This document shows, in pieces, positions 1 through 58,807 of a DNA stretch of 58,807 bases (positions within the stretch are counted from its first letter, which is position 1; the number at the start of each line of letters is the position of its first letter). The translations under genes were made by a program, and so were the position numbers. Under the pieces are notes generated by a model. That model saw only the letters and a list, made by a program, of their open reading frames with translations, made no database searches and was not told the DNA's origin. The stretch spans positions 64,859-123,665 of the IMG/VR virus record IMGVR_UViG_2788500396_000001. One strand, 5' to 3'. Source of the DNA: a virus (taxonomy: Duplodnaviria > Heunggongvirae > Uroviricota > Caudoviricetes).

Positions 1-602
1 TGCGCCGCCATGATGGCCCGCACGTCAGCCTTGACCATCTGGAGGGTCATGCCCTCGGGCAGGATGGTGCTCACGATGGCGTTGAGTTGGGTCTGGAGCT
101 TGCCGATGCTGGTGCCGTTGAAGTCGTACTCTTCCACGGCCTGGCCGTTGTACTTGCACACAGTCACCTGGGAGCCTTCCTCAGAAAGAGCGCCGCACAG
201 GTTGGCGTGCAGGTTGTGGGTAAAGCGGGCAATCATGCCCACATAACGCTTGGACTGGGCCAAGGTCTGACCCTTGTGAGCCTTGCCATAGGCGGTCTCC
301 ACCTCAGCAAAGGAGACCTGACGGACAGCATCGACCACGGAATACTCGCCGGACTTGCTGTCCTTCTTGACGCGCTTGACGTTGACGAAGGGATCAGCGA
401 TGAAGGCACGGAAGAAGTCGGCGGGAGAGGCCTCAGCGGACTTGACGAAGGACTCCACGGCAGCCGCAATGATAGCCTTGTTTTCGGCCTTGATGGACTC
501 ATTCAGTTCAGCCAAGAACTTGTCAGCGGTGGCCACGTTGCTCTCGGAGTTCAGGGCCTCAATCATCTCATTGATGGACATGGTGGTAGTGTTGGTGTTC
601 AT
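1..602 (-). CDS. hypothetical protein, >200 aa, runs off the window start (MNTNTTTMSINEMIEALNSESNVATADKF...)
   Basis: Hand translation of the minus strand: ATG at 602-600, SD GAAAGGGG upstream, 200 stop-free codons to the edge, strong C/G-ending codon bias. It is absent from the ORF track because it has no stop in the window. Confidence 0.8.
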   Translation of the reverse strand, partial: MNTNTTTMSINEMIEALNSESNVATADKFLAELNESIKAENKAIIAAAVESFVKSAEASPADFFRAFIADPFVNVKRVKKDSKSGEYSVVDAVRQVSFAEVETAYGKAHKGQTLAQSKRYVGMIARFTHNLHANLCGALSEEGSQVTVCKYNGQAVEEYDFNGTSIGKLQTQLNAIVSTILPEGMTLQMVKADVRAIMAA

Positions 603-660
603 AGTTATACCCCTTTCAAAAAAATATGTTGATTATGTAATGGGTCTGTGCTACAATGTA

Positions 661-694
661 AGAAAGCCGGGATTGATGCTATCGCCCCCGGCCT
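661..694 (-). terminator. possible intrinsic terminator or attenuator
   Basis: Minus strand GCCGGG...CCCGGC followed by TTTCT. The U-tract is short. Confidence 0.35.
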
Positions 695-699
695 TGTGG

Positions 700-810
700 C
701 TAGTCTGACTGGGCGTCAATCCAATCCCAAGCGGCGGAATAGGATTCAAACACAATCAGCCGACCACCCACACGGACGCCCCACAGGGCACCCATACGGA
801 AGGGTTCCAT
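700..810 (-). CDS. 36-aa small protein MEPFRMGALWGVRVGGRLIVFESYSAAWDWIDAQSD
   Basis: SD AAGGGGGTG just upstream of ATG 810, TAG at 702-700. Below the ORF-track length cutoff. Confidence 0.5.
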   Translation of the reverse strand: MEPFRMGALWGVRVGGRLIVFESYSAAWDWIDAQSD

Positions 811-832
811 AGTTCACCCCCTTCCCAGCTCC

Positions 833-1404
833 ACCGCCTTCCTGGTCTGATTTGGGCAGACTGGTAGGGCGGTTTTGCTATGTATTGGCGTGTTTGAACA
901 CACCAACCAGCCTATTGTATAGGTTCGTTGCTATGTTCAAACGCTCCCGTCGCGGTCAATCCACCACAGATTACCCCCGGTTGTCTCTGTCCCTCTGTCC
1001 CTACCCTCATCTATCCTCCGCTGGTTTGGCGGAGGGGTAGCACACGCCACGCCCTCAGAGCTTGCACTAATGGCCTAACTCCATTAGTGCCCCTTTGGCT
1101 TGCAATGGCTGGTTTCCCCGTGCGTCGGCCCCGGTTTCTAGGGGACAGCTGTAAAAACGGCTGAACGGTTGCACCGGTACATACATACCAGTTGATTGCA
1201 CCGCCTTGCATACACAAGCCGGATACCGTCCGTCATTCCTTTTTCAAGGTGCATACCGCACATTATGTACCAGTGCGTGCCACTGGTGGGCGTGTCATGT
1301 CGGAGACTCAGCCCGCCGCCGTTCGTATGTGGGGAACGGTACCACTAGAGGGATTCACCCGGATATACCGCCGGGGCCGGTGTGTCAGCCCGTGCCCTGC
1401 TGAC
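833..1404 (-). ncRNA. candidate large structured non-coding RNA (~570 nt)
   Basis: Begins at the predicted +1 of a consensus promoter, has no SD-led ORF and is GC-rich. At least 10 helices are visible by eye, e.g. GCACTAATGG/CCATTAGTGC, CTACCC/GGGTAG enclosing CTCCGC/GCGGAG, GCGTTTGAACA/TGTTCAAACACGC, ACCGCC/GGCGGT, ACCAGTG/CACTGGT. Confidence 0.55.
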
Positions 1405-1410
1405 GGTGCA

Positions 1411-1439
1411 ATCATAGCATGACGGTTAATCGCTGTCAA
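1411..1439 (-). promoter_or_regulatory. sigmaA/sigma70 promoter, leftward
   Basis: Minus strand TTGACA-17 nt-TATGAT with extended -10 TG and an AT-rich UP-like tract. +1 is near 1404. Confidence 0.85.
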
Positions 1440-1959
1440 CAACTATTTTTCAAAAAATCATAAAAAAACCCGCAATCCCTTGCGGCACTAAGAAAAGAAA
1501 TTTTTCAAAATATCCCGTGACACTGTAAAAATCATGAAGAAAAAGGGAGAAACAAGCAATAAATGGTAGAATATGGTAACACGGCGTTTAATTAAGGTAT
1601 ATATTCCATATAGGCGCGAAAAAGTGGGATACCAGACAAGGGGACACCAGACACCAGACAGGGCGCAGGGGATACGGGCAGCATACCATACTAGAAAACT
1701 AGGAATTACCCAGGATGCCATAGCATAGTGAAACGGTAGGGAATAGAGGCCGGGAAAAATGGAACAACAAAACATAATTGGAATAATCAGGGTAATTAGA
1801 ATAATAATGCAAAACAAATGAATAATATGCATTATAGGGAATAGATGGAAACAAAAGGGTAAAAGTGGAAACGTAAACACAAAAGGGAAGTGTAAGCAAA
1901 TGTTTAGAATGTAAAGCGTGATACAATGTATTGAGATTGTAATATGATGGATAATTTGG

Positions 1960-1990
1960 TACTACAGTTGTAGTAGGTTACAGTTGTAAC
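1960..1990. repeat. tandem palindromes with core TACAGTTGTA (operator-like)
   Basis: TACTACAGTTGTAGTA at 1960-1975 and GTTACAGTTGTAAC at 1977-1990. A related ATACAATGTAT lies at 1921-1931. Confidence 0.6.
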
Positions 1991-2601
1991 CGGGCGGGGC
2001 AATTATCGAAAAACAATAAATTAACGAACAACAGTACAATCACTAAACTGCTAGTAAAGTTATGAATCAGCGCTTCAATTTTCGACTAGTGCCAAACATG
2101 AAAATTGAATAAAACAGTGGGGAAGGGGGTATTTTACATACTTTTGATCACTTTTTTCCGAGGAAAACGGGGTAGTACATCTTTTTCACTCACTGTCAAA
2201 TTTTGAACTTTTCCCTATCAAATATCGAACATTTTTCACGGTAAAAACGCTACATCTCTTCTGGCACAACACTTTCAGCGTTTAACATTTTAAAAACATT
2301 TTAAATTGCAAAAAATTGAAACCCTGAATTCCTTCTGCCACAATCGATACACAAAAAAATGTCCGTAAACCTGATGGCTACGGGCAATTTCTTTTTTATG
2401 TGATTATCGAAAACAGTAGTTCTGTAAGCGCTACAGGAACCGCCGAGGTTTCGGTGGTTGATCAATATCGAAAAAATAAAAAAATAAAAAATATATTTTT
2501 ATTTCTACCGGCGACCGGGGCAGTACGTCCGATCGCACCGGGCTGCTGATCTGCGGCTTGGTCAAATTAAACACATAGCGATATAAAAAGTGATATAAAT
2601 A

Positions 2602-2630
2602 TTGACACACAATGGGGGCGGTGCTATAAT
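2602..2630 (+). promoter_or_regulatory. sigmaA/sigma70 promoter, rightward
   Basis: Perfect TTGACA-17 nt-TATAAT with extended -10 TG. It points into the operon that contains the phage RNAP. Confidence 0.85.
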
Positions 2631-2989
2631 TGTAGTATACAAATATTGGATGACTAACATATCTATTGAGTGTGTACGAGCAAAAAAATAATAATTTGCG
2701 GCGAAGCCGCATTTCGAGCGAAGCGAGTCAAAATTCCGGACTCAATTGATTTCCGGAAAACTCTTCTGGATCACCGTTCGTCCATAACAAACATTTTCCC
2801 TGTACGGGCAAAGCGAAGCGATCCGGCGGCGACTTCAGGAGACGCCGTTTTTATAAAATCGGTGATTTCCGGGGGTGAAAAAGGTCCTTGTTATCCGTTG
2901 TTTCGGGACCAGAAAACGAATTCACATAATAAGGTATATATATAATATAAGTAAACCCATTGCGGCACAAGGGATTGAGGGGTGTAAAT

Positions 2990-3025
2990 GTTACGTTTAT
3001 GGGAAAAAACGTCACGTTCATGGGA
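2990..3025 (+). repeat. 15-bp direct repeat, 21-bp period (iteron-like)
   Basis: GTTACGTTTATGGGA (2990) and GTCACGTTCATGGGA (3011), 13/15 identical. Confidence 0.45.
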
Positions 3026-3112
3026 ATTTTACAGTCCTCGAACGATTCGGATTTTTGTTTGTCAAGTGTTTTTTTAAAAATTCTCAAAAAATTTTTAAAC
3101 TGGGGGATTGGT

Positions 3113-4021
3113 ATGGGGAACGCAGAGCAGTTTGAAAAGACTGAAGTTTGGAGAGATGTGGTTGATGGGAGCATCGTCTATCAAAAAACCGAGACCGTCG
3201 ATCAGATACCATACGAGATCCGGCAGAAAATTGATTTCTCGCAGCGCGGCCGTTCTGGGTATAGGCCTGCACCACAGTCAGATGATGAGATAGGAGATGT
3301 CATCGCCCCTTCTAAGAGCATTCAGAGTGGCATCAAAAAGAGAGAGTATATGGCGCTTGAGTTTGGCCCATTCTTTTGGGTACGGTTTCAGAAATACTCT
3401 TTGTTCATGAAAGATTGTAATCCAGCACTTCTTGCGCGGGCATTTTATGTTGGAGTCCATAATAGCAAATGGGATGTGTTCGACTACAGGAAGATTGGAG
3501 TTAAGGGCAGGCCATCAAAAGTAATGGACGCCCTGCAGGAAACTGGCTTGTTTGATGGGCATCCAGATCCGGAGTCTTTTAAGCAGCATGTGATGTGGAG
3601 AGGGAAGATCGGAGATGTTTCGAATGGGAGATGCGGCAAACTGTTTGCCAATCAGTATAAGTCCGCCGTAGAGAGTACGCCGCCGAAGAGGCATGTCTAT
3701 ATTGGACGCATTATACAGTTGATTCCCTTTGTGAACTTATACACCAATGTTCTTTGCCCCGGAGACCAGATTGGAATTAAGAATCATGAGGAGTATTTAA
3801 GAAAGACGGATATTGCCACTCTGTTTGGAGTTAGTAAAACACACTCTTACGAGCTGGTTGATAAGTTATGTGAGATTAGTTTTACTCGGAACGGGAAGAA
3901 AGAGCCGGTTGTTTATCAGACAACGTATGGTGCAAAGAAAGTATTATGCATCAATCCACATTTTTACTACGCGGCTGACATTTTAAAGGGCGATCATATT
4001 TTTGTACCTAAAATGCATTAA
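3113..4021 (+). CDS. putative DNA-binding/replication protein, C-terminal winged HTH (RepL-like)
   Basis: ORF 2960..4021; the SD (GGGGA) favours ATG 3113. The C-terminus has DIATLFGVSKTHSYELVDKL (HTH-like) and CINPHFYY. Confidence 0.5.
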   Translation: MGNAEQFEKTEVWRDVVDGSIVYQKTETVDQIPYEIRQKIDFSQRGRSGYRPAPQSDDEIGDVIAPSKSIQSGIKKREYMALEFGPFFWVRFQKYSLFMKDCNPALLARAFYVGVHNSKWDVFDYRKIGVKGRPSKVMDALQETGLFDGHPDPESFKQHVMWRGKIGDVSNGRCGKLFANQYKSAVESTPPKRHVYIGRIIQLIPFVNLYTNVLCPGDQIGIKNHEEYLRKTDIATLFGVSKTHSYELVDKLCEISFTRNGKKEPVVYQTTYGAKKVLCINPHFYYAADILKGDHIFVPKMH

Positions 4022-4032
4022 GGAGAGATAGT

Positions 4033-4392
4033 ATGACTCAGGATCAGATTAGCATGGCTGATAAGCTATATGAAGACGGCCTCAATGATGTAGAGATTGG
4101 AAATGCATGTGGAGTTTCTTCGAATACAATTCGGTCTTGGAGGCGCAGGACGGATCGTCCGGCAAACTATTTCGGGAAAGAAAAAAATCTCCCAGGAGAG
4201 TGGACGGTATATCTGGCAGCCGATGATACTTTGCTTGCTTTTGGCACCACGAAGGAATGTGCATCGGCGCTCGGTATGTCGTGTGACGCCTTTTACCAGC
4301 TGTGCTCCAGGGCACGTAGGGGAGTGGTAAAAAAGTATTCCGTCTATTATCGAACCGCAAAGGAATTGATGGAAGATGGGGATTCCGCTTAA
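4033..4392 (+). CDS. HTH DNA-binding protein
   Basis: LNDVEIGNACGVSSNTIRSWRRR HTH plus a second ECASALGMS HTH-like segment. SD AAGGAG. Confidence 0.7.
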   Translation: MTQDQISMADKLYEDGLNDVEIGNACGVSSNTIRSWRRRTDRPANYFGKEKNLPGEWTVYLAADDTLLAFGTTKECASALGMSCDAFYQLCSRARRGVVKKYSVYYRTAKELMEDGDSA

Positions 4393-4441
4393 ATACCTAT
4401 ATAAAAAACGATACGATAATTACAAACAAGGAGGTGAGCTG

Positions 4442-4687
4442 ATGGTTCTGGCGATTGTGATTGCAATTGTGTATGTGGTAATTGGGCTGTTGGTTGCGAA
4501 AGCTGAGTATGAATGCTGTTTGTGTTACAGCATTCCAGAAGTAATTTTAACGGTTATTTGCTGGCCTTTTTTCCTTCTGATCATTCTAATCGCTACAATT
4601 ATGGCATTTTTTGTCCAATTATATGTGATTTTTGAGGAAAAATGCTACAAAATGAGAGAAAAACGACGAAAAAACAGCAAAAAATAG
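4442..4687 (+). CDS. small membrane protein
   Basis: SD AAGGAGGTG before ATG 4442; two hydrophobic segments. Confidence 0.7.
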   Translation: MVLAIVIAIVYVVIGLLVAKAEYECCLCYSIPEVILTVICWPFFLLIILIATIMAFFVQLYVIFEEKCYKMREKRRKNSKK

Positions 4688-4734
4688 TGAAAATCAACAT
4701 TTTTTGAGTAATTTTAACGGAAAGGGGGTGGTAT

Positions 4735-4938
4735 ATGATGCGTGCGGACGGGCGACCACCGTTCTCTCCTCCGTGGAATCAAACAGATGAAGAACGAGAA
4801 GAAGAGTATCTCCAAGAGATGAAACGATTATCAATACAAGATTTCCTGTTGGCGGAAGAAGAATATGGCGATGGCAATATTGAAATTGCGGACGATGATT
4901 ATGTGTGGGCTGAAGTAGATTTCTGGAGGTGGACTTAA
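4735..4938 (+). CDS. acidic hypothetical protein
   Basis: 67-aa ORF with SD GAAGGGG, abutting the RNAP gene. Confidence 0.6.
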   Translation: MMRADGRPPFSPPWNQTDEEREEEYLQEMKRLSIQDFLLAEEEYGDGNIEIADDDYVWAEVDFWRWT

Positions 4939-5594
4939 TAGCACTTGATAAGCAAGTCCACTTATATTCTGTCGATACAAAGGCATTTTACACTGATGAA
5001 GAGATGGCGCTCAATCGAAAGATAGATGCAATGAGATACGAGAGAAAACAGATCAAAAAGGTTGTTGATATATGGACTGCATTTATTAGCAAAAAAATAA
5101 CGGAAAAGAAAATGGCGCGGCTTTTAAAGGATGCAAAATATGATGGCGATCCGCTTACGACAGAAATAGTGGATGATTTGAAGCAGCGCTCAAAAGATCT
5201 GATTGACCCAATCAATCAAACAAAGAAAGCGCTGTTGGATAAGCTTGAAATGTATCAGGGGATTCGAACATTTCGCCATGAGTTTTTAAGGGACCGAAAT
5301 GTTATCTCGATCTTTGAATCCGAATTGACCAGGATGGTCGGGATAGAGACCAACACCCTGACAGATGAATTGGTCGTAGTCAAAACGTGCTACTTCAAGG
5401 TACTGAAAGACATCGTTCTAAACGGGTTTCATTTAAACGAAAATCGTTATGTGTGCCTGACGGCTTCGGCGGGGCAAATAAGAACGAAACGTTCACTGTT
5501 CATCAAAGAAGACACTTATCATAGAATCATGGGCCGCCTGATGTGCGGGCTTACGGTTGAAGATATCAATAACCAAGGCGGGATAAATCCGAAT
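4929..5594 (+). CDS. yonO: YonO-like single-subunit RNA polymerase, exon 1
   Basis: LDKQVHLYSVD...TASAGQIRTK...GGINPN resembles the SPbeta YonO N-terminus as I recall it. The frame is stopped by the first intron bases (TAA). The true start may be ATA 4938. Confidence 0.85.
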
Positions 5595-6863
5595 TAACAA
5601 AATGGTTCCTTTACACGGTAACGTGTATCGAAAACGTGGTGAACCCAGAAATCTGGGGTGTGAGGCGAAAGCCTTGCTAACAGGAGAAGCTAAGTAAATT
5701 CACTATATTTTTAAAAAACAATAGGATTGGAGGTGAGACAATAGGAGCATTGATTGATTTAACTGGGCAAAGATTTGGGAGATTGACAGTATTAGAAAGA
5801 GATAAAAGCACAGAAAGCAGCAATAGGACATTATGGAAATGTGTTTGTGATTGCGGCACTATGAAATCTGTATCCTCGCACGCATTAAGATATGGTCTTA
5901 CTAAATCATGTGGATGCCTCAGCCGTGAAATTGCTTCACGCCAAAAAGATTTATCACATATGATCGGCAAAAGGTTTGGAAATCTCACAATCATAAATAG
6001 AGATAAAAATCATATTACTCCGAGCGGCCAAAGCAAAGTCAGATGGGTTTGTTTATGTGATTGCGGGAAAGAAACAACAGTAAATTTTTCAGAGTTAAAA
6101 AGTGGACATACAAAATCATGTGGCTGCATGACAAAAAGGCCTAAAGGGTCTGGGCTTATTGATTTGACTGGCCGTCGGTTTGGGAAACTGGTGGTTGTTG
6201 AAAGAGCGGAGGATTATGTTTATAGAACTGGTTCTAAAATAACAACACTGCCGAGATGGCTGTGTCGATGTGACTGTGGTAATGACGTGGTTGTGCAAGG
6301 CGGAAATTTGAGAAGTGGTGTTACAACAAGTTGTGGATGTCAGAATCGATCTTCCAGAGGGGAACGTTATATTTCAGAGTTTTTGACGGAGCATTGCGTT
6401 AAATTTCTTCGAGAATATTCGTTTGATGATTTAAGAAATAGACATGGGAATTTATTGAGATTTGATTTTGCTATACTGGGCGATAATGACGATATTGTTA
6501 TGTTGGTCGAGTATCAGGGCGCTCAACACTATATTGATTGCGGACTGTTTGGATTGTATCAACGCCAATATAGTGATGCAATGAAGCGAGACTATTGTGA
6601 AGCAAAACAAATCATGTTATACGAGATAAGATATGATGACGACTTGAACAGTTCCCTAAATGTTATGCTTGAGGAAATTAATAAACGAAAATAAATAGTG
6701 AATTTATATGCCAATCTCTGTGCCAAGCCCGTAAGGGAAGGTGCAACGACTAATTGTAGTCGTCCGGTGAAACTCCGGCGGCGAAGCGCCACGCCCCTTC
6801 ATTTGGAGGGTGATGATATAGTCTACTCCCCTAATAAATATCGGGAAACCGAGGGTATTTAGG
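5595..6863 (+). mobile_element. group I intron 1 with homing endonuclease
   Basis: 5' exon ends in U with P1 GAAU/GGUUC (U.G). P7 elements GCAACGACTA and GATATAGTC are present, and the intron ends in G. Removal fuses GGINPN|KYLAYLAL in frame. Confidence 0.9.
5741..6694 (+). CDS. intron-encoded homing endonuclease
   Basis: Three DLxGxRFGxLxV...W.C.CDCG...SCGC repeats, then a Vsr/DUF559-like nuclease domain (LRFDF...VEYQGAQHY). SD GGAGGTG favours ATA 5741; the ORF track starts at TTG 5750. Confidence 0.8.
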   Translation: MGALIDLTGQRFGRLTVLERDKSTESSNRTLWKCVCDCGTMKSVSSHALRYGLTKSCGCLSREIASRQKDLSHMIGKRFGNLTIINRDKNHITPSGQSKVRWVCLCDCGKETTVNFSELKSGHTKSCGCMTKRPKGSGLIDLTGRRFGKLVVVERAEDYVYRTGSKITTLPRWLCRCDCGNDVVVQGGNLRSGVTTSCGCQNRSSRGERYISEFLTEHCVKFLREYSFDDLRNRHGNLLRFDFAILGDNDDIVMLVEYQGAQHYIDCGLFGLYQRQYSDAMKRDYCEAKQIMLYEIRYDDDLNSSLNVMLEEINKRK

Positions 6864-7934
6864 AAATATTTAGCATACCTCGCCTTAAATAATTCTGCCA
6901 CAGATGTATGGAACGAGTTTAATATCAGAAAAACAATTGTGGTTGATGATATGGAAACTGAAGTCATGAACTTGGTTGACTTTATTGATGATAAGACATA
7001 TTCCGTAGAACGGAAGACTACCCCTGTTCCGATTACACATACAGATGGATCTGGGATGGTTCGCCTTGATGTTAGCAGGAAAAACTTTATGTTCCGGGCG
7101 GCTTGGATCAAAGGATTGCTAAACGCATTTCCTTTTGACAAATTTATCCGGGAGGCAAACAGGAAAGATCCGCTTGTTAATCATGGGATCGTTAAAGATA
7201 TTTACGGAGTAGAACACGATATCTTAGCGGAAGACATTCAGGTAATCTTGACGAAGAGTCAGTTTAAACTTTGGAAATATTATGAGTCGTGGGAACAATA
7301 TTGCGACTATTTCGAGCGTTACGGGTGCCAAGCATGCGTATGTAATTTGGAACCAACGCAGTTTGAAAAAGCGAAAATCAACTATCAGATGCTGCAAACT
7401 CTAACTGACCTTACCGATGAAGAGCTACTGAACATCAGCAAAGGAACTCGTACTAAGCTAGAGAACCTTGCATCTGATCGAAACACAATGTTGAAGGTAT
7501 TTGGTGCCACTAAAGAGAATGAGCGCCGGAATGGATTCCAAGAATCGTTGTTGTTATATCCGGAGCTCCTCCAGGATGAATACAGTAAAGAGACGCTTCG
7601 TGAGATTAAAAAGAGCATCGAGAAAGAAGCAAAAGCAGGTAAGCTGGATGTGGATGGATGTTACACGTTTATTGTTCCAGATATGTACGCATTTTGCCAA
7701 TGGTTGTTTTATGGAGACAAAAACCCAAGTGGATTACTAGGAAATGGAGAAGTGTATTGCCCACTGTTTGCTGGAGGGGTAGAGCTGGATTGTCTGCGAA
7801 GTCCTCACCTGTATGTGGAACACGCAGTTAGAACCAATATGGTTGGGGCTGATCATGAACTCGGCCGGTGGTTTAAAACCAATGCTATTGTAACAAGTGT
7901 CCATGATGTTATAAGTAAGATTTTGCAATTCGAT
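6864..7934 (+). CDS. yonO: YonO-like RNA polymerase, exon 2
   Basis: In frame with ORF 6939..7937. Contains TDGSG and LRSPHL motifs of the two-barrel RdRP/YonO family and ends ...ILQFD. Confidence 0.9.
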
Positions 7935-8260
7935 TAGTTCGTCGCGGTCGAACCCATAGGGAAACCATGGGATATAAAACAACGAGAACTCGGACATCCG
8001 AGGTGTCGCTCTGACGGTAGGCTCCGCAGGAAATGGCGGATAGCAGGGCGGCTAACAGGGGACGTGAGAGCTATCCTGTGACGAGCCTTGCCAGCAACCT
8101 ATGGTAAGGAAGTTGCATCGACTATGGAAAGGGGAGCTGTTGTCCGTGCGGGGCAATAGCAAGACTGAGTACAGTAGGCGTGTGGTGAAATTCCTCGCGC
8201 CGAAGCACGTTGGGCCTAAACGGGAAACCGCATGGCTATGATATAGTCAGTATCTCTATG
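7935..8260 (+). mobile_element. group I intron 2 (326 nt, no ORF)
   Basis: P1 UUCGAU/GGUCGAA with U.G at the splice site; 8-bp P10 between UCGUCGCG and exon UGCGACGG. P7 elements GCATCGACTA and GATATAGTC are present, and the intron ends in G. Confidence 0.9.
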
Positions 8261-9256
8261 TGCGACGGAGACAAGTCCTTGGTGGTTCAAGATCCTGATA
8301 TTGTGCAGGCAGCGAAGCGTAATACAGAAAAGATTGTCCCTTTGTATTACGAGATGAAGAAAGCTGGCGCACAGCCAATCACCAAAGAAAATATATATGA
8401 CAGTATGATTCTGGCCTATGTCGGAGGAAATATTGGTCAGATATCAAACGATATTTCGATTATCTGGAACGAAGAAAGTTGCGAAAATAGACTTGACGTA
8501 GTGAAACTTCTTTGTATGGAGAATAATTACACTATTGATTTTGCAAAAACTCTTTATAAGCCTGTGCGCCCTGACCAAATACACTCTATGATTCATCGGT
8601 ACACGAAGAAGAAAGTTCCTCACTTTTTTGTGTATGCAAAAGATAAGACTGAAGCACAGGTAGAGCCAATTAACAGCAGCCCCGTAAATCGACTTGAATA
8701 TATTATTCCAAAAATAAAGATGGATTTTAAAACGCAATCTCTTGGAAAGTTTGATCCTAAGATGTTAATGCGTGAAAGTATCGTCCCGACGAACGATATT
8801 ACCCAGAAGATTATAGAGACTTATGGGACGATGTCTAAGTCTGATGCGATGAAGGCTGGGCGTGATGAGCGCGGGGTTCCGAGAAGCTTATATGGATATC
8901 AAAAAATTATCGACTCGCTTTTGGAAATTTGCAATGACATTTATTTTGTGACGGATGTTTTAATCAAAGAACTGTTTATCCGGAGAAAGAGCAAACGAAA
9001 GAATATCTTTTGGATGTGCTTTGGCGATATTGTTGCTGAGAATATTAAGCGGAACATTGGCAGAAAAACTGGAATGTGCGTAAAGTGCGGAGCTCGTTTT
9101 TATCGAGAATCCAATAGACAGGTAATGTGTAAGTCGTGTGCTGCACAAAGCCGGAAGATATCTAATCGAATGGCACAACGCAGAAAAACCGCAAAAAAAT
9201 CAGCATTTAAGAAAATTCCTGAAACCGTTGTGGCACAGCAGGTGTATGGAAAATAA
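8261..9256 (+). CDS. yonO: YonO-like RNA polymerase, exon 3
   Basis: Starts CDGDK, so splicing restores LQFD-CDGD (DxDGD). C-terminal CxxC...CxxC ribbon. The spliced product is ~910 aa. Confidence 0.9.
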   Translation, partial: CDGDKSLVVQDPDIVQAAKRNTEKIVPLYYEMKKAGAQPITKENIYDSMILAYVGGNIGQISNDISIIWNEESCENRLDVVKLLCMENNYTIDFAKTLYKPVRPDQIHSMIHRYTKKKVPHFFVYAKDKTEAQVEPINSSPVNRLEYIIPKIKMDFKTQSLGKFDPKMLMRESIVPTNDITQKIIETYGTMSKSDAMKAGRDERGVPRSLYGYQKIIDSLLEICNDIYFVTDVLIKELFIRRKSKRKNIFWMCFGDIVAENIKRNIGRKTGMCVKCGARFYRESNRQVMCKSCAAQSRKISNRMAQRRKTAKKSAFKKIPETVVAQQVYGK

Positions 9257-9316
9257 AGGGATAAATGAAAAAATACAAAACCCGGAAACCGTTGTGGCGC
9301 AATAGTTTCCGGGTTT
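9218..9316. repeat. direct repeat GAAACCGTTGTGGCRCA x2; the second copy sits inside a 12-bp inverted repeat
   Basis: Copies near 9221 and 9285. AAACCCGGAAAC (9278-9289) pairs with GTTTCCGGGTTT (9305-9316). Confidence 0.7.
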
Positions 9317-9326
9317 GAGCGATCTC

Positions 9327-9337
9327 CTATATAAGGG
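9327..9337 (+). promoter_or_regulatory. candidate phage-RNAP (late) promoter element CTATATAAGGG
   Basis: Intergenic, upstream of the long rightward late operon. An exact second copy lies at 48330-48340, also intergenic. Confidence 0.35.
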
Positions 9338-9421
9338 AGAAAAAGGAGCAAAGTACACAAGATGCTTTCTTGAAGTTCCTAGTTTTTGCTTCTCCAAATT
9401 GATAATGAGGGATGTGTTGTT

Positions 9422-9586
9422 CTGATTTATGTCAGAAAAGACGAAGTTGATTATCTTCGTCAGAATGGGCTTGCCCATGAAGTGTTGGCTAAGACATGCC
9501 ACGGTAAGCATTTTGCTGTTGAATCGCGTGCTGTTCTGAGTGCCTTAAAGAAGTACAACGATAGTCGTGTTCCAAAAAATAATTGA
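9422..9586 (+). CDS. small hypothetical protein
   Basis: ORF 9386..9586; SD GAGGGA suggests a CTG/ATT start at 9422/9425. Confidence 0.6.
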   Translation: MIYVRKDEVDYLRQNGLAHEVLAKTCHGKHFAVESRAVLSALKKYNDSRVPKNN

Positions 9587-9603
9587 TTAGGAGATATGGT
9601 CTA

Positions 9604-10227
9604 TTGGATACTTTTGAAATTCAAATTCCTGCTGGTAGCGGCGCAAATAAGCAGTTGCCTGATCCGTATCTGCTGAATTATTACGAGTCAGTGGATAATC
9701 GCATTCTGTGGATCGATTCTGCTGTGAGCGAAGACACCATTGAAATTGCAAAGAAGATTGTTCGGTGGAACGCAGAGGATGATGACGCATCTATTCCTAT
9801 CGAAAATCGGATGCCGATTAAGCTTTATATCGCGTCTGGTGGCGGAGATGCGTATGCTATGCTGGTTGTTCTGGATGCGATCTTGAGTAGTCAGACTCCG
9901 GTGTATACCGTCAACATGGGATTAGCAGCGAGCGCAGCGTGCGTGTTGCTGATTGCTGGTCATAAGCGTTTTGCTATGCCTCATTCACACGCACTGTGGC
10001 ATTCTGGTTCTGGTGGATTGTCTGGCACAATGGAGCAACTGCAGAGTGCGACAAAGCACTTTGATACGATGGATGCCCAGCTCCAAGATCTATTTTTGAG
10101 TAAGACTAAGATTGATCTAAAGACCTATAAGAAGCAGAAGGATAAAGATTGGTATTTTACCGCTGACCAAATGCTTGATGGTGGTCTTGTGGATGTTATC
10201 GTTTCATCCGTAAACGAAATCCTTTGA
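9604..10227 (+). CDS. clpP: ClpP-like protease subunit
   Basis: LYIASGGG, GLAASAA (Ser nucleophile), ALWHS (His), DWYFTADQ...GLVD. Confidence 0.85.
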   Translation: MDTFEIQIPAGSGANKQLPDPYLLNYYESVDNRILWIDSAVSEDTIEIAKKIVRWNAEDDDASIPIENRMPIKLYIASGGGDAYAMLVVLDAILSSQTPVYTVNMGLAASAACVLLIAGHKRFAMPHSHALWHSGSGGLSGTMEQLQSATKHFDTMDAQLQDLFLSKTKIDLKTYKKQKDKDWYFTADQMLDGGLVDVIVSSVNEIL

Positions 10228-10243
10228 GATAGGAGTGCCGCTA

Positions 10244-11014
10244 GTGGCAACTAAGAAGAAGAGTACAAACTTTGAGGATTATGGCCCCGCTCCTGAGACG
10301 TTGCACGGTCATCCCTTCTATGGATTGGATCTTGACCCAGAGCAGAAAGTGCTGGTAGATGCGATCTGGAATCCAGACAACGATATTATTTTTGTCAATG
10401 CCGCAGCTGGTACTGGCAAAACCACTATCGCGATGGGTGTAGCTCATCTACTCGTAAAGTATCGTCTGTATGATGGGATTTTGTGCGTGGCAAGCCCATG
10501 CGAGGAATCTCGTCAAGGATATTTGCCAGGCGATATCAGCCAGAAAAGCGAGGTATATTTTGAGCCTTTCTACCAAGCGATGCAACGGTGTGATATGAAT
10601 CCGTTTACTGACATTGATGATGAATCTTTGGTGAATGCAAAGAACGGAACTGGTTTTGTTAAACTCATCACCCATACTTACACTCGTGGATCAAACTTTG
10701 ATCATCGGGTTGTGATCATCGACGAGATGCAGAATTTTACGTTCCGTGATGCAAAGAAGATTCTTACTCGATGCGCAGATAATTGCAAGGTGATCTGCCT
10801 TGGCCATGACGGACAATGTGATCTTCCGGATGAGTCTTTGAGTGGGTTTGTGCCATATCTGAACCATTTTCGAAACAAGGAGCATTGCCAAGTCTGTAAT
10901 TTGACTATTAACCACAGAGGCTGGATTTCGAGCCATGCTGACGCTCTTATCGAAGGCGCCTTATATCCCCCTGGCCAATTAAAATTTGTTTCGTTGCAAC
11001 CGCATACCATATAG
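10244..11014 (+). CDS. phoH: PhoH-family ATPase; C-terminus probably altered by the IS insertion
   Basis: AAAGTGKTT Walker A, GYLPG, RGSNF, IIDEMQN, GHDGQCD. Confidence 0.9.
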
Positions 11015-12320
11015 ATGTAAGAAAACCAGAAAAGGATGTATCGTTTGTGGAGAAAGCCTACAAATTTCGCCTGTACCCTAACAAGGCGCAGGAGGAGCTG
11101 ATACGCAAAACCATCGGTTGCGCCCGCTTCGTCTACAACCAAACCCTGGCTGCCCGCAGAGGTGCCTACGCCGCAGGAAACCAACTCAGCGGTTACGACT
11201 GTGTGAAACTGCTGCATGGGATGAAGGGGTCCTACTCCTGGCTTAAAGAGGTAGACTCCACCGCCCTGCAGACCTCAGTGCTACAGATGGATCAGGCCTA
11301 CAAGAATTTCTTTGCCGGTCGCAAAGGCAAGCGCAAGGTTGGTTTTCCAAAGTTCAAGTCCAAGCATCGTAGCCGCGCCAGCTACACCAGCAAGGTGGTT
11401 GGACAAAACATCCAGGCATCTGATAGGGCGATCCGGCTTCCCAAGCTGGGCTGGGTAAAGGCCAAGGTCTCAACCCCTGTACATGGACGGATTCTCCACG
11501 CTACCGTCAGCATGAGCCGGAGCGGTAAGTTTTTCGTGAGTCTATGCTGCACGGAAGTAGATATCCCACAGTATTCCAGCACCGGTGCCGTCGCCGGCAT
11601 TGATGTGGGCCTCAAAAACCTGGTGATCACCAGCGACGGCCAGAAATTCAGCAACCTCAAGCACCTGCAGCAGGCAGAGCAGCGGCTCATCAAGCTCCAG
11701 CGGCGGCTGTCCCGAAAGCCAAAGGGCAGCCGCAACCGGGAGAAGGCCCGCCTCCGCTTGGCCAAGCAGCATGAGTACATCGCCAACTGCCGGCAGGACT
11801 ACCTGCATAAGCTGACCACTCAGTTGGTCAGGGCCTATGGCATTATCTGCGTGGAAAGCCTCAATGTAAAAGGCATGATGGCCAACCATAAACTGGCCAA
11901 GGCGATTGCCGACGCCTCTTGGGGAGAGTTGGTCAGGCAGCTGAAATACAAGACTGCCTGGCAGCATAAGCAGCTGGTTGAGGTGGGCACTTTCTACCCC
12001 AGCAGCCAGCTGTGCAACCACTGCGGCTATCAGAATGCAGAGACCAAGGACTTGGCGCTCCGGGAGTGGACATGCCCAAAGTGCGGCCACCGGCATGACC
12101 GGGATGTCAACGCCGCCCAGAACATCCTGCATGAAGGACTGAGGCTGCTGGCCAGTGCTTAAATAATAATTTTCCAACGGTACGGTGGGACACACCGGAA
12201 CCTACCAAAACGCTTGGGGAGATCGTGTAAGACCCCGGTGCTTTGTGGGCAACTGCAAAATACTTGGGCGGTGATCGTCGAGCCAAGAATCCCCTGACTT
12301 TAGACAGGGGGGAGTGTCAA
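10951..12320 (+). mobile_element. IS200/IS605-family element, tnpB only (no tnpA)
   Basis: Right end GAATCCCCTGACTTTAGACAGGGG...GTGTCAA ends in TCAA at 12320. The left end is inferred after TTAT (10947-10950). GC is visibly higher than in the flanks. Confidence 0.75.
11047..12162 (+). CDS. tnpB: TnpB RNA-guided nuclease
   Basis: [11 protein letters not shown]-terminal HTH; RuvC GIDVG, VESL and DRDVNAA; CNHC/CPKC zinc finger. The catalytic D/E/D residues are intact. Confidence 0.95.
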
Positions 12321-12340
12321 GTTTAAGAATGGGCAGGTGA
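12163..12340 (+). ncRNA. TnpB omega/reRNA region; guide taken from the right flank
   Basis: Structured stretch between the tnpB stop and the TCAA end. TnpB guides are known to derive from the flank (GTTTAAGAATGGGCAGGTGA). The 5' boundary is uncertain. Confidence 0.6.
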
Positions 12341-12346
12341 ACACAA

Positions 12347-13513
12347 ATAGATAAAACTAAATATTTACAGGCACTATATGATTTGCTTTTGCGCCGCAGC
12401 GACCCAGACGATGAAACTGAGTGGGCTGATGTGGTAGCATTTATGAACGAACAGACGGGGGAGAATTATAGCCGCGACTTTGTTCGGAAGTCGTGGCCCC
12501 TGCTCTCCATGTACATCCAAGAAGGATGGGTAGGCCCTCCCGATGATAGCGGAAGTTATTTTGAATCTAAGCGCCTTGAAGCTGAGAAAGAAAGAATCCG
12601 CTTACGTGACGAACGTAATGAGTTAAACCGCTTGAAGCGAGATTTAGCCAGGGCTGACACCATGATGGATCTCTGGAAACAGATCATTTCTGAATCCGTA
12701 GAGCCATTCCATGGCTACCAAGCAAACTCAGTATGTAGCGATGGAGATTGTGATCTTATTGTTCACTTAACGGATTTGCATGCTGGGTTGGTCATTGATA
12801 ATTTTTGCAATCGTTATAATGAAGAGATAATGATTCATAGGTTGCAGGAGTATCTGGGCCGCATTGAAGAAATTGCAGCAAGACATCGGGCAAACAACTG
12901 TTATGTCTTGTTGGGCGGAGATTTGATCAGCGGAGCTATTCATACCCCGTTACGAATCGAATCGAATATGAATACGCTTGAGCAGCTGAAATTTGTTTCT
13001 ATTGCGGTTAGTGAGTTTGTAAAAGAACTCAGCCCAATGTTTGCGGATGTGTATGTGTATTCTGTTGCTGGAAATCATTCTCGTTTATTTCAGAATAAAA
13101 AAGAGAATGCAAAAGGTGAAAACCTTGACACTCTCGTTCCGTTTTATATGCAGGCAAAATTATCCGAATATGAGAACGTACATATTTACGACCATAATGA
13201 TGAAGAGAGCGTTGCTAGATTTTCTGTGAGAGGAAATCTTGTCTATGGTGTTCATGGTGATAAAGACACGATGGAAAGCGTAGTGCAAAAACTTACAATG
13301 TTCTTTGGTGCCAAACCTGATATCGTAATGGCTGGTCATCGACACACAAATGGATTCCGCACTGTGTATGATTCTAAGGTAATTGAAAGTGGATGCCTGT
13401 CTGGTCCAGATAATTTTTGTATGGATCATCGGCTACAAAACAAGCCTGAACAAATGGTATTAGTTGTTAATGATACCGGTATTGAATGTTTATATGATAT
13501 AAAGTTTAGCTGA
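12347..13513 (+). CDS. calcineurin-like metallophosphoesterase (SPbeta YonJ-like position)
   Basis: TDLH, GGDL, GNH, HGD and GHRH motifs. Frame extended to ATA 12347 behind SD AGGTG; the ORF track starts at 12383. Confidence 0.85.
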   Translation: MDKTKYLQALYDLLLRRSDPDDETEWADVVAFMNEQTGENYSRDFVRKSWPLLSMYIQEGWVGPPDDSGSYFESKRLEAEKERIRLRDERNELNRLKRDLARADTMMDLWKQIISESVEPFHGYQANSVCSDGDCDLIVHLTDLHAGLVIDNFCNRYNEEIMIHRLQEYLGRIEEIAARHRANNCYVLLGGDLISGAIHTPLRIESNMNTLEQLKFVSIAVSEFVKELSPMFADVYVYSVAGNHSRLFQNKKENAKGENLDTLVPFYMQAKLSEYENVHIYDHNDEESVARFSVRGNLVYGVHGDKDTMESVVQKLTMFFGAKPDIVMAGHRHTNGFRTVYDSKVIESGCLSGPDNFCMDHRLQNKPEQMVLVVNDTGIECLYDIKFS

Positions 13514-13530
13514 GAGGTTTCCCTCTTGAT

Positions 13531-13609
13531 GGACCTTTAGCTTAGTTGGTTTTAGAGCATACGACTGTTAATCGTAAGGTCGTGGGTTCGAGTCCCACAG
13601 GGTCCTCCA
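13531..13609 (+). tRNA. tRNA-Asn(GTT), atypical G1-C72/U73
   Basis: Cloverleaf, anticodon arm TACGA-CTGTTAA-TCGTA, GTTCGAG T-loop, encoded CCA. Confidence 0.9.
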
Positions 13610-13612
13610 TAT

Positions 13613-13700
13613 GGGTCGGTATGTCTAGTTGGCGATGACACTTGACTGTAAATCAAGCACGTAAGATACACCGTAGGTTCGACTCCTACCCGGCCCACCA
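13613..13700 (+). tRNA. tRNA-Tyr(GTA)
   Basis: CTTGA-CTGTAAA-TCAAG, long variable region, CCA. Confidence 0.9.
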
Positions 13701-13703
13701 TTT

Positions 13704-13777
13704 AGGGGTATAGCTCAATGGTAGAGTGACGGTCTCCAAAACCGGGTATGAGAGTTCGATTCTTTCTACCCCTGCCA
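13704..13777 (+). tRNA. tRNA-Trp(CCA)
   Basis: AGGGGTA/TACCCCT acceptor stem, loop CTCCAAA, CCA end. Confidence 0.9.
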
Positions 13778-13782
13778 CTCTT

Positions 13783-13856
13783 GGATCAGTAGCTTACGGT
13801 CGGAGCGCCGGTCTGAAAACCGGAGGATGCAGGTTCGATACCTGCCTGGTCCACCA
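13783..13856 (+). tRNA. tRNA-Phe(GAA)-like with a 6-nt anticodon loop
   Basis: GGATCAG/CTGGTCC acceptor, CCGGT-CTGAAA-ACCGG, T arm GCAGG-TTCGATA-CCTGC, CCA. Confidence 0.8.
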
Positions 13857-13860
13857 ATAT

Positions 13861-13936
13861 TGCGGATAGGACAAACGGTTAAGTCACAAGCCCCATAAGC
13901 TTCGAGGAACTGGTTCGACTCCAGTATCCGCAACCA
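13861..13936 (+). tRNA. tRNA with CAT anticodon (Met or Ile2), atypical
   Basis: TGCGGAT/ATCCGCA acceptor, loop CCCATAA, CCA. It has A8 and C33 and no initiator features. Confidence 0.8.
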
Positions 13937-13939
13937 CAT

Positions 13940-14015
13940 GCTGGTGTAGCTCAGCTGGCAGAGCAGTTGATTTGTAACCAACAGGTCGCAGGTTCGATCC
14001 CTGTCACCAGCTCCA
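13940..14015 (+). tRNA. tRNA-Thr(TGT)
   Basis: GCTGGTG/CACCAGC acceptor, loop TTTGTAA, CCA. Confidence 0.9.
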
Positions 14016-14056
14016 TAAAACGATAAGGATTCGTAAGTTATAAGGCGCGAATTCGG

Positions 14057-14086
14057 TGGCTCTGCTGCGGCAGGGCCATTTATTTT
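14057..14086 (+). terminator. hairpin/terminator after the tRNA cluster
   Basis: TGGCTCTGC/GCAGGGCCA stem followed by TTTATTTT. Confidence 0.55.
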
Positions 14087-14110
14087 ACATACAGTTAGGG
14101 GGTATTTTTA

Positions 14111-15097
14111 GTGGCTCAAAAAAGTGCTCCCATTCGATTATATGATCCAGACAAACTAGAGCTTATCAACGAAGAAACAAAGATGTATTGGAGAAAATAC
14201 CAAATTGATATGGAGCTTCGTGAGTTAAGCGAAAAGACCATTTATGGGTATTTGAACGACTTGCAGAGTTGGTGGATTTATATTTACGATAATCAAAACA
14301 ATAAATCTATCTTAGACATCAATGAAGATGATATCACAGAGTTTTTATATTGGTGTAAAAAGCAAGGCAATAATTCCAGGAGAATTAAACGTAGGATGTC
14401 TTCTATTGCCGCTTTTTATAAATATCTTAGGAAAAAGCGGATCGTCTCAGAAAACCCAATGGAATTTATAGATCGCCCAAAGAAAGACACGGACGTGGTT
14501 GAACAGACATTCTTAACAATAGAGCAAGTTGAAGATATGAGGAGTAAACTCAACGGCCAAGTTGAGAGTGCGAAAACTACACATTCAAAGCACATTGCCT
14601 TGATGATGAGGTTGTATGCATTTTTATCATTATCTACCATGGCGAGAGTAAATGCGATCAGCAATATCAAATGGGATCAGATTGAATGGGAAGATCGTTT
14701 AATTAACAATGTCTTGGAAAAAGAAGGATACATTGTTACTTTGTATTTTTCTGCAGAGGTTCTTGGATATTTGCATGAGCTGTTGGATTTTAGGCAGTCT
14801 AATAATATTCAAGATAGTGGCTGGGTATTTTATATTCCGAATCGCGGAGGAGAAGCATCTATTGCAAATAGTACATTAAATGATTGGTGCAAAAAGATTG
14901 GGCTGCTGATTGGTGTTCCGACCTTACATCCTCATGACTTTAGACATAGTGCAAGCCAGATCATGAAATTATCTGGAGCTCCAATAGAAGAAATTAGTGC
15001 GTTACTTCACCATCAAGGATTGGATGTTACGAAAAAACATTACTTGCGTGAAGATAAGAAGAGACTCCAAGAGAGCCGCGATAAATACGGTGTTTAG
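14111..15097 (+). CDS. tyrosine recombinase (XerC/D/integrase family)
   Basis: SAM-like N-domain, STMARVN (Arg), HPHDFRH, LLHH...KHY. Confidence 0.9.
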   Translation: MAQKSAPIRLYDPDKLELINEETKMYWRKYQIDMELRELSEKTIYGYLNDLQSWWIYIYDNQNNKSILDINEDDITEFLYWCKKQGNNSRRIKRRMSSIAAFYKYLRKKRIVSENPMEFIDRPKKDTDVVEQTFLTIEQVEDMRSKLNGQVESAKTTHSKHIALMMRLYAFLSLSTMARVNAISNIKWDQIEWEDRLINNVLEKEGYIVTLYFSAEVLGYLHELLDFRQSNNIQDSGWVFYIPNRGGEASIANSTLNDWCKKIGLLIGVPTLHPHDFRHSASQIMKLSGAPIEEISALLHHQGLDVTKKHYLREDKKRLQESRDKYGV

Positions 15098-15108
15098 GGG
15101 GGCTTCTT

Positions 15109-16179
15109 ACGGCTACTAGAACAAAATCTACAGTTGCAAACAAAAAATACAAATGTATATGCTGTGATACCGCAAAACCTGCATCATCATACTACAAAAG
15201 CAGGTATTCATATCTGTGGAAGCATTCAGATGGCGTGGCGGTAATTTGTAAAGATTGCGTAATGAAGATTCATCAAGATTATCTTGATACCTATAAAGAC
15301 CAAGAAAAAGCCATAAAGTGCCTGTGTGCATTGCTGGATTGGCCTTATATTGCAACGGTGTATTTTGGAAATCTTGGTGATGATGGTACGCTTGATTTAT
15401 CTGGGTACTATAGGCAAATCCAAATGAAGCAATATCAAGATCGTAATTTTGAAACATCTTTAGCAGATGGTGAATTGGGAAAGGATGCAGAGGCAATTCG
15501 AGATTGGCGTGCATCACAATGGACTAAAAAAGACACTCAGAATATGAATTATGCCATATCTGTAATTGGCTATGATCCATTTGATGTGGACGAGATTACT
15601 GATGAAGATCGGAAGTATTGCTTTAATATGCTTGCTGGCTATTGTGATGCTGAAGGTGTTCGAGATGATAGCAGTAAGATTCAAGCTATCATTCAAATTA
15701 CACAACTACATTTGCAGTGTAGAAAAATTGATAAGGTAATCAATGAAGAATTGATGCTGAAGATGCCAAATGAAACAAAGTTAAGAGCCTTAAGTGATAC
15801 GAAAGGTAAATTCTTGAATTCTATATCTACAATCGTTAAAGATAATGGACTTTCTGCAAATTACAACGACAGTAATCGAGCAGGGAAAAACACTCTTTCG
15901 ATGAAGATGAAGGAAATTGCAGAAATTGGGTTTGAGCAAATCAGGACTAATTTGTTTGATATCCATACTGCAGAAGCTATGCGGCAAGTGGCAGATATCA
16001 GCAACAGAAGCATTCTTGATCAGCTTTCATTAGATGATAGCGACTATGTTGATATGATCAAAGAACAAAGAGAAATGCTTCAATCAAAGACGGAACAATG
16101 TGAAGAACTCGAAGAAGAAAATAGATGCTTAAAAAATAAAATTGCAGAATTGGAGTCTTATAAAATTAAAAAGAGGTGA
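15109..16179 (+). CDS. hypothetical protein with N-terminal CxxC..CxxC; terminase small-subunit position
   Basis: ORF 15235..16179 extends stop-free to ACG 15109 (MATRTKSTVANKKYKCICC...) behind GGGGGG. It overlaps the terL start. Confidence 0.7.
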   Translation, partial: TATRTKSTVANKKYKCICCDTAKPASSYYKSRYSYLWKHSDGVAVICKDCVMKIHQDYLDTYKDQEKAIKCLCALLDWPYIATVYFGNLGDDGTLDLSGYYRQIQMKQYQDRNFETSLADGELGKDAEAIRDWRASQWTKKDTQNMNYAISVIGYDPFDVDEITDEDRKYCFNMLAGYCDAEGVRDDSSKIQAIIQITQLHLQCRKIDKVINEELMLKMPNETKLRALSDTKGKFLNSISTIVKDNGLSANYNDSNRAGKNTLSMKMKEIAEIGFEQIRTNLFDIHTAEAMRQVADISNRSILDQLSLDDSDYVDMIKEQREMLQSKTEQCEELEEENRCLKNKIAELESYKIKKR

Positions 16180-18437
16180 TTCTACTGGAACAGTTTTTCC
16201 CAAAAACAACTGTAGAATTATCTCAAAGAAACTTAGAAGAGTATGAGCGCTTTACTAAAATCATTAACGAAGGCCGTAAAAATCCTGTTTGGTTTGCAAA
16301 TTACTTTTTCGGGATTGAGCTTATGGACTATCAGCGATGGTGCTTTATGGAAAGTTGGGATAAGCCGTTTGTCCTGTGGCTTGCATGTCGTGGCAGCGGG
16401 AAAGCTCTTGCTGTTGGCACTCCTATCCCAACACCATCTGGATATACCACTATGGGAGAGCTGAAAGCTGGAGATGTTATATTAGACAACAATGGCCATC
16501 CAACTACAGTCTCATATGTTTCCCCGATTTATGTTGGAAATGTGTGTTATGAAATTACGTTTGATGATGGAGAATGTATTGTCGCTGATGCTGACCATTT
16601 ATGGACACTATCGACATCAGATAGTTCATATGTGACCAGTTCTACAAAACATATCGATAGATTCATATCGTTTAATCCTGATCTTTCTTTATACTTATAC
16701 CCTGATCACAAAGGAAACAAGAAAAAGATAGAGCAGATTATAAAGACTGAATCTGTTCCAACGAGATGCATTCAAGTAGATAATGAAAAAGGGTTGTTTA
16801 TGTGCGGAAAGAAGATGACTGTTACTCACAACACAACTCTAGCGGCAGTTTTTTTGATGACAAAAATGTTGCTGATTCCGGATTATCAAGTGTATATAAG
16901 CACTAACTCTGCAGCTCAGAGTATAGAAGTGTTTAAGAAGCTTGAGGATATAGCACTTCAAAGAATCCCTTCGTTTGCTTCCGCAAACGATTTGTTCGCT
17001 GGTGAGGTTGTAAAATCCGCAAATTCTGAAACTGGATTTATACACAACCCAGCTGGGCATACCATGAAACTATACAATAACTCTGGATTGACAACTTTGT
17101 CTACAAACCTGAATGCAATTCGTGGTAAGCGTGGATCAGTTCTATACGATGAATGTGCATGGCAAACTGAAGAGCAGATGGCGGCCACGGAGCATTTTGC
17201 TGATCTTGACTCTAGCTTTGCTTTAAGTACCAGTAAGATTAAATACATTAGGCCGAAAACGATGCCGTTGCAACTTCTTTATGCCTCTTCTGCCGGAGAT
17301 GTTGAATACCCATATTATTCAAAATATGTGATGTTCTCAAAGAAGATGCTGATGGGAGACCCGAATTACTTCGTATGTGATTTGAATGCTCATGCAATTA
17401 AAAACTATTCGTCAGTAAATGGAGTATTGATTGAGTCTCACCTAACAGATGAATCGATTAAGAAGGCCATGGAAGACGATCCTGATTCTGCAGAACGAGA
17501 GCTTTTCAATAGATTTAGAAAAGGCGGAGGAGAGAACGCTGTAGTTTCGATGGAGTCTCTGATCAGAAATTCTGATTTGAGATTACCATTGCTTTGTAAT
17601 GATACCGGCAAAAAGAAATTTATTCTGTGCTATGACCCTGCTAGAAACTTCGATGGTAGTGTTCTGAGTGTATGGCAATTGATTGAAGATAAATCGATAG
17701 GATATTATCTGCAATTAGAGAATGTGATTTCTATGGTTGATCCAGGAACATCTAAGAAGACTCCTTTGCCAATGCCGGCACAATTAGATATCATCAAAGA
17801 TACGATGATTGCTTATAATGGTGCTCGCGCTGCTGAATGGGAAAATATCGAACTTTACATTGATGCTGGTGCAGGTGGCGGTGGAATCAGTGCAGTGGCA
17901 GACCAGCTGATGGCTGATTGGACTGATCGTCATGGCAACAAGCATCGAGGAGTAATCGATCCTGATCACAAACAGTATGAAACTGCTCGAAAAACATACG
18001 TTGACGCTATGCCTATCGTACATTTGATTAACCCTAAAGGTTTTAAGGCGTTGATGTATAGTGATTTGGAAAAGGTTGTTAAGCTAAATTTGATGAAATT
18101 CACAGAGTATGACGGAAAAGATCATATAACAGTTGAGCTTCCAAATGGAGAATTCCAAGAAGCAAAGCTCTCACAAGAAGAGCAGATGGCTTTGGCGCAG
18201 ATTAACCTATTGAAAAACGAAATGTCGTATATGTGCCGATATGAGTCTGCCGGAGGCGGTATTTCTTACGATCTCGTTAGAGATAAACGAAATACAATGC
18301 ACGATGATAGATCTTATACAGCTGCTATGGCGGCATATGCCCTCACAACAAAAAGACGTAAAGACCTTTTGACAAAACCTAAGGAGAAAAAGAGCGTCCC
18401 TGTATTTAATTTCAGAGCGCCTAACATTAAGAAGTAG
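16176..18437 (+). CDS. terL: terminase large subunit (YonF-like) containing an intein
   Basis: ACRGSGK|TT Walker A, LYDEC Walker B, YDPAR and HDDRSYT nuclease motifs. Confidence 0.9.
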   Translation: MILLEQFFPKTTVELSQRNLEEYERFTKIINEGRKNPVWFANYFFGIELMDYQRWCFMESWDKPFVLWLACRGSGKALAVGTPIPTPSGYTTMGELKAGDVILDNNGHPTTVSYVSPIYVGNVCYEITFDDGECIVADADHLWTLSTSDSSYVTSSTKHIDRFISFNPDLSLYLYPDHKGNKKKIEQIIKTESVPTRCIQVDNEKGLFMCGKKMTVTHNTTLAAVFLMTKMLLIPDYQVYISTNSAAQSIEVFKKLEDIALQRIPSFASANDLFAGEVVKSANSETGFIHNPAGHTMKLYNNSGLTTLSTNLNAIRGKRGSVLYDECAWQTEEQMAATEHFADLDSSFALSTSKIKYIRPKTMPLQLLYASSAGDVEYPYYSKYVMFSKKMLMGDPNYFVCDLNAHAIKNYSSVNGVLIESHLTDESIKKAMEDDPDSAERELFNRFRKGGGENAVVSMESLIRNSDLRLPLLCNDTGKKKFILCYDPARNFDGSVLSVWQLIEDKSIGYYLQLENVISMVDPGTSKKTPLPMPAQLDIIKDTMIAYNGARAAEWENIELYIDAGAGGGGISAVADQLMADWTDRHGNKHRGVIDPDHKQYETARKTYVDAMPIVHLINPKGFKALMYSDLEKVVKLNLMKFTEYDGKDHITVELPNGEFQEAKLSQEEQMALAQINLLKNEMSYMCRYESAGGGISYDLVRDKRNTMHDDRSYTAAMAAYALTTKRRKDLLTKPKEKKSVPVFNFRAPNIKK
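16404..16832 (+). mobile_element. class 3 mini-intein, 143 aa
   Basis: Starts ALAVGTP and ends VTHN|T. W (DHLW), C (RCIQV) and T (VTHN) triad; no endonuclease domain. Confidence 0.85.
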
Positions 18438-18448
18438 GAGGTGACGCA

Positions 18449-19936
18449 ATGGAACATGATGGTAAAAATATAATTGTGACACCTTCGGACGATGATATTG
18501 CTCGTCATCAAAGCGCATATAATTTTGCATGGAAATATGCTCAGTTGCAGAAACAACAGCTGGTTGATCTGTTGAGCAATCGGAGCACATCGACTACTTT
18601 TACCAGATACACAAAAGAACAAATACTGCAGTATATGCAGTCTCCGTCAAGCAACGAAAAAAATATCCGGAATGCATCCATCTATATGTATGATGCATCA
18701 AGTCAATACCGGCGTTTGATCCAATATTATGCTTATATGTTTATGTGGGCATATAATCTTACTCCGATTGATTTTGATGTATCTAAAGTGAAGCAAGATT
18801 CTTTCCGGAAATCTTATCTGAAGGCTGTAGCGCAGCTAGATATGATGAACCTAAAGCATGAACTACAAAAAGCTATGTTGGTTGCTTTGCGTGAGGGCGT
18901 ATTCTACGGTGTTCAATGGTCAGGTTCAAATTCGTATTTTATTCAAAGAATTAACCCTGATATCTGCAAACTATCGTCTATTGTCGATGGAACATGGATG
19001 TATGCAGTTGACTTTAGTCAGGTAAAAGAAGACGAATTGATGTTGTATCCGCCTGAGTTTACTACTTTATATGAACAGTATAAAGCGAATTCGCAGCAAA
19101 GATGGATTGAGATTCCAGAATCAATATCATTTTGTCTGAAGGCAGATGAGACTACTAAAAGTTATAGCATACCCCCGTGGGCATCCACGCTGCCGATGTT
19201 GTACGACATTGAGACTTATAAGTCCTTGCAGGAGACCGCGTCTGAAATCTCTAACTACAAAATGATTGGCTTAGAGATACCTGTTGACGATGACGGAACT
19301 CCAAAAATGGATTATGATCTCGCATTGCAATATTATGAGCATATGGTGAACGCCTTGCCTCCATACGTTGGAGCTTTCATGGCTCCTATGAAGGCTTCTT
19401 CTTATAGTTTTGATAAGAGTGGAAATCTGAATGATGTTGATACTGTGTCAAGATCTGAGGAGCAATTCTGGAGAGAAGGCGGCACATCACCTTTGCTGTT
19501 TGGCTCTGCTGACAATAACACTGCTGGAGCGCTAAAGCTTTCTATTTCTTCGGATGAGGAAATCGTGTTCGCCATTGTGTATCAATGTGAGAGATTGATT
19601 AACCGTATTCTCAAGCAGATGTCCGGCACAACAAAATTCAAAATCAATTTCCTTCCAATCACTAAGTTTAACCAAAGTGATTGGATTTCTTATTATAAGG
19701 ATGCTGCAGCGCTCGGGATTCCAGTGAAGAGTTCTTATGCTTCTGCGCTTGGGTTATCTCCGAATGATGTTGTTGGCTTGAATTATGTTGAGATGAATAT
19801 GCTTGGCATGGGAGAGTTAACTCCATTGGTTAGTGGCTATACACAGTCATCCGCCGGACGCCCAACAGCTGACGATACTGAGCTGCAAGAATCCGGAGTA
19901 CAGACTCGTGAATCTGAGGCAAATACAAACAGATAA
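18449..19936 (+). CDS. portal protein (YonE-like)
   Basis: Follows terL, 495 aa, SD AGGAGGTG. Assigned mainly from SPbeta-like synteny. Confidence 0.7.
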   Translation: MEHDGKNIIVTPSDDDIARHQSAYNFAWKYAQLQKQQLVDLLSNRSTSTTFTRYTKEQILQYMQSPSSNEKNIRNASIYMYDASSQYRRLIQYYAYMFMWAYNLTPIDFDVSKVKQDSFRKSYLKAVAQLDMMNLKHELQKAMLVALREGVFYGVQWSGSNSYFIQRINPDICKLSSIVDGTWMYAVDFSQVKEDELMLYPPEFTTLYEQYKANSQQRWIEIPESISFCLKADETTKSYSIPPWASTLPMLYDIETYKSLQETASEISNYKMIGLEIPVDDDGTPKMDYDLALQYYEHMVNALPPYVGAFMAPMKASSYSFDKSGNLNDVDTVSRSEEQFWREGGTSPLLFGSADNNTAGALKLSISSDEEIVFAIVYQCERLINRILKQMSGTTKFKINFLPITKFNQSDWISYYKDAAALGIPVKSSYASALGLSPNDVVGLNYVEMNMLGMGELTPLVSGYTQSSAGRPTADDTELQESGVQTRESEANTNR

Positions 19937-19948
19937 GGTGGTGTGTTT

Positions 19949-20152
19949 ATGAATGCTTTGTTTGTGTTTGATGAAGCTCTGGCGAATCAACTTGTGGCAT
20001 CCGGAGCTGTAGAGATTACAACTCAATATAATATCAAACAAGATGTGCGGATTTTTGATTATTCAAATCCCGCACATTTTTGTTTTGATATAGATAACGC
20101 CGTGAAAACAAATAAATGTAAAATTGTCAGAAATCTTTTCATGGCCTTTTAG
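19949..20152 (+). CDS. small hypothetical protein
   Basis: ORF with SD AAGGTGG between portal and head genes. Confidence 0.6.
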   Translation: MNALFVFDEALANQLVASGAVEITTQYNIKQDVRIFDYSNPAHFCFDIDNAVKTNKCKIVRNLFMAF

Positions 20153-20176
20153 CTGCAAAAGGAGGAGGTGAAATAA

Positions 20177-21718
20177 GTGAAGAACAAAAAGATCGGGATT
20201 AACTTTGACCTGAAATTTGACAATCTCACAGACCTTAATCCTTCTTTTGCGGCTGGTCGGGTGGCCATTGCGTATTCAGGACGAAATCGAAACCGAAGCG
20301 ATATCAGTAAGGAAGTATTTGAGAAAGCATTGCCGTCATTGGCAAACTGCCCCCTTGTTGGACGTTTCGATGCAGAGGCTGAGGACTTTGGTAGTCATGA
20401 CGTTAGAGTAAAAGTTAATGATGACGGGACTGTTGCTGTTGAGGCGGCAACCACACCTTTTGGAGTTGTCCCTGAAACAATGAATGCGTCTTGGCAGGAA
20501 GTGACTGAGGAAGACGGTACTGTTCGCGAGTATCTGTTTTGCAACGTCATTCTTTGGAAGCGACAACCAGGCTACGAATGTTTGGCTTCTCAGGGAGTAT
20601 GGCATCAGTCAATGGAAATCAATGTTGATCAATATGTGATCGACAAAGATGGCTACTGTGTCATCGAAAATATGAATTTTGAAGCTTTGTGCATTTTAGG
20701 CAATTCGGTTGAACCATGTTTTGAAAGCGCAAGCGTTCAGATCGGAACGAATGTGGCCGTATCTGATTATAAGGCTCAATTTGCTCTTATGCTTGAAGAG
20801 TTGCGTGCTTACTATTCTGACAATAACAAAACAGAAGGAGGGGAAGTTAGTTTGACTGAGGAGAAGAAGTTTGAAATTCTCGCAAAGTATAACCTCAAAA
20901 TTGAAGATTTGAATTTTGAGGTTTCTGCGGAGATGACTGAGGAAGAGTTTGAAGCCAAGGTTGCTGAGTTTGCAAATGCGAACATCAACAATAATGGTGA
21001 AGGCGATCCTGAAAATGTTCCCAGTGAGCAGATGTTCTCTGCTACCTACAATCAGCGCCGCGATGCTTTGCGCAACGCTCTTGACCCAGAGATTGTTCGA
21101 GACGGAGCCGGTAAACTTGTCCAAGAGACTTACTACTACCTGGTTGATTTTGATGATGAGTATGTATATGTCGAAAAGGATGTGTGGAATGCCGCCGGGG
21201 ATTATGAATCCACTAATGGCCGGTTCTCTTACACTTATGACGAAGAGACTGCGACCGCTTCTATCACTGGTGAGTTTGAGCGGATGATTCTGCGCTGGCT
21301 GACAGAAGAGGAGAATGCAAAATTAGAGCAATCACGTACTGCATTTGAGGCTCTTTCCAATGAGTTTAGCGAATACAAGGAGACTCATTCTTATGACAAT
21401 GATGCGTATGATGCTCTGAATTCTTTTAAGATGGCAACCCAGGAAGCAGAGCACAAGAAGAAGGTAGATGAGATTTTGGAGCGGTTTGCTGAACTTGCTG
21501 AAAACGAGGAATTTAAGGCACTGTCAGAAACTGCCTATGATTTCTCAGACCTTAGCGATCTTGAGAAAGAATGTTATGCCATCAAAGGCAAGATGTCTAT
21601 GGCGTTTTCTAAGCCCGCTAAGAAACAGACAACGGTGCGTGTTGCTGTTTCTCAAGCAAATGAAAATAATGAAGAACTGTATGGCGGTCTGTTTGCAAAA
21701 TACAGCCGCAAAAAGTAA
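20177..21718 (+). CDS. prohead protease/scaffold-like protein (YonD-like)
   Basis: N-terminal YSGRNRN, QSMEI and ALCILG domain with an acidic coiled C-terminus. Positional support. Confidence 0.65.
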   Translation: MKNKKIGINFDLKFDNLTDLNPSFAAGRVAIAYSGRNRNRSDISKEVFEKALPSLANCPLVGRFDAEAEDFGSHDVRVKVNDDGTVAVEAATTPFGVVPETMNASWQEVTEEDGTVREYLFCNVILWKRQPGYECLASQGVWHQSMEINVDQYVIDKDGYCVIENMNFEALCILGNSVEPCFESASVQIGTNVAVSDYKAQFALMLEELRAYYSDNNKTEGGEVSLTEEKKFEILAKYNLKIEDLNFEVSAEMTEEEFEAKVAEFANANINNNGEGDPENVPSEQMFSATYNQRRDALRNALDPEIVRDGAGKLVQETYYYLVDFDDEYVYVEKDVWNAAGDYESTNGRFSYTYDEETATASITGEFERMILRWLTEEENAKLEQSRTAFEALSNEFSEYKETHSYDNDAYDALNSFKMATQEAEHKKKVDEILERFAELAENEEFKALSETAYDFSDLSDLEKECYAIKGKMSMAFSKPAKKQTTVRVAVSQANENNEELYGGLFAKYSRKK

Positions 21719-21735
21719 AAGAGGAGGAAAAATAT

Positions 21736-22257
21736 ATGGCTAATCATGCAATTGTTCGGCTGGATCTGATGGCTGGAACCACTGATCCTTCCCTGCTGCG
21801 TTCTGTGCGCTATCACGATGGTTCCGATTATGCCGCTATTGATAACGGCAATGTTGTTGCGATTGACTCTCTGATCACTGGCGAGCGAGAGGTTTTCAAG
21901 GCAGTGAAGCCCACCGCTGAGACTAAGCTGGAGGCTATCGCCCTGATTGCGTCTCCTGAGTATATGGTGGATGAGCGCAAGCATAATCTGGATGAGTTCA
22001 CCAATGAAAAGGGTGACATTGCTCGTGCTTACATCTTCCATAACGGTGATATTTTCTCTGTGACTGCAGAGGCTTTGGACGGCACTCCTTCTGTCGGCCA
22101 TGCTGTTGAAGTGAAGGCTGACCAGACTAAGATCCATACCGTCGCTACCGAGACTGCTTCTGCTTTGGTGATCGGCAAGGTTATTGAGATTGATACCGTT
22201 GGATCTGTGAAATACTATGTGATTGCTGTCGCGCCTCACGTTGGCGTTGGCGGCTAA
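21736..22257 (+). CDS. capsid-associated/decoration protein (YonC-like)
   Basis: Directly precedes the MCP; highly biased codon usage. Confidence 0.6.
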   Translation: MANHAIVRLDLMAGTTDPSLLRSVRYHDGSDYAAIDNGNVVAIDSLITGEREVFKAVKPTAETKLEAIALIASPEYMVDERKHNLDEFTNEKGDIARAYIFHNGDIFSVTAEALDGTPSVGHAVEVKADQTKIHTVATETASALVIGKVIEIDTVGSVKYYVIAVAPHVGVGG

Positions 22258-22282
22258 TTTTTTTTAAAGGAGGAATGAAATC

Positions 22283-23293
22283 ATGGCAGATATGAATACC
22301 AAAGATCTTGTTAAGTTGATGCTGGACTATCGTCATGGCTGTGTTCAGCAGTTCTCTAAGGACGAGGCTCGTGAGACCATTCGTCAGGCTTTGATCGATG
22401 CTAATGGCGGTAGCACCAAGCTGACCTATAAGTCTTTCCGAAATAACCCTCAGATGTACACCATTATCGAGACCCTGATTGATCAGGTTCGTGCTGAGGG
22501 TCTGACTGGTAATGAGTTCTTCAATCGGTTTGTTGAGCAGAAGAACCTTGCTGAGGGTGATGGTGCGGAGTTTACCGTCAAGGAGAAGGCCAATCTGGTT
22601 GTGGCCGATATCGCTCGTGGCACTCAGGGCATTCGCCGTCAGCGTGTGGCTGCTCGCAGCTCTGTGACCCTTGTACCTACTGCCCATGGCATTAAGGCAT
22701 ACGAGGAGATGACTCGCGTTCTGTCTGGCCGCGCTGACATCAATGATCTGGTTGATCAGGTTACTGAGGCTGTGACTAAGCGTCAGTTGGACGATATTTA
22801 TGGTGCATTCAGCGGTGTGACTCAGGATACTCTGGGCGAGGATTATTATCCTACCGCTGGTACTTATGATGAGGATGCTCTGCTGGATGTGTGCCAGCGT
22901 GTTTCTGCTATCAATGATGGTGCCACTGTGACTATTGTTTGCACATTGAAGGGTGCTCGCAAGATTAAGGCAACCACCAATGTGAGCACTGAGGAGAAGA
23001 GTGATATTTACAATTATGGCTATCCCATGAAGTGGAACGGCATCGATGTGATTGTTGTTCCTCAGCGTCTGAAGGCTGGAAGCGATGAGTTTATCTTTGA
23101 TGACGATAAGATTTATGTGATTCCTTCCAATATGGATCGCTTCATCAAGATGGTCGTTGGTGGCGATGATGTGTTTAAGATCACTGATGATGCTACTGAG
23201 AACGCTGATATGTCTATGGAGGTTATGTACATCACCTATTACGTCGTCGGCGTGGTTGTCGGTCGTAAGTTTGGTGTATACGAGATGACCTAA
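22283..23293 (+). CDS. major capsid protein (YonB-like)
   Basis: 336 aa, strong SD AAAGGAGG, strong codon bias, position in the head module. Confidence 0.75.
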   Translation: MADMNTKDLVKLMLDYRHGCVQQFSKDEARETIRQALIDANGGSTKLTYKSFRNNPQMYTIIETLIDQVRAEGLTGNEFFNRFVEQKNLAEGDGAEFTVKEKANLVVADIARGTQGIRRQRVAARSSVTLVPTAHGIKAYEEMTRVLSGRADINDLVDQVTEAVTKRQLDDIYGAFSGVTQDTLGEDYYPTAGTYDEDALLDVCQRVSAINDGATVTIVCTLKGARKIKATTNVSTEEKSDIYNYGYPMKWNGIDVIVVPQRLKAGSDEFIFDDDKIYVIPSNMDRFIKMVVGGDDVFKITDDATENADMSMEVMYITYYVVGVVVGRKFGVYEMT

Positions 23294-23329
23294 TAAGCAA
23301 ACAAAATAGATTAAAAGGAGACACAAGGA

Positions 23330-23932
23330 ATGGCTACTAAGCGAACCACTAATACTAACTCTACTAAGACCACCAGTCGTGCAAAGAAAGGGGCCGCTGT
23401 TGCGGCCCCTTCTGCCGCTCAAGAAAATATTGCAACTGTAGAGGTTGTGCAACCTGAGATCAAGGCAGTTAAGCGACCTAAGCCTAATTTTGAACTGACT
23501 GATTCTGTGTTGATCCGAAATGGATATCATGGAACTCTTGTAATTGGGCTTCCAAAGTCTGGCTATACCCTGAAGATGCAAAATTTTGGGGATGAAGACT
23601 ACGTAGAAATTGCGGATTTAAAAACTCTGAGAAATAGTCATCCAAAGTTTTTTAAGAACAACTGGATCTTGTTTGATGATCCAGATGTGATTGATTATCT
23701 GCACATCAATGAGTTTTACAAAAATACTTTGAACGTGGAAGAGATTGATGAGTTATTCAATCTCCCGATGGAGGAGTTGAAGTCTGCTGTGTCTAAATTG
23801 TCTTCTGGACAAAAGAAGACGGTGATGTATGCTGCTTTAGAGAAGATTGAGGATAGAACTCTTGATTCTCGAAGCAAAATTCAGACGCTTGAAGAAGTGC
23901 TTGGTTGTTCTCTGGTAGAGAATATGGAGTGA
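23330..23932 (+). CDS. head-associated hypothetical protein (YonA-like)
   Basis: ORF with SD AAGGAG; synteny. Confidence 0.65.
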   Translation: MATKRTTNTNSTKTTSRAKKGAAVAAPSAAQENIATVEVVQPEIKAVKRPKPNFELTDSVLIRNGYHGTLVIGLPKSGYTLKMQNFGDEDYVEIADLKTLRNSHPKFFKNNWILFDDPDVIDYLHINEFYKNTLNVEEIDELFNLPMEELKSAVSKLSSGQKKTVMYAALEKIEDRTLDSRSKIQTLEEVLGCSLVENME

Positions 23933-23936
23933 TTGT

Positions 23937-24380
23937 ATGCCAACACCGTATAGTGAAATTCATCAAGTAGCCATTCAAAAAATCTCCGCTTATGGTCTAC
24001 TTGATTTTCAACCGTCAGACAGAGAGGCGATTCTTAATGGTTTCCTAAAAAGCGCTGTTGTTGATTTCTCTAGGATTTGTAAGGTTGATTTGTCGGATAG
24101 AGATGATCTCCTTGCCCAGTTCAATAATGATCTGGACGAGGAGATTATTGAGATCTTAGCTACTGGAGAAGCTTATTACTGGGCTAAACCAAAAGTAGCA
24201 AACGAAGAAAATTTCTATAACCTGATGAATTCTGGAGACTATAGCTTTTTCAGCCCCGCTAATTTACTTGACAAAATGATGAAAATGCAGGAACTTATGG
24301 AGAAAGATTTTCGAAAAAAGATGATGTTATACAGTTACAAAACATCTAACATTGCCGAGTTGAGTACAAATAATGCTTGA
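23937..24380 (+). CDS. head-tail adaptor-like protein
   Basis: MPTPYSEI...SPANLL; position after the capsid genes. Confidence 0.55.
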   Translation: MPTPYSEIHQVAIQKISAYGLLDFQPSDREAILNGFLKSAVVDFSRICKVDLSDRDDLLAQFNNDLDEEIIEILATGEAYYWAKPKVANEENFYNLMNSGDYSFFSPANLLDKMMKMQELMEKDFRKKMMLYSYKTSNIAELSTNNA

Positions 24381-24672
24381 TATTTTTTTGGATTATTTGA
24401 TAGGGGCATCTTATAAGATTTTGACATCATATGAATCTGACAACGGCGGAGAAAAATATTTTTCGTATCTTGAAAGTTTGTCGTCTGACGTTATGGGTGC
24501 TTTTAAAACATTTCCAGATTTACAATCCAATAAGCATTACATTAAGATTGCAAATTTGGTGAACTACCTTATGGACGCAAAGATTGCACATTTTAAATGT
24601 AGGAGATTAACCTTTGAGATTATTGCAGAGATTGAGCTTGTAAAGTTTGATTTTGGGGGTGATCTCCATTGA
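24373..24672 (+). CDS. hypothetical protein
   Basis: 99-aa ORF overlapping both neighbours. Confidence 0.65.
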   Translation: MLDIFLDYLIGASYKILTSYESDNGGEKYFSYLESLSSDVMGAFKTFPDLQSNKHYIKIANLVNYLMDAKIAHFKCRRLTFEIIAEIELVKFDFGGDLH

Positions 24673-25646
24673 TAAATTGGGATTTGTATGCCAAGCAGTT
24701 ACAGCATAAAGGCATGACTTCACGCGATAGAATTATATCTCGTGAAAAAGAGGCTTTGATTACACAATTTGAAAAGGTTCCTTCCGCTAAAAATACGTTA
24801 GTGGATGGAGAACTGAAAAAAATGATTGTTTCATCAACTCAGGCATTAAATGAGAAGACTTTTGTTTTAATGCCAGGTGACACAATTAAAATCGGAGATA
24901 TTGTTGTTTGGGAAAATTTGCATTGGTTGGTTGTCGAATTGGATTTTGACAATACTATCGCCTATAAAGGACGTATTGCCCAATGCAACAGACAAATCAG
25001 GTGGCAAAACCCAGCAACAAAAGACATCATTGAACGATGGTGCTTGATGACAAAGCCCTATACCTCTAATGTGACAAATGGAACCCAGATTAGTGTATCT
25101 AACCGTGAATATAAGGTGCAAATACCATACGACGACGAAACGAAGCTGGTGGATCTTGATAAGCGTTTTATGCTCGAACTTATCAATGGGAAACCAAGGA
25201 CCTATAGCTGCACATCTGTTGACCAGCAAACAAATGTATATCAAGATCTCGAAAATGGGTTTATCGTATGGAATTTAAGCCAAGATGAGGCCTGTCATCC
25301 GAATGACAATATTGACCTTATGGTGTGTGATTATGTTCAAAGTAATGAAGGCCAAGAAAATCCAAACATTTATACAATAAGTGGAATGGATATTCTTCGA
25401 GCTGGACTGGGAACATTTTTGTATACCTTAACCCCATCGGTTGAAGGTCAGAATAATATTGCTTGGAATTATTCTGTGCAAACAGATAAACATGAATTTG
25501 TTCATATGGAGCAAAATGCGGATAATTCTGTGTTGTTGTCTGCAGAAAGTCAAGCAATAGGTGCGATTATTGAATTGTATGTGACTGATCGCCTCGGAGA
25601 AGAAATAGCTAGAAAGTCAATTGAGGTGGTGGATGTTTATGGTTGA
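24669..25646 (+). CDS. head-closure/neck-like protein
   Basis: 325 aa, GDIVVWENLHWLV beta motif; synteny. Confidence 0.55.
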   Translation: MINWDLYAKQLQHKGMTSRDRIISREKEALITQFEKVPSAKNTLVDGELKKMIVSSTQALNEKTFVLMPGDTIKIGDIVVWENLHWLVVELDFDNTIAYKGRIAQCNRQIRWQNPATKDIIERWCLMTKPYTSNVTNGTQISVSNREYKVQIPYDDETKLVDLDKRFMLELINGKPRTYSCTSVDQQTNVYQDLENGFIVWNLSQDEACHPNDNIDLMVCDYVQSNEGQENPNIYTISGMDILRAGLGTFLYTLTPSVEGQNNIAWNYSVQTDKHEFVHMEQNADNSVLLSAESQAIGAIIELYVTDRLGEEIARKSIEVVDVYG

Positions 25647-26142
25647 CAACACTAACCTTGATGAACTGGTTGATTACCCGGCTTTGGTCATTGAAAGATT
25701 ATCACAGCAACAAGAAGTCATTGATCTTCTGGCTGATAAAAAGGATGCAAAAATTTCTGATATTATGGACCAGAAGGGAAACTGGAAATCATTTTACGAC
25801 TACGAATATATTCCTGGTACAACACAGGAAGTTCTATCTGCGATATGCGTTGATACTGACGTTGTATCAGTTAGAACATCAGCACAAAAAACATTGGAAT
25901 TGTATATTTCAGTTTTGTGCTCTCACGCCATTATGGTTTTAGACCGCGCAAAATTTGGAAGCATGAGAGGAAATCGCCTAAACAATCTAATTCGCTATAT
26001 TGACTTTGCTTTAAGGCTTGATAGGGATTTTGGTATTGGTAAGTTGGAGTTAAAAAATGTGAGGACAACCACGTCTGGGAACGCTTCATTTGCAAAAAAG
26101 ACACTAACTTATTCAATACCGGATTTTAATTTGGCAAACTGA
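25639..26142 (+). CDS. neck/tail-completion-like hypothetical protein
   Basis: ORF 25621..26142; the SD favours ATG 25639. Confidence 0.6.
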   Translation: MVDNTNLDELVDYPALVIERLSQQQEVIDLLADKKDAKISDIMDQKGNWKSFYDYEYIPGTTQEVLSAICVDTDVVSVRTSAQKTLELYISVLCSHAIMVLDRAKFGSMRGNRLNNLIRYIDFALRLDRDFGIGKLELKNVRTTTSGNASFAKKTLTYSIPDFNLAN

Positions 26143-26143
26143 T

Positions 26144-26881
26144 ATGTCTGAAACAAAATTAGCGTTGATTTTGGGCCGCGACATCCAGATCCCTGGGTTG
26201 TGTACAGTGGAGCAGGTCAAATTAGTCGATATAAGCGATCCTGAAATTTTTGAAAAGTACAACCAATACTTGTCGATTATTTCATATAACACAGATGATG
26301 TAATCGATTTATACAAAGCGCGGGATGAGTATGAAAAACTATCCTATGATGCTCGCGCACGCATTGATGCTTTTAGTTTGTTGATATCCGTTGATTTTTT
26401 CCGTGAAGTTTTATGGAAAGCACTTCAGTTTTTTATCAAAGAAACGGTAGTGTATGACTATGAACTTTGCGGATTTTCTATTTACAACGGGAAGAAAAGA
26501 GTCTCTATTGTTGACAGCAACACATATAAGAATGTGAGAGATGTAATTCTAAAAGCAAACTACATAAAAGCAGAGATGTCGGAAAATGAATGTGTATTTG
26601 CAAACAATAAAGCAAGGGCAATATTTGCAAAGCTAAAAAAAGGGCGAAAGGCTAAAAAGACTACGGGAGAAATGTTGGCTATTTATGATGTTGTCTCTGC
26701 GGTTTCAGTTCAAAGCAATTCATACAATCTTCTGAATATTGGAGATTTAACCATATATCAACTGTACGATCAGTTCTATCGGTTGGATACAAAAACGCAG
26801 ATTGATGTCTGTAGTTTGAAATGGGCTGCTTGGGGTACAGAGCCATTTGATTTTTCCTTATGGTATAAGAATAAACAATAG
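26144..26881 (+). CDS. hypothetical tail-module protein
   Basis: 245-aa coupled ORF. Confidence 0.65.
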   Translation: MSETKLALILGRDIQIPGLCTVEQVKLVDISDPEIFEKYNQYLSIISYNTDDVIDLYKARDEYEKLSYDARARIDAFSLLISVDFFREVLWKALQFFIKETVVYDYELCGFSIYNGKKRVSIVDSNTYKNVRDVILKANYIKAEMSENECVFANNKARAIFAKLKKGRKAKKTTGEMLAIYDVVSAVSVQSNSYNLLNIGDLTIYQLYDQFYRLDTKTQIDVCSLKWAAWGTEPFDFSLWYKNKQ

Positions 26882-26895
26882 GAGGGAATGACAAT

Positions 26896-27627
26896 ATGTC
26901 AGTTACATTTGCTAACCGTGAAGTTTGCGATTTAACCATTTGCGATTTCGCTACTCAGCGTCCTGTTCACGTCCTGGATTATGCCAATGCAACAACTCAG
27001 GAGATTACTGGCGAGCAGGTCTTTGCATACGGAGGCCAAGGCCATCCTAAGCGTGTTACCTTTTATGGCGAAAAGGGCGGTACTTTGGCGGTTGAGACTC
27101 AACTGCTGACTAGCGAGCTGTTCTCTATCTGCACTGGTGCAGAGATCGAAAACACCGCAAAGTTCATTAAGCGTCTTGTTCTTGAGGCTACAGCTGGTTC
27201 CATTACTGTGCCTCCTGAGGTCAATTTGATCCCTGGCAGCATCAATGTGTATGCTGAAGCTGATGACCTGGGCACTCCTGTCGAAGCTACGCTGGATGAC
27301 CACACCATTACTCTGACTGGCGAGGAAACCGGAAATTATATTGTGTATGGTATTGAGGAACTGACTTCTGGTGTGAAGAAAATGTCCATCAAGTCTACCA
27401 CCTTCCCGAAGGCCGTGACCATTTATGGTGAGACTCTGATGAAGGGTGAAGACGGTATCAACTATCCTTATAAACTTGTTGTGTATAAGGCGAGTCCTCA
27501 ACAGACTCTGTCTTTTGGCTTCAGTAACAATGGCGATCCTGCTACTATGACCATTAACTTTGATCTTCTGTCTGATCAGAACGATAACATCATGGATATG
27601 ATCTTAATCGAGGATGAAGGAGCATAA
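26896..27627 (+). CDS. major tail (tube) protein
   Basis: Codon bias like the MCP, beta-rich, followed by a strong terminator. Positional call. Confidence 0.65.
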   Translation: MSVTFANREVCDLTICDFATQRPVHVLDYANATTQEITGEQVFAYGGQGHPKRVTFYGEKGGTLAVETQLLTSELFSICTGAEIENTAKFIKRLVLEATAGSITVPPEVNLIPGSINVYAEADDLGTPVEATLDDHTITLTGEETGNYIVYGIEELTSGVKKMSIKSTTFPKAVTIYGETLMKGEDGINYPYKLVVYKASPQQTLSFGFSNNGDPATMTINFDLLSDQNDNIMDMILIEDEGA

Positions 27628-27629
27628 TT

Positions 27630-27658
27630 AAAAGAGGGGGCTTTGCCCCCTCTTTTTT
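27630..27658. terminator. intrinsic terminator (possibly bidirectional)
   Basis: AAAAGAGGGGG-CTTTG-CCCCCTCTTTTTT. Confidence 0.85.
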
Positions 27659-27671
27659 AGTTTTATGTTTT

Positions 27672-28121
27672 ATGAGTAGAAGTAAATATAATGTGAGTTC
27701 TGATACTGAGAAAAGGACATGTGACGGGATTGTTTTTGATAGTATCGTTGAGATGAAATACTATCGTGATGTAATTTTGCCCGGTCTGGGAAGCGGCAAG
27801 ATTCTTGCTTTTGAATTACAAAAGCCATATGTGTTGCAACCAAAATTTACTCATGATGGTAAACAAGTTCAGGCTATTATGTATATAGCAGATTTTTATG
27901 TTGAGTATGCGGATGGAAGGATTGAAGTTATTGATATTAAAGGTATGCCGGATGCAGTTGCAAAAATAAAAAGAAAAATGTTTTGGCATACATATCCGGA
28001 CATTGATTATCGATGGATATGTTATTCAAAAATCGATGGCGGTTTTTGTGATTACGAATACGTAGTTGCACAAAGAAAACTTAGGAAAAAGAAAAAATCT
28101 GCAGATAAAGAAAGGAAATAA
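27672..28121 (+). CDS. DUF1064-like PD-(D/E)XK nuclease-fold protein
   Basis: FDSxxE...ELQ...YIADF...IDIKG pattern. Confidence 0.8.
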   Translation: MSRSKYNVSSDTEKRTCDGIVFDSIVEMKYYRDVILPGLGSGKILAFELQKPYVLQPKFTHDGKQVQAIMYIADFYVEYADGRIEVIDIKGMPDAVAKIKRKMFWHTYPDIDYRWICYSKIDGGFCDYEYVVAQRKLRKKKKSADKERK

Positions 28122-28123
28122 AT

Positions 28124-28720
28124 ATGGATCGCAAGGTATCTATTAACAAGGTCGATAAAATGATTAAGGCTTGTAAGGATGAAACCAAAGAAAGTGTTAG
28201 TTTTCAAATTGATGGAGAAGAGATCATTGTATCGGTTAAATCATTTTTGTCTCCAGGGGAAGAATATGGGTGTGTAAATAGCATTGTTGATGCCGTGTTT
28301 ATTGATGGAGAATATACACCAGAAGCATATCAATCATCAGTGTTAATGAATTTTATTGCGTACTACACTAATCTGAAAGTTGAGATTGGATTGGATAGGT
28401 TGTATATGCTTACGTATGGAAGCAATGTTATGGGGCAATTGATGAGTTGTGTTAATCCTAGCCAATGGAATCATATTTGCGAGTCGGCACAAAAGAAAAT
28501 CGCATATAGAGTTGAAACCGATATCAACATGCAGAAAAAGAAAATTGATGAACTTATGCAGAATATTGATGCCATTACAGCAACACTTACTACATTGACT
28601 GATGAATTCAAGGATGTTGATACTAACGCATTAGTTGGTGCCATCAATAATATTGCCACGCTTGACAATAGCAAGATTATTGAGATTGTCGCAGCAAATC
28701 AAGAGAAGCAAGGAGTTTAA
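28124..28720 (+). CDS. hypothetical protein (possible tail chaperone)
   Basis: 198 aa with SD GAAAGGA. Confidence 0.65.
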   Translation: MDRKVSINKVDKMIKACKDETKESVSFQIDGEEIIVSVKSFLSPGEEYGCVNSIVDAVFIDGEYTPEAYQSSVLMNFIAYYTNLKVEIGLDRLYMLTYGSNVMGQLMSCVNPSQWNHICESAQKKIAYRVETDINMQKKKIDELMQNIDAITATLTTLTDEFKDVDTNALVGAINNIATLDNSKIIEIVAANQEKQGV

Positions 28721-28736
28721 CCTTGCTTCTCTTTTT
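28701..28736 (+). terminator. intrinsic terminator
   Basis: 13-bp stem AAGAGAAGCAAGG/CCTTGCTTCTCTT plus T-run. Confidence 0.7.
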
Positions 28737-28754
28737 GCAAAAAGGGGGATGTAA

Positions 28755-29276
28755 ATGAGTATCGAGACAATTTTAAACCAATATTTACTTTCTCCTGCTG
28801 GCAAAAAGAAAGTGCAAAAAGCAATCGATGAAGCAAATAAAAACGGAAGAACTCTTGGTGACACAGTTATTAGCACATCATATATGACAATTGTAAAAGA
28901 TTTGATTCATTGTATTCAAGAGAACCTCCCTGCGTCATTGGCTGATTCAGATCTTTCTAATGACGCTGCTTATATTGTTGGAAAACCAATTCCAACTTCA
29001 GATGGTAAATATCGCATCGATATTAGCTTTGCTCCAAGTGCTGTATTTCGGCCATCTCTTTCACCAGATAGCCGTTGGGGCGACGGTGTGGAAAATATTG
29101 TGTTGCATTTATCGAATGGATGGCATGCTTCAGGATCAGTTTTTGGTGAGTGGCATGGTGAGCAAGTGCGCAGTCGCCAGCATTATTCTGGAGATGATTT
29201 TATGAAGCAGGCTATTTTTGACTTTAACATGTCTCATGTTGGTGCAATAGCTACACTCGGCGCAAATTATAAATGA
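28755..29276 (+). CDS. hypothetical tail-module protein
   Basis: 173 aa with SD AAGGGG. Confidence 0.65.
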   Translation: MSIETILNQYLLSPAGKKKVQKAIDEANKNGRTLGDTVISTSYMTIVKDLIHCIQENLPASLADSDLSNDAAYIVGKPIPTSDGKYRIDISFAPSAVFRPSLSPDSRWGDGVENIVLHLSNGWHASGSVFGEWHGEQVRSRQHYSGDDFMKQAIFDFNMSHVGAIATLGANYK

Positions 29277-29290
29277 CAGGTGGTGAATCA

Positions 29291-32200
29291 ATGAGTAAGC
29301 AGGCGGATATTAGTCTTTTGATTGGAGCTGTTGGCGGATACACTGCGAATGGCGAATCTGCCAAATTGATCCAGAATCAACTTAAGAGTCAGCTTGCTGG
29401 CGGGCTCTCTATTAACATAAACACTAAAAAAATTGTTGATGACATTCAAAAAGCTTTATCAAGCAAGGTCTTTAATGTAAATGTTAGCGCTAATGGAACA
29501 GCCAAGAGCACAAATACAGGAAACAAACAACAGAGCAGCACTACGGGTACATCCACTGCAAAAAATGCAGCTCGTAGCTTTGAACAGGAGTATATAGCCC
29601 TTGCTAACAGAATTGGACAGGCATATCAAGCAGCACAAAATTTTAATTCTTATGTTGCGAAAATGAGCCCAGATCAGCTCCGTCTGTTCAATAAAGAGAT
29701 ACAGCAAATTACGCAAAACTTAAACAAAGCTGTTGCGACAGGCAACAAAATGTCTTTTGCTGAAGCTAATGAACAAATCAAAGCTTTAAAATACAATCTT
29801 GCTCAGCTTCAAACGCCAAGCTCATACCAACAATATGTAGAGTATAACAATGCGATGCGGCTTGCAGATCAAGATCGTTGGATGCAGAATATTGGATTGG
29901 CAAGTAATGTCGGATTAGAGCAGATGAACGCTTACTATAAAAAGTTAGAGGCAAGCAGCAAGCAAGCAGCCACTGCTCAAATTCGCGACTCTGAAAAGGT
30001 AGCTAATAGTATTGCAAACGCAAAATCACAACTTGCTAGCTTTGGCCAATATTTACAGAGGGTTAAACCAACTGTGCTTACGCAATATGCTTCAGAGATT
30101 GAGCAAATTAACACTTTGCTTAAAACTGCCGCATCTACTGGTAATGCTAGTGCATTATCATCCGCAACAACAAAAATTAAGGCTCTGAAAAGTGAAATGG
30201 TAAGCATGGGGTATGAAGGCGGAAACGCATTTACATATCTTCATGATAAAATTAAGACATTTTCAGTATATTTAATCTCTAGTGCTTTAACTATGCAATT
30301 CATTCGCGGTATGCGTGAAGCAATTGAGACCATATACGAAATGGATGAAGCTCTTACTAATTTGCGTATCGTGATGAACAACAGCGTGAGCGAAGCCAGG
30401 GCATTGTTGCAGAGCTACAATACTATGGCGCAGGAACTTGGCGGCACAACAAAAAGTGTAGCAGATGCCGCTGTCGAATGGCAGAGACAAGGTTTTAATT
30501 TAGAAGAGACAAACACACTAATCAAAGATTCAATGATCTTATCGATCACCGGCTTTATCGATAGCAGCGAAGCTGCTACAGCTTTAACAGCTGCAATGAA
30601 GGGTTATCAACTTAGTGTGGACGATGCTTTAGGAGTGGTCGATAAGTTTGTTGCGACCGATCAGGTTGCCGCAACATCTGCCGGTGATCTTGCTATTGCT
30701 TTAAGCAAAACAGCCGCAAACGCAAAGCTTGCTGGGTTGTCACTGGATGAAGTGGTTGGCCAGCTTGCAGTTGTGAATGAAACAATGCAGGAAGCTCCTG
30801 AATCCACTGGTACATTCTACAATACAATGCTGTCCCGTATGGGTATGATTAAGGCAGGACGCTTGGAAGATCCAGACACTGGAGAATCTTTGAGCGACGT
30901 CGAGACCACTTTAAGCGGTCTTGGTATCCGGCTGAGAGATAGCAATTCTGAATTTAGAAATTTTGGAGATGTTCTTGATGAAGTCGGATCAAAGTGGGAG
31001 TCTTATAATTCTGTTCAGCAACGTGCCATAGCCACAGCTTTCGCAGGCACTAGACAGCAAACGAGATTTTTATCTTTGATGTCTAACTGGAAAACTGCTT
31101 TGGAATACACTGAAGTTGCTGCAAACTCTGCCGGAACAGCAACAGAGAAGTTCGGCGTATATCAGGAAAGCCTTGAAGCAAAAACAGAAAGAGCGACAGC
31201 CGCCTTTGAAAAGCTTTCTATGGCATTGTTGCCTAGCGGGCTTATCGGAGGCTTTTTGGATTTTGCGACAGTGGCATTGAATGTTGGATCTGCCCTGGGA
31301 GGAATCCCGATCACTATTGTTGGTGTTACAACAGCTGTTTTGGGGCTTAGCGCAGCGTTTAAAGCGTTGGCCGCATCTTCTTTTGGAGAAGCATTTAAGA
31401 GTTCATTTGCATCTTTGACTAGCTTTGTTCCTACTCTAAGTGCAATGGGTGTTGCCACACAAGTGTTTTCTGGAAGTCAATCTTTAGCTTCCTTGTCTAC
31501 GGAACAGCTTACTGCTTCGATTGGTCTTCTTACAAAGGCGCAAATAGCTGAAATTGCTGTTACAGAGCAAGTCGATAGGAAAATACTTGCTGAAACATTA
31601 CAACGAGCAGGCCTTGAACGTGAAACACGAAAAGAAATTTTTGCTCTTTATGAACTTTCTCTTGCAAAAAAAACGGATCAAGCCGCAACAGCAGGAGCAA
31701 CTGTTTCTACGATTGGATTTAAAAATGCTCTAGTTGGTCTCGGAACTGTGATTAAAGCACATCCAATTATGTTCCTTGTTACTACATTATTAACTGTGAT
31801 CCCGTTGTTAATGAGTTTCAAAAATGTTTTTGGAAATTCTCTCGATACTTTAAAACAGAAATATTCTGAGACCGAAACGCAAATAACCGAGCTAAATACA
31901 GAACTTGATGACACAAGAGACAAAATTAAAGAACTTTCTGGCTATGATAGCTTAACTACTGTTGAACAATCTGAACTAGAAAGGTTAAAGCAGTACAATA
32001 AATATTTGGAAGACCGACTTTATCTTTTAAAGCAAGAGCAAATTTTAGCAGCGAATGATGTAAACAAAAAGATTGCATCTGGAGATTTAAAAGATAATGT
32101 TGATTCAAATTGGGACGGGTATAATTATTCTGACTTTATCGGAACTCGTGAGGAATTTTATCAGTATTCTTTAGACTCTTATCAAGGATTTTTGGAAAGC

Positions 32201-35092
32201 AGAAATAACCTGCTTGAGCAATATTCAACTCAATATGATTCGATGTCTGAAAAAGAAAGAGAAACCCTTAGAAACAGCATTGATTACAATGAACAACAGC
32301 TCGAAAAAGCTAAGGAAAATATCTTAGAGTTGTCCACGTATTTTAGTGATCAAGCAGATGCTTTGCAAGATGTTGATGGTGACTATGGCGAGTACACAGA
32401 ACAGTACGAAAAGTGGATGGACTTAGCCGCCCAAGGAGCTAAAATTCTACAAGAGTTTGAATCATCAAATTTTGCGTCTGGAATAGAGTCTGTGCTTAGT
32501 CAAGATAGATTTTCTACCATTAAAGCATCATTGATTGATTTGGCTCAACAGGGATCTTTAACAGCTGATGCGATGAATGATCCAGCGTACCAAGAATTCG
32601 TTAATGCACTTGACGAAGCTGGGATTATATCTGCATCTTCGAAAAGTGATTTAGAGGACTTAGTAATTGTTATTGAAAGGCTCGCCGGGGTTACAGAGGA
32701 TGCGACAGAAGAGACTATTGATTTAAGTTCTCAGATCGAGGCTTTTAGCAATGCTACCTCAAAAATTGAAAAAATCAACTCTTTGTTAACTGATCTCAAA
32801 GAAAATAAGAGTGGAAAGTTGACAGGATCTTTCTTGTCTGAATTGTATGAATTGCTTCCTGAGGTTGCTGGACAAGTTACTTCTGTTTCTGACGCTCAAG
32901 CTGTACTCACACAGGCGCTTGAAGATACTAAAGTTACTGCGGAGAGTGCATATGGAGCTATGCTCTTATCGAATGAAAAATGGTTAACACAAACAATCAA
33001 TAACTCTAATTCTCTCCAGCAGGCATTGGCAAAGTGTTATAAGAATGATATCACTAACTGGAAGAATAATGCGACAAATAAATGGACTGTTGATCAGACT
33101 CTTGTTAATCGTTTGTCTACTCTTTGGCAGAAATATTACAACATGTCCAATGAAGCGCTTGCCACAGACATCAAAAGTTTGGAGGCACTGCGCGGGCAGT
33201 TCACATCAGCCGCATCTAGCTCAACCAATATCATTATGGGCAGCGTGTTCCAGGCGATGGGGAATACTTTTGATCAACAGCTTAATGAACTTAAGCTTAT
33301 CCAAGCTCTAAGAGAGAATATTGACTTTTCTTTTGAGGGGATTGATTTTTCTCCATCTACAACAAGTACAACAGATAAGGCAACTCAGTCTATAGAAAAA
33401 TATACGGTTGCAATAGAAGAGTTTAGAGAAGCACTGAAGCGACTTGAGGATGTTCAGAATGCCATTAGCATCGAAGAGATAAAGTTTGATATGATCGATG
33501 AGGATGATGTAGATGCTCAGAAAACTGCAATCAATAAGCTGATTGCACTATATCAACAAGAACAACAAGCCCTACATGATCTTAATAATGAACGAGACGC
33601 ATCGATTGCTGAAATTGTTAAAGAACTGAATAAGTACGGGCTTGGTGCAACGTATGACGCTAATACAAATGAATTTTGGGTTAATAACATCGAAAAGATT
33701 AACACTATTTCCGGATATAAAAATGGAGTCTTCGATCAAGAAGCAACTAATACATTAAGAAAAGCTCTCGAAGATCTTATCGAAAAAGCGGAGGAGTATG
33801 CGGATGCTAACATTGATGGTTCCGAGGAATGGTGGAACATTCAAAAGAAGATCTACGACCTAAATCAGCAGTTGTATGAAGCTGAGCAAAAAGTCTACGA
33901 GCAACGAATGGAAGCAATGAAAAAATCGTATGATCTATTAGAAGACCTTGTTGAATTAGAAAAGGATCGTATAAAGCAAGCAGGAGAGGACATGATCGAT
34001 AACCTGCAAGCTGAGATTGATGCATACGATGAGATTATCAATAGACAGAAAGAATTGCTCGATCTGAAGGAAAGAGAGCGGTCTTACGAGGAAGAAGTTT
34101 CTGATGCAGTTGATGAGATTGCAAAATTACAAGCAAAAGCAGATGCATTAGCACTTGATGATAGCCGGTCTGCCCAACTCCAAAGAGCGGAAATTCTGGA
34201 ACAGATTGCGGAGAAGCAGAAAGAACTAGATGATACTCAACACGATTATGCAATCGAAAACACACAAGATGCTCTTGATGAAGAGCTTGATATGTTTAAA
34301 GATAGCTATCAAGATAGGATTGATGAAATTAGAGACTTTCTTGATGATCAGCAAAAGCTAACAGATCTTGCATATAAGAATATCGAAAACGGCGGGCAAG
34401 AGGCTTTTGATAAGTTGTTGGAATATTGCCTGAAATATACGGATGTTTCAAGAAGAGAACTTATTGATATGTGGGACAATGCGATCGCAAAAATTAAAGA
34501 GTATGGGTCTTTATCAAATGCATTGCATAATATGTCTACAGAAATTGATATTTCTGAAAATGGAACTCCCGTTTCTGTTCAGTCTAAGGTAAATGAGATG
34601 AAAGCAAATAGCCAGAAGTGGCATACCGCAAGTGCGTCCGAGAGAAAAGATCTTCAGGATAGAAATGTAGAGCTTGCTGCAGAAATATCTGAAATCCTGG
34701 GCATTCCTCTGAAACTCGGAGGAGATGGGCATTGGTATTATGGTGCAGTCGGAGGAACACGCGTATTCCACACTGGCGGAATCGTAGGAAACGCCCCAAC
34801 CATTAAACAAAAAGAAATGATGATCTTGGCTGAAAAGGGAGAAATGATGTTGAACGAAAAGCAACAGAATAATTTGGCGTCCCTGTTTTCTGTGGTGCTC
34901 GGACGACCTGACCGAAGCAATGTCTATAACAAACTCATCAGAGAAAAGGAAGACAACCAAAGCAAGATCGTCTCCATTGACGCTTCTGTCACTGTTCAGG
35001 GAGGTATGGTTGATGACGTTGTTCTCAATACCATCACCAAAAATCAGCGAAAAGTGGCAAACATTTTGAATAAGCTTGTGTTGAAAAAATAA
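29291..35092 (+). CDS. tail tape measure protein (~1930 aa)
   Basis: TP901-type core (AIALSKTAANAKLAG...ETMQEAPESTG), long coiled coils, FHTGGIVG near the C-terminus. Confidence 0.9.
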   Translation: MSKQADISLLIGAVGGYTANGESAKLIQNQLKSQLAGGLSININTKKIVDDIQKALSSKVFNVNVSANGTAKSTNTGNKQQSSTTGTSTAKNAARSFEQEYIALANRIGQAYQAAQNFNSYVAKMSPDQLRLFNKEIQQITQNLNKAVATGNKMSFAEANEQIKALKYNLAQLQTPSSYQQYVEYNNAMRLADQDRWMQNIGLASNVGLEQMNAYYKKLEASSKQAATAQIRDSEKVANSIANAKSQLASFGQYLQRVKPTVLTQYASEIEQINTLLKTAASTGNASALSSATTKIKALKSEMVSMGYEGGNAFTYLHDKIKTFSVYLISSALTMQFIRGMREAIETIYEMDEALTNLRIVMNNSVSEARALLQSYNTMAQELGGTTKSVADAAVEWQRQGFNLEETNTLIKDSMILSITGFIDSSEAATALTAAMKGYQLSVDDALGVVDKFVATDQVAATSAGDLAIALSKTAANAKLAGLSLDEVVGQLAVVNETMQEAPESTGTFYNTMLSRMGMIKAGRLEDPDTGESLSDVETTLSGLGIRLRDSNSEFRNFGDVLDEVGSKWESYNSVQQRAIATAFAGTRQQTRFLSLMSNWKTALEYTEVAANSAGTATEKFGVYQESLEAKTERATAAFEKLSMALLPSGLIGGFLDFATVALNVGSALGGIPITIVGVTTAVLGLSAAFKALAASSFGEAFKSSFASLTSFVPTLSAMGVATQVFSGSQSLASLSTEQLTASIGLLTKAQIAEIAVTEQVDRKILAETLQRAGLERETRKEIFALYELSLAKKTDQAATAGATVSTIGFKNALVGLGTVIKAHPIMFLVTTLLTVIPLLMSFKNVFGNSLDTLKQKYSETETQITELNTELDDTRDKIKELSGYDSLTTVEQSELERLKQYNKYLEDRLYLLKQEQILAANDVNKKIASGDLKDNVDSNWDGYNYSDFIGTREEFYQYSLDSYQGFLESRNNLLEQYSTQYDSMSEKERETLRNSIDYNEQQLEKAKENILELSTYFSDQADALQDVDGDYGEYTEQYEKWMDLAAQGAKILQEFESSNFASGIESVLSQDRFSTIKASLIDLAQQGSLTADAMNDPAYQEFVNALDEAGIISASSKSDLEDLVIVIERLAGVTEDATEETIDLSSQIEAFSNATSKIEKINSLLTDLKENKSGKLTGSFLSELYELLPEVAGQVTSVSDAQAVLTQALEDTKVTAESAYGAMLLSNEKWLTQTINNSNSLQQALAKCYKNDITNWKNNATNKWTVDQTLVNRLSTLWQKYYNMSNEALATDIKSLEALRGQFTSAASSSTNIIMGSVFQAMGNTFDQQLNELKLIQALRENIDFSFEGIDFSPSTTSTTDKATQSIEKYTVAIEEFREALKRLEDVQNAISIEEIKFDMIDEDDVDAQKTAINKLIALYQQEQQALHDLNNERDASIAEIVKELNKYGLGATYDANTNEFWVNNIEKINTISGYKNGVFDQEATNTLRKALEDLIEKAEEYADANIDGSEEWWNIQKKIYDLNQQLYEAEQKVYEQRMEAMKKSYDLLEDLVELEKDRIKQAGEDMIDNLQAEIDAYDEIINRQKELLDLKERERSYEEEVSDAVDEIAKLQAKADALALDDSRSAQLQRAEILEQIAEKQKELDDTQHDYAIENTQDALDEELDMFKDSYQDRIDEIRDFLDDQQKLTDLAYKNIENGGQEAFDKLLEYCLKYTDVSRRELIDMWDNAIAKIKEYGSLSNALHNMSTEIDISENGTPVSVQSKVNEMKANSQKWHTASASERKDLQDRNVELAAEISEILGIPLKLGGDGHWYYGAVGGTRVFHTGGIVGNAPTIKQKEMMILAEKGEMMLNEKQQNNLASLFSVVLGRPDRSNVYNKLIREKEDNQSKIVSIDASVTVQGGMVDDVVLNTITKNQRKVANILNKLVLKK

Positions 35093-35119
35093 GAGGAGGT
35101 TTCCCTCCTCTTATTTTTT
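35091..35119 (+). terminator. intrinsic terminator
   Basis: AAGAGGAG-GTTTCC-CTCCTCTT then ATTTTTT. Confidence 0.75.
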
Positions 35120-35133
35120 GTTAGGAGGTCATA

Positions 35134-35919
35134 ATGTCGTTTTATGGTACGAGTTTTATATTTGATGGCGTCCCTTGCGAAGAATTCGGGCTAATGCTTT
35201 ATGACCTTGATTCTCATGAGCAAGAGGATGGAACAATTGGAAGTGAAGTTGAAATAAGTGAAGATCGCATTTGGGGCCATTATCTCCCTCTTCACTATGG
35301 GACATCGGAGAATGAGGCACTCGAACTCAAAATAGTATGTGTTGTTCCAGAAGGTGATAAGCGCTTGGATCGGTTTGATATAGCCAGGATTGCAGGATGG
35401 CTAAAAAAGCCGACATATCGTGTTTTGAAAATTGTTCAGCCCGATATGGAAAAATATCACTATAAGTGCATCTTTACAAAAATCTCACCTATCAAAATTG
35501 GATTAGAGACGATTGGCATTGAGGCAACTGCAATATGTGATAGCCCATATGCTTATTTGTCTGCGACGCAGATGGAATTTTCCTGCAGTGGATCTTCCAC
35601 TGTGTTGCTTCATAACTACAGCAACGTCAATCGATACTACTACCCAGAGGTTGTTATAACTTCAAGTGGCGGAGATATATCTATTGTGAATGAAACAGAC
35701 AACCAGAGAGAATTGAAGTTTACTGGATTACCATCATCTAGTTTGCAGATAACCTCTGATGGAAACACAGGCATTGTTAAAAGTCAAGACGGATCAGATA
35801 TGTATAAATACTTCAACTTTAATTTTTTAAGGTTGCTTAGAGGAGACAATAAGTTGATTTTGACAGGGAATTTTTCTGTTAACGTAAACTGTGAATTCCC
35901 TATGGATATTGGTAGCTAA
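35134..35919 (+). CDS. distal tail protein (Dit)
   Basis: Directly after the TMP; F.FDG..., CDSPYAY and LRLLRGDNKL patterns. Confidence 0.75.
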   Translation: MSFYGTSFIFDGVPCEEFGLMLYDLDSHEQEDGTIGSEVEISEDRIWGHYLPLHYGTSENEALELKIVCVVPEGDKRLDRFDIARIAGWLKKPTYRVLKIVQPDMEKYHYKCIFTKISPIKIGLETIGIEATAICDSPYAYLSATQMEFSCSGSSTVLLHNYSNVNRYYYPEVVITSSGGDISIVNETDNQRELKFTGLPSSSLQITSDGNTGIVKSQDGSDMYKYFNFNFLRLLRGDNKLILTGNFSVNVNCEFPMDIGS

Positions 35920-35932
35920 AAGGAGTGATTAT

Positions 35933-38900
35933 ATGCAGTTTAAATTTTCAGGCATTCAGGTTGATGCATATGGTCACATTGAGCGGCCAGCGATGATTCT
36001 ATACCAAGCGGACGATACTCCAATTGGCTATTTGCAATATGCTTTTGATGTATCAGTTGAGCTAAAATACAATGAGCTTTCTACTGCACAATTTAGTTAT
36101 CCAAGAGAAGTAGACGGCGTTCCACAAGAAGCATATCCAAAACTTACTATTGGACGCATCGTAGAGATTGTGCCTTACGGGAAGTTTATCATTTCCGATA
36201 TCGATGAGCAGGAAGAGGATGGCCGATGGATTGCGTCTATCTCAATGAATTCACTTGAATACGAGTTGACAAACAAACAGATCGTATTTGCCGCAGGAAC
36301 ATATAAATTATATTCTCCTACAGATAACTCAGACTCAATTGCAAAATTTGTTTTAGAAAAGACATTGAATTGGAAGATTGGAACTGTGGATGCATCCTTA
36401 TGGACAAAGTACCGCACGTTCACCCAAACTGAACAAGGCATTCTTGATTTTTTGTATAATGTGGTTCAAGAGACGTATGGTTGTGTGGTAGTGTTCGATA
36501 CAAAGAACAGGACTATCAATTTTGTCGATGCGACAGCTGATACAAAAATGATTCCTGTGTATTTGTCATCTGATAATGTAATTAAGGAGCAGAAATTAAC
36601 CACGAACGATTCCGATGTGGCGAATAAGGTTTCTGTGTATGGAGCAGATAATGTCGATATTCGTGATGTTAACCCAACCGGAACAACAGAAATTATCAAT
36701 CTTGGGTATGCGTTGTCAACTGGTGATTTGTCTGGAGATCTAGCGGACAAGTATATAGCTTGGCAGTCTGCAATCATAGCCCAACAGGATTATTACACTG
36801 GAATTGTTTCTTTGCGTAACTCTACTGCATCCAGATTGCTGGCAGAGAAAGCAAAGTTGACAGATTTGAAAGGGAAACTTACTGAGCTTGAAAACACCCA
36901 GTCTACAACACTCCAGATGTTAAATACAGCCAAGCAACAAGAAACTATTGATTATATGCAGCAACGCCTCAAAGAAATATTGGCGGAGCAAGCGGATGTG
37001 AAACAAGATATTGCAGAACAAGAGAAGCTTATTGAAGAAATTCAAACTGACTATGATCAATATGTTGCTGATGCTATAGCTGTTACAGATGAACTTAAGC
37101 TTACATCTTGGTTTACAGAAGATGAGCAAAAAATCTTAGACAAGTTGTTTATTGAGGGCACATACAGCGATTCTACGTTTGCAACATTTGATGTCGATAT
37201 CTCCGGAGAAGACGACAGTTATGATGATTTGTCTAATGAAACCATTTTACTTTCTGATGTAACTGTTATTGATGTTAAAATGCCGGAGGGGAGCACGCAT
37301 CGCATTTTGGATGTTGCTGGCGGACAATTCTCTATGGATGGTACAAAGAAAATTACCGCAGAATTGATGCATGCCACAATGGATACATGGGATAATCAGT
37401 CTGTGTGCTCATTATTTGTTGGCTCAGGCACAATTGGAGACGAAAAGATCCAGAGTGCGAATATTTCTATCACGTTTGACTCTGGCTTACCAATTGATTC
37501 TTACTTAAGTAATATGGTAAAACACACAGAAGTAATCGAAGATGATGACACAGGTGTGCAGTACACTAAGTATTACTACACTGGTACAATCAGCATAAGT
37601 TCTATGGCTGGGAAGATGTATACTACAAGAAACGCTACTGAATATCAAAAATATTCCGTTCAGAAAGAGCTATACGATTATGCAACAGGCATAATTGATA
37701 AGATGGCATACCCTATTACGGAGTTTGAAATCGACAGTGCTAATATTGTATATGCTGAAAAGTTTTTATATTTCCGCGAGCAACTTGAGCTGGGATGTGG
37801 AGTATATTTAAAGATAACTGATTCTTTATCTCTAAGACCGGTTTTGCTTGAAGTGCATCTGGATTTTGATGATTTCACAAAGTTTGAAATGGTGTTTTCT
37901 AACCAATTTCAATCTAAGCGGCATGATGCAGTCAATAAATTAAGTGAAATTTTAGATGCATCGAGCAACGCCAGTAAATCATTTGATCTTTCAAGATATG
38001 AGTTTGGGAAATATGAAGTAAGTGGCGCTGAAAGTGCTCTGTCGAACTTTTTGCAAAATGGTATGGATGCTGCATACCAGCAGGTGACAGCCGGAAAAGA
38101 TCAAACAGTTGTGATCAATGGCAGCGGCATTACAGTTGGAGCAACTGATAGCTCCGAATACATCAAACTGGCAAATGGTATGATTGCCATCATTGATCCA
38201 TCTACTGAAGAAACAAAAGCAGCTATTGGCCATTTTTATAATTCATCGACCCAAACTGACTTCAACGGGGTTTTGGCTGATGTTATTGGTGGAACATTAT
38301 TTGCCGGAAAGAACATGCATATGGAGTGTTTTAGCCCGGATGGCAAAATCACGCAGTTTAAATTTGATTCCACTGGAGCATTTTTAAACAACAGTAGATT
38401 GTATTTGCAGAGTGATGCAGGAGGTCGTATTGGCCTTGACCCTGAACATGGATTCTTAGCTGGAACATCTGCACTGTTTTCTGTGACCGATACTGGAATT
38501 ATCAAACCATCATGCAAGGACGAGAATGGTGATTTGATCTTTGATGATGATGGGTTTCCTAAAGATACTAATGTGTATATTGGATTGGATGGGAAAGCGT
38601 ATTTTCGTGGAAGCATCTATGCAGAGAATGGTTACTTCAATGGTGAAGTTAACGCAACCAGTGGCATCTTTAAAGGAACAGTTCAAGCGTCTGCCTTCCT
38701 GGATGCAAATGGAAACAATATGATGACGAATGGTCAATGGGATTCAGAATACCTGAATGTGAAAGGCTTGAATGTAAACAACAATTTTATTATAGATGAG
38801 CAAGGTAGAGTCACAATCAATAATGGATTTATTTCTTGGGGGTCTGTGACTGGAACTGAAGAAATTGACCGGCAAATTCAAGACGCTCAAGACGCAGCAA

Positions 38901-39349
38901 ACAACGCACAGTCGGATGCAGACAATGCATTGCGTTTGGCTGAAGGTGCTTCTGACGATGCTGTTGCAGCGGCAAATGCTGTCAAGAGACTTGCTAATGG
39001 CACATACACAGGATATACGTTTATTGATGGGACAAACATCATTTCACCCAATATTTCTGGAGGAAAAATAACTGGCGTTGAAATATACGGTGGATTGTAT
39101 TATGACGATCTTGGCCATACTAAACTTGAGTTAAATCCAAGGTCATCAATAGGAAGTTATGCTGATCTTGCTTTATATAGTGGTTCTACGGTCGCATTTG
39201 AGCTGTACGATAATATTGGGTCAATATCAATGTCTGCATATGGAAATAGAATTTTAACAGCTGGCGCTGTTAGTAGGAGAACTACTGCTGAAGGTGTGTG
39301 GGATTTCTCTACCGCTACAGTGGAAGGTCTTTCTGCAACATTCGGATAA
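35933..39349 (+). CDS. tail hub/spike protein (Tal-like)
   Basis: Follows Dit, ~1140 aa, coiled-coil insert and beta-rich C-terminus. SD AAGGAGTG at ATG 35933. Confidence 0.7.
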   Translation: MQFKFSGIQVDAYGHIERPAMILYQADDTPIGYLQYAFDVSVELKYNELSTAQFSYPREVDGVPQEAYPKLTIGRIVEIVPYGKFIISDIDEQEEDGRWIASISMNSLEYELTNKQIVFAAGTYKLYSPTDNSDSIAKFVLEKTLNWKIGTVDASLWTKYRTFTQTEQGILDFLYNVVQETYGCVVVFDTKNRTINFVDATADTKMIPVYLSSDNVIKEQKLTTNDSDVANKVSVYGADNVDIRDVNPTGTTEIINLGYALSTGDLSGDLADKYIAWQSAIIAQQDYYTGIVSLRNSTASRLLAEKAKLTDLKGKLTELENTQSTTLQMLNTAKQQETIDYMQQRLKEILAEQADVKQDIAEQEKLIEEIQTDYDQYVADAIAVTDELKLTSWFTEDEQKILDKLFIEGTYSDSTFATFDVDISGEDDSYDDLSNETILLSDVTVIDVKMPEGSTHRILDVAGGQFSMDGTKKITAELMHATMDTWDNQSVCSLFVGSGTIGDEKIQSANISITFDSGLPIDSYLSNMVKHTEVIEDDDTGVQYTKYYYTGTISISSMAGKMYTTRNATEYQKYSVQKELYDYATGIIDKMAYPITEFEIDSANIVYAEKFLYFREQLELGCGVYLKITDSLSLRPVLLEVHLDFDDFTKFEMVFSNQFQSKRHDAVNKLSEILDASSNASKSFDLSRYEFGKYEVSGAESALSNFLQNGMDAAYQQVTAGKDQTVVINGSGITVGATDSSEYIKLANGMIAIIDPSTEETKAAIGHFYNSSTQTDFNGVLADVIGGTLFAGKNMHMECFSPDGKITQFKFDSTGAFLNNSRLYLQSDAGGRIGLDPEHGFLAGTSALFSVTDTGIIKPSCKDENGDLIFDDDGFPKDTNVYIGLDGKAYFRGSIYAENGYFNGEVNATSGIFKGTVQASAFLDANGNNMMTNGQWDSEYLNVKGLNVNNNFIIDEQGRVTINNGFISWGSVTGTEEIDRQIQDAQDAANNAQSDADNALRLAEGASDDAVAAANAVKRLANGTYTGYTFIDGTNIISPNISGGKITGVEIYGGLYYDDLGHTKLELNPRSSIGSYADLALYSGSTVAFELYDNIGSISMSAYGNRILTAGAVSRRTTAEGVWDFSTATVEGLSATFG

Positions 39350-39370
39350 TCTAAGAAGAAGGAGGAAGGT

Positions 39371-40600
39371 ATGGCAACTCTTTCTTTAACTGGAGGAATT
39401 GAGGAATTTTCTTGGCGGATTACGGGACTTAGCAAGCCATTTACACAAAGCAACGGATACACAGAAGCTGGAATCACATATAATCGATTTACTCAATCTT
39501 CTACTAGTATATTCGGCGTTGTTTCTAAGGTGTACCCCACATCGACCGGAACGTCTACATCTACTTCTGCAAAGACAGTTTCTTATTCCCCTGGTGAGTA
39601 TACGTTTTGGGCATATACAAAAGACTCCCACGGAACTTATTGGCCAGCTGGATCTGCTACTGTTGTAGTAGAAGAGAATAATCAAATCACAGACTCTGGA
39701 AGTTTATCGATTTCTTCGAAGACAGCCACATCGATTTCCGTAAGGCTTACTAGAATCGATAAAGCAACTAGCTATGAGATAATTTACAGAAGCGAAGATG
39801 GGGACGTTGATTACGCTTATACACCTTCTACATCTTATACCATCTCTGGACTGAAGCCAAACACAACATATACCATAAATTATCGTGGAATCAACTCATC
39901 CAGTGAAGGCCCGTATATGTCAACTGGAGTGAATGTAACAACAGAAAAACTAATCACTGATTACGGAAGCATGACTTTAGAATCAGTAACTATGAACTCT
40001 ATTACGGTTACGATAACTCCTATCAAAAATGCAGTGTCGTATTATATCTTATGTAGAAACTCAACTTCTGGGGCTGAAGTCGATATCACCACAAACAAGA
40101 TGACAAATACCATTCAGGGATTGCTGCCAAATACAACATATATTTTGAATTACTATGGCATTGATAGTTATGGATCTACTGGTCCATTTATGCCAACGGG
40201 ACTTACAGTAAAGACAAAGCAGAGTATAGATCCGTGGGATTGGAATGCATCAAACGGATCGGCAACAGCCACACAAACCAAAACTGCATATAATGCCGTT
40301 ACACAAAAGGGGAAATTAAGCGACTTTAGTTATCTTGTTTGGAATGACATTGTGAATAAAACAAATACTGTACTGGCAGCAAGAAGTTTGACTTGGGACA
40401 ATACGTATGGCACTAAATCGAGCACGGCGATGTCATCCGCTAGTAAAACAATGACAGCAGCTCGTTTTAATGCGGTATGGTGGAATTTATCCAGAATGGT
40501 TACAGTTGGCTTGGGACCAAACCCACGAGCGCCAGGAGAAGTTATCCTTGGTTCTTATTTCACTGCATTGACTGATGCAATCAATAAAGCGATTCCATAA
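39371..40600 (+). CDS. fibronectin type III-domain virion protein
   Basis: Two FN3-like repeats (YTISGLKPNTTYTI; TIQGLLPNTTYIL). Confidence 0.75.
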   Translation: MATLSLTGGIEEFSWRITGLSKPFTQSNGYTEAGITYNRFTQSSTSIFGVVSKVYPTSTGTSTSTSAKTVSYSPGEYTFWAYTKDSHGTYWPAGSATVVVEENNQITDSGSLSISSKTATSISVRLTRIDKATSYEIIYRSEDGDVDYAYTPSTSYTISGLKPNTTYTINYRGINSSSEGPYMSTGVNVTTEKLITDYGSMTLESVTMNSITVTITPIKNAVSYYILCRNSTSGAEVDITTNKMTNTIQGLLPNTTYILNYYGIDSYGSTGPFMPTGLTVKTKQSIDPWDWNASNGSATATQTKTAYNAVTQKGKLSDFSYLVWNDIVNKTNTVLAARSLTWDNTYGTKSSTAMSSASKTMTAARFNAVWWNLSRMVTVGLGPNPRAPGEVILGSYFTALTDAINKAIP

Positions 40601-40618
40601 TAAAACATGGAGGTTTAT

Positions 40619-40786
40619 ATGGATTATAAGAAAGAATTAGCTAATGTCAACAACTTATTGGTGATGACACATCCAACCGGGGAGGATATTTTAATTGTTG
40701 CTGAAGCAATTTCTCGAGTTAGGAATATTCTACAAATCATATCCTCTGAAGAGAATGGAGGGATAGAAGGTGCAGATTCCGTATGA
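40619..40786 (+). CDS. 55-aa hypothetical protein (MDYKKELANVNNLL...)
   Basis: SD GGAGG; fills the gap between neighbours. Below the ORF-track cutoff. Confidence 0.6.
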   Translation: MDYKKELANVNNLLVMTHPTGEDILIVAEAISRVRNILQIISSEENGGIEGADSV

Positions 40787-41114
40787 GTTACAAGAAGGAT
40801 CTTTGGTGGCCGGAACATATAAAGTATTTGAAATGTACCCTAAAAATAAGTTCAACGAACCTATTACTTTAACTGGCGCAAAGGTGTTTTTTAGTGTGTC
40901 TGAATATATAAACGAAGGTGATCCAATTGTGAGCAAGGCAGGCACTGTTGCTGCAGAAAAAGTAACTGCTGAGCTTACTTCTGAGGAAAGCGCCAATATG
41001 AACGGGAAATACATCTACCAATTTACTGTGATTGATCAAGACGGCCCAACATATTGTGCCAGGGGGTTATTGACGATATGGAAAAACATTAACCCAGATG
41101 TATTAGCGCAATAA
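40770..41114 (+). CDS. baseplate-upper (BppU-like) Ig-fold protein
   Basis: AELTSEES...GKYIYQFTV pattern. Confidence 0.55.
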   Translation: MQIPYELQEGSLVAGTYKVFEMYPKNKFNEPITLTGAKVFFSVSEYINEGDPIVSKAGTVAAEKVTAELTSEESANMNGKYIYQFTVIDQDGPTYCARGLLTIWKNINPDVLAQ

Positions 41115-41127
41115 CGGAGGTGAGTAT

Positions 41128-41535
41128 ATGACGACAACTTATTTTAGAAATATTATTGCAGGAAATGTGTTTAATGTTGGATCACAGCCAGAGTTTCCAA
41201 CAGAATACTACATCGGTCTTTCCTCGACCGAACCTAATGAGTCTGGACTCAACTCAACTGAGCCAGATACTTCTGGTACTGGTTATACAAGGGTAAAATT
41301 AGATCATTTGTCTAATCCAGAGAATGGTGTAATTAAAAACCAGTCAGATATTTCGTTTGCAAAAGCAGAAACCGATTGGTTCCCGTCGGGCAGCCCTGCG
41401 ACACATTATGTTATTTTTGATGCGCTGAGCAATGGAAACTTGGTTATTTATGGTGAATTAAAAAAGCCTCGCACAATTGAGAGCGACACATATATCTCAT
41501 TCCCTGCAGGAGAGCTCACAATTTCTGTAGTGTAG
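41128..41535 (+). CDS. small tail/baseplate structural protein
   Basis: YIGLSSTEP...GYTRV...THYVIFDA..GN motif common in phage tail genes. Confidence 0.6.
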   Translation: MTTTYFRNIIAGNVFNVGSQPEFPTEYYIGLSSTEPNESGLNSTEPDTSGTGYTRVKLDHLSNPENGVIKNQSDISFAKAETDWFPSGSPATHYVIFDALSNGNLVIYGELKKPRTIESDTYISFPAGELTISVV

Positions 41536-41538
41536 TGG

Positions 41539-42294
41539 ATGGGGGTGGACGCTACGGGGAATAACACTGTTGTCTTTGATTTTTTTATTCCATCACACTT
41601 CTACAATGATCATGTGCGTACAGATCTTGAGCAAGCGTTCGATCGTGTGGTCGTAAGTGGGTATGGTCCTTTTGATAAAATTACAAGTGGATTGATTGCA
41701 GATTGCCCATATGTTAAAAGTTCTGTTGTTATGGGCGATATGCCGTTGCGGATTATTGCATCCGCTCAGGCGTCAATAACTATTTTGACAAAAAGAATTT
41801 TGCCTGTTATTTTATCAAGGATATATGCGCTTCCTTGCTCTATTAAGATCATTGATGATTGTTCCAATGTATGCGCCACCATGAAGATATCAGGAGAGAA
41901 TTGTGTTTCTGTAGATGTAATGTTGAGTGAAGAAAAACGAACTGCTATTGAAGCTTCTAAATCTATCATCAATATACTTTCTAATTCAATCCATAATAAA
42001 GTGACAAATTTATTATCTGAAAAAAGAGATGAACACATTTGTGTTGATATTGATTACACATCTCTAATATCAGGAATGTATGTGTCATCAGATGATTGTA
42101 TTGAGTTTGTGTTGTCTGGGTATCAAATCGCACGTTCTACGCTTAATGCGCAAGAATGTGCGATTTCTTTATTGGTGGATGATCCTGAAATAGTTGTTGC
42201 GTTTTACAGAACAATTGCTGACACGAAAATTTTCACGATCTCAGAAATAGGTAATTTGTCTTTGTCTGAATTATATTTTACAGAAACGGGGTGA
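41539..42294 (+). CDS. hypothetical protein
   Basis: 251-aa ORF; possible ACG start at 41554 behind GGGGGTG. Confidence 0.6.
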   Translation: MGVDATGNNTVVFDFFIPSHFYNDHVRTDLEQAFDRVVVSGYGPFDKITSGLIADCPYVKSSVVMGDMPLRIIASAQASITILTKRILPVILSRIYALPCSIKIIDDCSNVCATMKISGENCVSVDVMLSEEKRTAIEASKSIINILSNSIHNKVTNLLSEKRDEHICVDIDYTSLISGMYVSSDDCIEFVLSGYQIARSTLNAQECAISLLVDDPEIVVAFYRTIADTKIFTISEIGNLSLSELYFTETG

Positions 42295-42298
42295 CTAA

Positions 42299-42541
42299 AT
42301 GGCATTAAGCAAAACTGAACATTTAGGACTCAATGTTTTCCCTCAATCTGATGAAGGTGTCATTTTGGTGAGAGATGCATTCAGAGCTATTGCGGAAGAT
42401 GCAGACACTTCAAATATGCACATAATCGACCAAGCAATTTATGATTTGCAGACGAGGCAGTTGGCTGGTGTTGTATGGGATAAGCTGCAACCAGAAGATC
42501 AAAAGCCTGGCGACACATGGAATGAAATACTAGAAGAATAA
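42299..42541 (+). CDS. hypothetical tail protein
   Basis: 80 aa coupled ORF. Confidence 0.6.
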   Translation: MALSKTEHLGLNVFPQSDEGVILVRDAFRAIAEDADTSNMHIIDQAIYDLQTRQLAGVVWDKLQPEDQKPGDTWNEILEE

Positions 42542-42553
42542 GGAGGGGTGTGA

Positions 42554-43126
42554 ATGTATGTCAAAGTGGAGAATGACAAATCATTGATTGTAACTGTTTT
42601 TTCGACGATTTATAAGGGAGAAGCAGGCGCAGACACTATTGTATTTTTAGTTCCTTCAGAATATGAAGAAACGGAAATCGCAAGATGCTCTGTAATGTTA
42701 CGGTATATTACGCCAAATCAAATTGGTCACTCTGAGCAATTAAAACTTCTTCCGGAAATGTATAACGGATATTTGCAATATGCAATTGATGTTGATACAG
42801 ATATGACGGCAGAGGCTGGTGATATCACATTATGGCTCTCATGTATCTCATATCAAGATGCGGTTATTTTTAAAACCGGAGAATTATCTGTTGAAGTTAA
42901 GCCAAGCCCAGAAATCGAAAAATATCTTCCTCCAGAAGATCTTGATCAACTTGATAGATTGGAAGTTGAGGTTTCTAATTTGAAAAATACAAAAGCAGAT
43001 AATTTGATTTTTGATGCGGAAGATGGCTCTTTGCAACTATCTGCATCTGGCAATCCTATTGGGGATGAAGTAACTGTTGCTGGCGGCAGTTATAACATCA
43101 TAGATGGCGGCGGAGCCGCAAAATAA
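42554..43126 (+). CDS. baseplate-upper-like hypothetical protein
   Basis: 190 aa with SD AAGGAGG. Confidence 0.6.
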   Translation: MYVKVENDKSLIVTVFSTIYKGEAGADTIVFLVPSEYEETEIARCSVMLRYITPNQIGHSEQLKLLPEMYNGYLQYAIDVDTDMTAEAGDITLWLSCISYQDAVIFKTGELSVEVKPSPEIEKYLPPEDLDQLDRLEVEVSNLKNTKADNLIFDAEDGSLQLSASGNPIGDEVTVAGGSYNIIDGGGAAK

Positions 43127-43143
43127 AAAATGGAGGGGGTTAG

Positions 43144-44199
43144 ATGGCAAACGTATTAAAAACTACGATTCAGGTGCGCAGAGCAACTGAAGAGGAATGG
43201 CTTGCTAATAAGGATGTAGTCCTTGCTGCTGGCGAGCCTGCAATGACCCTTGATGGGGAACATAAGGGTCAAGTTAAGTGGGGTGATGGAACTACTACAT
43301 GGGAGAATCTTCCTTATAGTTCTGGAGACTTGTCAGAACTGGATGCATCTAACGTTTACTACACTCAGGACTTTGTGTTCACTCGTCCTTTCGGCAAGTA
43401 TGTTCCTGATTCAACCGGAAAGGTGACAGTTCCTGCTACAGGAAAAAACAATGTCGAGTTATTTAATGATGCATATTCGGAGGATATCAATCCTCAAATC
43501 ACCCAACCTTCCGCTTCTATTAGCGCCAGCGCTATGAAGTCTTATGAAGCCGGAACTACGGTGACGCCAAGCTATACGGCTAGTCTGAATCCTGGTTCCT
43601 ATGAGTTCGGTCCTGCCACCGGTATTACTGCAACCGCATGGGAAGTTACTTTTAACGAAGAGAGCAAGGACACAAATTCTGGTTCATTTTCTCCTATCCA
43701 AGTGACCGACGCTATGAATCTCCAAATTGTCGCAAAAGCTACGCACGGAGATGGAGCTATGCCGTGGACTGCTCTTGAAAAGGAGTATAAAGAAGGTCAA
43801 ATTAAGGCCGGAACCAAGACCGCTACCTCTGGAGCCCTGAAGGGCTATCGGCGTTATTTCTATGGAGTTGATAAGACTTCCGGCGAGATTAACAGCGCTC
43901 TGATCCGGGGCCTGACTGGAAGCGCTGGAGCCGCTGCGGCAACCACTCTTACGGTTAACTCAAGCGCTGGTGCTATTCGTAGCATCGTAGCGCTTCCGAC
44001 TGCCTCTGGCTTGAAGGTGAAACAGGTTCTGTTGACCTCCAGCATGAACGCTGATATTACTGGAAACTATGTCAAGAATCCTGATCCTATTCAGGTTGAA
44101 GGCGCAGAGGGATATACTGCCGTTGACTATGATGTTTATGTGTACCAGCCTGCGTCCTATGATGCCGCTGAGGTTCACAAGATTACAATTGGCAAGTAA
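43144..44199 (+). CDS. tail fibre protein with Mtd_N-like N-terminal domain
   Basis: IQVRRATEEEW...LAAGE...VKWGDG..W..LPY motif. Confidence 0.7.
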   Translation: MANVLKTTIQVRRATEEEWLANKDVVLAAGEPAMTLDGEHKGQVKWGDGTTTWENLPYSSGDLSELDASNVYYTQDFVFTRPFGKYVPDSTGKVTVPATGKNNVELFNDAYSEDINPQITQPSASISASAMKSYEAGTTVTPSYTASLNPGSYEFGPATGITATAWEVTFNEESKDTNSGSFSPIQVTDAMNLQIVAKATHGDGAMPWTALEKEYKEGQIKAGTKTATSGALKGYRRYFYGVDKTSGEINSALIRGLTGSAGAAAATTLTVNSSAGAIRSIVALPTASGLKVKQVLLTSSMNADITGNYVKNPDPIQVEGAEGYTAVDYDVYVYQPASYDAAEVHKITIGK

Positions 44200-44220
44200 T
44201 TAGAAGGAAGGAGTGATAAG

Positions 44221-45486
44221 ATGGCTGTTATTAACAAAGAAGGCAACTATATGGCGCTTCCTCTGAAGATTCGCAGAGGAAATCCACTGCCCCTTGATGA
44301 GTCTGCTGTTTGGTACGACTATGAGGAACTTGTTGCATATGCACAGTCTAATCCCGTAGCTTACGTTGGCCAGATCCTGGTTCATGTTGATGAGGAACAA
44401 TCGACAGTCAACGCATACATGATTCAGAATGCTGCCGGAAACCTGATTAAGCTCGCCTCTACTACAGCATCTGGAGATCTGACAGAAGATGTTCTTGAAC
44501 TGCAGGGCAAGGTATCTGCGCTTGAGACATTGGTTGGTAAGAAGGGTGCAGAGAGTGCGATTGTTGCTACTGATGTGTGGAATGCAATTGAGGAAGTCAA
44601 GGCCGCTTATGAGGCCGCCGATACTGCGCTGAGCGAGAATCTGTCTAGCAATTATTATAATAAGACTGCGACTGATAGCCAGATCGACACTAAGATTGCC
44701 GCCGCCATTGGAGCTACATATAAGCCTGGTGGTTCCGTCGCCTTTGAAGATCTTCCTGAACTGAGCGCAGCAATTGAAGGCAAAGTCTACAATATTTCAA
44801 ACGATTTCACTACCACAGATGACTTCGTTGATGGTGCTGGCAAGAAGTTCTCTGCTGGCACAAATGTTGTGTGTATCGAAGCGAGTGACGGCGTATATAA
44901 GTGGGATGTTTTGACTGGTGTCACTGATCTGAGTGCGTATGCCACTACTGAATATGTGGATGAGGGTTTGGCCGAGAAGGTTGATGTAGTTGAAGGCTCT
45001 TCTCTCGTTGAGGAAACTCTGATTCAGAAACTGAGAGGTATGCTGGAGGTCAAGAGTGTATCTGATGAACTCGAAGTTGCTGAAGGTGGCGTTCTGCAGG
45101 TTAAGGCGGTTGACCAAAGTAAAGTAACTGGCCTCTCTGATGCTCTTGCTGGAAAGGTTAATGTTGAACCAGGTAAAGGACTCTCTGAGGAAAATTTCAC
45201 TTCCACTCTTTTGGAGAAACTGAATGGTATTGCCGCTGGCGCTCAGGCCAACGTGATTGAGAGTATTCAGATTAACGGAGAAGCGGCACAAATTCAAGGG
45301 AAGGCTGTTAATATTCCTGTCGCTTCTGCCAGCGTTCTTGGTGTCGTGAAGGGTGTAACCACCGAGAATGGTGTTGCTGTTGCTGAAGACGGAACGATGA
45401 GCATCAATTCTGTAAATGTGAATAAGCTTGTTCAGGCTGGCGATGAGCGTTTGGTCTTGGATTGCGGGAACAGTACAAATGCTTAA
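44221..45486 (+). CDS. tail/head fibre-like protein
   Basis: SKVTGLSDALAGK (phage tail repeat-like) and KGLSEENFT...KLNGI motifs. Confidence 0.65.
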   Translation: MAVINKEGNYMALPLKIRRGNPLPLDESAVWYDYEELVAYAQSNPVAYVGQILVHVDEEQSTVNAYMIQNAAGNLIKLASTTASGDLTEDVLELQGKVSALETLVGKKGAESAIVATDVWNAIEEVKAAYEAADTALSENLSSNYYNKTATDSQIDTKIAAAIGATYKPGGSVAFEDLPELSAAIEGKVYNISNDFTTTDDFVDGAGKKFSAGTNVVCIEASDGVYKWDVLTGVTDLSAYATTEYVDEGLAEKVDVVEGSSLVEETLIQKLRGMLEVKSVSDELEVAEGGVLQVKAVDQSKVTGLSDALAGKVNVEPGKGLSEENFTSTLLEKLNGIAAGAQANVIESIQINGEAAQIQGKAVNIPVASASVLGVVKGVTTENGVAVAEDGTMSINSVNVNKLVQAGDERLVLDCGNSTNA

Positions 45487-45500
45487 TTGTGCGTAATTTT

Positions 45501-45528
45501 GGAACCCCGGATTGCTCCGGGGTTCTTT
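45501..45528 (+). terminator. hairpin/terminator
   Basis: GGAACCCCGG/CCGGGGTTCT then TT. Confidence 0.55.
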
Positions 45529-45545
45529 CATAAGGAGGATTGTAT

Positions 45546-46433
45546 ATGGCGGGAAATAAAACACTTAATGCTCGTCTTAGTCTTAAATGTGATACCTATG
45601 CTAACTGGACTAGCAACAACCCTGTCCTGCTTGCTGGCGAGGCTGCCGTTACGGTTGTTCCAGGAGAAACAGGCGCGGTTCAGAGAGAACCTGCTGTTCT
45701 GGTTAAGTTTGGTGATGGTACTTCTCACTACAATGATTTGCAGTTTATGTCTGCAAAGAGCGCTGATGTTTATGACTGGGCTATGCAGGCTCAGAAGCCC
45801 ACTTACCAGGCAAGTGAAATTCAGGGGCTTGATGATTACATCTCTGGCCAGATCAAGGATACAGATACCCAGTATCAGCTTGTGCGAGTGAGCGACACAT
45901 CCTTTAAGTTGCAGTCAAAAGAAAAGAATGGGGATGAGTGGGCGGATGTAACCACAATTGAAATCACCTATAACTTGACTGAAGGCGAGACAAACGGTAC
46001 AGTGAAGTTTAATGGTGTGGATGTTGCTGTTCACGGACTGAAATCTGCCGCCTATCAGGACACGACTGCTTTTGATGCTGCTGGGTCTGCTGATGCTGTG
46101 CAGGGCAATTTAGATACGCACATTCAGAATAAGCAGAATCCGCATAGTGTGGCTGCTGATCAAATAGGTGCCGCAAAACCAGGATATGTATTTTATATTA
46201 CACTTCTTGCATCTAACTGGGTAGATAATTCTCAAACTGTATCGGATATCGGTTTTGTAACATCTGGATATGCATATCTTATAAATCCTAGTGACGAAAA
46301 TTTTATATCTTGGAATGATTGTATTGTGCGTGGAAAAGATGTTGAACAAGCCGGGAAAATGAATTTTATATGTGAAGAGCAACCAAGCTCTGATATTGTG
46401 GTTAAAATCGTGCGAATGGAGGTTTCCGCATAA
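45546..46433 (+). CDS. tail fibre protein with Mtd_N-like domain and NPH repeat
   Basis: DTYANWTSNNPVLLAGE...KFGDG motif and HIQNKQNPH. Confidence 0.7.
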   Translation: MAGNKTLNARLSLKCDTYANWTSNNPVLLAGEAAVTVVPGETGAVQREPAVLVKFGDGTSHYNDLQFMSAKSADVYDWAMQAQKPTYQASEIQGLDDYISGQIKDTDTQYQLVRVSDTSFKLQSKEKNGDEWADVTTIEITYNLTEGETNGTVKFNGVDVAVHGLKSAAYQDTTAFDAAGSADAVQGNLDTHIQNKQNPHSVAADQIGAAKPGYVFYITLLASNWVDNSQTVSDIGFVTSGYAYLINPSDENFISWNDCIVRGKDVEQAGKMNFICEEQPSSDIVVKIVRMEVSA

Positions 46434-48274
46434 TGAGTGGGAAAGTGTTCAATATGACTGGGGGATCTGGCAGGGGGATTAAGTTAGTGTCTATTGACAT
46501 CGCAAAAGGACCAACTAAAACGATATATCGCCCTGGACAAATTTTCGATCCAGCCGGGATGGAAGTGGTCGCTACGTATACCAACGGAGCAACATTGCTT
46601 GCAACTGGATGGACATATTATCCGTCTGGTGCCATTCAGGCTGGCACAAATAATATTGAAATTGTTTACACTGAATCTGGCGTAACAGCAAGTGCTATGC
46701 AACCAATTACTGTCCGGACGGAGGTTTTTCAAGTTCCAACATATACTGGTAGTTTTATTTATAACGGAACACAACAATCACCTTCATGGAATGGATATGA
46801 AAGTTCTGAAATGACAATCGGAGGCACAACATCAGCAATTCATGCAGGATCATATCAAACAATATTTTCTCTGAAAGATAAAATTGGAACTCAGTGGGAC
46901 GATGGAACCGTTGAAGACAAATCGGTGGATTGGACTATCGAAAGGGCCAGTATTGATGTCCCAACACAGAGTGGGAGTTTAATATATGACGGAGATATTA
47001 AGTCGCCCACTTGGGCTGGATATGATAACATAAAAATGACTATTGGCGGCACAACGTCTGGAACCAATGCTGGAAGCTATAATGCTTCCTTCACTCCGAA
47101 AACAGACTATAGATGGAGCGATGGAACTACCACTGCCAAGACTGTGTCATGGTCTATTGGCAAGGCAACTGGTACTCTGACTGTAAGCAAATCTTCTGTC
47201 GAATTAAATATGTCTACACTGTCTACGACGTTTACTATCGGAGGCAATCATGACGGTACATTAAGTGTTGTTTCAAACAATACAGGTATTGCTACTGTTT
47301 CCCGTAGCGGTTCTACTGTAACTGTTACGCATGTGAACCAGACTACCGGTTCGACTACAATCACCGTAAGCTGTACAGCAGGTACAAACTATACTGCACC
47401 TTCAAGCAAAACTGTTAGTGTTGAAGCAAAGTTTGTCAGTACGGTTCTTAACGACAATGAATGGTCTGTTATTCAGAGTGTCGCAGATTCAAACCAAGGC
47501 GGTAACTATTGGTCTGTCGGCGACCGTAAGGCTGTGACTGTCAACGGAACTGTCGGCACCCAAGCCATTAACGGTACTTATTATGTTTACATTCTCGGAT
47601 TTAACCACAACAGTTCTCGCGAAGGAACTGGCATTACTTTTGGTACGTTCAAAACAGCTCTGAGTGGTGGTACTGATATTTGTCTTGTTGATGGTCAGTA
47701 TGGTAGCTCCTCAACTAATGGTACCAAGTATTTCAACATGAACCATAGCTCCAATACTAACTCCGGCGGATGGAATGGCTGTGACCTTCGGTACGATGTG
47801 CTTGGTAGCACCAACGTAAATAATGGTGATGCAACGGCCACATGTGCGACATCTCCTATTTCTGGAACCTTAATGGCAGCTCTCCCAAGCGACCTTCGTG
47901 CCGTCATGAAGCCGATGAACATCTACACCGACAACACGGGTGGAGGTTCCAACACCGCTTCTTATGTCACAAAGTCGGTTGATTATCTTCCTCTTCTGGC
48001 CGAATGTGAGATTTTTGGCGATGGATATGGTTATAGTGGTAGCGGCTACGCTAATGATGCGGAGAAAAATTACCAGCAACAGTACCAATACTACAAAAAT
48101 GGTAATAGCAAGGTGAAATACCGTCACAGCTCAACAAGTTCCGCTGCTCGTTGGTGGGGGCGTTCTCCTGGTTGCGGCGGCAGCGGCGCCTTCTGCGTTG
48201 TGGGCGCGGACGGCAACGCGACCAGCGGCTACGCAAGGTATTCCTGTGGGCTCGCCCCGGCTTTCAGGGTCTAA
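46433..48274 (+). CDS. DGR target: Ig-like repeats plus C-terminal variable (DUF6273/CLec-like) domain, likely receptor-binding
   Basis: N-terminal Big_3-like domain, two ~75-aa repeats, and a VR in the last ~45 codons (WWGRSP...GLAPAFRV). Confidence 0.9.
   Translation: MSGKVFNMTGGSGRGIKLVSIDIAKGPTKTIYRPGQIFDPAGMEVVATYTNGATLLATGWTYYPSGAIQAGTNNIEIVYTESGVTASAMQPITVRTEVFQVPTYTGSFIYNGTQQSPSWNGYESSEMTIGGTTSAIHAGSYQTIFSLKDKIGTQWDDGTVEDKSVDWTIERASIDVPTQSGSLIYDGDIKSPTWAGYDNIKMTIGGTTSGTNAGSYNASFTPKTDYRWSDGTTTAKTVSWSIGKATGTLTVSKSSVELNMSTLSTTFTIGGNHDGTLSVVSNNTGIATVSRSGSTVTVTHVNQTTGSTTITVSCTAGTNYTAPSSKTVSVEAKFVSTVLNDNEWSVIQSVADSNQGGNYWSVGDRKAVTVNGTVGTQAINGTYYVYILGFNHNSSREGTGITFGTFKTALSGGTDICLVDGQYGSSSTNGTKYFNMNHSSNTNSGGWNGCDLRYDVLGSTNVNNGDATATCATSPISGTLMAALPSDLRAVMKPMNIYTDNTGGGSNTASYVTKSVDYLPLLAECEIFGDGYGYSGSGYANDAEKNYQQQYQYYKNGNSKVKYRHSSTSSAARWWGRSPGCGGSGAFCVVGADGNATSGYARYSCGLAPAFRV
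48138..48265 (+). repeat. DGR variable repeat (VR)
   Basis: Aligns gap-free with TR 48921-49048. All 29 mismatches are at TR adenines. Confidence 0.95.
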
Positions 48275-48294
48275 TCTTGAACCAAATGAATCAA

Positions 48295-48310
48295 GCCCAC
48301 GACAGTGGGC
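48295..48310 (+). promoter_or_regulatory. DGR target-recognition hairpin
   Basis: GCCCAC-GACA-GTGGGC, a GRNA-type loop ~20 nt after the target stop codon. Confidence 0.7.
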
Positions 48311-48401
48311 GGATTCATAGCAGGTGAAACTATATAAGGGGTTGCCCCTTTGTGATTAGTCCAAGAGGACAACACAATAAAAAGAACGAAAGGAGATTTC
48401 T

Positions 48402-48860
48402 ATGTCAGTTTTGAAAGCACATCGGTCTGAAAGCAAGGCAGAGTACATCAATGTCGCCAACAAAATCTACATTCAGACCATCAACTTCCTGTCACGCCTG
48501 TCCTCGCGCTATTCAAGACTTGTTGCGTCAGAAGTGTCTTCCCTTGCCTCGGAGGTGTTAGACCACACTGAAAAGGCAAATAGCATCTATCCTTCTGATG
48601 CAATGAGGAAAGAACTTCGTAAGACGCATTTACTTGAAGCACGAGCATCCCTGATGGCACTCGATGTTCATCTTAGCCATTGTTATGAACTGATGATGAC
48701 CAACCCGTCAGGATGTTTTACGACAGGAAGCGGAAACATCGTTAAGGCTTCAGATGCCAAAAAGAAATTAGAACATATGGCACAAGAACTCGGCGAGCTA
48801 ATCGACCGAGAGAACGGGTTATTAACAAGTGTGCTGAAGAGCGACAAAGGCAGGAAATAA
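48402..48860 (+). CDS. avd: DGR accessory variability determinant (Avd-like)
   Basis: 152-aa helical protein (LDHTEKANSIYP...RKTHLLEARASL) between VR and TR. Confidence 0.8.
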   Translation: MSVLKAHRSESKAEYINVANKIYIQTINFLSRLSSRYSRLVASEVSSLASEVLDHTEKANSIYPSDAMRKELRKTHLLEARASLMALDVHLSHCYELMMTNPSGCFTTGSGNIVKASDAKKKLEHMAQELGELIDRENGLLTSVLKSDKGRK

Positions 48861-48920
48861 TGAAAATATGGGTGTATCTCTGTAAAACCTGTCGGTGAGT
48901 GTGTTTATTCGTACTCCCGT

Positions 48921-49048
48921 GTTCCACTGCTAATTGGTGGGAGCGTTCTCCTAATTGCAACAACAGCAACAACTTCTGCAATGTGAACACGAACGGCAAC
49001 GCGAACAACAACAACGCAAGGAATTCCAATGGGCTCGCCCCGGATTTC
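48921..49048 (+). ncRNA. DGR template repeat (TR)
   Basis: AAC/AAT-rich copy of the VR, located between avd and RT. Confidence 0.95.
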
Positions 49049-49290
49049 GTAAACCAGAAATGGTTAGGGTCAAACGCAGTAGCTCGAACCAGAGTGAACT
49101 ACGACCTTTACGAAAGGAGAGATACTTCCCGTGACGAAAGTCCGAAACTGCCCTTTGATGCTCAGACACGGACGCCGCCGAGAAATCGAGCGTGCATGGC
49201 GGGTGATGTATCTTACCCCGTTTCATGTGTGGGAGCAAAGCATATTAGACGATACCCTACAAGATATATGTACGGAGGGCGAATAACTTT

Positions 49291-50460
49291 ATGAGCAGAC
49301 GAAGCGGCCGTTACGAGCGCCGTAAAGCAAAACGAGAAGCGAACAGATTGCAGCGAAGTTTAGATGTAGGTGGACTGAACGAGGTATTTACTTACCATGA
49401 TTTATATAGCGCCGGTAAACAGTGCTGCAATGCTGTACGCTGGAAGAACAGTACACAACGATTTGAGTTGCACCTATTCTCAGGTACTGCACGACGCAGA
49501 CGGCTTATTTTAGAGCGAAAATGGGAGCCAGCTGCATATGTTCATTTTATGATTTCTGAGCGTGGGAAGACACGTCCTATTGACGCTCCTCGTATCCAAG
49601 ACAGACAGATACATAAGGTATTCACACAAAAGGTTCTGCTGCCTCTTTATTTACCGAGTATGATATGGAACAATGGCGCAAGTCTACCTGGCAAAGGGTT
49701 TGAGTTTTCCAAGAGAGAACTACGAAAAGACCTGCGCTTTCATTTCAGAAGATACGGAACGAATGGCAGCGTAATGCTTTTGGACTTCAAGCAGTTCTTC
49801 CCATCTGTATCACACGAGATGATATTCAAACGCCATAATCAACTCCTAAACAACAATGATTTGAGAGAGCTTGGCGATAGTATTGTAAACACCGTTCCGG
49901 GTGGCAAGGGGCTACCATTAGGTGTTGAACCAAGCCAAGCTGAAATGATTGCATTTCCCTCCGCTTTGGATAATTACATTAAGTGCCAGCTATCAATTCA
50001 ATGTGCGGGACATTATATGGACGATTATTATATCATCGTCCCTCCTGATAGAGATGCGAAAGAAATCATGAATTTGATTGTCGAAAAAGCTGAGAGCCTG
50101 AAGCTAACAATCAGCCGCTCAAAGTCTCGAATTGTACCGCTAACAAAACCATTTCGATATTGCAAAGCAAAATATCACCTGACAGAAACAGGGAAGGTTG
50201 TTGTTAACGGAAATAGGGATGGTGTTAAACGGGCACGCAAGAAAATAAAAGCTTTCTATCATAAGATTCAAAACGGTGAGATGTCATATGAAGACTTATG
50301 GACTTCTGTAAATGGAATGCTCGCCTACTTTGAATGTTATAACGACCATAAGAGAGTCTTGCGACTTCGTAGACTGTTCTATGCAATATTTGGATTCTCT
50401 CCAGAGCGGATTGAAAACTTTAGAGAAAGAGGAATAAAAGGTGAAATATATTGTTCATAA
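49291..50460 (+). CDS. DGR reverse transcriptase
   Basis: RIQDRQIH, LLDFKQFFPS, GLPLG..PSQ and YMDD motifs; no intron maturase or endonuclease domain. Confidence 0.95.
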   Translation: MSRRSGRYERRKAKREANRLQRSLDVGGLNEVFTYHDLYSAGKQCCNAVRWKNSTQRFELHLFSGTARRRRLILERKWEPAAYVHFMISERGKTRPIDAPRIQDRQIHKVFTQKVLLPLYLPSMIWNNGASLPGKGFEFSKRELRKDLRFHFRRYGTNGSVMLLDFKQFFPSVSHEMIFKRHNQLLNNNDLRELGDSIVNTVPGGKGLPLGVEPSQAEMIAFPSALDNYIKCQLSIQCAGHYMDDYYIIVPPDRDAKEIMNLIVEKAESLKLTISRSKSRIVPLTKPFRYCKAKYHLTETGKVVVNGNRDGVKRARKKIKAFYHKIQNGEMSYEDLWTSVNGMLAYFECYNDHKRVLRLRRLFYAIFGFSPERIENFRERGIKGEIYCS

Positions 50461-50842
50461 AAGATTTAAGAACAAAGCCATATGTGGTGATGTGAACCTA
50501 CCCGCTCTTACAGAATGTGAGAGTTACGATGGATTCATTACATATGAAGGTAAAACTATCTGCTGCGAAACCAGTGAGAATGCGCATCAATACTTTTCCC
50601 GGAATGACGATGGTATGGGCATGGTTCGAGGCCATCTCACGCAGTCCATCCAAAAAGCTTTATCAAAACGAGATAGCGATTATCAGGATAGATGGGACAT
50701 GGTGTGGGATGACAATGTATGTAAAAAGTATAAGCGTACCGACTATGAAGATTACTGGTTATGGAACCACGAATTCTTTCATGCAAGCATTGATGACTTG
50801 CGACATATTGCTCAATTAGTCGGTGTAAAGGAGGTTATGTGA
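50441..50842 (+). CDS. hypothetical protein coupled to the RT
   Basis: 133 aa, overlaps the RT stop. Confidence 0.7.
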   Translation: MKYIVHKRFKNKAICGDVNLPALTECESYDGFITYEGKTICCETSENAHQYFSRNDDGMGMVRGHLTQSIQKALSKRDSDYQDRWDMVWDDNVCKKYKRTDYEDYWLWNHEFFHASIDDLRHIAQLVGVKEVM

Positions 50843-50843
50843 G

Positions 50844-51113
50844 ATGTATCGCATTATTAAGATTGATGGTACAGAGCTTGGTATTACGGATTCTGTAACA
50901 TATATCAAAATCAGTGAAAGCGGTAGCTATGTTAACGCTACCGAAGAGGATGCCATCGGTGTTGCCTTCAATAGTGAGCCATATAATCTGATTGGGCATG
51001 AAGATATCGAGGGTGCTGATACTGTAGTTGTATCAAAGACCGATGGAGGAAGCATGGTTTATGAGCAACAGAACCTTGTTGATGAACTTATTCTCGCTGC
51101 ATTGGAGGTATGA
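50844..51113 (+). CDS. hypothetical protein
   Basis: 89 aa with SD AAGGAGG. Confidence 0.7.
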   Translation: MYRIIKIDGTELGITDSVTYIKISESGSYVNATEEDAIGVAFNSEPYNLIGHEDIEGADTVVVSKTDGGSMVYEQQNLVDELILAALEV

Positions 51114-51697
51114 CGATGAAGAAAAAGCTTATGGATATGTATAAGTCTGGTGTTGTTGAGGCATCTGGATTGTTCAAAGCAGCGGTGCGTGGATGGATTA
51201 CTATTGCAGATGTAGCTGAAATCCTTGGAGATGAAAATGCCACAGAAACGGTGCGCACCGCAAAGCTTGCTGAGATCTCCAGAATGTGCAATGTAACAAT
51301 TGAATCTGGGGTTGACGTCCAGATTGGAGATCGGATAGATCATTTCAATCTGTCCAATAATGACCAAAACAACATTGATAGCTTGTTTAAGGTTGTTGAG
51401 CTGGGAGGTACGGAGTACATCTACCAAGCAGACGGTGGTAAGTGTTCTGTTTATTCTGCTGAGGAGATCACATCCATTTATGTCACCGCCCAAAGACATA
51501 TCACAAAAAATACCGCCTATCACAACGCCCTGAAACAATATGTGAACAGCCTATCTGATGTAGATGAGATTTCGGCGGTCAAATACGGAGATGAATTGCC
51601 GGCACCTTACAAGGAAGAACTTCTGACTAAATTAGCTGTGGCAGAAGAACAGATGCAGGTGATTTTAAATCGTATTGGGGTCTATAAAGAATCATAA
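51110..51697 (+). CDS. DUF4376-like tail-fibre-associated protein
   Basis: AKLAEISRMC...I..G...HFNLSNNDQNNI...YQADG pattern. Confidence 0.6.
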   Translation: MTMKKKLMDMYKSGVVEASGLFKAAVRGWITIADVAEILGDENATETVRTAKLAEISRMCNVTIESGVDVQIGDRIDHFNLSNNDQNNIDSLFKVVELGGTEYIYQADGGKCSVYSAEEITSIYVTAQRHITKNTAYHNALKQYVNSLSDVDEISAVKYGDELPAPYKEELLTKLAVAEEQMQVILNRIGVYKES

Positions 51698-51707
51698 GGT
51701 GATGTAA

Positions 51708-52166
51708 ATGGGCCGAATGGAACGAACCGGGGAATGGGTGTTTTCAATGCTCTTGTGGGTATTTGGAGGCACATTCTACTTCTTCGTTGAGGTTGTTTGG
51801 AAAACATTAAGCGGGAATCAGGATGGGATTAGTTGGACAATGCTCCTGCTTGCTATATTCCTTTGCATCCCTTTGGAAAGATTGGGGTGCGAATTGCCGT
51901 GGGAAATGAGTCTGTTAGTCCAGTCCGTTTTATGCGCGATTGGTATTACTGCAACTGAATTCGTTGTTGGATGCATACTAAACATATGGTTAGGACTTAA
52001 CGTATGGGACTACTCCGCGATGCCGTTTAATTTATGGGGGCAGATTTGTATCCCGTTTATGGGACTCTGGGCAGTTCTATCTGCATTTGCTATTGTCGTA
52101 TTTGACTGGATGCGTTATGCGGTACAGGGTGGAGTAAAACCGCATTATCAAGTGAAGGTGATTTGA
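51708..52166 (+). CDS. multi-pass membrane protein (CmpB/putative ABC-permease-like family)
   Basis: Four hydrophobic segments; WDYSAMPFNLWGQIC motif. Confidence 0.7.
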   Translation: MGRMERTGEWVFSMLLWVFGGTFYFFVEVVWKTLSGNQDGISWTMLLLAIFLCIPLERLGCELPWEMSLLVQSVLCAIGITATEFVVGCILNIWLGLNVWDYSAMPFNLWGQICIPFMGLWAVLSAFAIVVFDWMRYAVQGGVKPHYQVKVI

Positions 52167-52167
52167 A

Positions 52168-52422
52168 TTGACAAAACAAGAATGCATTACTTATGTAGAA
52201 GCCCATCTTGAAACTCGCTACGCGACCAAAAATGGGGCTTATAAAGCAAAGAGATACATCACACCGGCTGGTGTAGTAAACCATTCGATTGGTGTTGCAC
52301 AACCGAGTGCTGATGTAATGTTTAATTTGATGAATAAAGAATCGTCCAGATGGGGTGTAAACGCTATCTTGGGCGATTTTCATTTAGGTGAACACGTCAT
52401 ATTTTTGGATTGGAGTAAATAA
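52168..52422 (+). pseudogene. truncated endolysin paralog
   Basis: The first 75 codons match 56616 onward with 28 nt differences. Homology stops at 52392 and a stop follows 9 codons later. Confidence 0.85.
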
Positions 52423-52705
52423 TCCGAATTTATATTGGGTTGGGGTTATGGACGAATTGGGGATTGACTCAATAGATGAGTTTAAGGCATGGTTGGACAC
52501 GCAAAATGTACAAATTGTTTACAAAATCGAAAATCCCATCACAATCCAGCTCACGCCACAGGAAATTATAGCCCTGTCTGGCACGAATACCATCTATACC
52601 GACACCGGCGACACCACCGTGTCCGGCCGTGCTGACCCCAATACCATCATCCAGCAGCTCGCTACCCGGATTGCCGCGCTGGAGGGAGCGGCAACCAATT
52701 TGTAA
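52393..52705 (+). pseudogene. C-terminal fragment of a tail-fibre-like gene
   Basis: Begins exactly at the amidase breakpoint with no SD of its own. ...LTPQEIIALSGTNTIYTDTG...IAALE resembles fibre C-termini. Confidence 0.5.
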
Positions 52706-52719
52706 AGGAGGATAATCAT

Positions 52720-52971
52720 ATGAGCTATGACGTACTGAAAAACCGCCTGACCAACGGTGTGCCCTACACCGTGGAGGCGGCGCTGGCGCGTATCAACGCC
52801 CTGGCAGACAACCTGGAGATCACCCAGGAGCAGGCCGATGAGCTGATTGCCTTGGCCAAGCAGCATGGTCTGGAGAGCATAGGCGATGAGGACCGCCTCA
52901 CCGCTCTGGAGTTGGCCGTGGCGGAATTGGGTGTGGCGATGATGACCATGGGAGGTGCGAACAATGGCTAA
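52720..52971 (+). CDS. hypothetical protein (GC-rich)
   Basis: SD AAGGAGG; ends RLTALELAVAEL. Confidence 0.7.
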   Translation: MSYDVLKNRLTNGVPYTVEAALARINALADNLEITQEQADELIALAKQHGLESIGDEDRLTALELAVAELGVAMMTMGGANNG

Positions 52972-53068
52972 ATTGTACGCTGATCTCATTCAACGCGGTC
53001 TGTGGACTATTGAACAAGTACCTACTCTTTGGCGGGAGGAAGTAGAGAATATATTGTTGGGTAGGTGA
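52964..53068 (+). CDS. 34-aa CD1375/XkdX-like protein (MAKLYADLIQRGLWTIEQVPTLWREEV...)
   Basis: SD GGAGGTG; Y..LI..G.WTI..VP..WR motif. Confidence 0.7.
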   Translation: MAKLYADLIQRGLWTIEQVPTLWREEVENILLGR

Positions 53069-53072
53069 TAGA

Positions 53073-53966
53073 ATGGCAGATTTATTGATTCATGAGCATA
53101 AGAAAAATGATGCTGGTAGCTATGATAATGTGTACCGTAAAACTAAAGCAAAGATTGTAGAGACGGAAGACGGCGGAACCGCAGAACAGAAGTTTTCTGA
53201 TATGGCGAGCCATATTTCCAGCAAGGAGAACCCCCATAGTGTAACTGCGGAGCAGGCCGGAGCTGATCCTGCCGGAAGTGCTACTCAAGCTTTAAACGAT
53301 GCAAAATCATATACGGATCAGAAAATTTCGCAAATTCCAACTCCCGATGTGAGTGGGCAAATTGCTGAGCATAATGCAAGTCCGGAAGCTCACAGCGATA
53401 TCCGAGAAGCTTTGAATGGGAAGGAAACTGCTGGAGCTGCGGCTGCAGTTCAAAGTAAACTTGATGCACACACTGCAGACAAAAATAATCCTCATAGCGT
53501 AACTGCGGTTCAAGTTGGGGCAGATCCTGCTGGTTCTTCAGCGGCCGTACAGGGTAATTTAGATACACATATTCAGAATAAGCAGAATCCGCATGAAGTG
53601 ACCGCTGATCAAGTTGGAGCACGTCCTAATACCTGGACTCCTAATGCAGCTGAAGTCGGTGCTGACCCTGCCGGAAGCGCTGCTCAGGCTCTACAGGATG
53701 CAAAGACTTACACAGATCAACAGATTGAAGCTATTCCAACCCCTGATGTGAGTGGACAGATCAATGCTCATAATACAAGTTCTGATGCTCATGCAAACAT
53801 GGGGTGGATTACAAGTGATGATGGTTTGCCTGATGAGCCTGCATTGGTTGATGCAGATACTCTTGGAGGGGTAGTTTCTACGGATTATGCGACAAAAGCT
53901 TATGTAGACAGTGCTGTTGGTGATATTGGCGCACTTTTGGACTCTATCAACGGGGAGGTTGTATAA
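53073..53966 (+). CDS. fibre-like protein with NPH/GADPAGS repeats
   Basis: Three NPHxVTAxQxGA, three GADPAGS and two IPTPDVSGQI repeats. Confidence 0.7.
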   Translation: MADLLIHEHKKNDAGSYDNVYRKTKAKIVETEDGGTAEQKFSDMASHISSKENPHSVTAEQAGADPAGSATQALNDAKSYTDQKISQIPTPDVSGQIAEHNASPEAHSDIREALNGKETAGAAAAVQSKLDAHTADKNNPHSVTAVQVGADPAGSSAAVQGNLDTHIQNKQNPHEVTADQVGARPNTWTPNAAEVGADPAGSAAQALQDAKTYTDQQIEAIPTPDVSGQINAHNTSSDAHANMGWITSDDGLPDEPALVDADTLGGVVSTDYATKAYVDSAVGDIGALLDSINGEVV

Positions 53967-54346
53967 TGGGCACAATAGCTGATAAGCTGGCGAAGCTGGC
54001 GGCCACCAAAGCCGACCTGAAAGCCGCACTTGCTGAGAAGGGCCAGACGGTGGGGGACGTGTTCAGCACCTACCCGGCTGTTGTGAGAGCGATTGAAACA
54101 GGTGGTAAAAAAACAATAATTACTTATGATTTTTTAGCTGCATCAGCAGAATTTTATTTTGTAAATTCTGACAACGAACTAAAACATTATATTAGGCAGT
54201 CTTTCTCAGAAACAGTGCTAAGCGGACAACTTATTTTTTGCAAATGTGGATCTGGAGTTGCTAGAAATATATTTGTGGAAGGCGCTAAGATTGTTGAATC
54301 TTATAACGATATGATGTCAGATTACATTATTTTTGTATCTGATTAG
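53966..54346 (+). CDS. small fibre-associated paralog 1
   Basis: ADLKAALAEKGQTVGDVFSTYPAVVRAIETG module. Confidence 0.7.
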   Translation: MGTIADKLAKLAATKADLKAALAEKGQTVGDVFSTYPAVVRAIETGGKKTIITYDFLAASAEFYFVNSDNELKHYIRQSFSETVLSGQLIFCKCGSGVARNIFVEGAKIVESYNDMMSDYIIFVSD

Positions 54347-54389
54347 CTAATAATAATAAGATATAAATTAACGAAGGGAGACTTATCAC

Positions 54390-54515
54390 ACGTCCATTAA
54401 CTACAACAAGCTTGTACCCGCCTGCTACGCCATTGCTAACGCCAACAACGTGGACCTTGGAGTGGGCGATTCCATAATGCAGAACAACATCCGGCACAAA
54501 AATGTATGTGATTAA
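54390..54515 (+). CDS. possible 41-aa sORF or gene fragment with ACG start
   Basis: SD GAAGGGAG, then ACG TCC ATT AAC...TAA; codon style is GC-richer than the flanks. Confidence 0.35.
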   Translation, partial: TSINYNKLVPACYAIANANNVDLGVGDSIMQNNIRHKNVCD

Positions 54516-54533
54516 AAAAAGGAGGTAAATAAA

Positions 54534-55205
54534 TTGGCAGATATTAAAACACTTAAAGACAATAAAACACAAGTTTTACCAAGAACTACTTTAGCCGCTG
54601 TTATGAATGATAATGGCGAGCCGATTGAGAATGATATTAGTTCTATTAGTGTACCTGTGGAAAGTACGGCAAATACATTGAATACAGTAAATGGAACGCC
54701 TGCTGATAATGTTACTCAAAGTTTGACAGAGTTGCAGAACATTAAGAATGATTTAAAAGCTGCTATCAATGGCAGCGGCAATACAGTAGGCGATATTTTC
54801 GTTAACTACTCGACCGCTGTTGCTGATGGCAGGGCAGGCATAGCATCCGCTATTACTGAAAAGGGCGTGCAGACTCCGTCGGACGCTCCATTTGACATTC
54901 TTGAGGCAAATGTGAGGGCGATTAAAACAGGAGTTGAAACGGTATCTGGAAAGTTCTTGGGTAGCATGACTGATTTTTATTATTTTGATGGCGATTCTGC
55001 TCAATCGGTAGGCGGTTCACCGTTTGAAAGTAGAGATGTAGCAAAAGGAAGTGTTGTTTTTATTACAAGGGATGAGAACTCACCGGCAAGTTTTGTCTGC
55101 TCTGGTGGAAATCTCCTTTTTGAATTTGATAAAACAGGCATGACTGATGGATTTATTCGAGTTGTTGAAGTTACAGAAAACAACTTTTCGATAGGATTTC
55201 TGTAA
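54534..55205 (+). CDS. small fibre-associated paralog 2
   Basis: NDLKAAI...TVGDIF and TEKGV...NVRAIKTG modules. Confidence 0.7.
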   Translation: MADIKTLKDNKTQVLPRTTLAAVMNDNGEPIENDISSISVPVESTANTLNTVNGTPADNVTQSLTELQNIKNDLKAAINGSGNTVGDIFVNYSTAVADGRAGIASAITEKGVQTPSDAPFDILEANVRAIKTGVETVSGKFLGSMTDFYYFDGDSAQSVGGSPFESRDVAKGSVVFITRDENSPASFVCSGGNLLFEFDKTGMTDGFIRVVEVTENNFSIGFL

Positions 55206-55438
55206 TAAAAACTTTAATATTGGAGTTCAAACAGTGAAACAAATTTCATCTATCAATATTCCCCGTTGTTTTCCACCTATCTATCATCGTAGCTAACTGC
55301 CGCAACCCTTGTTTTATGTCAAATCTGAAATCTGCACTGATTACATTCTGAACGATCGGATATAAAATAAATTACCAACAATTCTAATAAAACAATAAAG
55401 GTGAACTTTTATAGGCTAAATAAAAAGGGGGTATTTAA

Positions 55439-56491
55439 TTGGCTTCTGAAATTCGTACATTAAAAGATGGAGACATAGAAATCCATCCTAGAACTGTTGC
55501 AAAAGCAGTTCATACATCTTCTGGATCAACAATTGATGTCGAGATTAAAAATGCTAAAGCTGAAACTGATGCAAAACTTGGAGATGTAAATACTGTTTTA
55601 GAGAATATTTTGAGTGGATCGACTTTGGAAGAGGTAAACACAAAAATTGATCAGATTAAAGGAGATACTTCTGGCATTACCACTATGGAGAAGTTAGAAG
55701 TTGTCGATTCAACAAAAGCAGATTTGAAAACAGTATTAGCTGAAAAGGGACAAAGCGTGAATGATGTGTTTAGCACTTACCCTGCCGCTGTCAGGGCAAT
55801 TAAAACCGGAATAGACACAAGTGATGCGACTGCTGTTGCTTCTGATATCTTGACTGGTAAAACAGCATATGGTGCATCAGGTAAGATTACAGGCACAATT
55901 CCAACACAAGGGGCCCAAACAATTACTCCTGGAACCAGCAACAAAACGATTGCGAGTGGAAGATATTTAACTGGAACGCAAACAATTAAAGGTGATGCAA
56001 ATTTAGTTGCCGCAAATATTAAGAAGGGCATTAGTATTTTTGGTGTTGCAGGGTCCTTTGAAGGTGGATCTACGATTATTAGTGATTATAGTTCAACAAC
56101 AAATGTGCCTTTTATTACTACAGGATATAGTATGACACAATCACAATTTAATTTCACCGTTAACCATACTATTAAACAACTACTTGGGTTTGTTCTTAAT
56201 GTAAGAGGTGGAGATGGATTAAGCTCGTCGCAGGCTACTGATGTTATTTTTGCATATCCAAGTTATTATGGATATAATGATGGCTTTGAAACTTGTATTG
56301 GATGCTGTAGAAATAATGACTCCAACAAGCGTTATTACTTAGTACATGGAGGATCTGTTAGTGTGTCTTCTGGTAATACTATTACGATTGGGCTTACAGG
56401 ATTCCCAACAGCATTTGAGGATGTTATGTCAACATATTTGTATCCACATAGATCAAATCTTGAGATTGCTTGGGTTGCTAGATATATTTAA
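55439..56491 (+). CDS. tail-fibre-like paralog 3
   Basis: ADLKTVLAEKGQSVNDVFSTYPAAVRAIKTG, then the DATAVASDILTGKTAY fibre motif. Confidence 0.75.
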   Translation: MASEIRTLKDGDIEIHPRTVAKAVHTSSGSTIDVEIKNAKAETDAKLGDVNTVLENILSGSTLEEVNTKIDQIKGDTSGITTMEKLEVVDSTKADLKTVLAEKGQSVNDVFSTYPAAVRAIKTGIDTSDATAVASDILTGKTAYGASGKITGTIPTQGAQTITPGTSNKTIASGRYLTGTQTIKGDANLVAANIKKGISIFGVAGSFEGGSTIISDYSSTTNVPFITTGYSMTQSQFNFTVNHTIKQLLGFVLNVRGGDGLSSSQATDVIFAYPSYYGYNDGFETCIGCCRNNDSNKRYYLVHGGSVSVSSGNTITIGLTGFPTAFEDVMSTYLYPHRSNLEIAWVARYI

Positions 56492-56615
56492 GTGTACTGC
56501 TTAGGCTTCTTAGAATTATACACAGTAAGTGTAGCAATATTTTGATACAAATTACGATAAAATTTCTAACAAAATCATTTGATATGATATTGTTATTTAC
56601 TGAAGGTGATGATAT

Positions 56616-57467
56616 TTGACTAAACAAGAATGTATTACTTATGTAGAAGCCCATCTTGAAACTCGTTATGCGACCAAAAACGGTGCCTACAAAGCAAAGA
56701 GATATATTACTCCGGTTGGTGCAGTCAATCACTCGATTGGTGTTGCTCAACCGAGCGCTGATGTGATTTTTAACTTAATGAACAAAGAATCGTCCGGATG
56801 GGGTGTGAACGCCATTCTGGGCGATTTTCATTTAGGTGAAGGAAAGATTATTCTTGCTATGCCTTTGACTGCACGCCCATGGGGATGCGGAGCAGGGAAG
56901 AAGGGTTCATGGAATAACTCAAAAGTGCAATGGGAAGTTTGTGAACCGGCAGGACATACCTATAATGGCGGCACTATGGTGAATTATGATGTCGCTAAAA
57001 ATCAGGCATACTTCGATCGTATGTGGCAGATGTTGGTTGCATGGAACGTATATTGTGTCATGAAGCTTGGCTATCCGGTGTCTGGAATTAGTGACCATGC
57101 AGAAGCATCTCGTGCCGGGTATGGATCTGCTCATGCTGATATGGGACAATGGTTGCCAAAGCATGGGAAGAGCATGGACGCACTTCGTAAAGAAGTTCAA
57201 GATATTTTAAATGGAGTACAGGAGGATGATGATATGGATCTGAATCGGTTTACCGAGTTGATGAATGAGTACCGTACTACTTTGCGGGACAATGACGCTG
57301 GCGATTGGTCAAAGGAATCAAGACAGTGGGCTATTTCTACTGGTCTTGTTAAAGGAAGTGGAACCCTTCCGAACGGAGAACCAAACTATATGTGGGAAGA
57401 TATGCCCACTAGGGAGACTCTTGTTGAAATGATGTATCGGCTCGCTAAGATGATGGGACAGGCTTGA
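56616..57467 (+). CDS. endolysin, N-acetylmuramoyl-L-alanine amidase (Amidase_2-like) with SLH-like C-terminus
   Basis: VNHS, WGCG, WEVCE and DHAE motifs; C-terminal WAISTGLVKG...TRE. Confidence 0.8.
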   Translation: MTKQECITYVEAHLETRYATKNGAYKAKRYITPVGAVNHSIGVAQPSADVIFNLMNKESSGWGVNAILGDFHLGEGKIILAMPLTARPWGCGAGKKGSWNNSKVQWEVCEPAGHTYNGGTMVNYDVAKNQAYFDRMWQMLVAWNVYCVMKLGYPVSGISDHAEASRAGYGSAHADMGQWLPKHGKSMDALRKEVQDILNGVQEDDDMDLNRFTELMNEYRTTLRDNDAGDWSKESRQWAISTGLVKGSGTLPNGEPNYMWEDMPTRETLVEMMYRLAKMMGQA

Positions 57468-57481
57468 TTGGGGGTGACATT

Positions 57482-57829
57482 ATGTCACAGCCAGAAGCAA
57501 AGAGGTTGCAGAAAAAAAGAGGCCATTTTGCGAGACTTGGGTTCACAAATCGATTTGCTGTTTATATTCTGCTGATGCTCGCCGCCGGTTTAGGTGGCGG
57601 CTTTTATTTAGCCCTTAAGAGCATTGAGGTTGGATATACTGGCGCATTGATGTGCTGGACGGTGGTGTTCACTCCTATAGGAACAGCCTGCAGTATTGTT
57701 CTATCAAAAATTGTTGATAAGAGCAAAGCTGAAAATACAGGACCGAATGGAGAGGGTATTAAGTATGCTCAAGCGCAAGCAAATGGGTTTCAACAAGATG
57801 AGCGGTTTATAAATAGTCCGCCTATTTAA
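57482..57829 (+). CDS. membrane protein, lysis module
   Basis: Two hydrophobic helices; between endolysin and holin. Confidence 0.65.
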   Translation: MSQPEAKRLQKKRGHFARLGFTNRFAVYILLMLAAGLGGGFYLALKSIEVGYTGALMCWTVVFTPIGTACSIVLSKIVDKSKAENTGPNGEGIKYAQAQANGFQQDERFINSPPI

Positions 57830-57848
57830 TATAGAAAGGGTGTATGAT

Positions 57849-58160
57849 ATGGAAATTTCTGTTTTGATTGCTACAATTGGTGTGTTGGTTGCACTGACTA
57901 ATGTTGTTGTTGAGGTGTTGAAAAAGGCTACTTGGGATAAACTCCCGACCAATCTGCTTGCCTTGATGATCGCGGAGGCACTTACGATTTGCGCAGGGAT
58001 TATGTATTGCCAGATTAACGCGATCGCACTCACCTGGTACATTATTTTGGCTTTGGTTGTTGCCGGCTTTATGGTGGCTTATGCGGCTATGTTTGGATTT
58101 GACAAACTTAAGGAAATCATGAATTGGAATGAGACTAACAAAAGTCATGAGTCCGCCTAA
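57849..58160 (+). CDS. holin-like protein
   Basis: Three hydrophobic segments; EVLKK...LPTN and AMFGFDKLKE motifs. Confidence 0.7.
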   Translation: MEISVLIATIGVLVALTNVVVEVLKKATWDKLPTNLLALMIAEALTICAGIMYCQINAIALTWYIILALVVAGFMVAYAAMFGFDKLKEIMNWNETNKSHESA

Positions 58161-58174
58161 GTAAAGGCGGGTGA

Positions 58175-58807
58175 TTGGCTATGATATCATATGTCGAGTA
58201 CCTAAACATACCGGTTAAAGTTGCTATCATTCTCATTGCATGTTTTTTTGTCATGCAACTCATCGGAGAGATACTGGAATTTAAAGGGAAGGTAGTCCCT
58301 GAATTTTTTAAAATAAGAAAGCACTTTGCACGAAAAAAAGAAGAGAGAGCGCGGATTGAAAATACATTGCAAGAGGTTAAGGTGCTTCTACGGGATGTGA
58401 ATACTAGATATTCCGATGATAATATCGCTAAACGAAATAAATGGATGCACTGGGTAGATAGTCGAGCGAAAGCCTATGATGATGCAATCTCTAGTCTTAA
58501 AACAACACTGGGGGACGTGACGGCAGCTTTGAATGCCAACACGCGGCTCACCGAAGAGATGTTCATCCAGAGCAGTAGAGACCGCATTATTGATTTTTCT
58601 CATCGAGCTGCTGATGATGAGACCCCAATCTCGCGAGAAGAGTTTAATCGCATCTTTAAGGTGTATGATCAGTATGAGAAATTTCTTGATATGCGCGGGA
58701 TGACAAACGGCGAGATCAATATTGTGTACGACATCATCAAAGAGGCTTATAAAAGGCGGACAGAGACTCGTACTTTTATTGAGGGCACGAGAGATAGTTC
58801 AGAATAA
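58175..58807 (+). CDS. membrane-anchored coiled-coil protein, lysis region
   Basis: N-terminal hydrophobic helix; ends at TAA 58805-58807. Confidence 0.7.
   Translation: MAMISYVEYLNIPVKVAIILIACFFVMQLIGEILEFKGKVVPEFFKIRKHFARKKEERARIENTLQEVKVLLRDVNTRYSDDNIAKRNKWMHWVDSRAKAYDDAISSLKTTLGDVTAALNANTRLTEEMFIQSSRDRIIDFSHRAADDETPISREEFNRIFKVYDQYEKFLDMRGMTNGEINIVYDIIKEAYKRRTETRTFIEGTRDSSE

Follow-up and report, generated by a model that had tools for sequence, protein, structure and literature searches.

A candidate ~520-nt structured RNA with covariation-supported helices in the leader of a leftward phage operon

RNAs of bacteria or phages that exceed 400 nt and have a covariation-supported architecture comprise, to our knowledge, only about 12 classes, most of them without an assigned function. 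For a long time, knowledge of ROOL and GOLLD came mainly from uncultured sources, and the ROOL RNAs of phages and prophages usually lie near tRNA islands. OLE (RF01071) is a ~600-nt structured Firmicutes RNA that is co-transcribed within a protein-gene operon; it is chromosomal, occurs in extremophilic and anaerobic Firmicutes, and needs the partner proteins OapA-C. RNA-based immunity or early-leader systems are found in phages P4 (CI RNA) and P1/P7 (c4 RNA), phage immunity regions combine a position-dependent role with a phage-specific sequence, and Firmicutes plasmids use counter-transcript control, such as prgQ/Anti-Q of pCF10 and RNAIII of pIP501. Both prophages and phages have been described as carriers of ROOL and GOLLD genes (10.1101/2024.12.08.627333), the size and RNP nature of OLE RNA have been described (PMC9723947), and candidate RNA structures of viruses have been catalogued on a large scale (PMC10690425; PMC8040213).

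In this study, a window of 58,807 nt of phage DNA, G000:C1:80498–139304 in a 3.67-Mb draft genome, was analyzed, and all positions given without a contig name refer to it. The locus described here lies inside a ~2.3-kb gene-free zone, bounded by leftward genes from 602 down and by rightward genes from 2960 up, and the GC content of bases 1–1440 is 53–61% vs. ~40% in the phage overall. On the minus strand, a sigma-70-type promoter (1439–1411), composed of TTGACA at 1439–1434, a 17-nt spacer and a TG-extended TATGAT at 1416–1411, matched the consensus at 11 of 12 positions and ranked second in the promoter scan, after a 12/12 rightward promoter at 2602–2630. Its −35 hexamer and 17-nt spacing are kept in seven related contigs (L010, L011, L013, L014, L015, L027, and L018), and L018 keeps it although the rest of its leader is unrelated. 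Seven bases past the −10 hexamer is the predicted start, G1404, the first base of a GTCAGC/GCTGAC hairpin. A minus-strand intrinsic terminator (1485–1462), with a CCGCAA/TTGCGG stem at 1485–1470 and a T7 run, is kept in L014 and partially in L010 and would shield the promoter from upstream leftward transcription; since it stands directly upstream of the promoter, the latter appears to head its own unit. The first-pass annotation had already recognized a near-perfect leftward promoter with +1 at about 1404, at the base of this hairpin, and both points held, the predicted start lying at the foot of the invariant hairpin 1404–1384.

Downstream of this start, a large structured RNA of ~520 nt with ~15 helices is predicted on the minus strand at 1404–884. 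A length of ~570 nt had been proposed for it, which was shortened because the hairpin at 833–882 was assigned to the opposite strand. In contrast, the earlier view that the region is noncoding was upheld, as no ORF of any length in 884–1404 is common to the homologues, the frames differing in position and frame, and the alignment of the homologues contains many 1-nt indels. We infer from these sequence features that the 884–1404 RNA is transcribed, and on which strand. Contigs from three RNA libraries touch 646–949, 677–825, and 946–1150; they are unstranded, of low depth and with possible DNA carry-over, and the uncovered parts of the locus carry no meaning. One of these contigs has a read-2 adapter at position 949, from which the strand is readable only with the library chemistry.

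The distribution of the locus was then defined with a protein anchor. Since DNA searches found nothing real, the flanking 283-aa protein was used to find homologous loci, and the contigs of 17 relatives were examined. Homologues of the large RNA region were present in L026 (91% identity, truncated at position 1357), in L010 and L011 (88%), in L027 (86.5%), in L015 (79.5%), and in L013 (71%), and chicken-gut metagenome runs contained partial near-identical matches. The homologue contigs represent phage contexts, with tape-measure, YonV_C, HicAB, and PemK genes. By DNA search, no match was obtained by blastn against INPHARED phages and PLSDB plasmids, nothing by exact-pattern scans of IMG/VR, and only chance matches by scans of JGI metagenomes and GTDB genomes, while blastn in 400 genomes of the family and 23 other genomes of the genus retrieved only a 254-bp antisense module (see below), in the congener G197. 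A covariance model of the central part of the RNA (R1, 985–1150) found only the own genome when searched in 150 relatives, and R1 and a second model (R2, 1151–1242) detected neither a second copy in the window nor a match in the alternative leaders of L012, L014, L016, and L018. Judged from these searches, the family is narrow, comprising the window genome and metagenome contigs, with the partial matches in the chicken-gut runs; all six occurrences of the large RNA are in one context, with a single copy per genome.

Other relatives share less of the locus. L012 and L016 are homologous only below ~910–930, L014 only over 1244–1740, and L018 only at the promoter, so that non-homologous leaders stand at the same position in L018, L012, L016, and part of L014. 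The leader of L018 (L018:2690–3480, plus strand) is a non-homologous sequence of ~800 nt that lies between the shared promoter and the homologous gene. Given its fold z of −5.46, this slot may hold another structured RNA in L018.

Covariation, which the first-pass annotation had put forward as a check, was assessed with RNAalifold on a MAFFT alignment of six distinct sequences, and the prediction was repeated on 40 column-shuffled alignments per strand. RNAalifold predicted 159 pairs, and in 36 of these both sides were changed with pairing kept in at least one sequence. When compared with the shuffled alignments, the minus strand had 37 double-changed pairs vs. 8.7 ± 2.6 (maximum 16), with an alifold z of −7.3, and the plus strand had 35 compensatory pairs vs. 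a null mean of 10.3, with an alignment z of −11.8. As a coding control, the adjacent gene was put through the same procedure, with its first 580 nt taken from each of the six genomes; this gave z values of −1.4 and +1.5 and 19–20 pairs vs. null means of 12–16, at a mean identity of 79% vs. 83% for the RNA. The coding control being negative, the structure signal is not a by-product of relatedness. Six lineages at 71–91% identity to the window give the covariation test limited power, and most of the compensatory changes come from L015 and L013.

The two covariance models gave similar results. In R1, 98.5% of cells were in standard pairs and both sides had changed in 12 of 44 pairs, and in R2, 93.7% of cells were paired and both sides had changed in 12 of 32 pairs; in each case the count was reached by 0 of 500 shuffles, and slid controls yielded 0–2 for R1 and 0–4 across R1 and R2. 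These counts were taken from alignments fitted to the models, and the same swaps are visible in the MAFFT alignment. These results demonstrate that the helices of 884–1404 are kept by compensatory substitutions beyond shuffled, slid, and coding controls.

The covariation also bears on whether the segment acts as RNA at all. A DNA-level element, such as a replication origin or a packaging or recombination site, or alternatively decaying foreign GC-rich DNA, would fit the GC-rich patch at 1–1440 within a phage of much lower GC content, the position of the ~2.3-kb gene-free zone between divergent modules, which is a common origin site, and the mosaic nature of the region among relatives. However, long-range helices, multi-branch junctions, compensatory changes, and strand-asymmetric wobbles are those of a folded single strand and not of duplex DNA, the promoter is conserved and precisely placed, and the conservation is at least that of the neighboring gene. 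Further, no iterons were seen in 884–1404 by eye or in the alignment, the repeat scan itself having covered only 1400–3000. Such an explanation is therefore considered very improbable.

In the folding model, the RNA is organized in four domains, the 5′ domain being followed by a three-way junction, then by a central multi-branch domain, and finally by a 3′ hairpin. The transcript begins with the 5′-terminal hairpin P1 (1404–1384, GUCAGC/GCUGAC), which is invariant, so that covariation neither confirms nor refutes its pairing. The 5′ domain (1383–1243) contains the hairpins 1340–1318, 1317–1285, and 1284–1266, the last of which (CCAGUG/CACUGG) shows U-A to C-G and C-G to U-A swaps, and this domain is retained in L014, where the remaining RNA is replaced. 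In the three-way-junction domain (1240–1153), a 16-bp basal helix carries two hairpins, each with an invariant U-GUAU-G loop, and the basal helix is nearly wholly rewritten in L015 with its pairing preserved. The central multi-branch domain (1148–987) is closed by the long-range helix 1148–1142/993–987, which has changes at three pairs in L015 and L013, and holds the hairpins 1090–1064, 1050–1037, and 1035–1015 and a small GNRA-type loop near 1116–1113; ten pairs of hairpin 1090–1064 are kept, and four of them are changed in L015. The 3′ hairpin (947–887) is nearly invariant even in the most diverged homologue, and the recombination breakpoints of L012 and L016 fall inside it.

Between the last two domains, a hairpin 975–969/961–954 (within 981–954) was drawn by eye with low confidence. 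Its 962–954 arm can pair either with 975–969 or, over a long range, with 1359–1351, and all three segments change together in L015. The two helices would be mutually exclusive and may hint at a switch, the evidence coming mainly from this one lineage. The unpaired elements that are invariant among the homologues, i.e., the two U-GUAU-G loops, an AGUUAGG loop, UUGAAAAA, and a purine-rich junction, suggest tertiary contacts or binding sites.

Most helices named in the first-pass annotation were recovered. It had counted at least 10, and ~15 with compensatory changes in the six lineages are now predicted; the helix at 1064–1090 is confirmed with 10 bp and four covarying pairs, and that at 888–944 with two. 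The element at 1001–1040 was retained in part, as its inner hairpin 1015–1035 has two covarying pairs but its outer CTACCC/GGGTAG helix has no covariation support. The hairpin at 833–873 is real, but rather than being part of the large RNA it is the plus-strand-specific terminator of a predicted antisense RNA.

Which strand carries the large RNA was judged from several measures. Over 826–1406, an interval that includes the plus-specific hairpin 833–878, the consensus energy was equal on both strands and the z was better on the plus strand. Over 884–1404, the five full-length sequences gave a consensus energy of −166 for the minus strand vs. −152 for the plus strand and a mean MFE of −213.8 vs. 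−200.7, the single-sequence MFE of the minus strand being clearly lower in L027 and L013 and almost level with that of the plus strand in the remaining three. At the 103 pairs predicted on both strands, one-sided changes gave 17 G·U wobbles when read as minus strand and 7 when read as plus strand, a split with a one-sided binomial probability of ~0.03. The unpaired bases of the minus strand are 36% A and 28% G, similar to known structured RNAs, while those of the plus strand would be 63% pyrimidine. The small loop reads GAAA, GAGA, or GGAA on the minus strand, that is, GNRA. Given the fold energies, the wobble asymmetry, the GNRA loop, and the conserved leftward promoter, the large RNA very probably resides on the minus strand.

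A functional structured RNA on the plus strand, running rightward from 884 to 1404, for example as antisense read-through, with the leftward promoter driving only an mRNA, was also considered. It would agree with the more negative z of the plus strand, both for the single-sequence fold of 820–1404 (−5.5 vs. −2.8) and for the alignment (−11.8 vs. −7.3), with the clearly plus-specific hairpin 833–878, and with several interior positions that are G·U on the plus strand in nearly all sequences; interior A·C is found on the minus strand in nearly all sequences, e.g., at 1315/1287, 1088/1066, and 924/910. However, the z advantage arises mainly from the weaker shuffles of a G-poor strand, and over 884–1404 alone both the consensus energy and the mean MFE favor the minus strand. 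Moreover, the only upstream plus-strand promoter is at 629–657 and its RNA meets a good terminator at 833–882, no plus-strand terminator was found past 1404, the unpaired regions would be pyrimidine-rich as given above, and the one-sided substitutions would become 17 mismatches vs. 7 wobbles. A plus-strand RNA is thus regarded as improbable, and the minus-strand RNA is considered hereafter.

The large RNA was then compared with the described families. cmscan against Rfam 15, which had been suggested together with the covariation analysis, found no family in the large RNA region at gathering scores, and at E up to 10 (window 500–2100) it returned nothing convincing, only a partial RAGATH-16 hairpin and an rseX-like match; the latter was rejected as merely the upstream terminator. 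An Rfam scan of the homologous loci at E up to 1 gave no match in the large RNA, models of self-cleaving ribozymes and group I/II introns had no match in 884–1404, ribozyme-like matches occurring only outside and downstream of it, and ARAGORN identified no tRNA, tRNA-like or tmRNA-like element in 500–3000. ROOL, GOLLD, OLE, introns, and ribozymes are thereby excluded as family assignments. The RAGATH-16 (RF03047) likeness concerns the minus-strand hairpin 1086–1059, in which the invariant GGAGUUAGGCC loop and its 3′ flank resemble model positions 28–55; however, it scored 17.7 bits vs. a gathering cutoff of 65.6, with an E of 3.6 and 28 of 72 model positions covered, and is a lead, not a match.

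Similar to ROOL (RF03087) and GOLLD (RF01998), the RNA is of phage or prophage origin, several hundred nt long, noncoding, and rich in covarying helices. However, neither covariance model matched at E up to 10, including that of RF01998 with its conserved 3′ domain, so the "ROOL-like" label of the first-pass annotation fails as a statement of family membership. The RNA further differs from both in forming the 5′ leader of protein genes behind a promoter, with no terminator of its own, and in its very narrow distribution, and from ROOL in lying 12 kb from the nearest tRNAs. As with OLE, a large structured RNA would be co-transcribed with protein genes, but there is no RF01071 match here, OapA-C are absent, and the neighboring proteins have no Pfam family. 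The P4 and P1/P7 systems and the pCF10 and pIP501 plasmids share with this locus a long structured early leader, a strong promoter, a small RNA that pairs with the same transcript, and an element-specific sequence at a fixed genomic position, but their leaders are far less complex and of much smaller size. The regulator of P4 and P1 is excised from the leader, whereas the antisense RNA of this locus would be transcribed from a convergent promoter of its own and overlaps the small gene rather than the large structured region. On this sequence comparison, the RNA is rated as a new family, relative to Rfam 15, within the loosely defined kind of large structured phage RNAs. The original proposal of a new large phage noncoding RNA therefore stands insofar as the RNA is ornate and unmatched in Rfam 15, but a free-standing RNA was not borne out, as it has no terminator of its own.

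Several other features of the window were recorded. Six tRNA genes are clustered at 13531–14012 (plus strand), 12 kb from the large RNA. A full-length RT-2 RNA (RF03077, 145.7 bits) is present at 49065–49300 (plus strand), its 3′ end overlapping the start of a 389-aa ORF (49291–50460); the RT-2 motif is known for its association with reverse-transcriptase genes. For the candidate group I introns at 5595–6863 and 7935–8260, the scan of the whole window at Rfam gathering scores reported no intron family, and either they are too divergent for the Rfam model or they need independent proof. The ~1.5-kb region 1440–2960 is AT-rich, ORF-free, and conserved in L010 and L014; it is ended by the perfect 12/12 rightward promoter at 2602–2630, the plus strand of 1500–2000 is strongly purine-skewed (GC skew up to +0.36, AT skew +0.39), and the repeat scan of 1400–3000 found no repeat arrays in it. 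This region may represent an origin, serve as a regulatory hub or encode a further RNA.

Downstream of the large RNA, neither the terminator scan nor inspection of the sequence found a minus-strand U-run terminator between 884 and 810, the hairpin in this interval having no U run on that strand, so that the large RNA is physically a 5′ leader and, as read from the sequence, would lie in the 5′ untranslated region of the downstream genes. The next feature is a small gene of 36 codons (810–700, minus strand), which is preceded by GGAAGGGGG. Its 34–36-aa protein is conserved in seven lineages, a recognizable consensus being kept despite heavy nucleotide divergence in L012 and L013, and it is frameshifted in the G197 copy; an identity look-up of the L013 protein found it not on record. 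The Shine-Dalgarno sequence of the small gene pairs with codons 2–4 in an invariant 7-bp hairpin (825–819/804–798, GGAAGGG/CCCUUCC; 825–798 as a whole), with the AUG in the loop. After the small gene, a hairpin followed by UUUCUU, or UUUUUU in L013, is found at 695–663; it may terminate leftward transcription weakly, and on the plus strand the complementary sequence forms the predicted 5′ hairpin of the antisense RNA. The following gene of the leftward unit (602–3, the first 200 codons) encodes the 283-aa phage protein that served as the homology anchor, for which no Pfam, PDB or useful Atlas relative was found.

On the opposite strand, a conserved promoter at 629–657 (TTGATT-17-TACAAT with TG), which in L012 has a different sequence with better consensus (TTGACT/TATCAT), and a terminator at 833–882, composed of a hairpin and UUUU, delimit a predicted cis-antisense RNA of ~218 nt (664–882), covering the entire small gene and its ribosome-binding site. 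Among nine sequences, the 5′ arm of hairpin 833–878 is variable, its U·G, G·U, C-G, and A-U pairs holding only on the plus strand, vs. A·C mismatches on the minus strand. The 254-bp block 628–881, exactly from the −35 hexamer to the T-tail, has an 89% identical copy in G197. There, the antisense module is at one end of a ~900-bp insert beside tRNA-Cys (L004, G197:C10, ~1455–2395, minus strand), which also has a 72-aa ORF, carries ~32 nt of the post-tRNA-Cys terminator as direct repeats on both sides, and looks like a remnant or a miniature integrated element keeping only the antisense RNA. Because the G197 copy is frameshifted, the possibility was also considered that 628–881 is simply an sRNA gene of the plus strand and that the ORF is spurious; this was rejected, as the 36-codon frame is protein-conserved in seven lineages; both strands of 628–881 thus appear to be used, as judged from their conservation. 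A type I toxin-antitoxin pair formed by the small gene and the antisense RNA was unsupported, the peptide being charged and, by inspection, without a hydrophobic segment.

Just past the 283-aa gene, ~340 nt to the left of the window start, an HDV-like match was detected (L002:12157–12217, minus strand; RF02682, 34 bits, E 9e-4, gathering 44), together with weaker matches to the HDV and CPEB3 models. Copies lie directly after the 283-aa gene in L027 (1995–2055), L015 (1977–2037), and L014 (4381–4441), and a match of 27.9 bits (E 0.19) is placed further downstream in L013 (5828–5887). In the own genome and in L014, the element overlaps the start of a called 108-aa ORF, and in L018 a RAGATH-1 hammerhead-like match (27.8 bits) is at the equivalent position. 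From these model matches, the element is probably a self-cleaving ribozyme of the HDV-like kind, and its presence in the operon suggests that RNA processing may occur in the leftward transcript.

Based on these features, we propose that the leftward transcript would start at the conserved, insulated promoter, at the foot of the 5′ hairpin, and would continue through the large RNA into the 36-codon gene with its sequestered ribosome-binding site and on into the 283-aa gene. The large RNA would then form a leader module that folds independently and exerts its effect on the early leftward operon in cis, with a partner, either a protein or another part of the transcript, bound by its conserved loops and junctions. 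Binding of the partner would set the stability, the processing or the read-through of the early leftward transcript, and the antisense RNA would provide opposing control. This cis-acting role of a new ~520-nt structured RNA (1404–884, minus strand) is tentatively preferred, since the RNA is always between the same promoter and the operon, no terminator follows it, and the long leaders of sister phages differ; that these non-homologous leaders occupy one position behind one promoter fits a cis role that depends on position, with a sequence specific to each phage. Against it, no expression platform was found, that is, no pairing links the large RNA to the SD hairpin 798–825 or to a terminator.

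The arrangement of the modules equally suits an autonomous RNA. The small-gene/antisense module is present without the large RNA in L012, L016, and G197, and the 283-aa gene is present without this module or the full large RNA in L014 and L018, so the modules are separable. The same minus-strand RNA could be a stable, trans-acting large noncoding RNA, as proposed for ROOL, GOLLD, and OLE, which would be co-transcribed and then trimmed or long-lived, and which would bind a protein, form an RNA-only assembly or serve as an early decoy against host defence. The size, the number of helices, and the invariant loops (U-GUAU-G twice, AGUUAGG, UUGAAAAA) and purine-rich junctions, suggestive of a tertiary fold or binding sites, are consistent with such a role, as are the strong host-type promoter and the 5′-terminal hairpin, the separation of the module from the downstream genes by recombination, the probable HDV-like ribozyme after the 283-aa gene in the same operon, and the example of OLE, which is likewise embedded in an operon. 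However, there is neither a terminator nor a recognizable processing site between the large RNA and the small gene, all six occurrences are single-copy and in one context, and no self-complementary loop that would suggest self-assembly was seen. A trans-acting RNA is considered almost as probable as the cis-acting leader, which is retained as the working explanation.

For an RNA of this kind, the large RNA has an unusually clear transcriptional context, with a promoter, a probable start, a locked small gene, a convergent antisense RNA, and a probable HDV-like ribozyme. As it is carried by an isolate genome, direct genetic tests are possible if the strain is available, culturable, and manipulable. 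A broader and unlikely reading is that it would be the first representative of a novel class of ornate phage RNAs of large size (~520 nt) that work, early in infection, as an autonomous machine or scaffold of RNA, from SPbeta/YonO-type phages of Oscillospiraceae whose sister phages have non-homologous structured RNAs in the same slot. No more likely is that, once released from the early transcript, such an RNA would be, for example, a self-assembling particle, a host-defence decoy or an RNA-based immunity determinant. Should the slot indeed be filled by different structured RNAs in the sister phages, this locus could illustrate the modular exchange of large RNAs in phage genomes.

Follow-up and report, generated by a model that had tools for sequence, protein, structure and literature searches.

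A predicted YonO-type phage RNA polymerase gene interrupted by two putative group I introns, one of which divides the catalytic aspartate triad

In SPbeta YonO, the aspartate triad of the DxDGD motif is catalytic and essential (Forrest et al. 2017, PMC5467207), and the SPbeta gene, which is uninterrupted, lies upstream of the late genes (PMC5467207). Among the group I introns of phages, the one in gene 31 of SPO1 has confirmed splicing and belongs to subgroup IA2 (PMC11878797, PMC3428280), in which P7.1 and P7.2 are located between P7 and P3' and are joined by G-U-A (PMC3428280). Several introns may occupy a single phage gene, as in orf142 of Twort, which contains three group I introns. Phage RNA polymerase genes are also known hosts: the self-splicing gp210 intron of PhiPA3 carries a nuclease gene and lies in a conserved part of the gene for the RNA polymerase beta-subunit (PMC11620839), and the beta' gene of the AR9/PBS1 virion RNA polymerase has self-splicing introns of group I as well as group II, with nuclease genes, in conserved parts (PMC12350094). 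In the Bacillus phages vB_BsuS-Goe11 and Goe14, yonO is cut by an insert of ~1.3 kb that carries an ORF and gives a weak match to RF00028; the split is annotated as two genes, yonO_1 and yonO_2, and not as an intron. No paper joining YonO with a group I intron was found in a literature search. The locus described here, in a 58,807-nucleotide stretch of tailed-phage DNA (hereafter the window), shares with SPbeta the DxDGD triad and a similar position of the gene, but its yonO is interrupted twice. It differs from PhiPA3 and AR9/PBS1, whose polymerases are the multisubunit enzymes of jumbo phages and whose introns and nucleases belong to other families.

The gene consists of three exons, which, like all features given below, are on the plus strand: exon 1 (4929-5594; 222 codons, GTG start), exon 2 (6864-7934; 357 codons, ending in QFD, the last residue being D579) and exon 3 (8261-9256; 331 codons and a stop, beginning with CDGD, thus D581 and D583). 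The last base of both upstream exons is U (...CCG AAU before AAA UAU at the first junction, ...UUC GAU before UGC GAC GGA GAC at the second). The initial annotation had joined these pieces by removal of 5595-6863 and 7935-8260, and the coordinates proved exact: the joined frame of 2733 nt has no internal stop and a predicted product of 910 aa. ORF finders give frames of 222, 332 and 348 aa, the three fragments that had been anticipated from automated annotation. The exons correspond to positions 2-189 (E 1.5e-44), 190-550 (E 3.5e-141) and 551-844 (E 1.7e-68) of the 847 positions of the phrog_8308 profile, which is therefore tiled from 2 to 844 with neither gap nor overlap.

Colinearity with intronless homologs, on which the reconstruction depended, was borne out by alignment of the joined product with YonO of SPbeta, Clostridium phage D-1873 and Psychrobacillus phage Perkons, which is gapless at both junctions. 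The first junction reads GGINPN/KYLAYLAL (here and below, a slash within a protein motif marks the insertion point), compared with GGINPNKYQAYLAL, and the second reads QFD/CDGDKSL, compared with QFDNDGDKAL. Exon 1 aligns with the N-terminal part of YonO, including SAGQIRTK and GGINPN, and exon 3 with the C-terminal part, including the C-terminal CxxC...CxxC; exon 2 shows 50-59% identity to the three homologs from end to end (50% for SPbeta). In a tblastn comparison, residues 5-873 of the joined product were 46% identical to SPbeta YonO. Judged from these alignments, the gene is a homolog of SPbeta YonO, colinear over its full length, as had been proposed. The division of the catalytic triad was likewise upheld, since D579-C-D581-G-D583, which aligns with the DNDGD of SPbeta, exists in the joined frame only. 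Pfam and NCBIfam contain no YonO model, and a PDB sequence search with exon 2 gave nothing useful.

Intron 1 (5595-6863, 1269 nt) is inserted at GGINPN/KY; its first codon is an in-frame UAA and its 3' end is ...UUUAGG, with terminal G6863. Its P1 (5591-5596/5603-5608), which has four exon base pairs only, contains the splice-site wobble U5594.G5605 and is followed by P2 (5613-5617/5622-5626, GUAA loop), the long-range P3 (5635-5640/6788-6793), P4 (5680-5684/6717-6721), a P5 of 12 bp (5695-5706/6695-6706), P6 (6722-6724/6740-6742), P7 (6748-6752/6819-6823), P7.2 (6764-6767/6775-6778) and P8 (6795-6800/6805-6810). GUA is present along with P7.2, P7.1 is not clear, and no P10 was found in the sequence of this intron. 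The short P1 and absent P10 could lower the efficiency of splicing. By blastn, the 3' core resembles introns of 325 phage records from Firmicutes.

Intron 2 (7935-8260, 326 nt) has no ORF, begins with an in-frame UAG codon and ends in ...CUCUAUG, with terminal G8260. In P1 (7929-7934/7947-7952), the exon sequence UUCGAU pairs with the guide GUCGAA, with wobble U7934.G7947. Directly 5' of this guide is the intron strand of an 8-bp P10, in which UGCGACGG of the 3' exon pairs with UCGUCGCG (8261-8268/7939-7946). Next come P2 (7953-7957/7967-7971), P3 (7980-7984/8208-8212), two extra hairpins (one at 7989-8002, the other at 8007-8050 and enclosing a further stem at 8023-8040), P4 (8055-8059/8075-8079), P6a (8086-8092/8103-8109), P7 (8120-8124/8244-8248), P7.1 (8136-8145/8151-8160, 10 bp), P7.2 (8177-8185/8193-8201, eight of nine positions paired, with GUA at 8174-8176 before it) and P8 (8213-8216/8234-8237). 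A P9 hairpin is lacking, only 12 nt separating P7 from the terminal G, and this too could reduce splicing efficiency. The minimum free energy of the intron has a z-score of -3.3, and RNAalifold with its counterpart in locus L157 recovered P10, P2, P3, P4, P6/6a, P7.1, P7.2 and P8, with compensatory changes in 31 of 72 pairs. By blastn the intron matched none of 50,697 phage records, and in 300 genomes of the host family its DNA gave only a 30-nt match, which is at chance level.

The U.G pair of P1, the P7 signature and the terminal G on which the initial annotation had based its group I assignment were all recovered in both inserts. The P7 pairing is GACUA/UAGUC and J8/7 is GAUAUAGUC in each case, and all helices of the P3-P8 core, with its P3/P7 pseudoknot, and of P4-P6 were found in both. 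Across its family, the helices of intron 2 covary strongly. P3 is 99% canonical across 47 family sequences, with three to five pair types per position, and the stem 8007-8050 is 99% canonical across 112; shuffled alignments and a shifted register served as controls, and none of 500 shuffles attained either value. Under the same controls, covariation in the family extends to P7.2, P8 and both extra hairpins, and in locus L281 both sides of P7 are altered (GACCA/UGGUC). The guide matches the exon at the DxDGD site (UUCGAU/GUCGAA in the window, L157, L281 and L356) and varies with it (UUUGAU/GUCAAA in L083, UUCGAU/GUUGAA in L282). The P10 cited earlier in support of the second 3' site similarly follows the 3' exon, with GUUGAUGG/CCAUUAAU in L157 and L348 and AAUG/CAUU in L083 and L282. 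Because the exons tile without gaps and the helices covary in related introns, chance is excluded.

The Rfam models, which had been suggested as a check, were less informative. RF00028 matched intron 1 at 6655-6845 with 26.5 bits (E 5e-4, 3.1 kb searched), below its gathering score of 50 bits, which is a threshold set by the curators and not a biological feature; intron 2 gave no match at E<=10. At the gathering threshold no intron was detected in the whole window, and in a scan of five further interrupted yonO loci no match to a group I model appeared at E<=1. Among 14 family loci tested, one (L201, 50.3 bits, downstream on the same strand) attained the cut-off. Partial or absent matches with RF00028 are known from earlier work as well (PMC11878797). 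Because the Rfam test is weak, the assignment rests on the comparative evidence, by which both inserts are confirmed as group I introns. An intein was rejected since each insert opens with an in-frame stop and has an RNA fold, as was a group II intron, there being no such structure and no reverse transcriptase.

The family of intron 2 comprises more than 112 phage loci in IMG/VR and includes the SPO1 DNA-polymerase intron. A model built from the 5' half of the family matches the SPO1 gene 31 intron with E 5e-17, and the two share the order of P2, P3, two hairpins (thus placed between P3 and P4), a AGGAAAUG loop and a GCUAACAGGG P4. In intron 2, GUA comes before P7.1/P7.2, in line with the description of IA2 (PMC3428280). 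At the level of sequence and predicted fold, these comparisons show intron 2 to be kin to the experimentally spliced SPO1 intron. The SPO1 intron, however, interrupts a DNA polymerase gene and encodes the HNH nicking endonuclease I-HmuI, whereas intron 2 is located in yonO and has neither an ORF nor a P9 hairpin. The 3' half of the family model also finds one Twort intron, at 17360-17487, while the 5'-half model, with the two extra hairpins, gave no match in the first 50 kb of Twort.

Among 240 other YonO loci, 23 are interrupted, ~90% being intronless; seven are cut at FD/xDGD and three are doubly interrupted. The initial annotation knew of no doubly interrupted homolog, but the public sequences hold these three, namely L083 (Neobacillus paridis), L281 and L356. 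In comparison with these loci, the GGINPN/KY site is the one feature particular to the window. At FD/xDGD, relatives still carry an ORF in their introns; intron 2 of the window, which has none, would have lost it. The occupied sites differ even among close relatives. The insert of Goe11 and Goe14 has a 3' tail nearly the same as that of intron 1, but its site, NFTID/FAKTL, corresponds to residue 667/668 of the window protein, and it is a single intron, unlike the two of the window. With introns in about one in ten yonO genes, the window adds a good instance of something that phages are known to do and introduces no new principle.

The window thus very probably contains one YonO-type gene with two group I introns, which would be removed by self-splicing to give the 910-codon frame. 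The gene, which belongs to a large prophage, would encode a DNA-dependent RNA polymerase with two barrels in a single polypeptide, and its introns would be two of the IA type of Firmicute phages. Comparison of sequences has shown the identity of the gene, the exact junctions and a conserved, covarying ribozyme fold, and from these we infer that both introns are actually spliced. They would leave the pre-mRNA by guanosine-initiated self-splicing, the 5' sites being set by the U.G pair of P1 and the 3' sites by the terminal G, together with P10 in intron 2. Before splicing, ribosomes would halt at the UAA or UAG that opens each intron; afterwards the whole frame would be readable and D579 would be joined with D581 and D583. 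Downstream of the gene are those for terminase and portal (16176-19936), a position that fits a presumed role in late transcription, the analogy being with SPbeta (PMC5467207).

Intron 1 carries in the loop of P5 an intact ORF of 314 aa (5750-6694), which consists of three Cys-rich repeats of ~65 aa followed by a predicted C-terminal Vsr/DUF2726-like domain and is present once in the 3.67-Mb genome. It matches phrog_374 (E 7e-54), phrog_559, phrog_9084 ("homing endonuclease") and phrog_7140 ("intron encoded nuclease"), the PHROG labels being HNH or homing endonuclease. The Pfam match to DUF2726 is weak (E 0.017, residues 237-297), residues 186-314 have DUF2726, DUF559 and AbaSI-like neighbours in the Atlas, and a PDB sequence search with the ORF gave no match. 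Most likely, intron 1 would be mobile by homing at GGINPN/KY through this predicted nuclease, the presumed activity and target of which follow from its sequence. The nuclease might, in addition, act as a weapon against related phages, co-infecting or resident, by cutting their intron-less yonO at the same motif. In accord with this are its intact ORF, located within an intron of the RNA polymerase gene that the phage itself carries, the conservation of the target in homologs and the precedent of PhiPA3 gp210, by which the PhiKZ gene for RNA polymerase is cut (PMC11620839), but the same sequence features are expected from ordinary homing, and such a role is considered unlikely. Similarly doubtful is a broader scenario, in which YonO genes are the battlefield of one IA2 intron family at no fewer than three motifs (GGINPN/KY, FD/xDGD and NFTID/YAKTL): a relative of the NFTID/YAKTL introns would have colonised GGINPN/KY recently and ectopically, and either rival YonO phages would have their polymerase gene cut by the Vsr-like nuclease, to the benefit of intron carriers in co-infection, or the ribozymes would time late transcription.

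The latter notion, of splicing efficiency as a timer or checkpoint, with YonO building up only if each of the two ribozymes folds and translation of the message is good, merits separate consideration. Both ligations would be needed for activity because the aspartate triad is split, and weak peripheral elements are seen in either intron. In T4, intron splicing in vivo is dependent on translation and on the state of growth. On the other hand, most YonO genes have no intron and the sites vary among close relatives, and this sporadic distribution is the pattern of selfish elements rather than of a conserved regulatory device; moreover, no regulatory element was identified. The gating of late transcription raised in the initial annotation thus gained nothing here beyond the trivial dependence of YonO on splicing, and it is regarded as quite improbable.

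Could the inserts instead be decayed introns that no longer splice, leaving yonO a pseudogene of a defective prophage? Two chicken-gut metatranscriptomes (Logan contigs) cover parts of the yonO region, and one RNA-library contig (5337-5915) is unspliced across the first 5' splice site (5594/5595); no exon-exon joint was seen in these contigs, which cannot show absence of splicing. The missing peripheral helices would also suit decay. Nevertheless, the three exons remain open across 2.7 kb and lack none of the conserved YonO motifs, and the core helices and the nuclease ORF are intact. Furthermore, the only near relative found (run X7), 96% identical and unlike the window upstream of 4924, carries both introns, and its intron 2 differs at 8010 (U>C) and 8044 (C>U), both changes preserving pairs of the stem 8007-8050. 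No intron-less allele of the window phage was found. Decay is accordingly thought very unlikely. Separate translation of the three ORF-finder frames and their assembly as a split polymerase, like those of jumbo phages, can be dismissed as extremely improbable, for the second frame starts at 6939 and omits 25 conserved residues (KYLAYLALNNSATD...), the third starts within intron 2 (at 8210), homologs support neither of them as a protein on its own, and the ribozyme fold of the inserts covaries.

For a self-spliced YonO-type gene, the consequences concern annotation and phage biology alike. Pipelines give three fragments here, as they give yonO_1 and yonO_2 in Goe11 and Goe14, and at its cut-off the Rfam group I model misses the family of intron 2, abundant in phages though it is. 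Single-subunit YonO polymerases join the essential phage genes targeted by mobile introns at their most conserved motifs. The three occupied sites provide natural material for the study of intron transposition between sites of one gene, for which the presence of ORF-bearing and ORF-less introns at one yonO site is also useful. The question is raised whether intron nucleases directed at the RNA polymerase gene of the phage that carries them may take part in competition between phages.

The yonO-like gene belongs to a prophage; the contig that holds it measures 656 kb, in a genome of 3.67 Mb. In the ORF listing it was seen as three pieces, as the initial annotation had foreseen: same-strand frames 4929-5597, 6939-7937 and 8210-9256, with a 314-amino-acid frame (5750-6694) between the first and second. 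Exon 1 ends at 5594 (...CCG AAU), where the next codon is UAA, and the first insert ends at 6863 (...UUUAGG), after which exon 2 starts AAA UAU. Exon 2 in turn ends at 7934 (...UUC GAU; next codon UAG), and the second insert at 8260 (...CUAUG), before exon 3, which starts UGC GAC GGA GAC. These exon and intron coordinates, proposed from the sequence in the initial annotation, were an exact match. The joined frame comprises 2733 nt (910 codons, no internal stops), and the exon translations tile phrog_8308 (847 profile positions) at 2-189, 190-550 and 551-844, free of gaps and overlaps. Along its full length, exon 2 shares 50% identity with YonO of SPbeta and relatives; the values are 59% for a Clostridium phage D-1873 protein and 54% for a protein from Psychrobacillus phage Perkons.

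The predicted product of ∼910 residues could be aligned to YonO and its intron-less homologs with no gap at either junction. The homologs keep the expected motifs at both points (GGINPN|KYLAYLAL in the window versus GGINPNKYQAYLAL in Perkons; QFD|CDGDKSL versus QFDNDGDKAL in SPbeta), and this alignment decides in favor of the junctions as proposed. The Asp triad consists of D579, encoded by the final exon 2 codon, together with D581 and D583 in exon 3. In YonO, which transcribes the SPbeta late operon, replacement of the triad by Asn abolishes activity (Forrest et al., PMC5467207).

Downstream of the gene are encoded a ClpP-like protease, PhoH, a transposase (11047-12162, between the PhoH and exonuclease genes; phrog_506, E 1e-132), an exonuclease, six tRNAs (clustered at 13531-14012, with the genes for the polymerase, PhoH and the exonuclease all upstream), an integrase-like protein, the large terminase and the portal. 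Phage D-1873 similarly carries PhoH a few genes 3' of its YonO homolog. The large terminase ORF (16176-18437) is long, at 753 residues; its PHROG matches are divided between residues 68-158 and 219-730, and it may carry an insertion, e.g., an intein or extra domain. An RT-2 RNA was strongly matched by Rfam at 49065-49300 (145.7 bits), adjoining a putative diversity-generating retroelement (46433-50460) noted in the initial annotation. Skipping-rope RNAs occur at locus L031 (12611-12696, a few kb downstream of yonO) and in Bacillus phage Goe14 (locus L002, 7278-7387, directly after the yonO-hup pair); an Rfam search of the whole window detected none there.

The Rfam group I models recovered the proposed introns only in part: the 3' core of intron 1 (5595-6863) matched RF00028 below threshold (26.5 bits, E 5e-4), and intron 2 (7935-8260) had no Rfam match, nor any blastn match among phage records. 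Inspected by eye, P1 is formed by the 5' exon (UUCGAU) and GUCGAA (7947-7952), with U.G at the splice site, and P10 by exon 3 bases 1-8, UGCGACGG, and UCGUCGCG (7939-7946), immediately 5' of the guide. Judged from sequence, this P1/P10 layout of intron 2 is textbook. P7 and J8/7 comprise GACUA (8120-8124) with UAGUC (8244-8248), the latter inside AUGAUAUAGUC; a P9 hairpin is lacking.

At the sequence level, the decisive evidence for intron 2 is comparative. Among introns at the same site the guides follow the exons: in L083, a Neobacillus paridis locus, exon UUUGAU meets guide GUCAAA. For P10, L157 and L348 have GUUGAUGG/CCAUUAAU, and L083 and L282 have AAUG/CAUU. The RNAalifold consensus of the window and L157 contains P10, P2, a long-range P3, P4, P6/P6a, P7.1, P7.2 and P8, with 31 of 72 pairs kept by two-sided changes. 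The closest relative, L281 (intron 72% identical), shows a two-sided change in P7 (GACCA/UGGUC).

The motif AGGAAATG-N15-GCTAACAGGG, common to these introns, was found in more than 112 IMG/VR loci; used as search profiles, the halves of the intron yielded 133 and 64 matches. In the family alignment, pairing in the stem at 8007-8050 was 99% canonical over 112 distinct rows, and as many as six pair types occurred at a position; the inner stem was 97% canonical, the hairpin at 7989-8002 93%, P7.2 88% and P8 87%; P3, which links both halves, was 99% canonical (47 joined sequences). None of 500 shuffles attained the observed values, and moving partners by 1-3 columns reduced pairing to 21-67%. In IMG/VR loci L169-L280, the motif marks a family of group I introns that is abundant in phages; one member is the SPO1 DNA polymerase intron (L172, 100% match), whose splicing is experimentally established (subgroup IA2; PMC11878797; PMC3428280). 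The SPO1 intron matches the 5'-half model (E 5e-17), with its elements ordered as in window intron 2. The RF00028 cut-off was attained in only one of 14 tested motif-bearing loci (L201, just at cut-off with 50.3 bits; the hit is same-strand and ∼900 nt 3' of the 5' half), and family members are thus widely unannotated. The distance between halves is bimodal (17-256 versus 528-1248 nt), indicating that ORF-less and ORF-bearing forms coexist. Since L356 carries a longer insert (888 nt) at FD|xDGD, with a 5' end nearly identical to that of window intron 2, the latter is best read as a member that lost its nuclease gene.

For the 3' core of intron 1, blastn finds similar introns in 325 records of Firmicute phages. 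On inspection, the helix set of intron 1 is complete: P1 (U5594.G5605; four exon and two intron pairs), P2 with a GUAA loop, P3 (5635-5640/6788-6793) bridging the ORF, P4 (5680-5684/6717-6721), a perfect 12-bp P5 (5695-5706/6695-6706) that encloses the ORF, its 3' strand beginning directly past the stop codon, and then P6/P6a, P7, P7.2 and P8. A P10 was sought in intron 1 and none was found. Two hairpins are common to both introns, as are the motifs GUGU and GCUAACAGG, and the halves of intron 1 match the intron 2 models, both weakly. With its ORF removed, intron 1 is 60-67% identical to introns at a third YonO site (NFTID|YAKTL), and its 3' tail, CUACUCCCCUAAUAAAUAUCGGGAAACCGAGGGUAU, is letter-identical to theirs.

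The 314-residue ORF combines three Cys-rich repeats with a C-terminal domain weakly resembling DUF2726, DUF559 and Vsr-type nucleases, and PHROG groups it with homing and intron-encoded nucleases. It occurs once in the genome, in which these two are the only introns of the family. In L083 (7039-7880), the DxDGD-site intron carries an ORF in the P6a loop with, by eye, the look of an HNH-type nuclease (GYLVV...HRLVA). The weakly Vsr-like ORF of intron 1 occupies P5; different putative nuclease genes thus entered different loops of related ribozymes.

The joined protein was compared by tblastn with 240 YonO loci, drawn from genomes, IMG/VR and metagenomes; of these, 23 were interrupted, a count that includes some overlap among the collections. 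Seven further genes (L083, L157, L281, L282, L321, L348 and L356) were split exactly at FD|xDGD and two nearby (L013, 5 nt upstream, and L349), while 17 loci were split at NFTID|YAKTL, as were Bacillus phages Goe11 and Goe14, whose pieces are annotated yonO_1 and yonO_2. None of the 240 was interrupted at GGINPN|KY, where the window stands alone. The initial annotation knew of no doubly interrupted homolog; three such loci (L083, L281 and L356) carry introns at the second and third sites. Both window introns recur in a 96%-identical phage contig from public run X7. In a contig from the chicken-gut RNA run X1, a match to 6707-6857 is joined to one to 8600-9500, the intron-1-like 3' core being followed 66 nt on by exon 3-like sequence from 8600, an arrangement that places a family intron at the third site in this relative. 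A literature search found no paper pairing YonO with a group I intron, and introns go unmentioned in a paper that covers SPbeta relatives.

Exon tiling, gap-free alignment, helices and family covariation together confirm the initial observation and support the structural reading, a YonO-like gene split by two group I introns. These are best read as selfish elements, with YonO production presumably requiring splicing: the first intron codon would halt ribosomes until the introns are spliced out. Public RNA data consisted of contigs and speak neither for nor against splicing. The putative intron 1 nuclease may also act in phage competition, by analogy with PhiPA3 gp210, a precedent for such a role (PMC11620839). 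The earlier suggestion that splicing gates late transcription found no positive evidence and is unsupported; the sporadic distribution of the introns favors selfish elements. A pseudogene or split subunits are both unlikely, as exons, ribozyme cores and nuclease ORF are intact throughout. What is new locally is the so far unique insertion site together with the weakly Vsr-like, putative nuclease ORF; in practical terms, a doubly split yonO is overlooked both by standard annotation and by Rfam.
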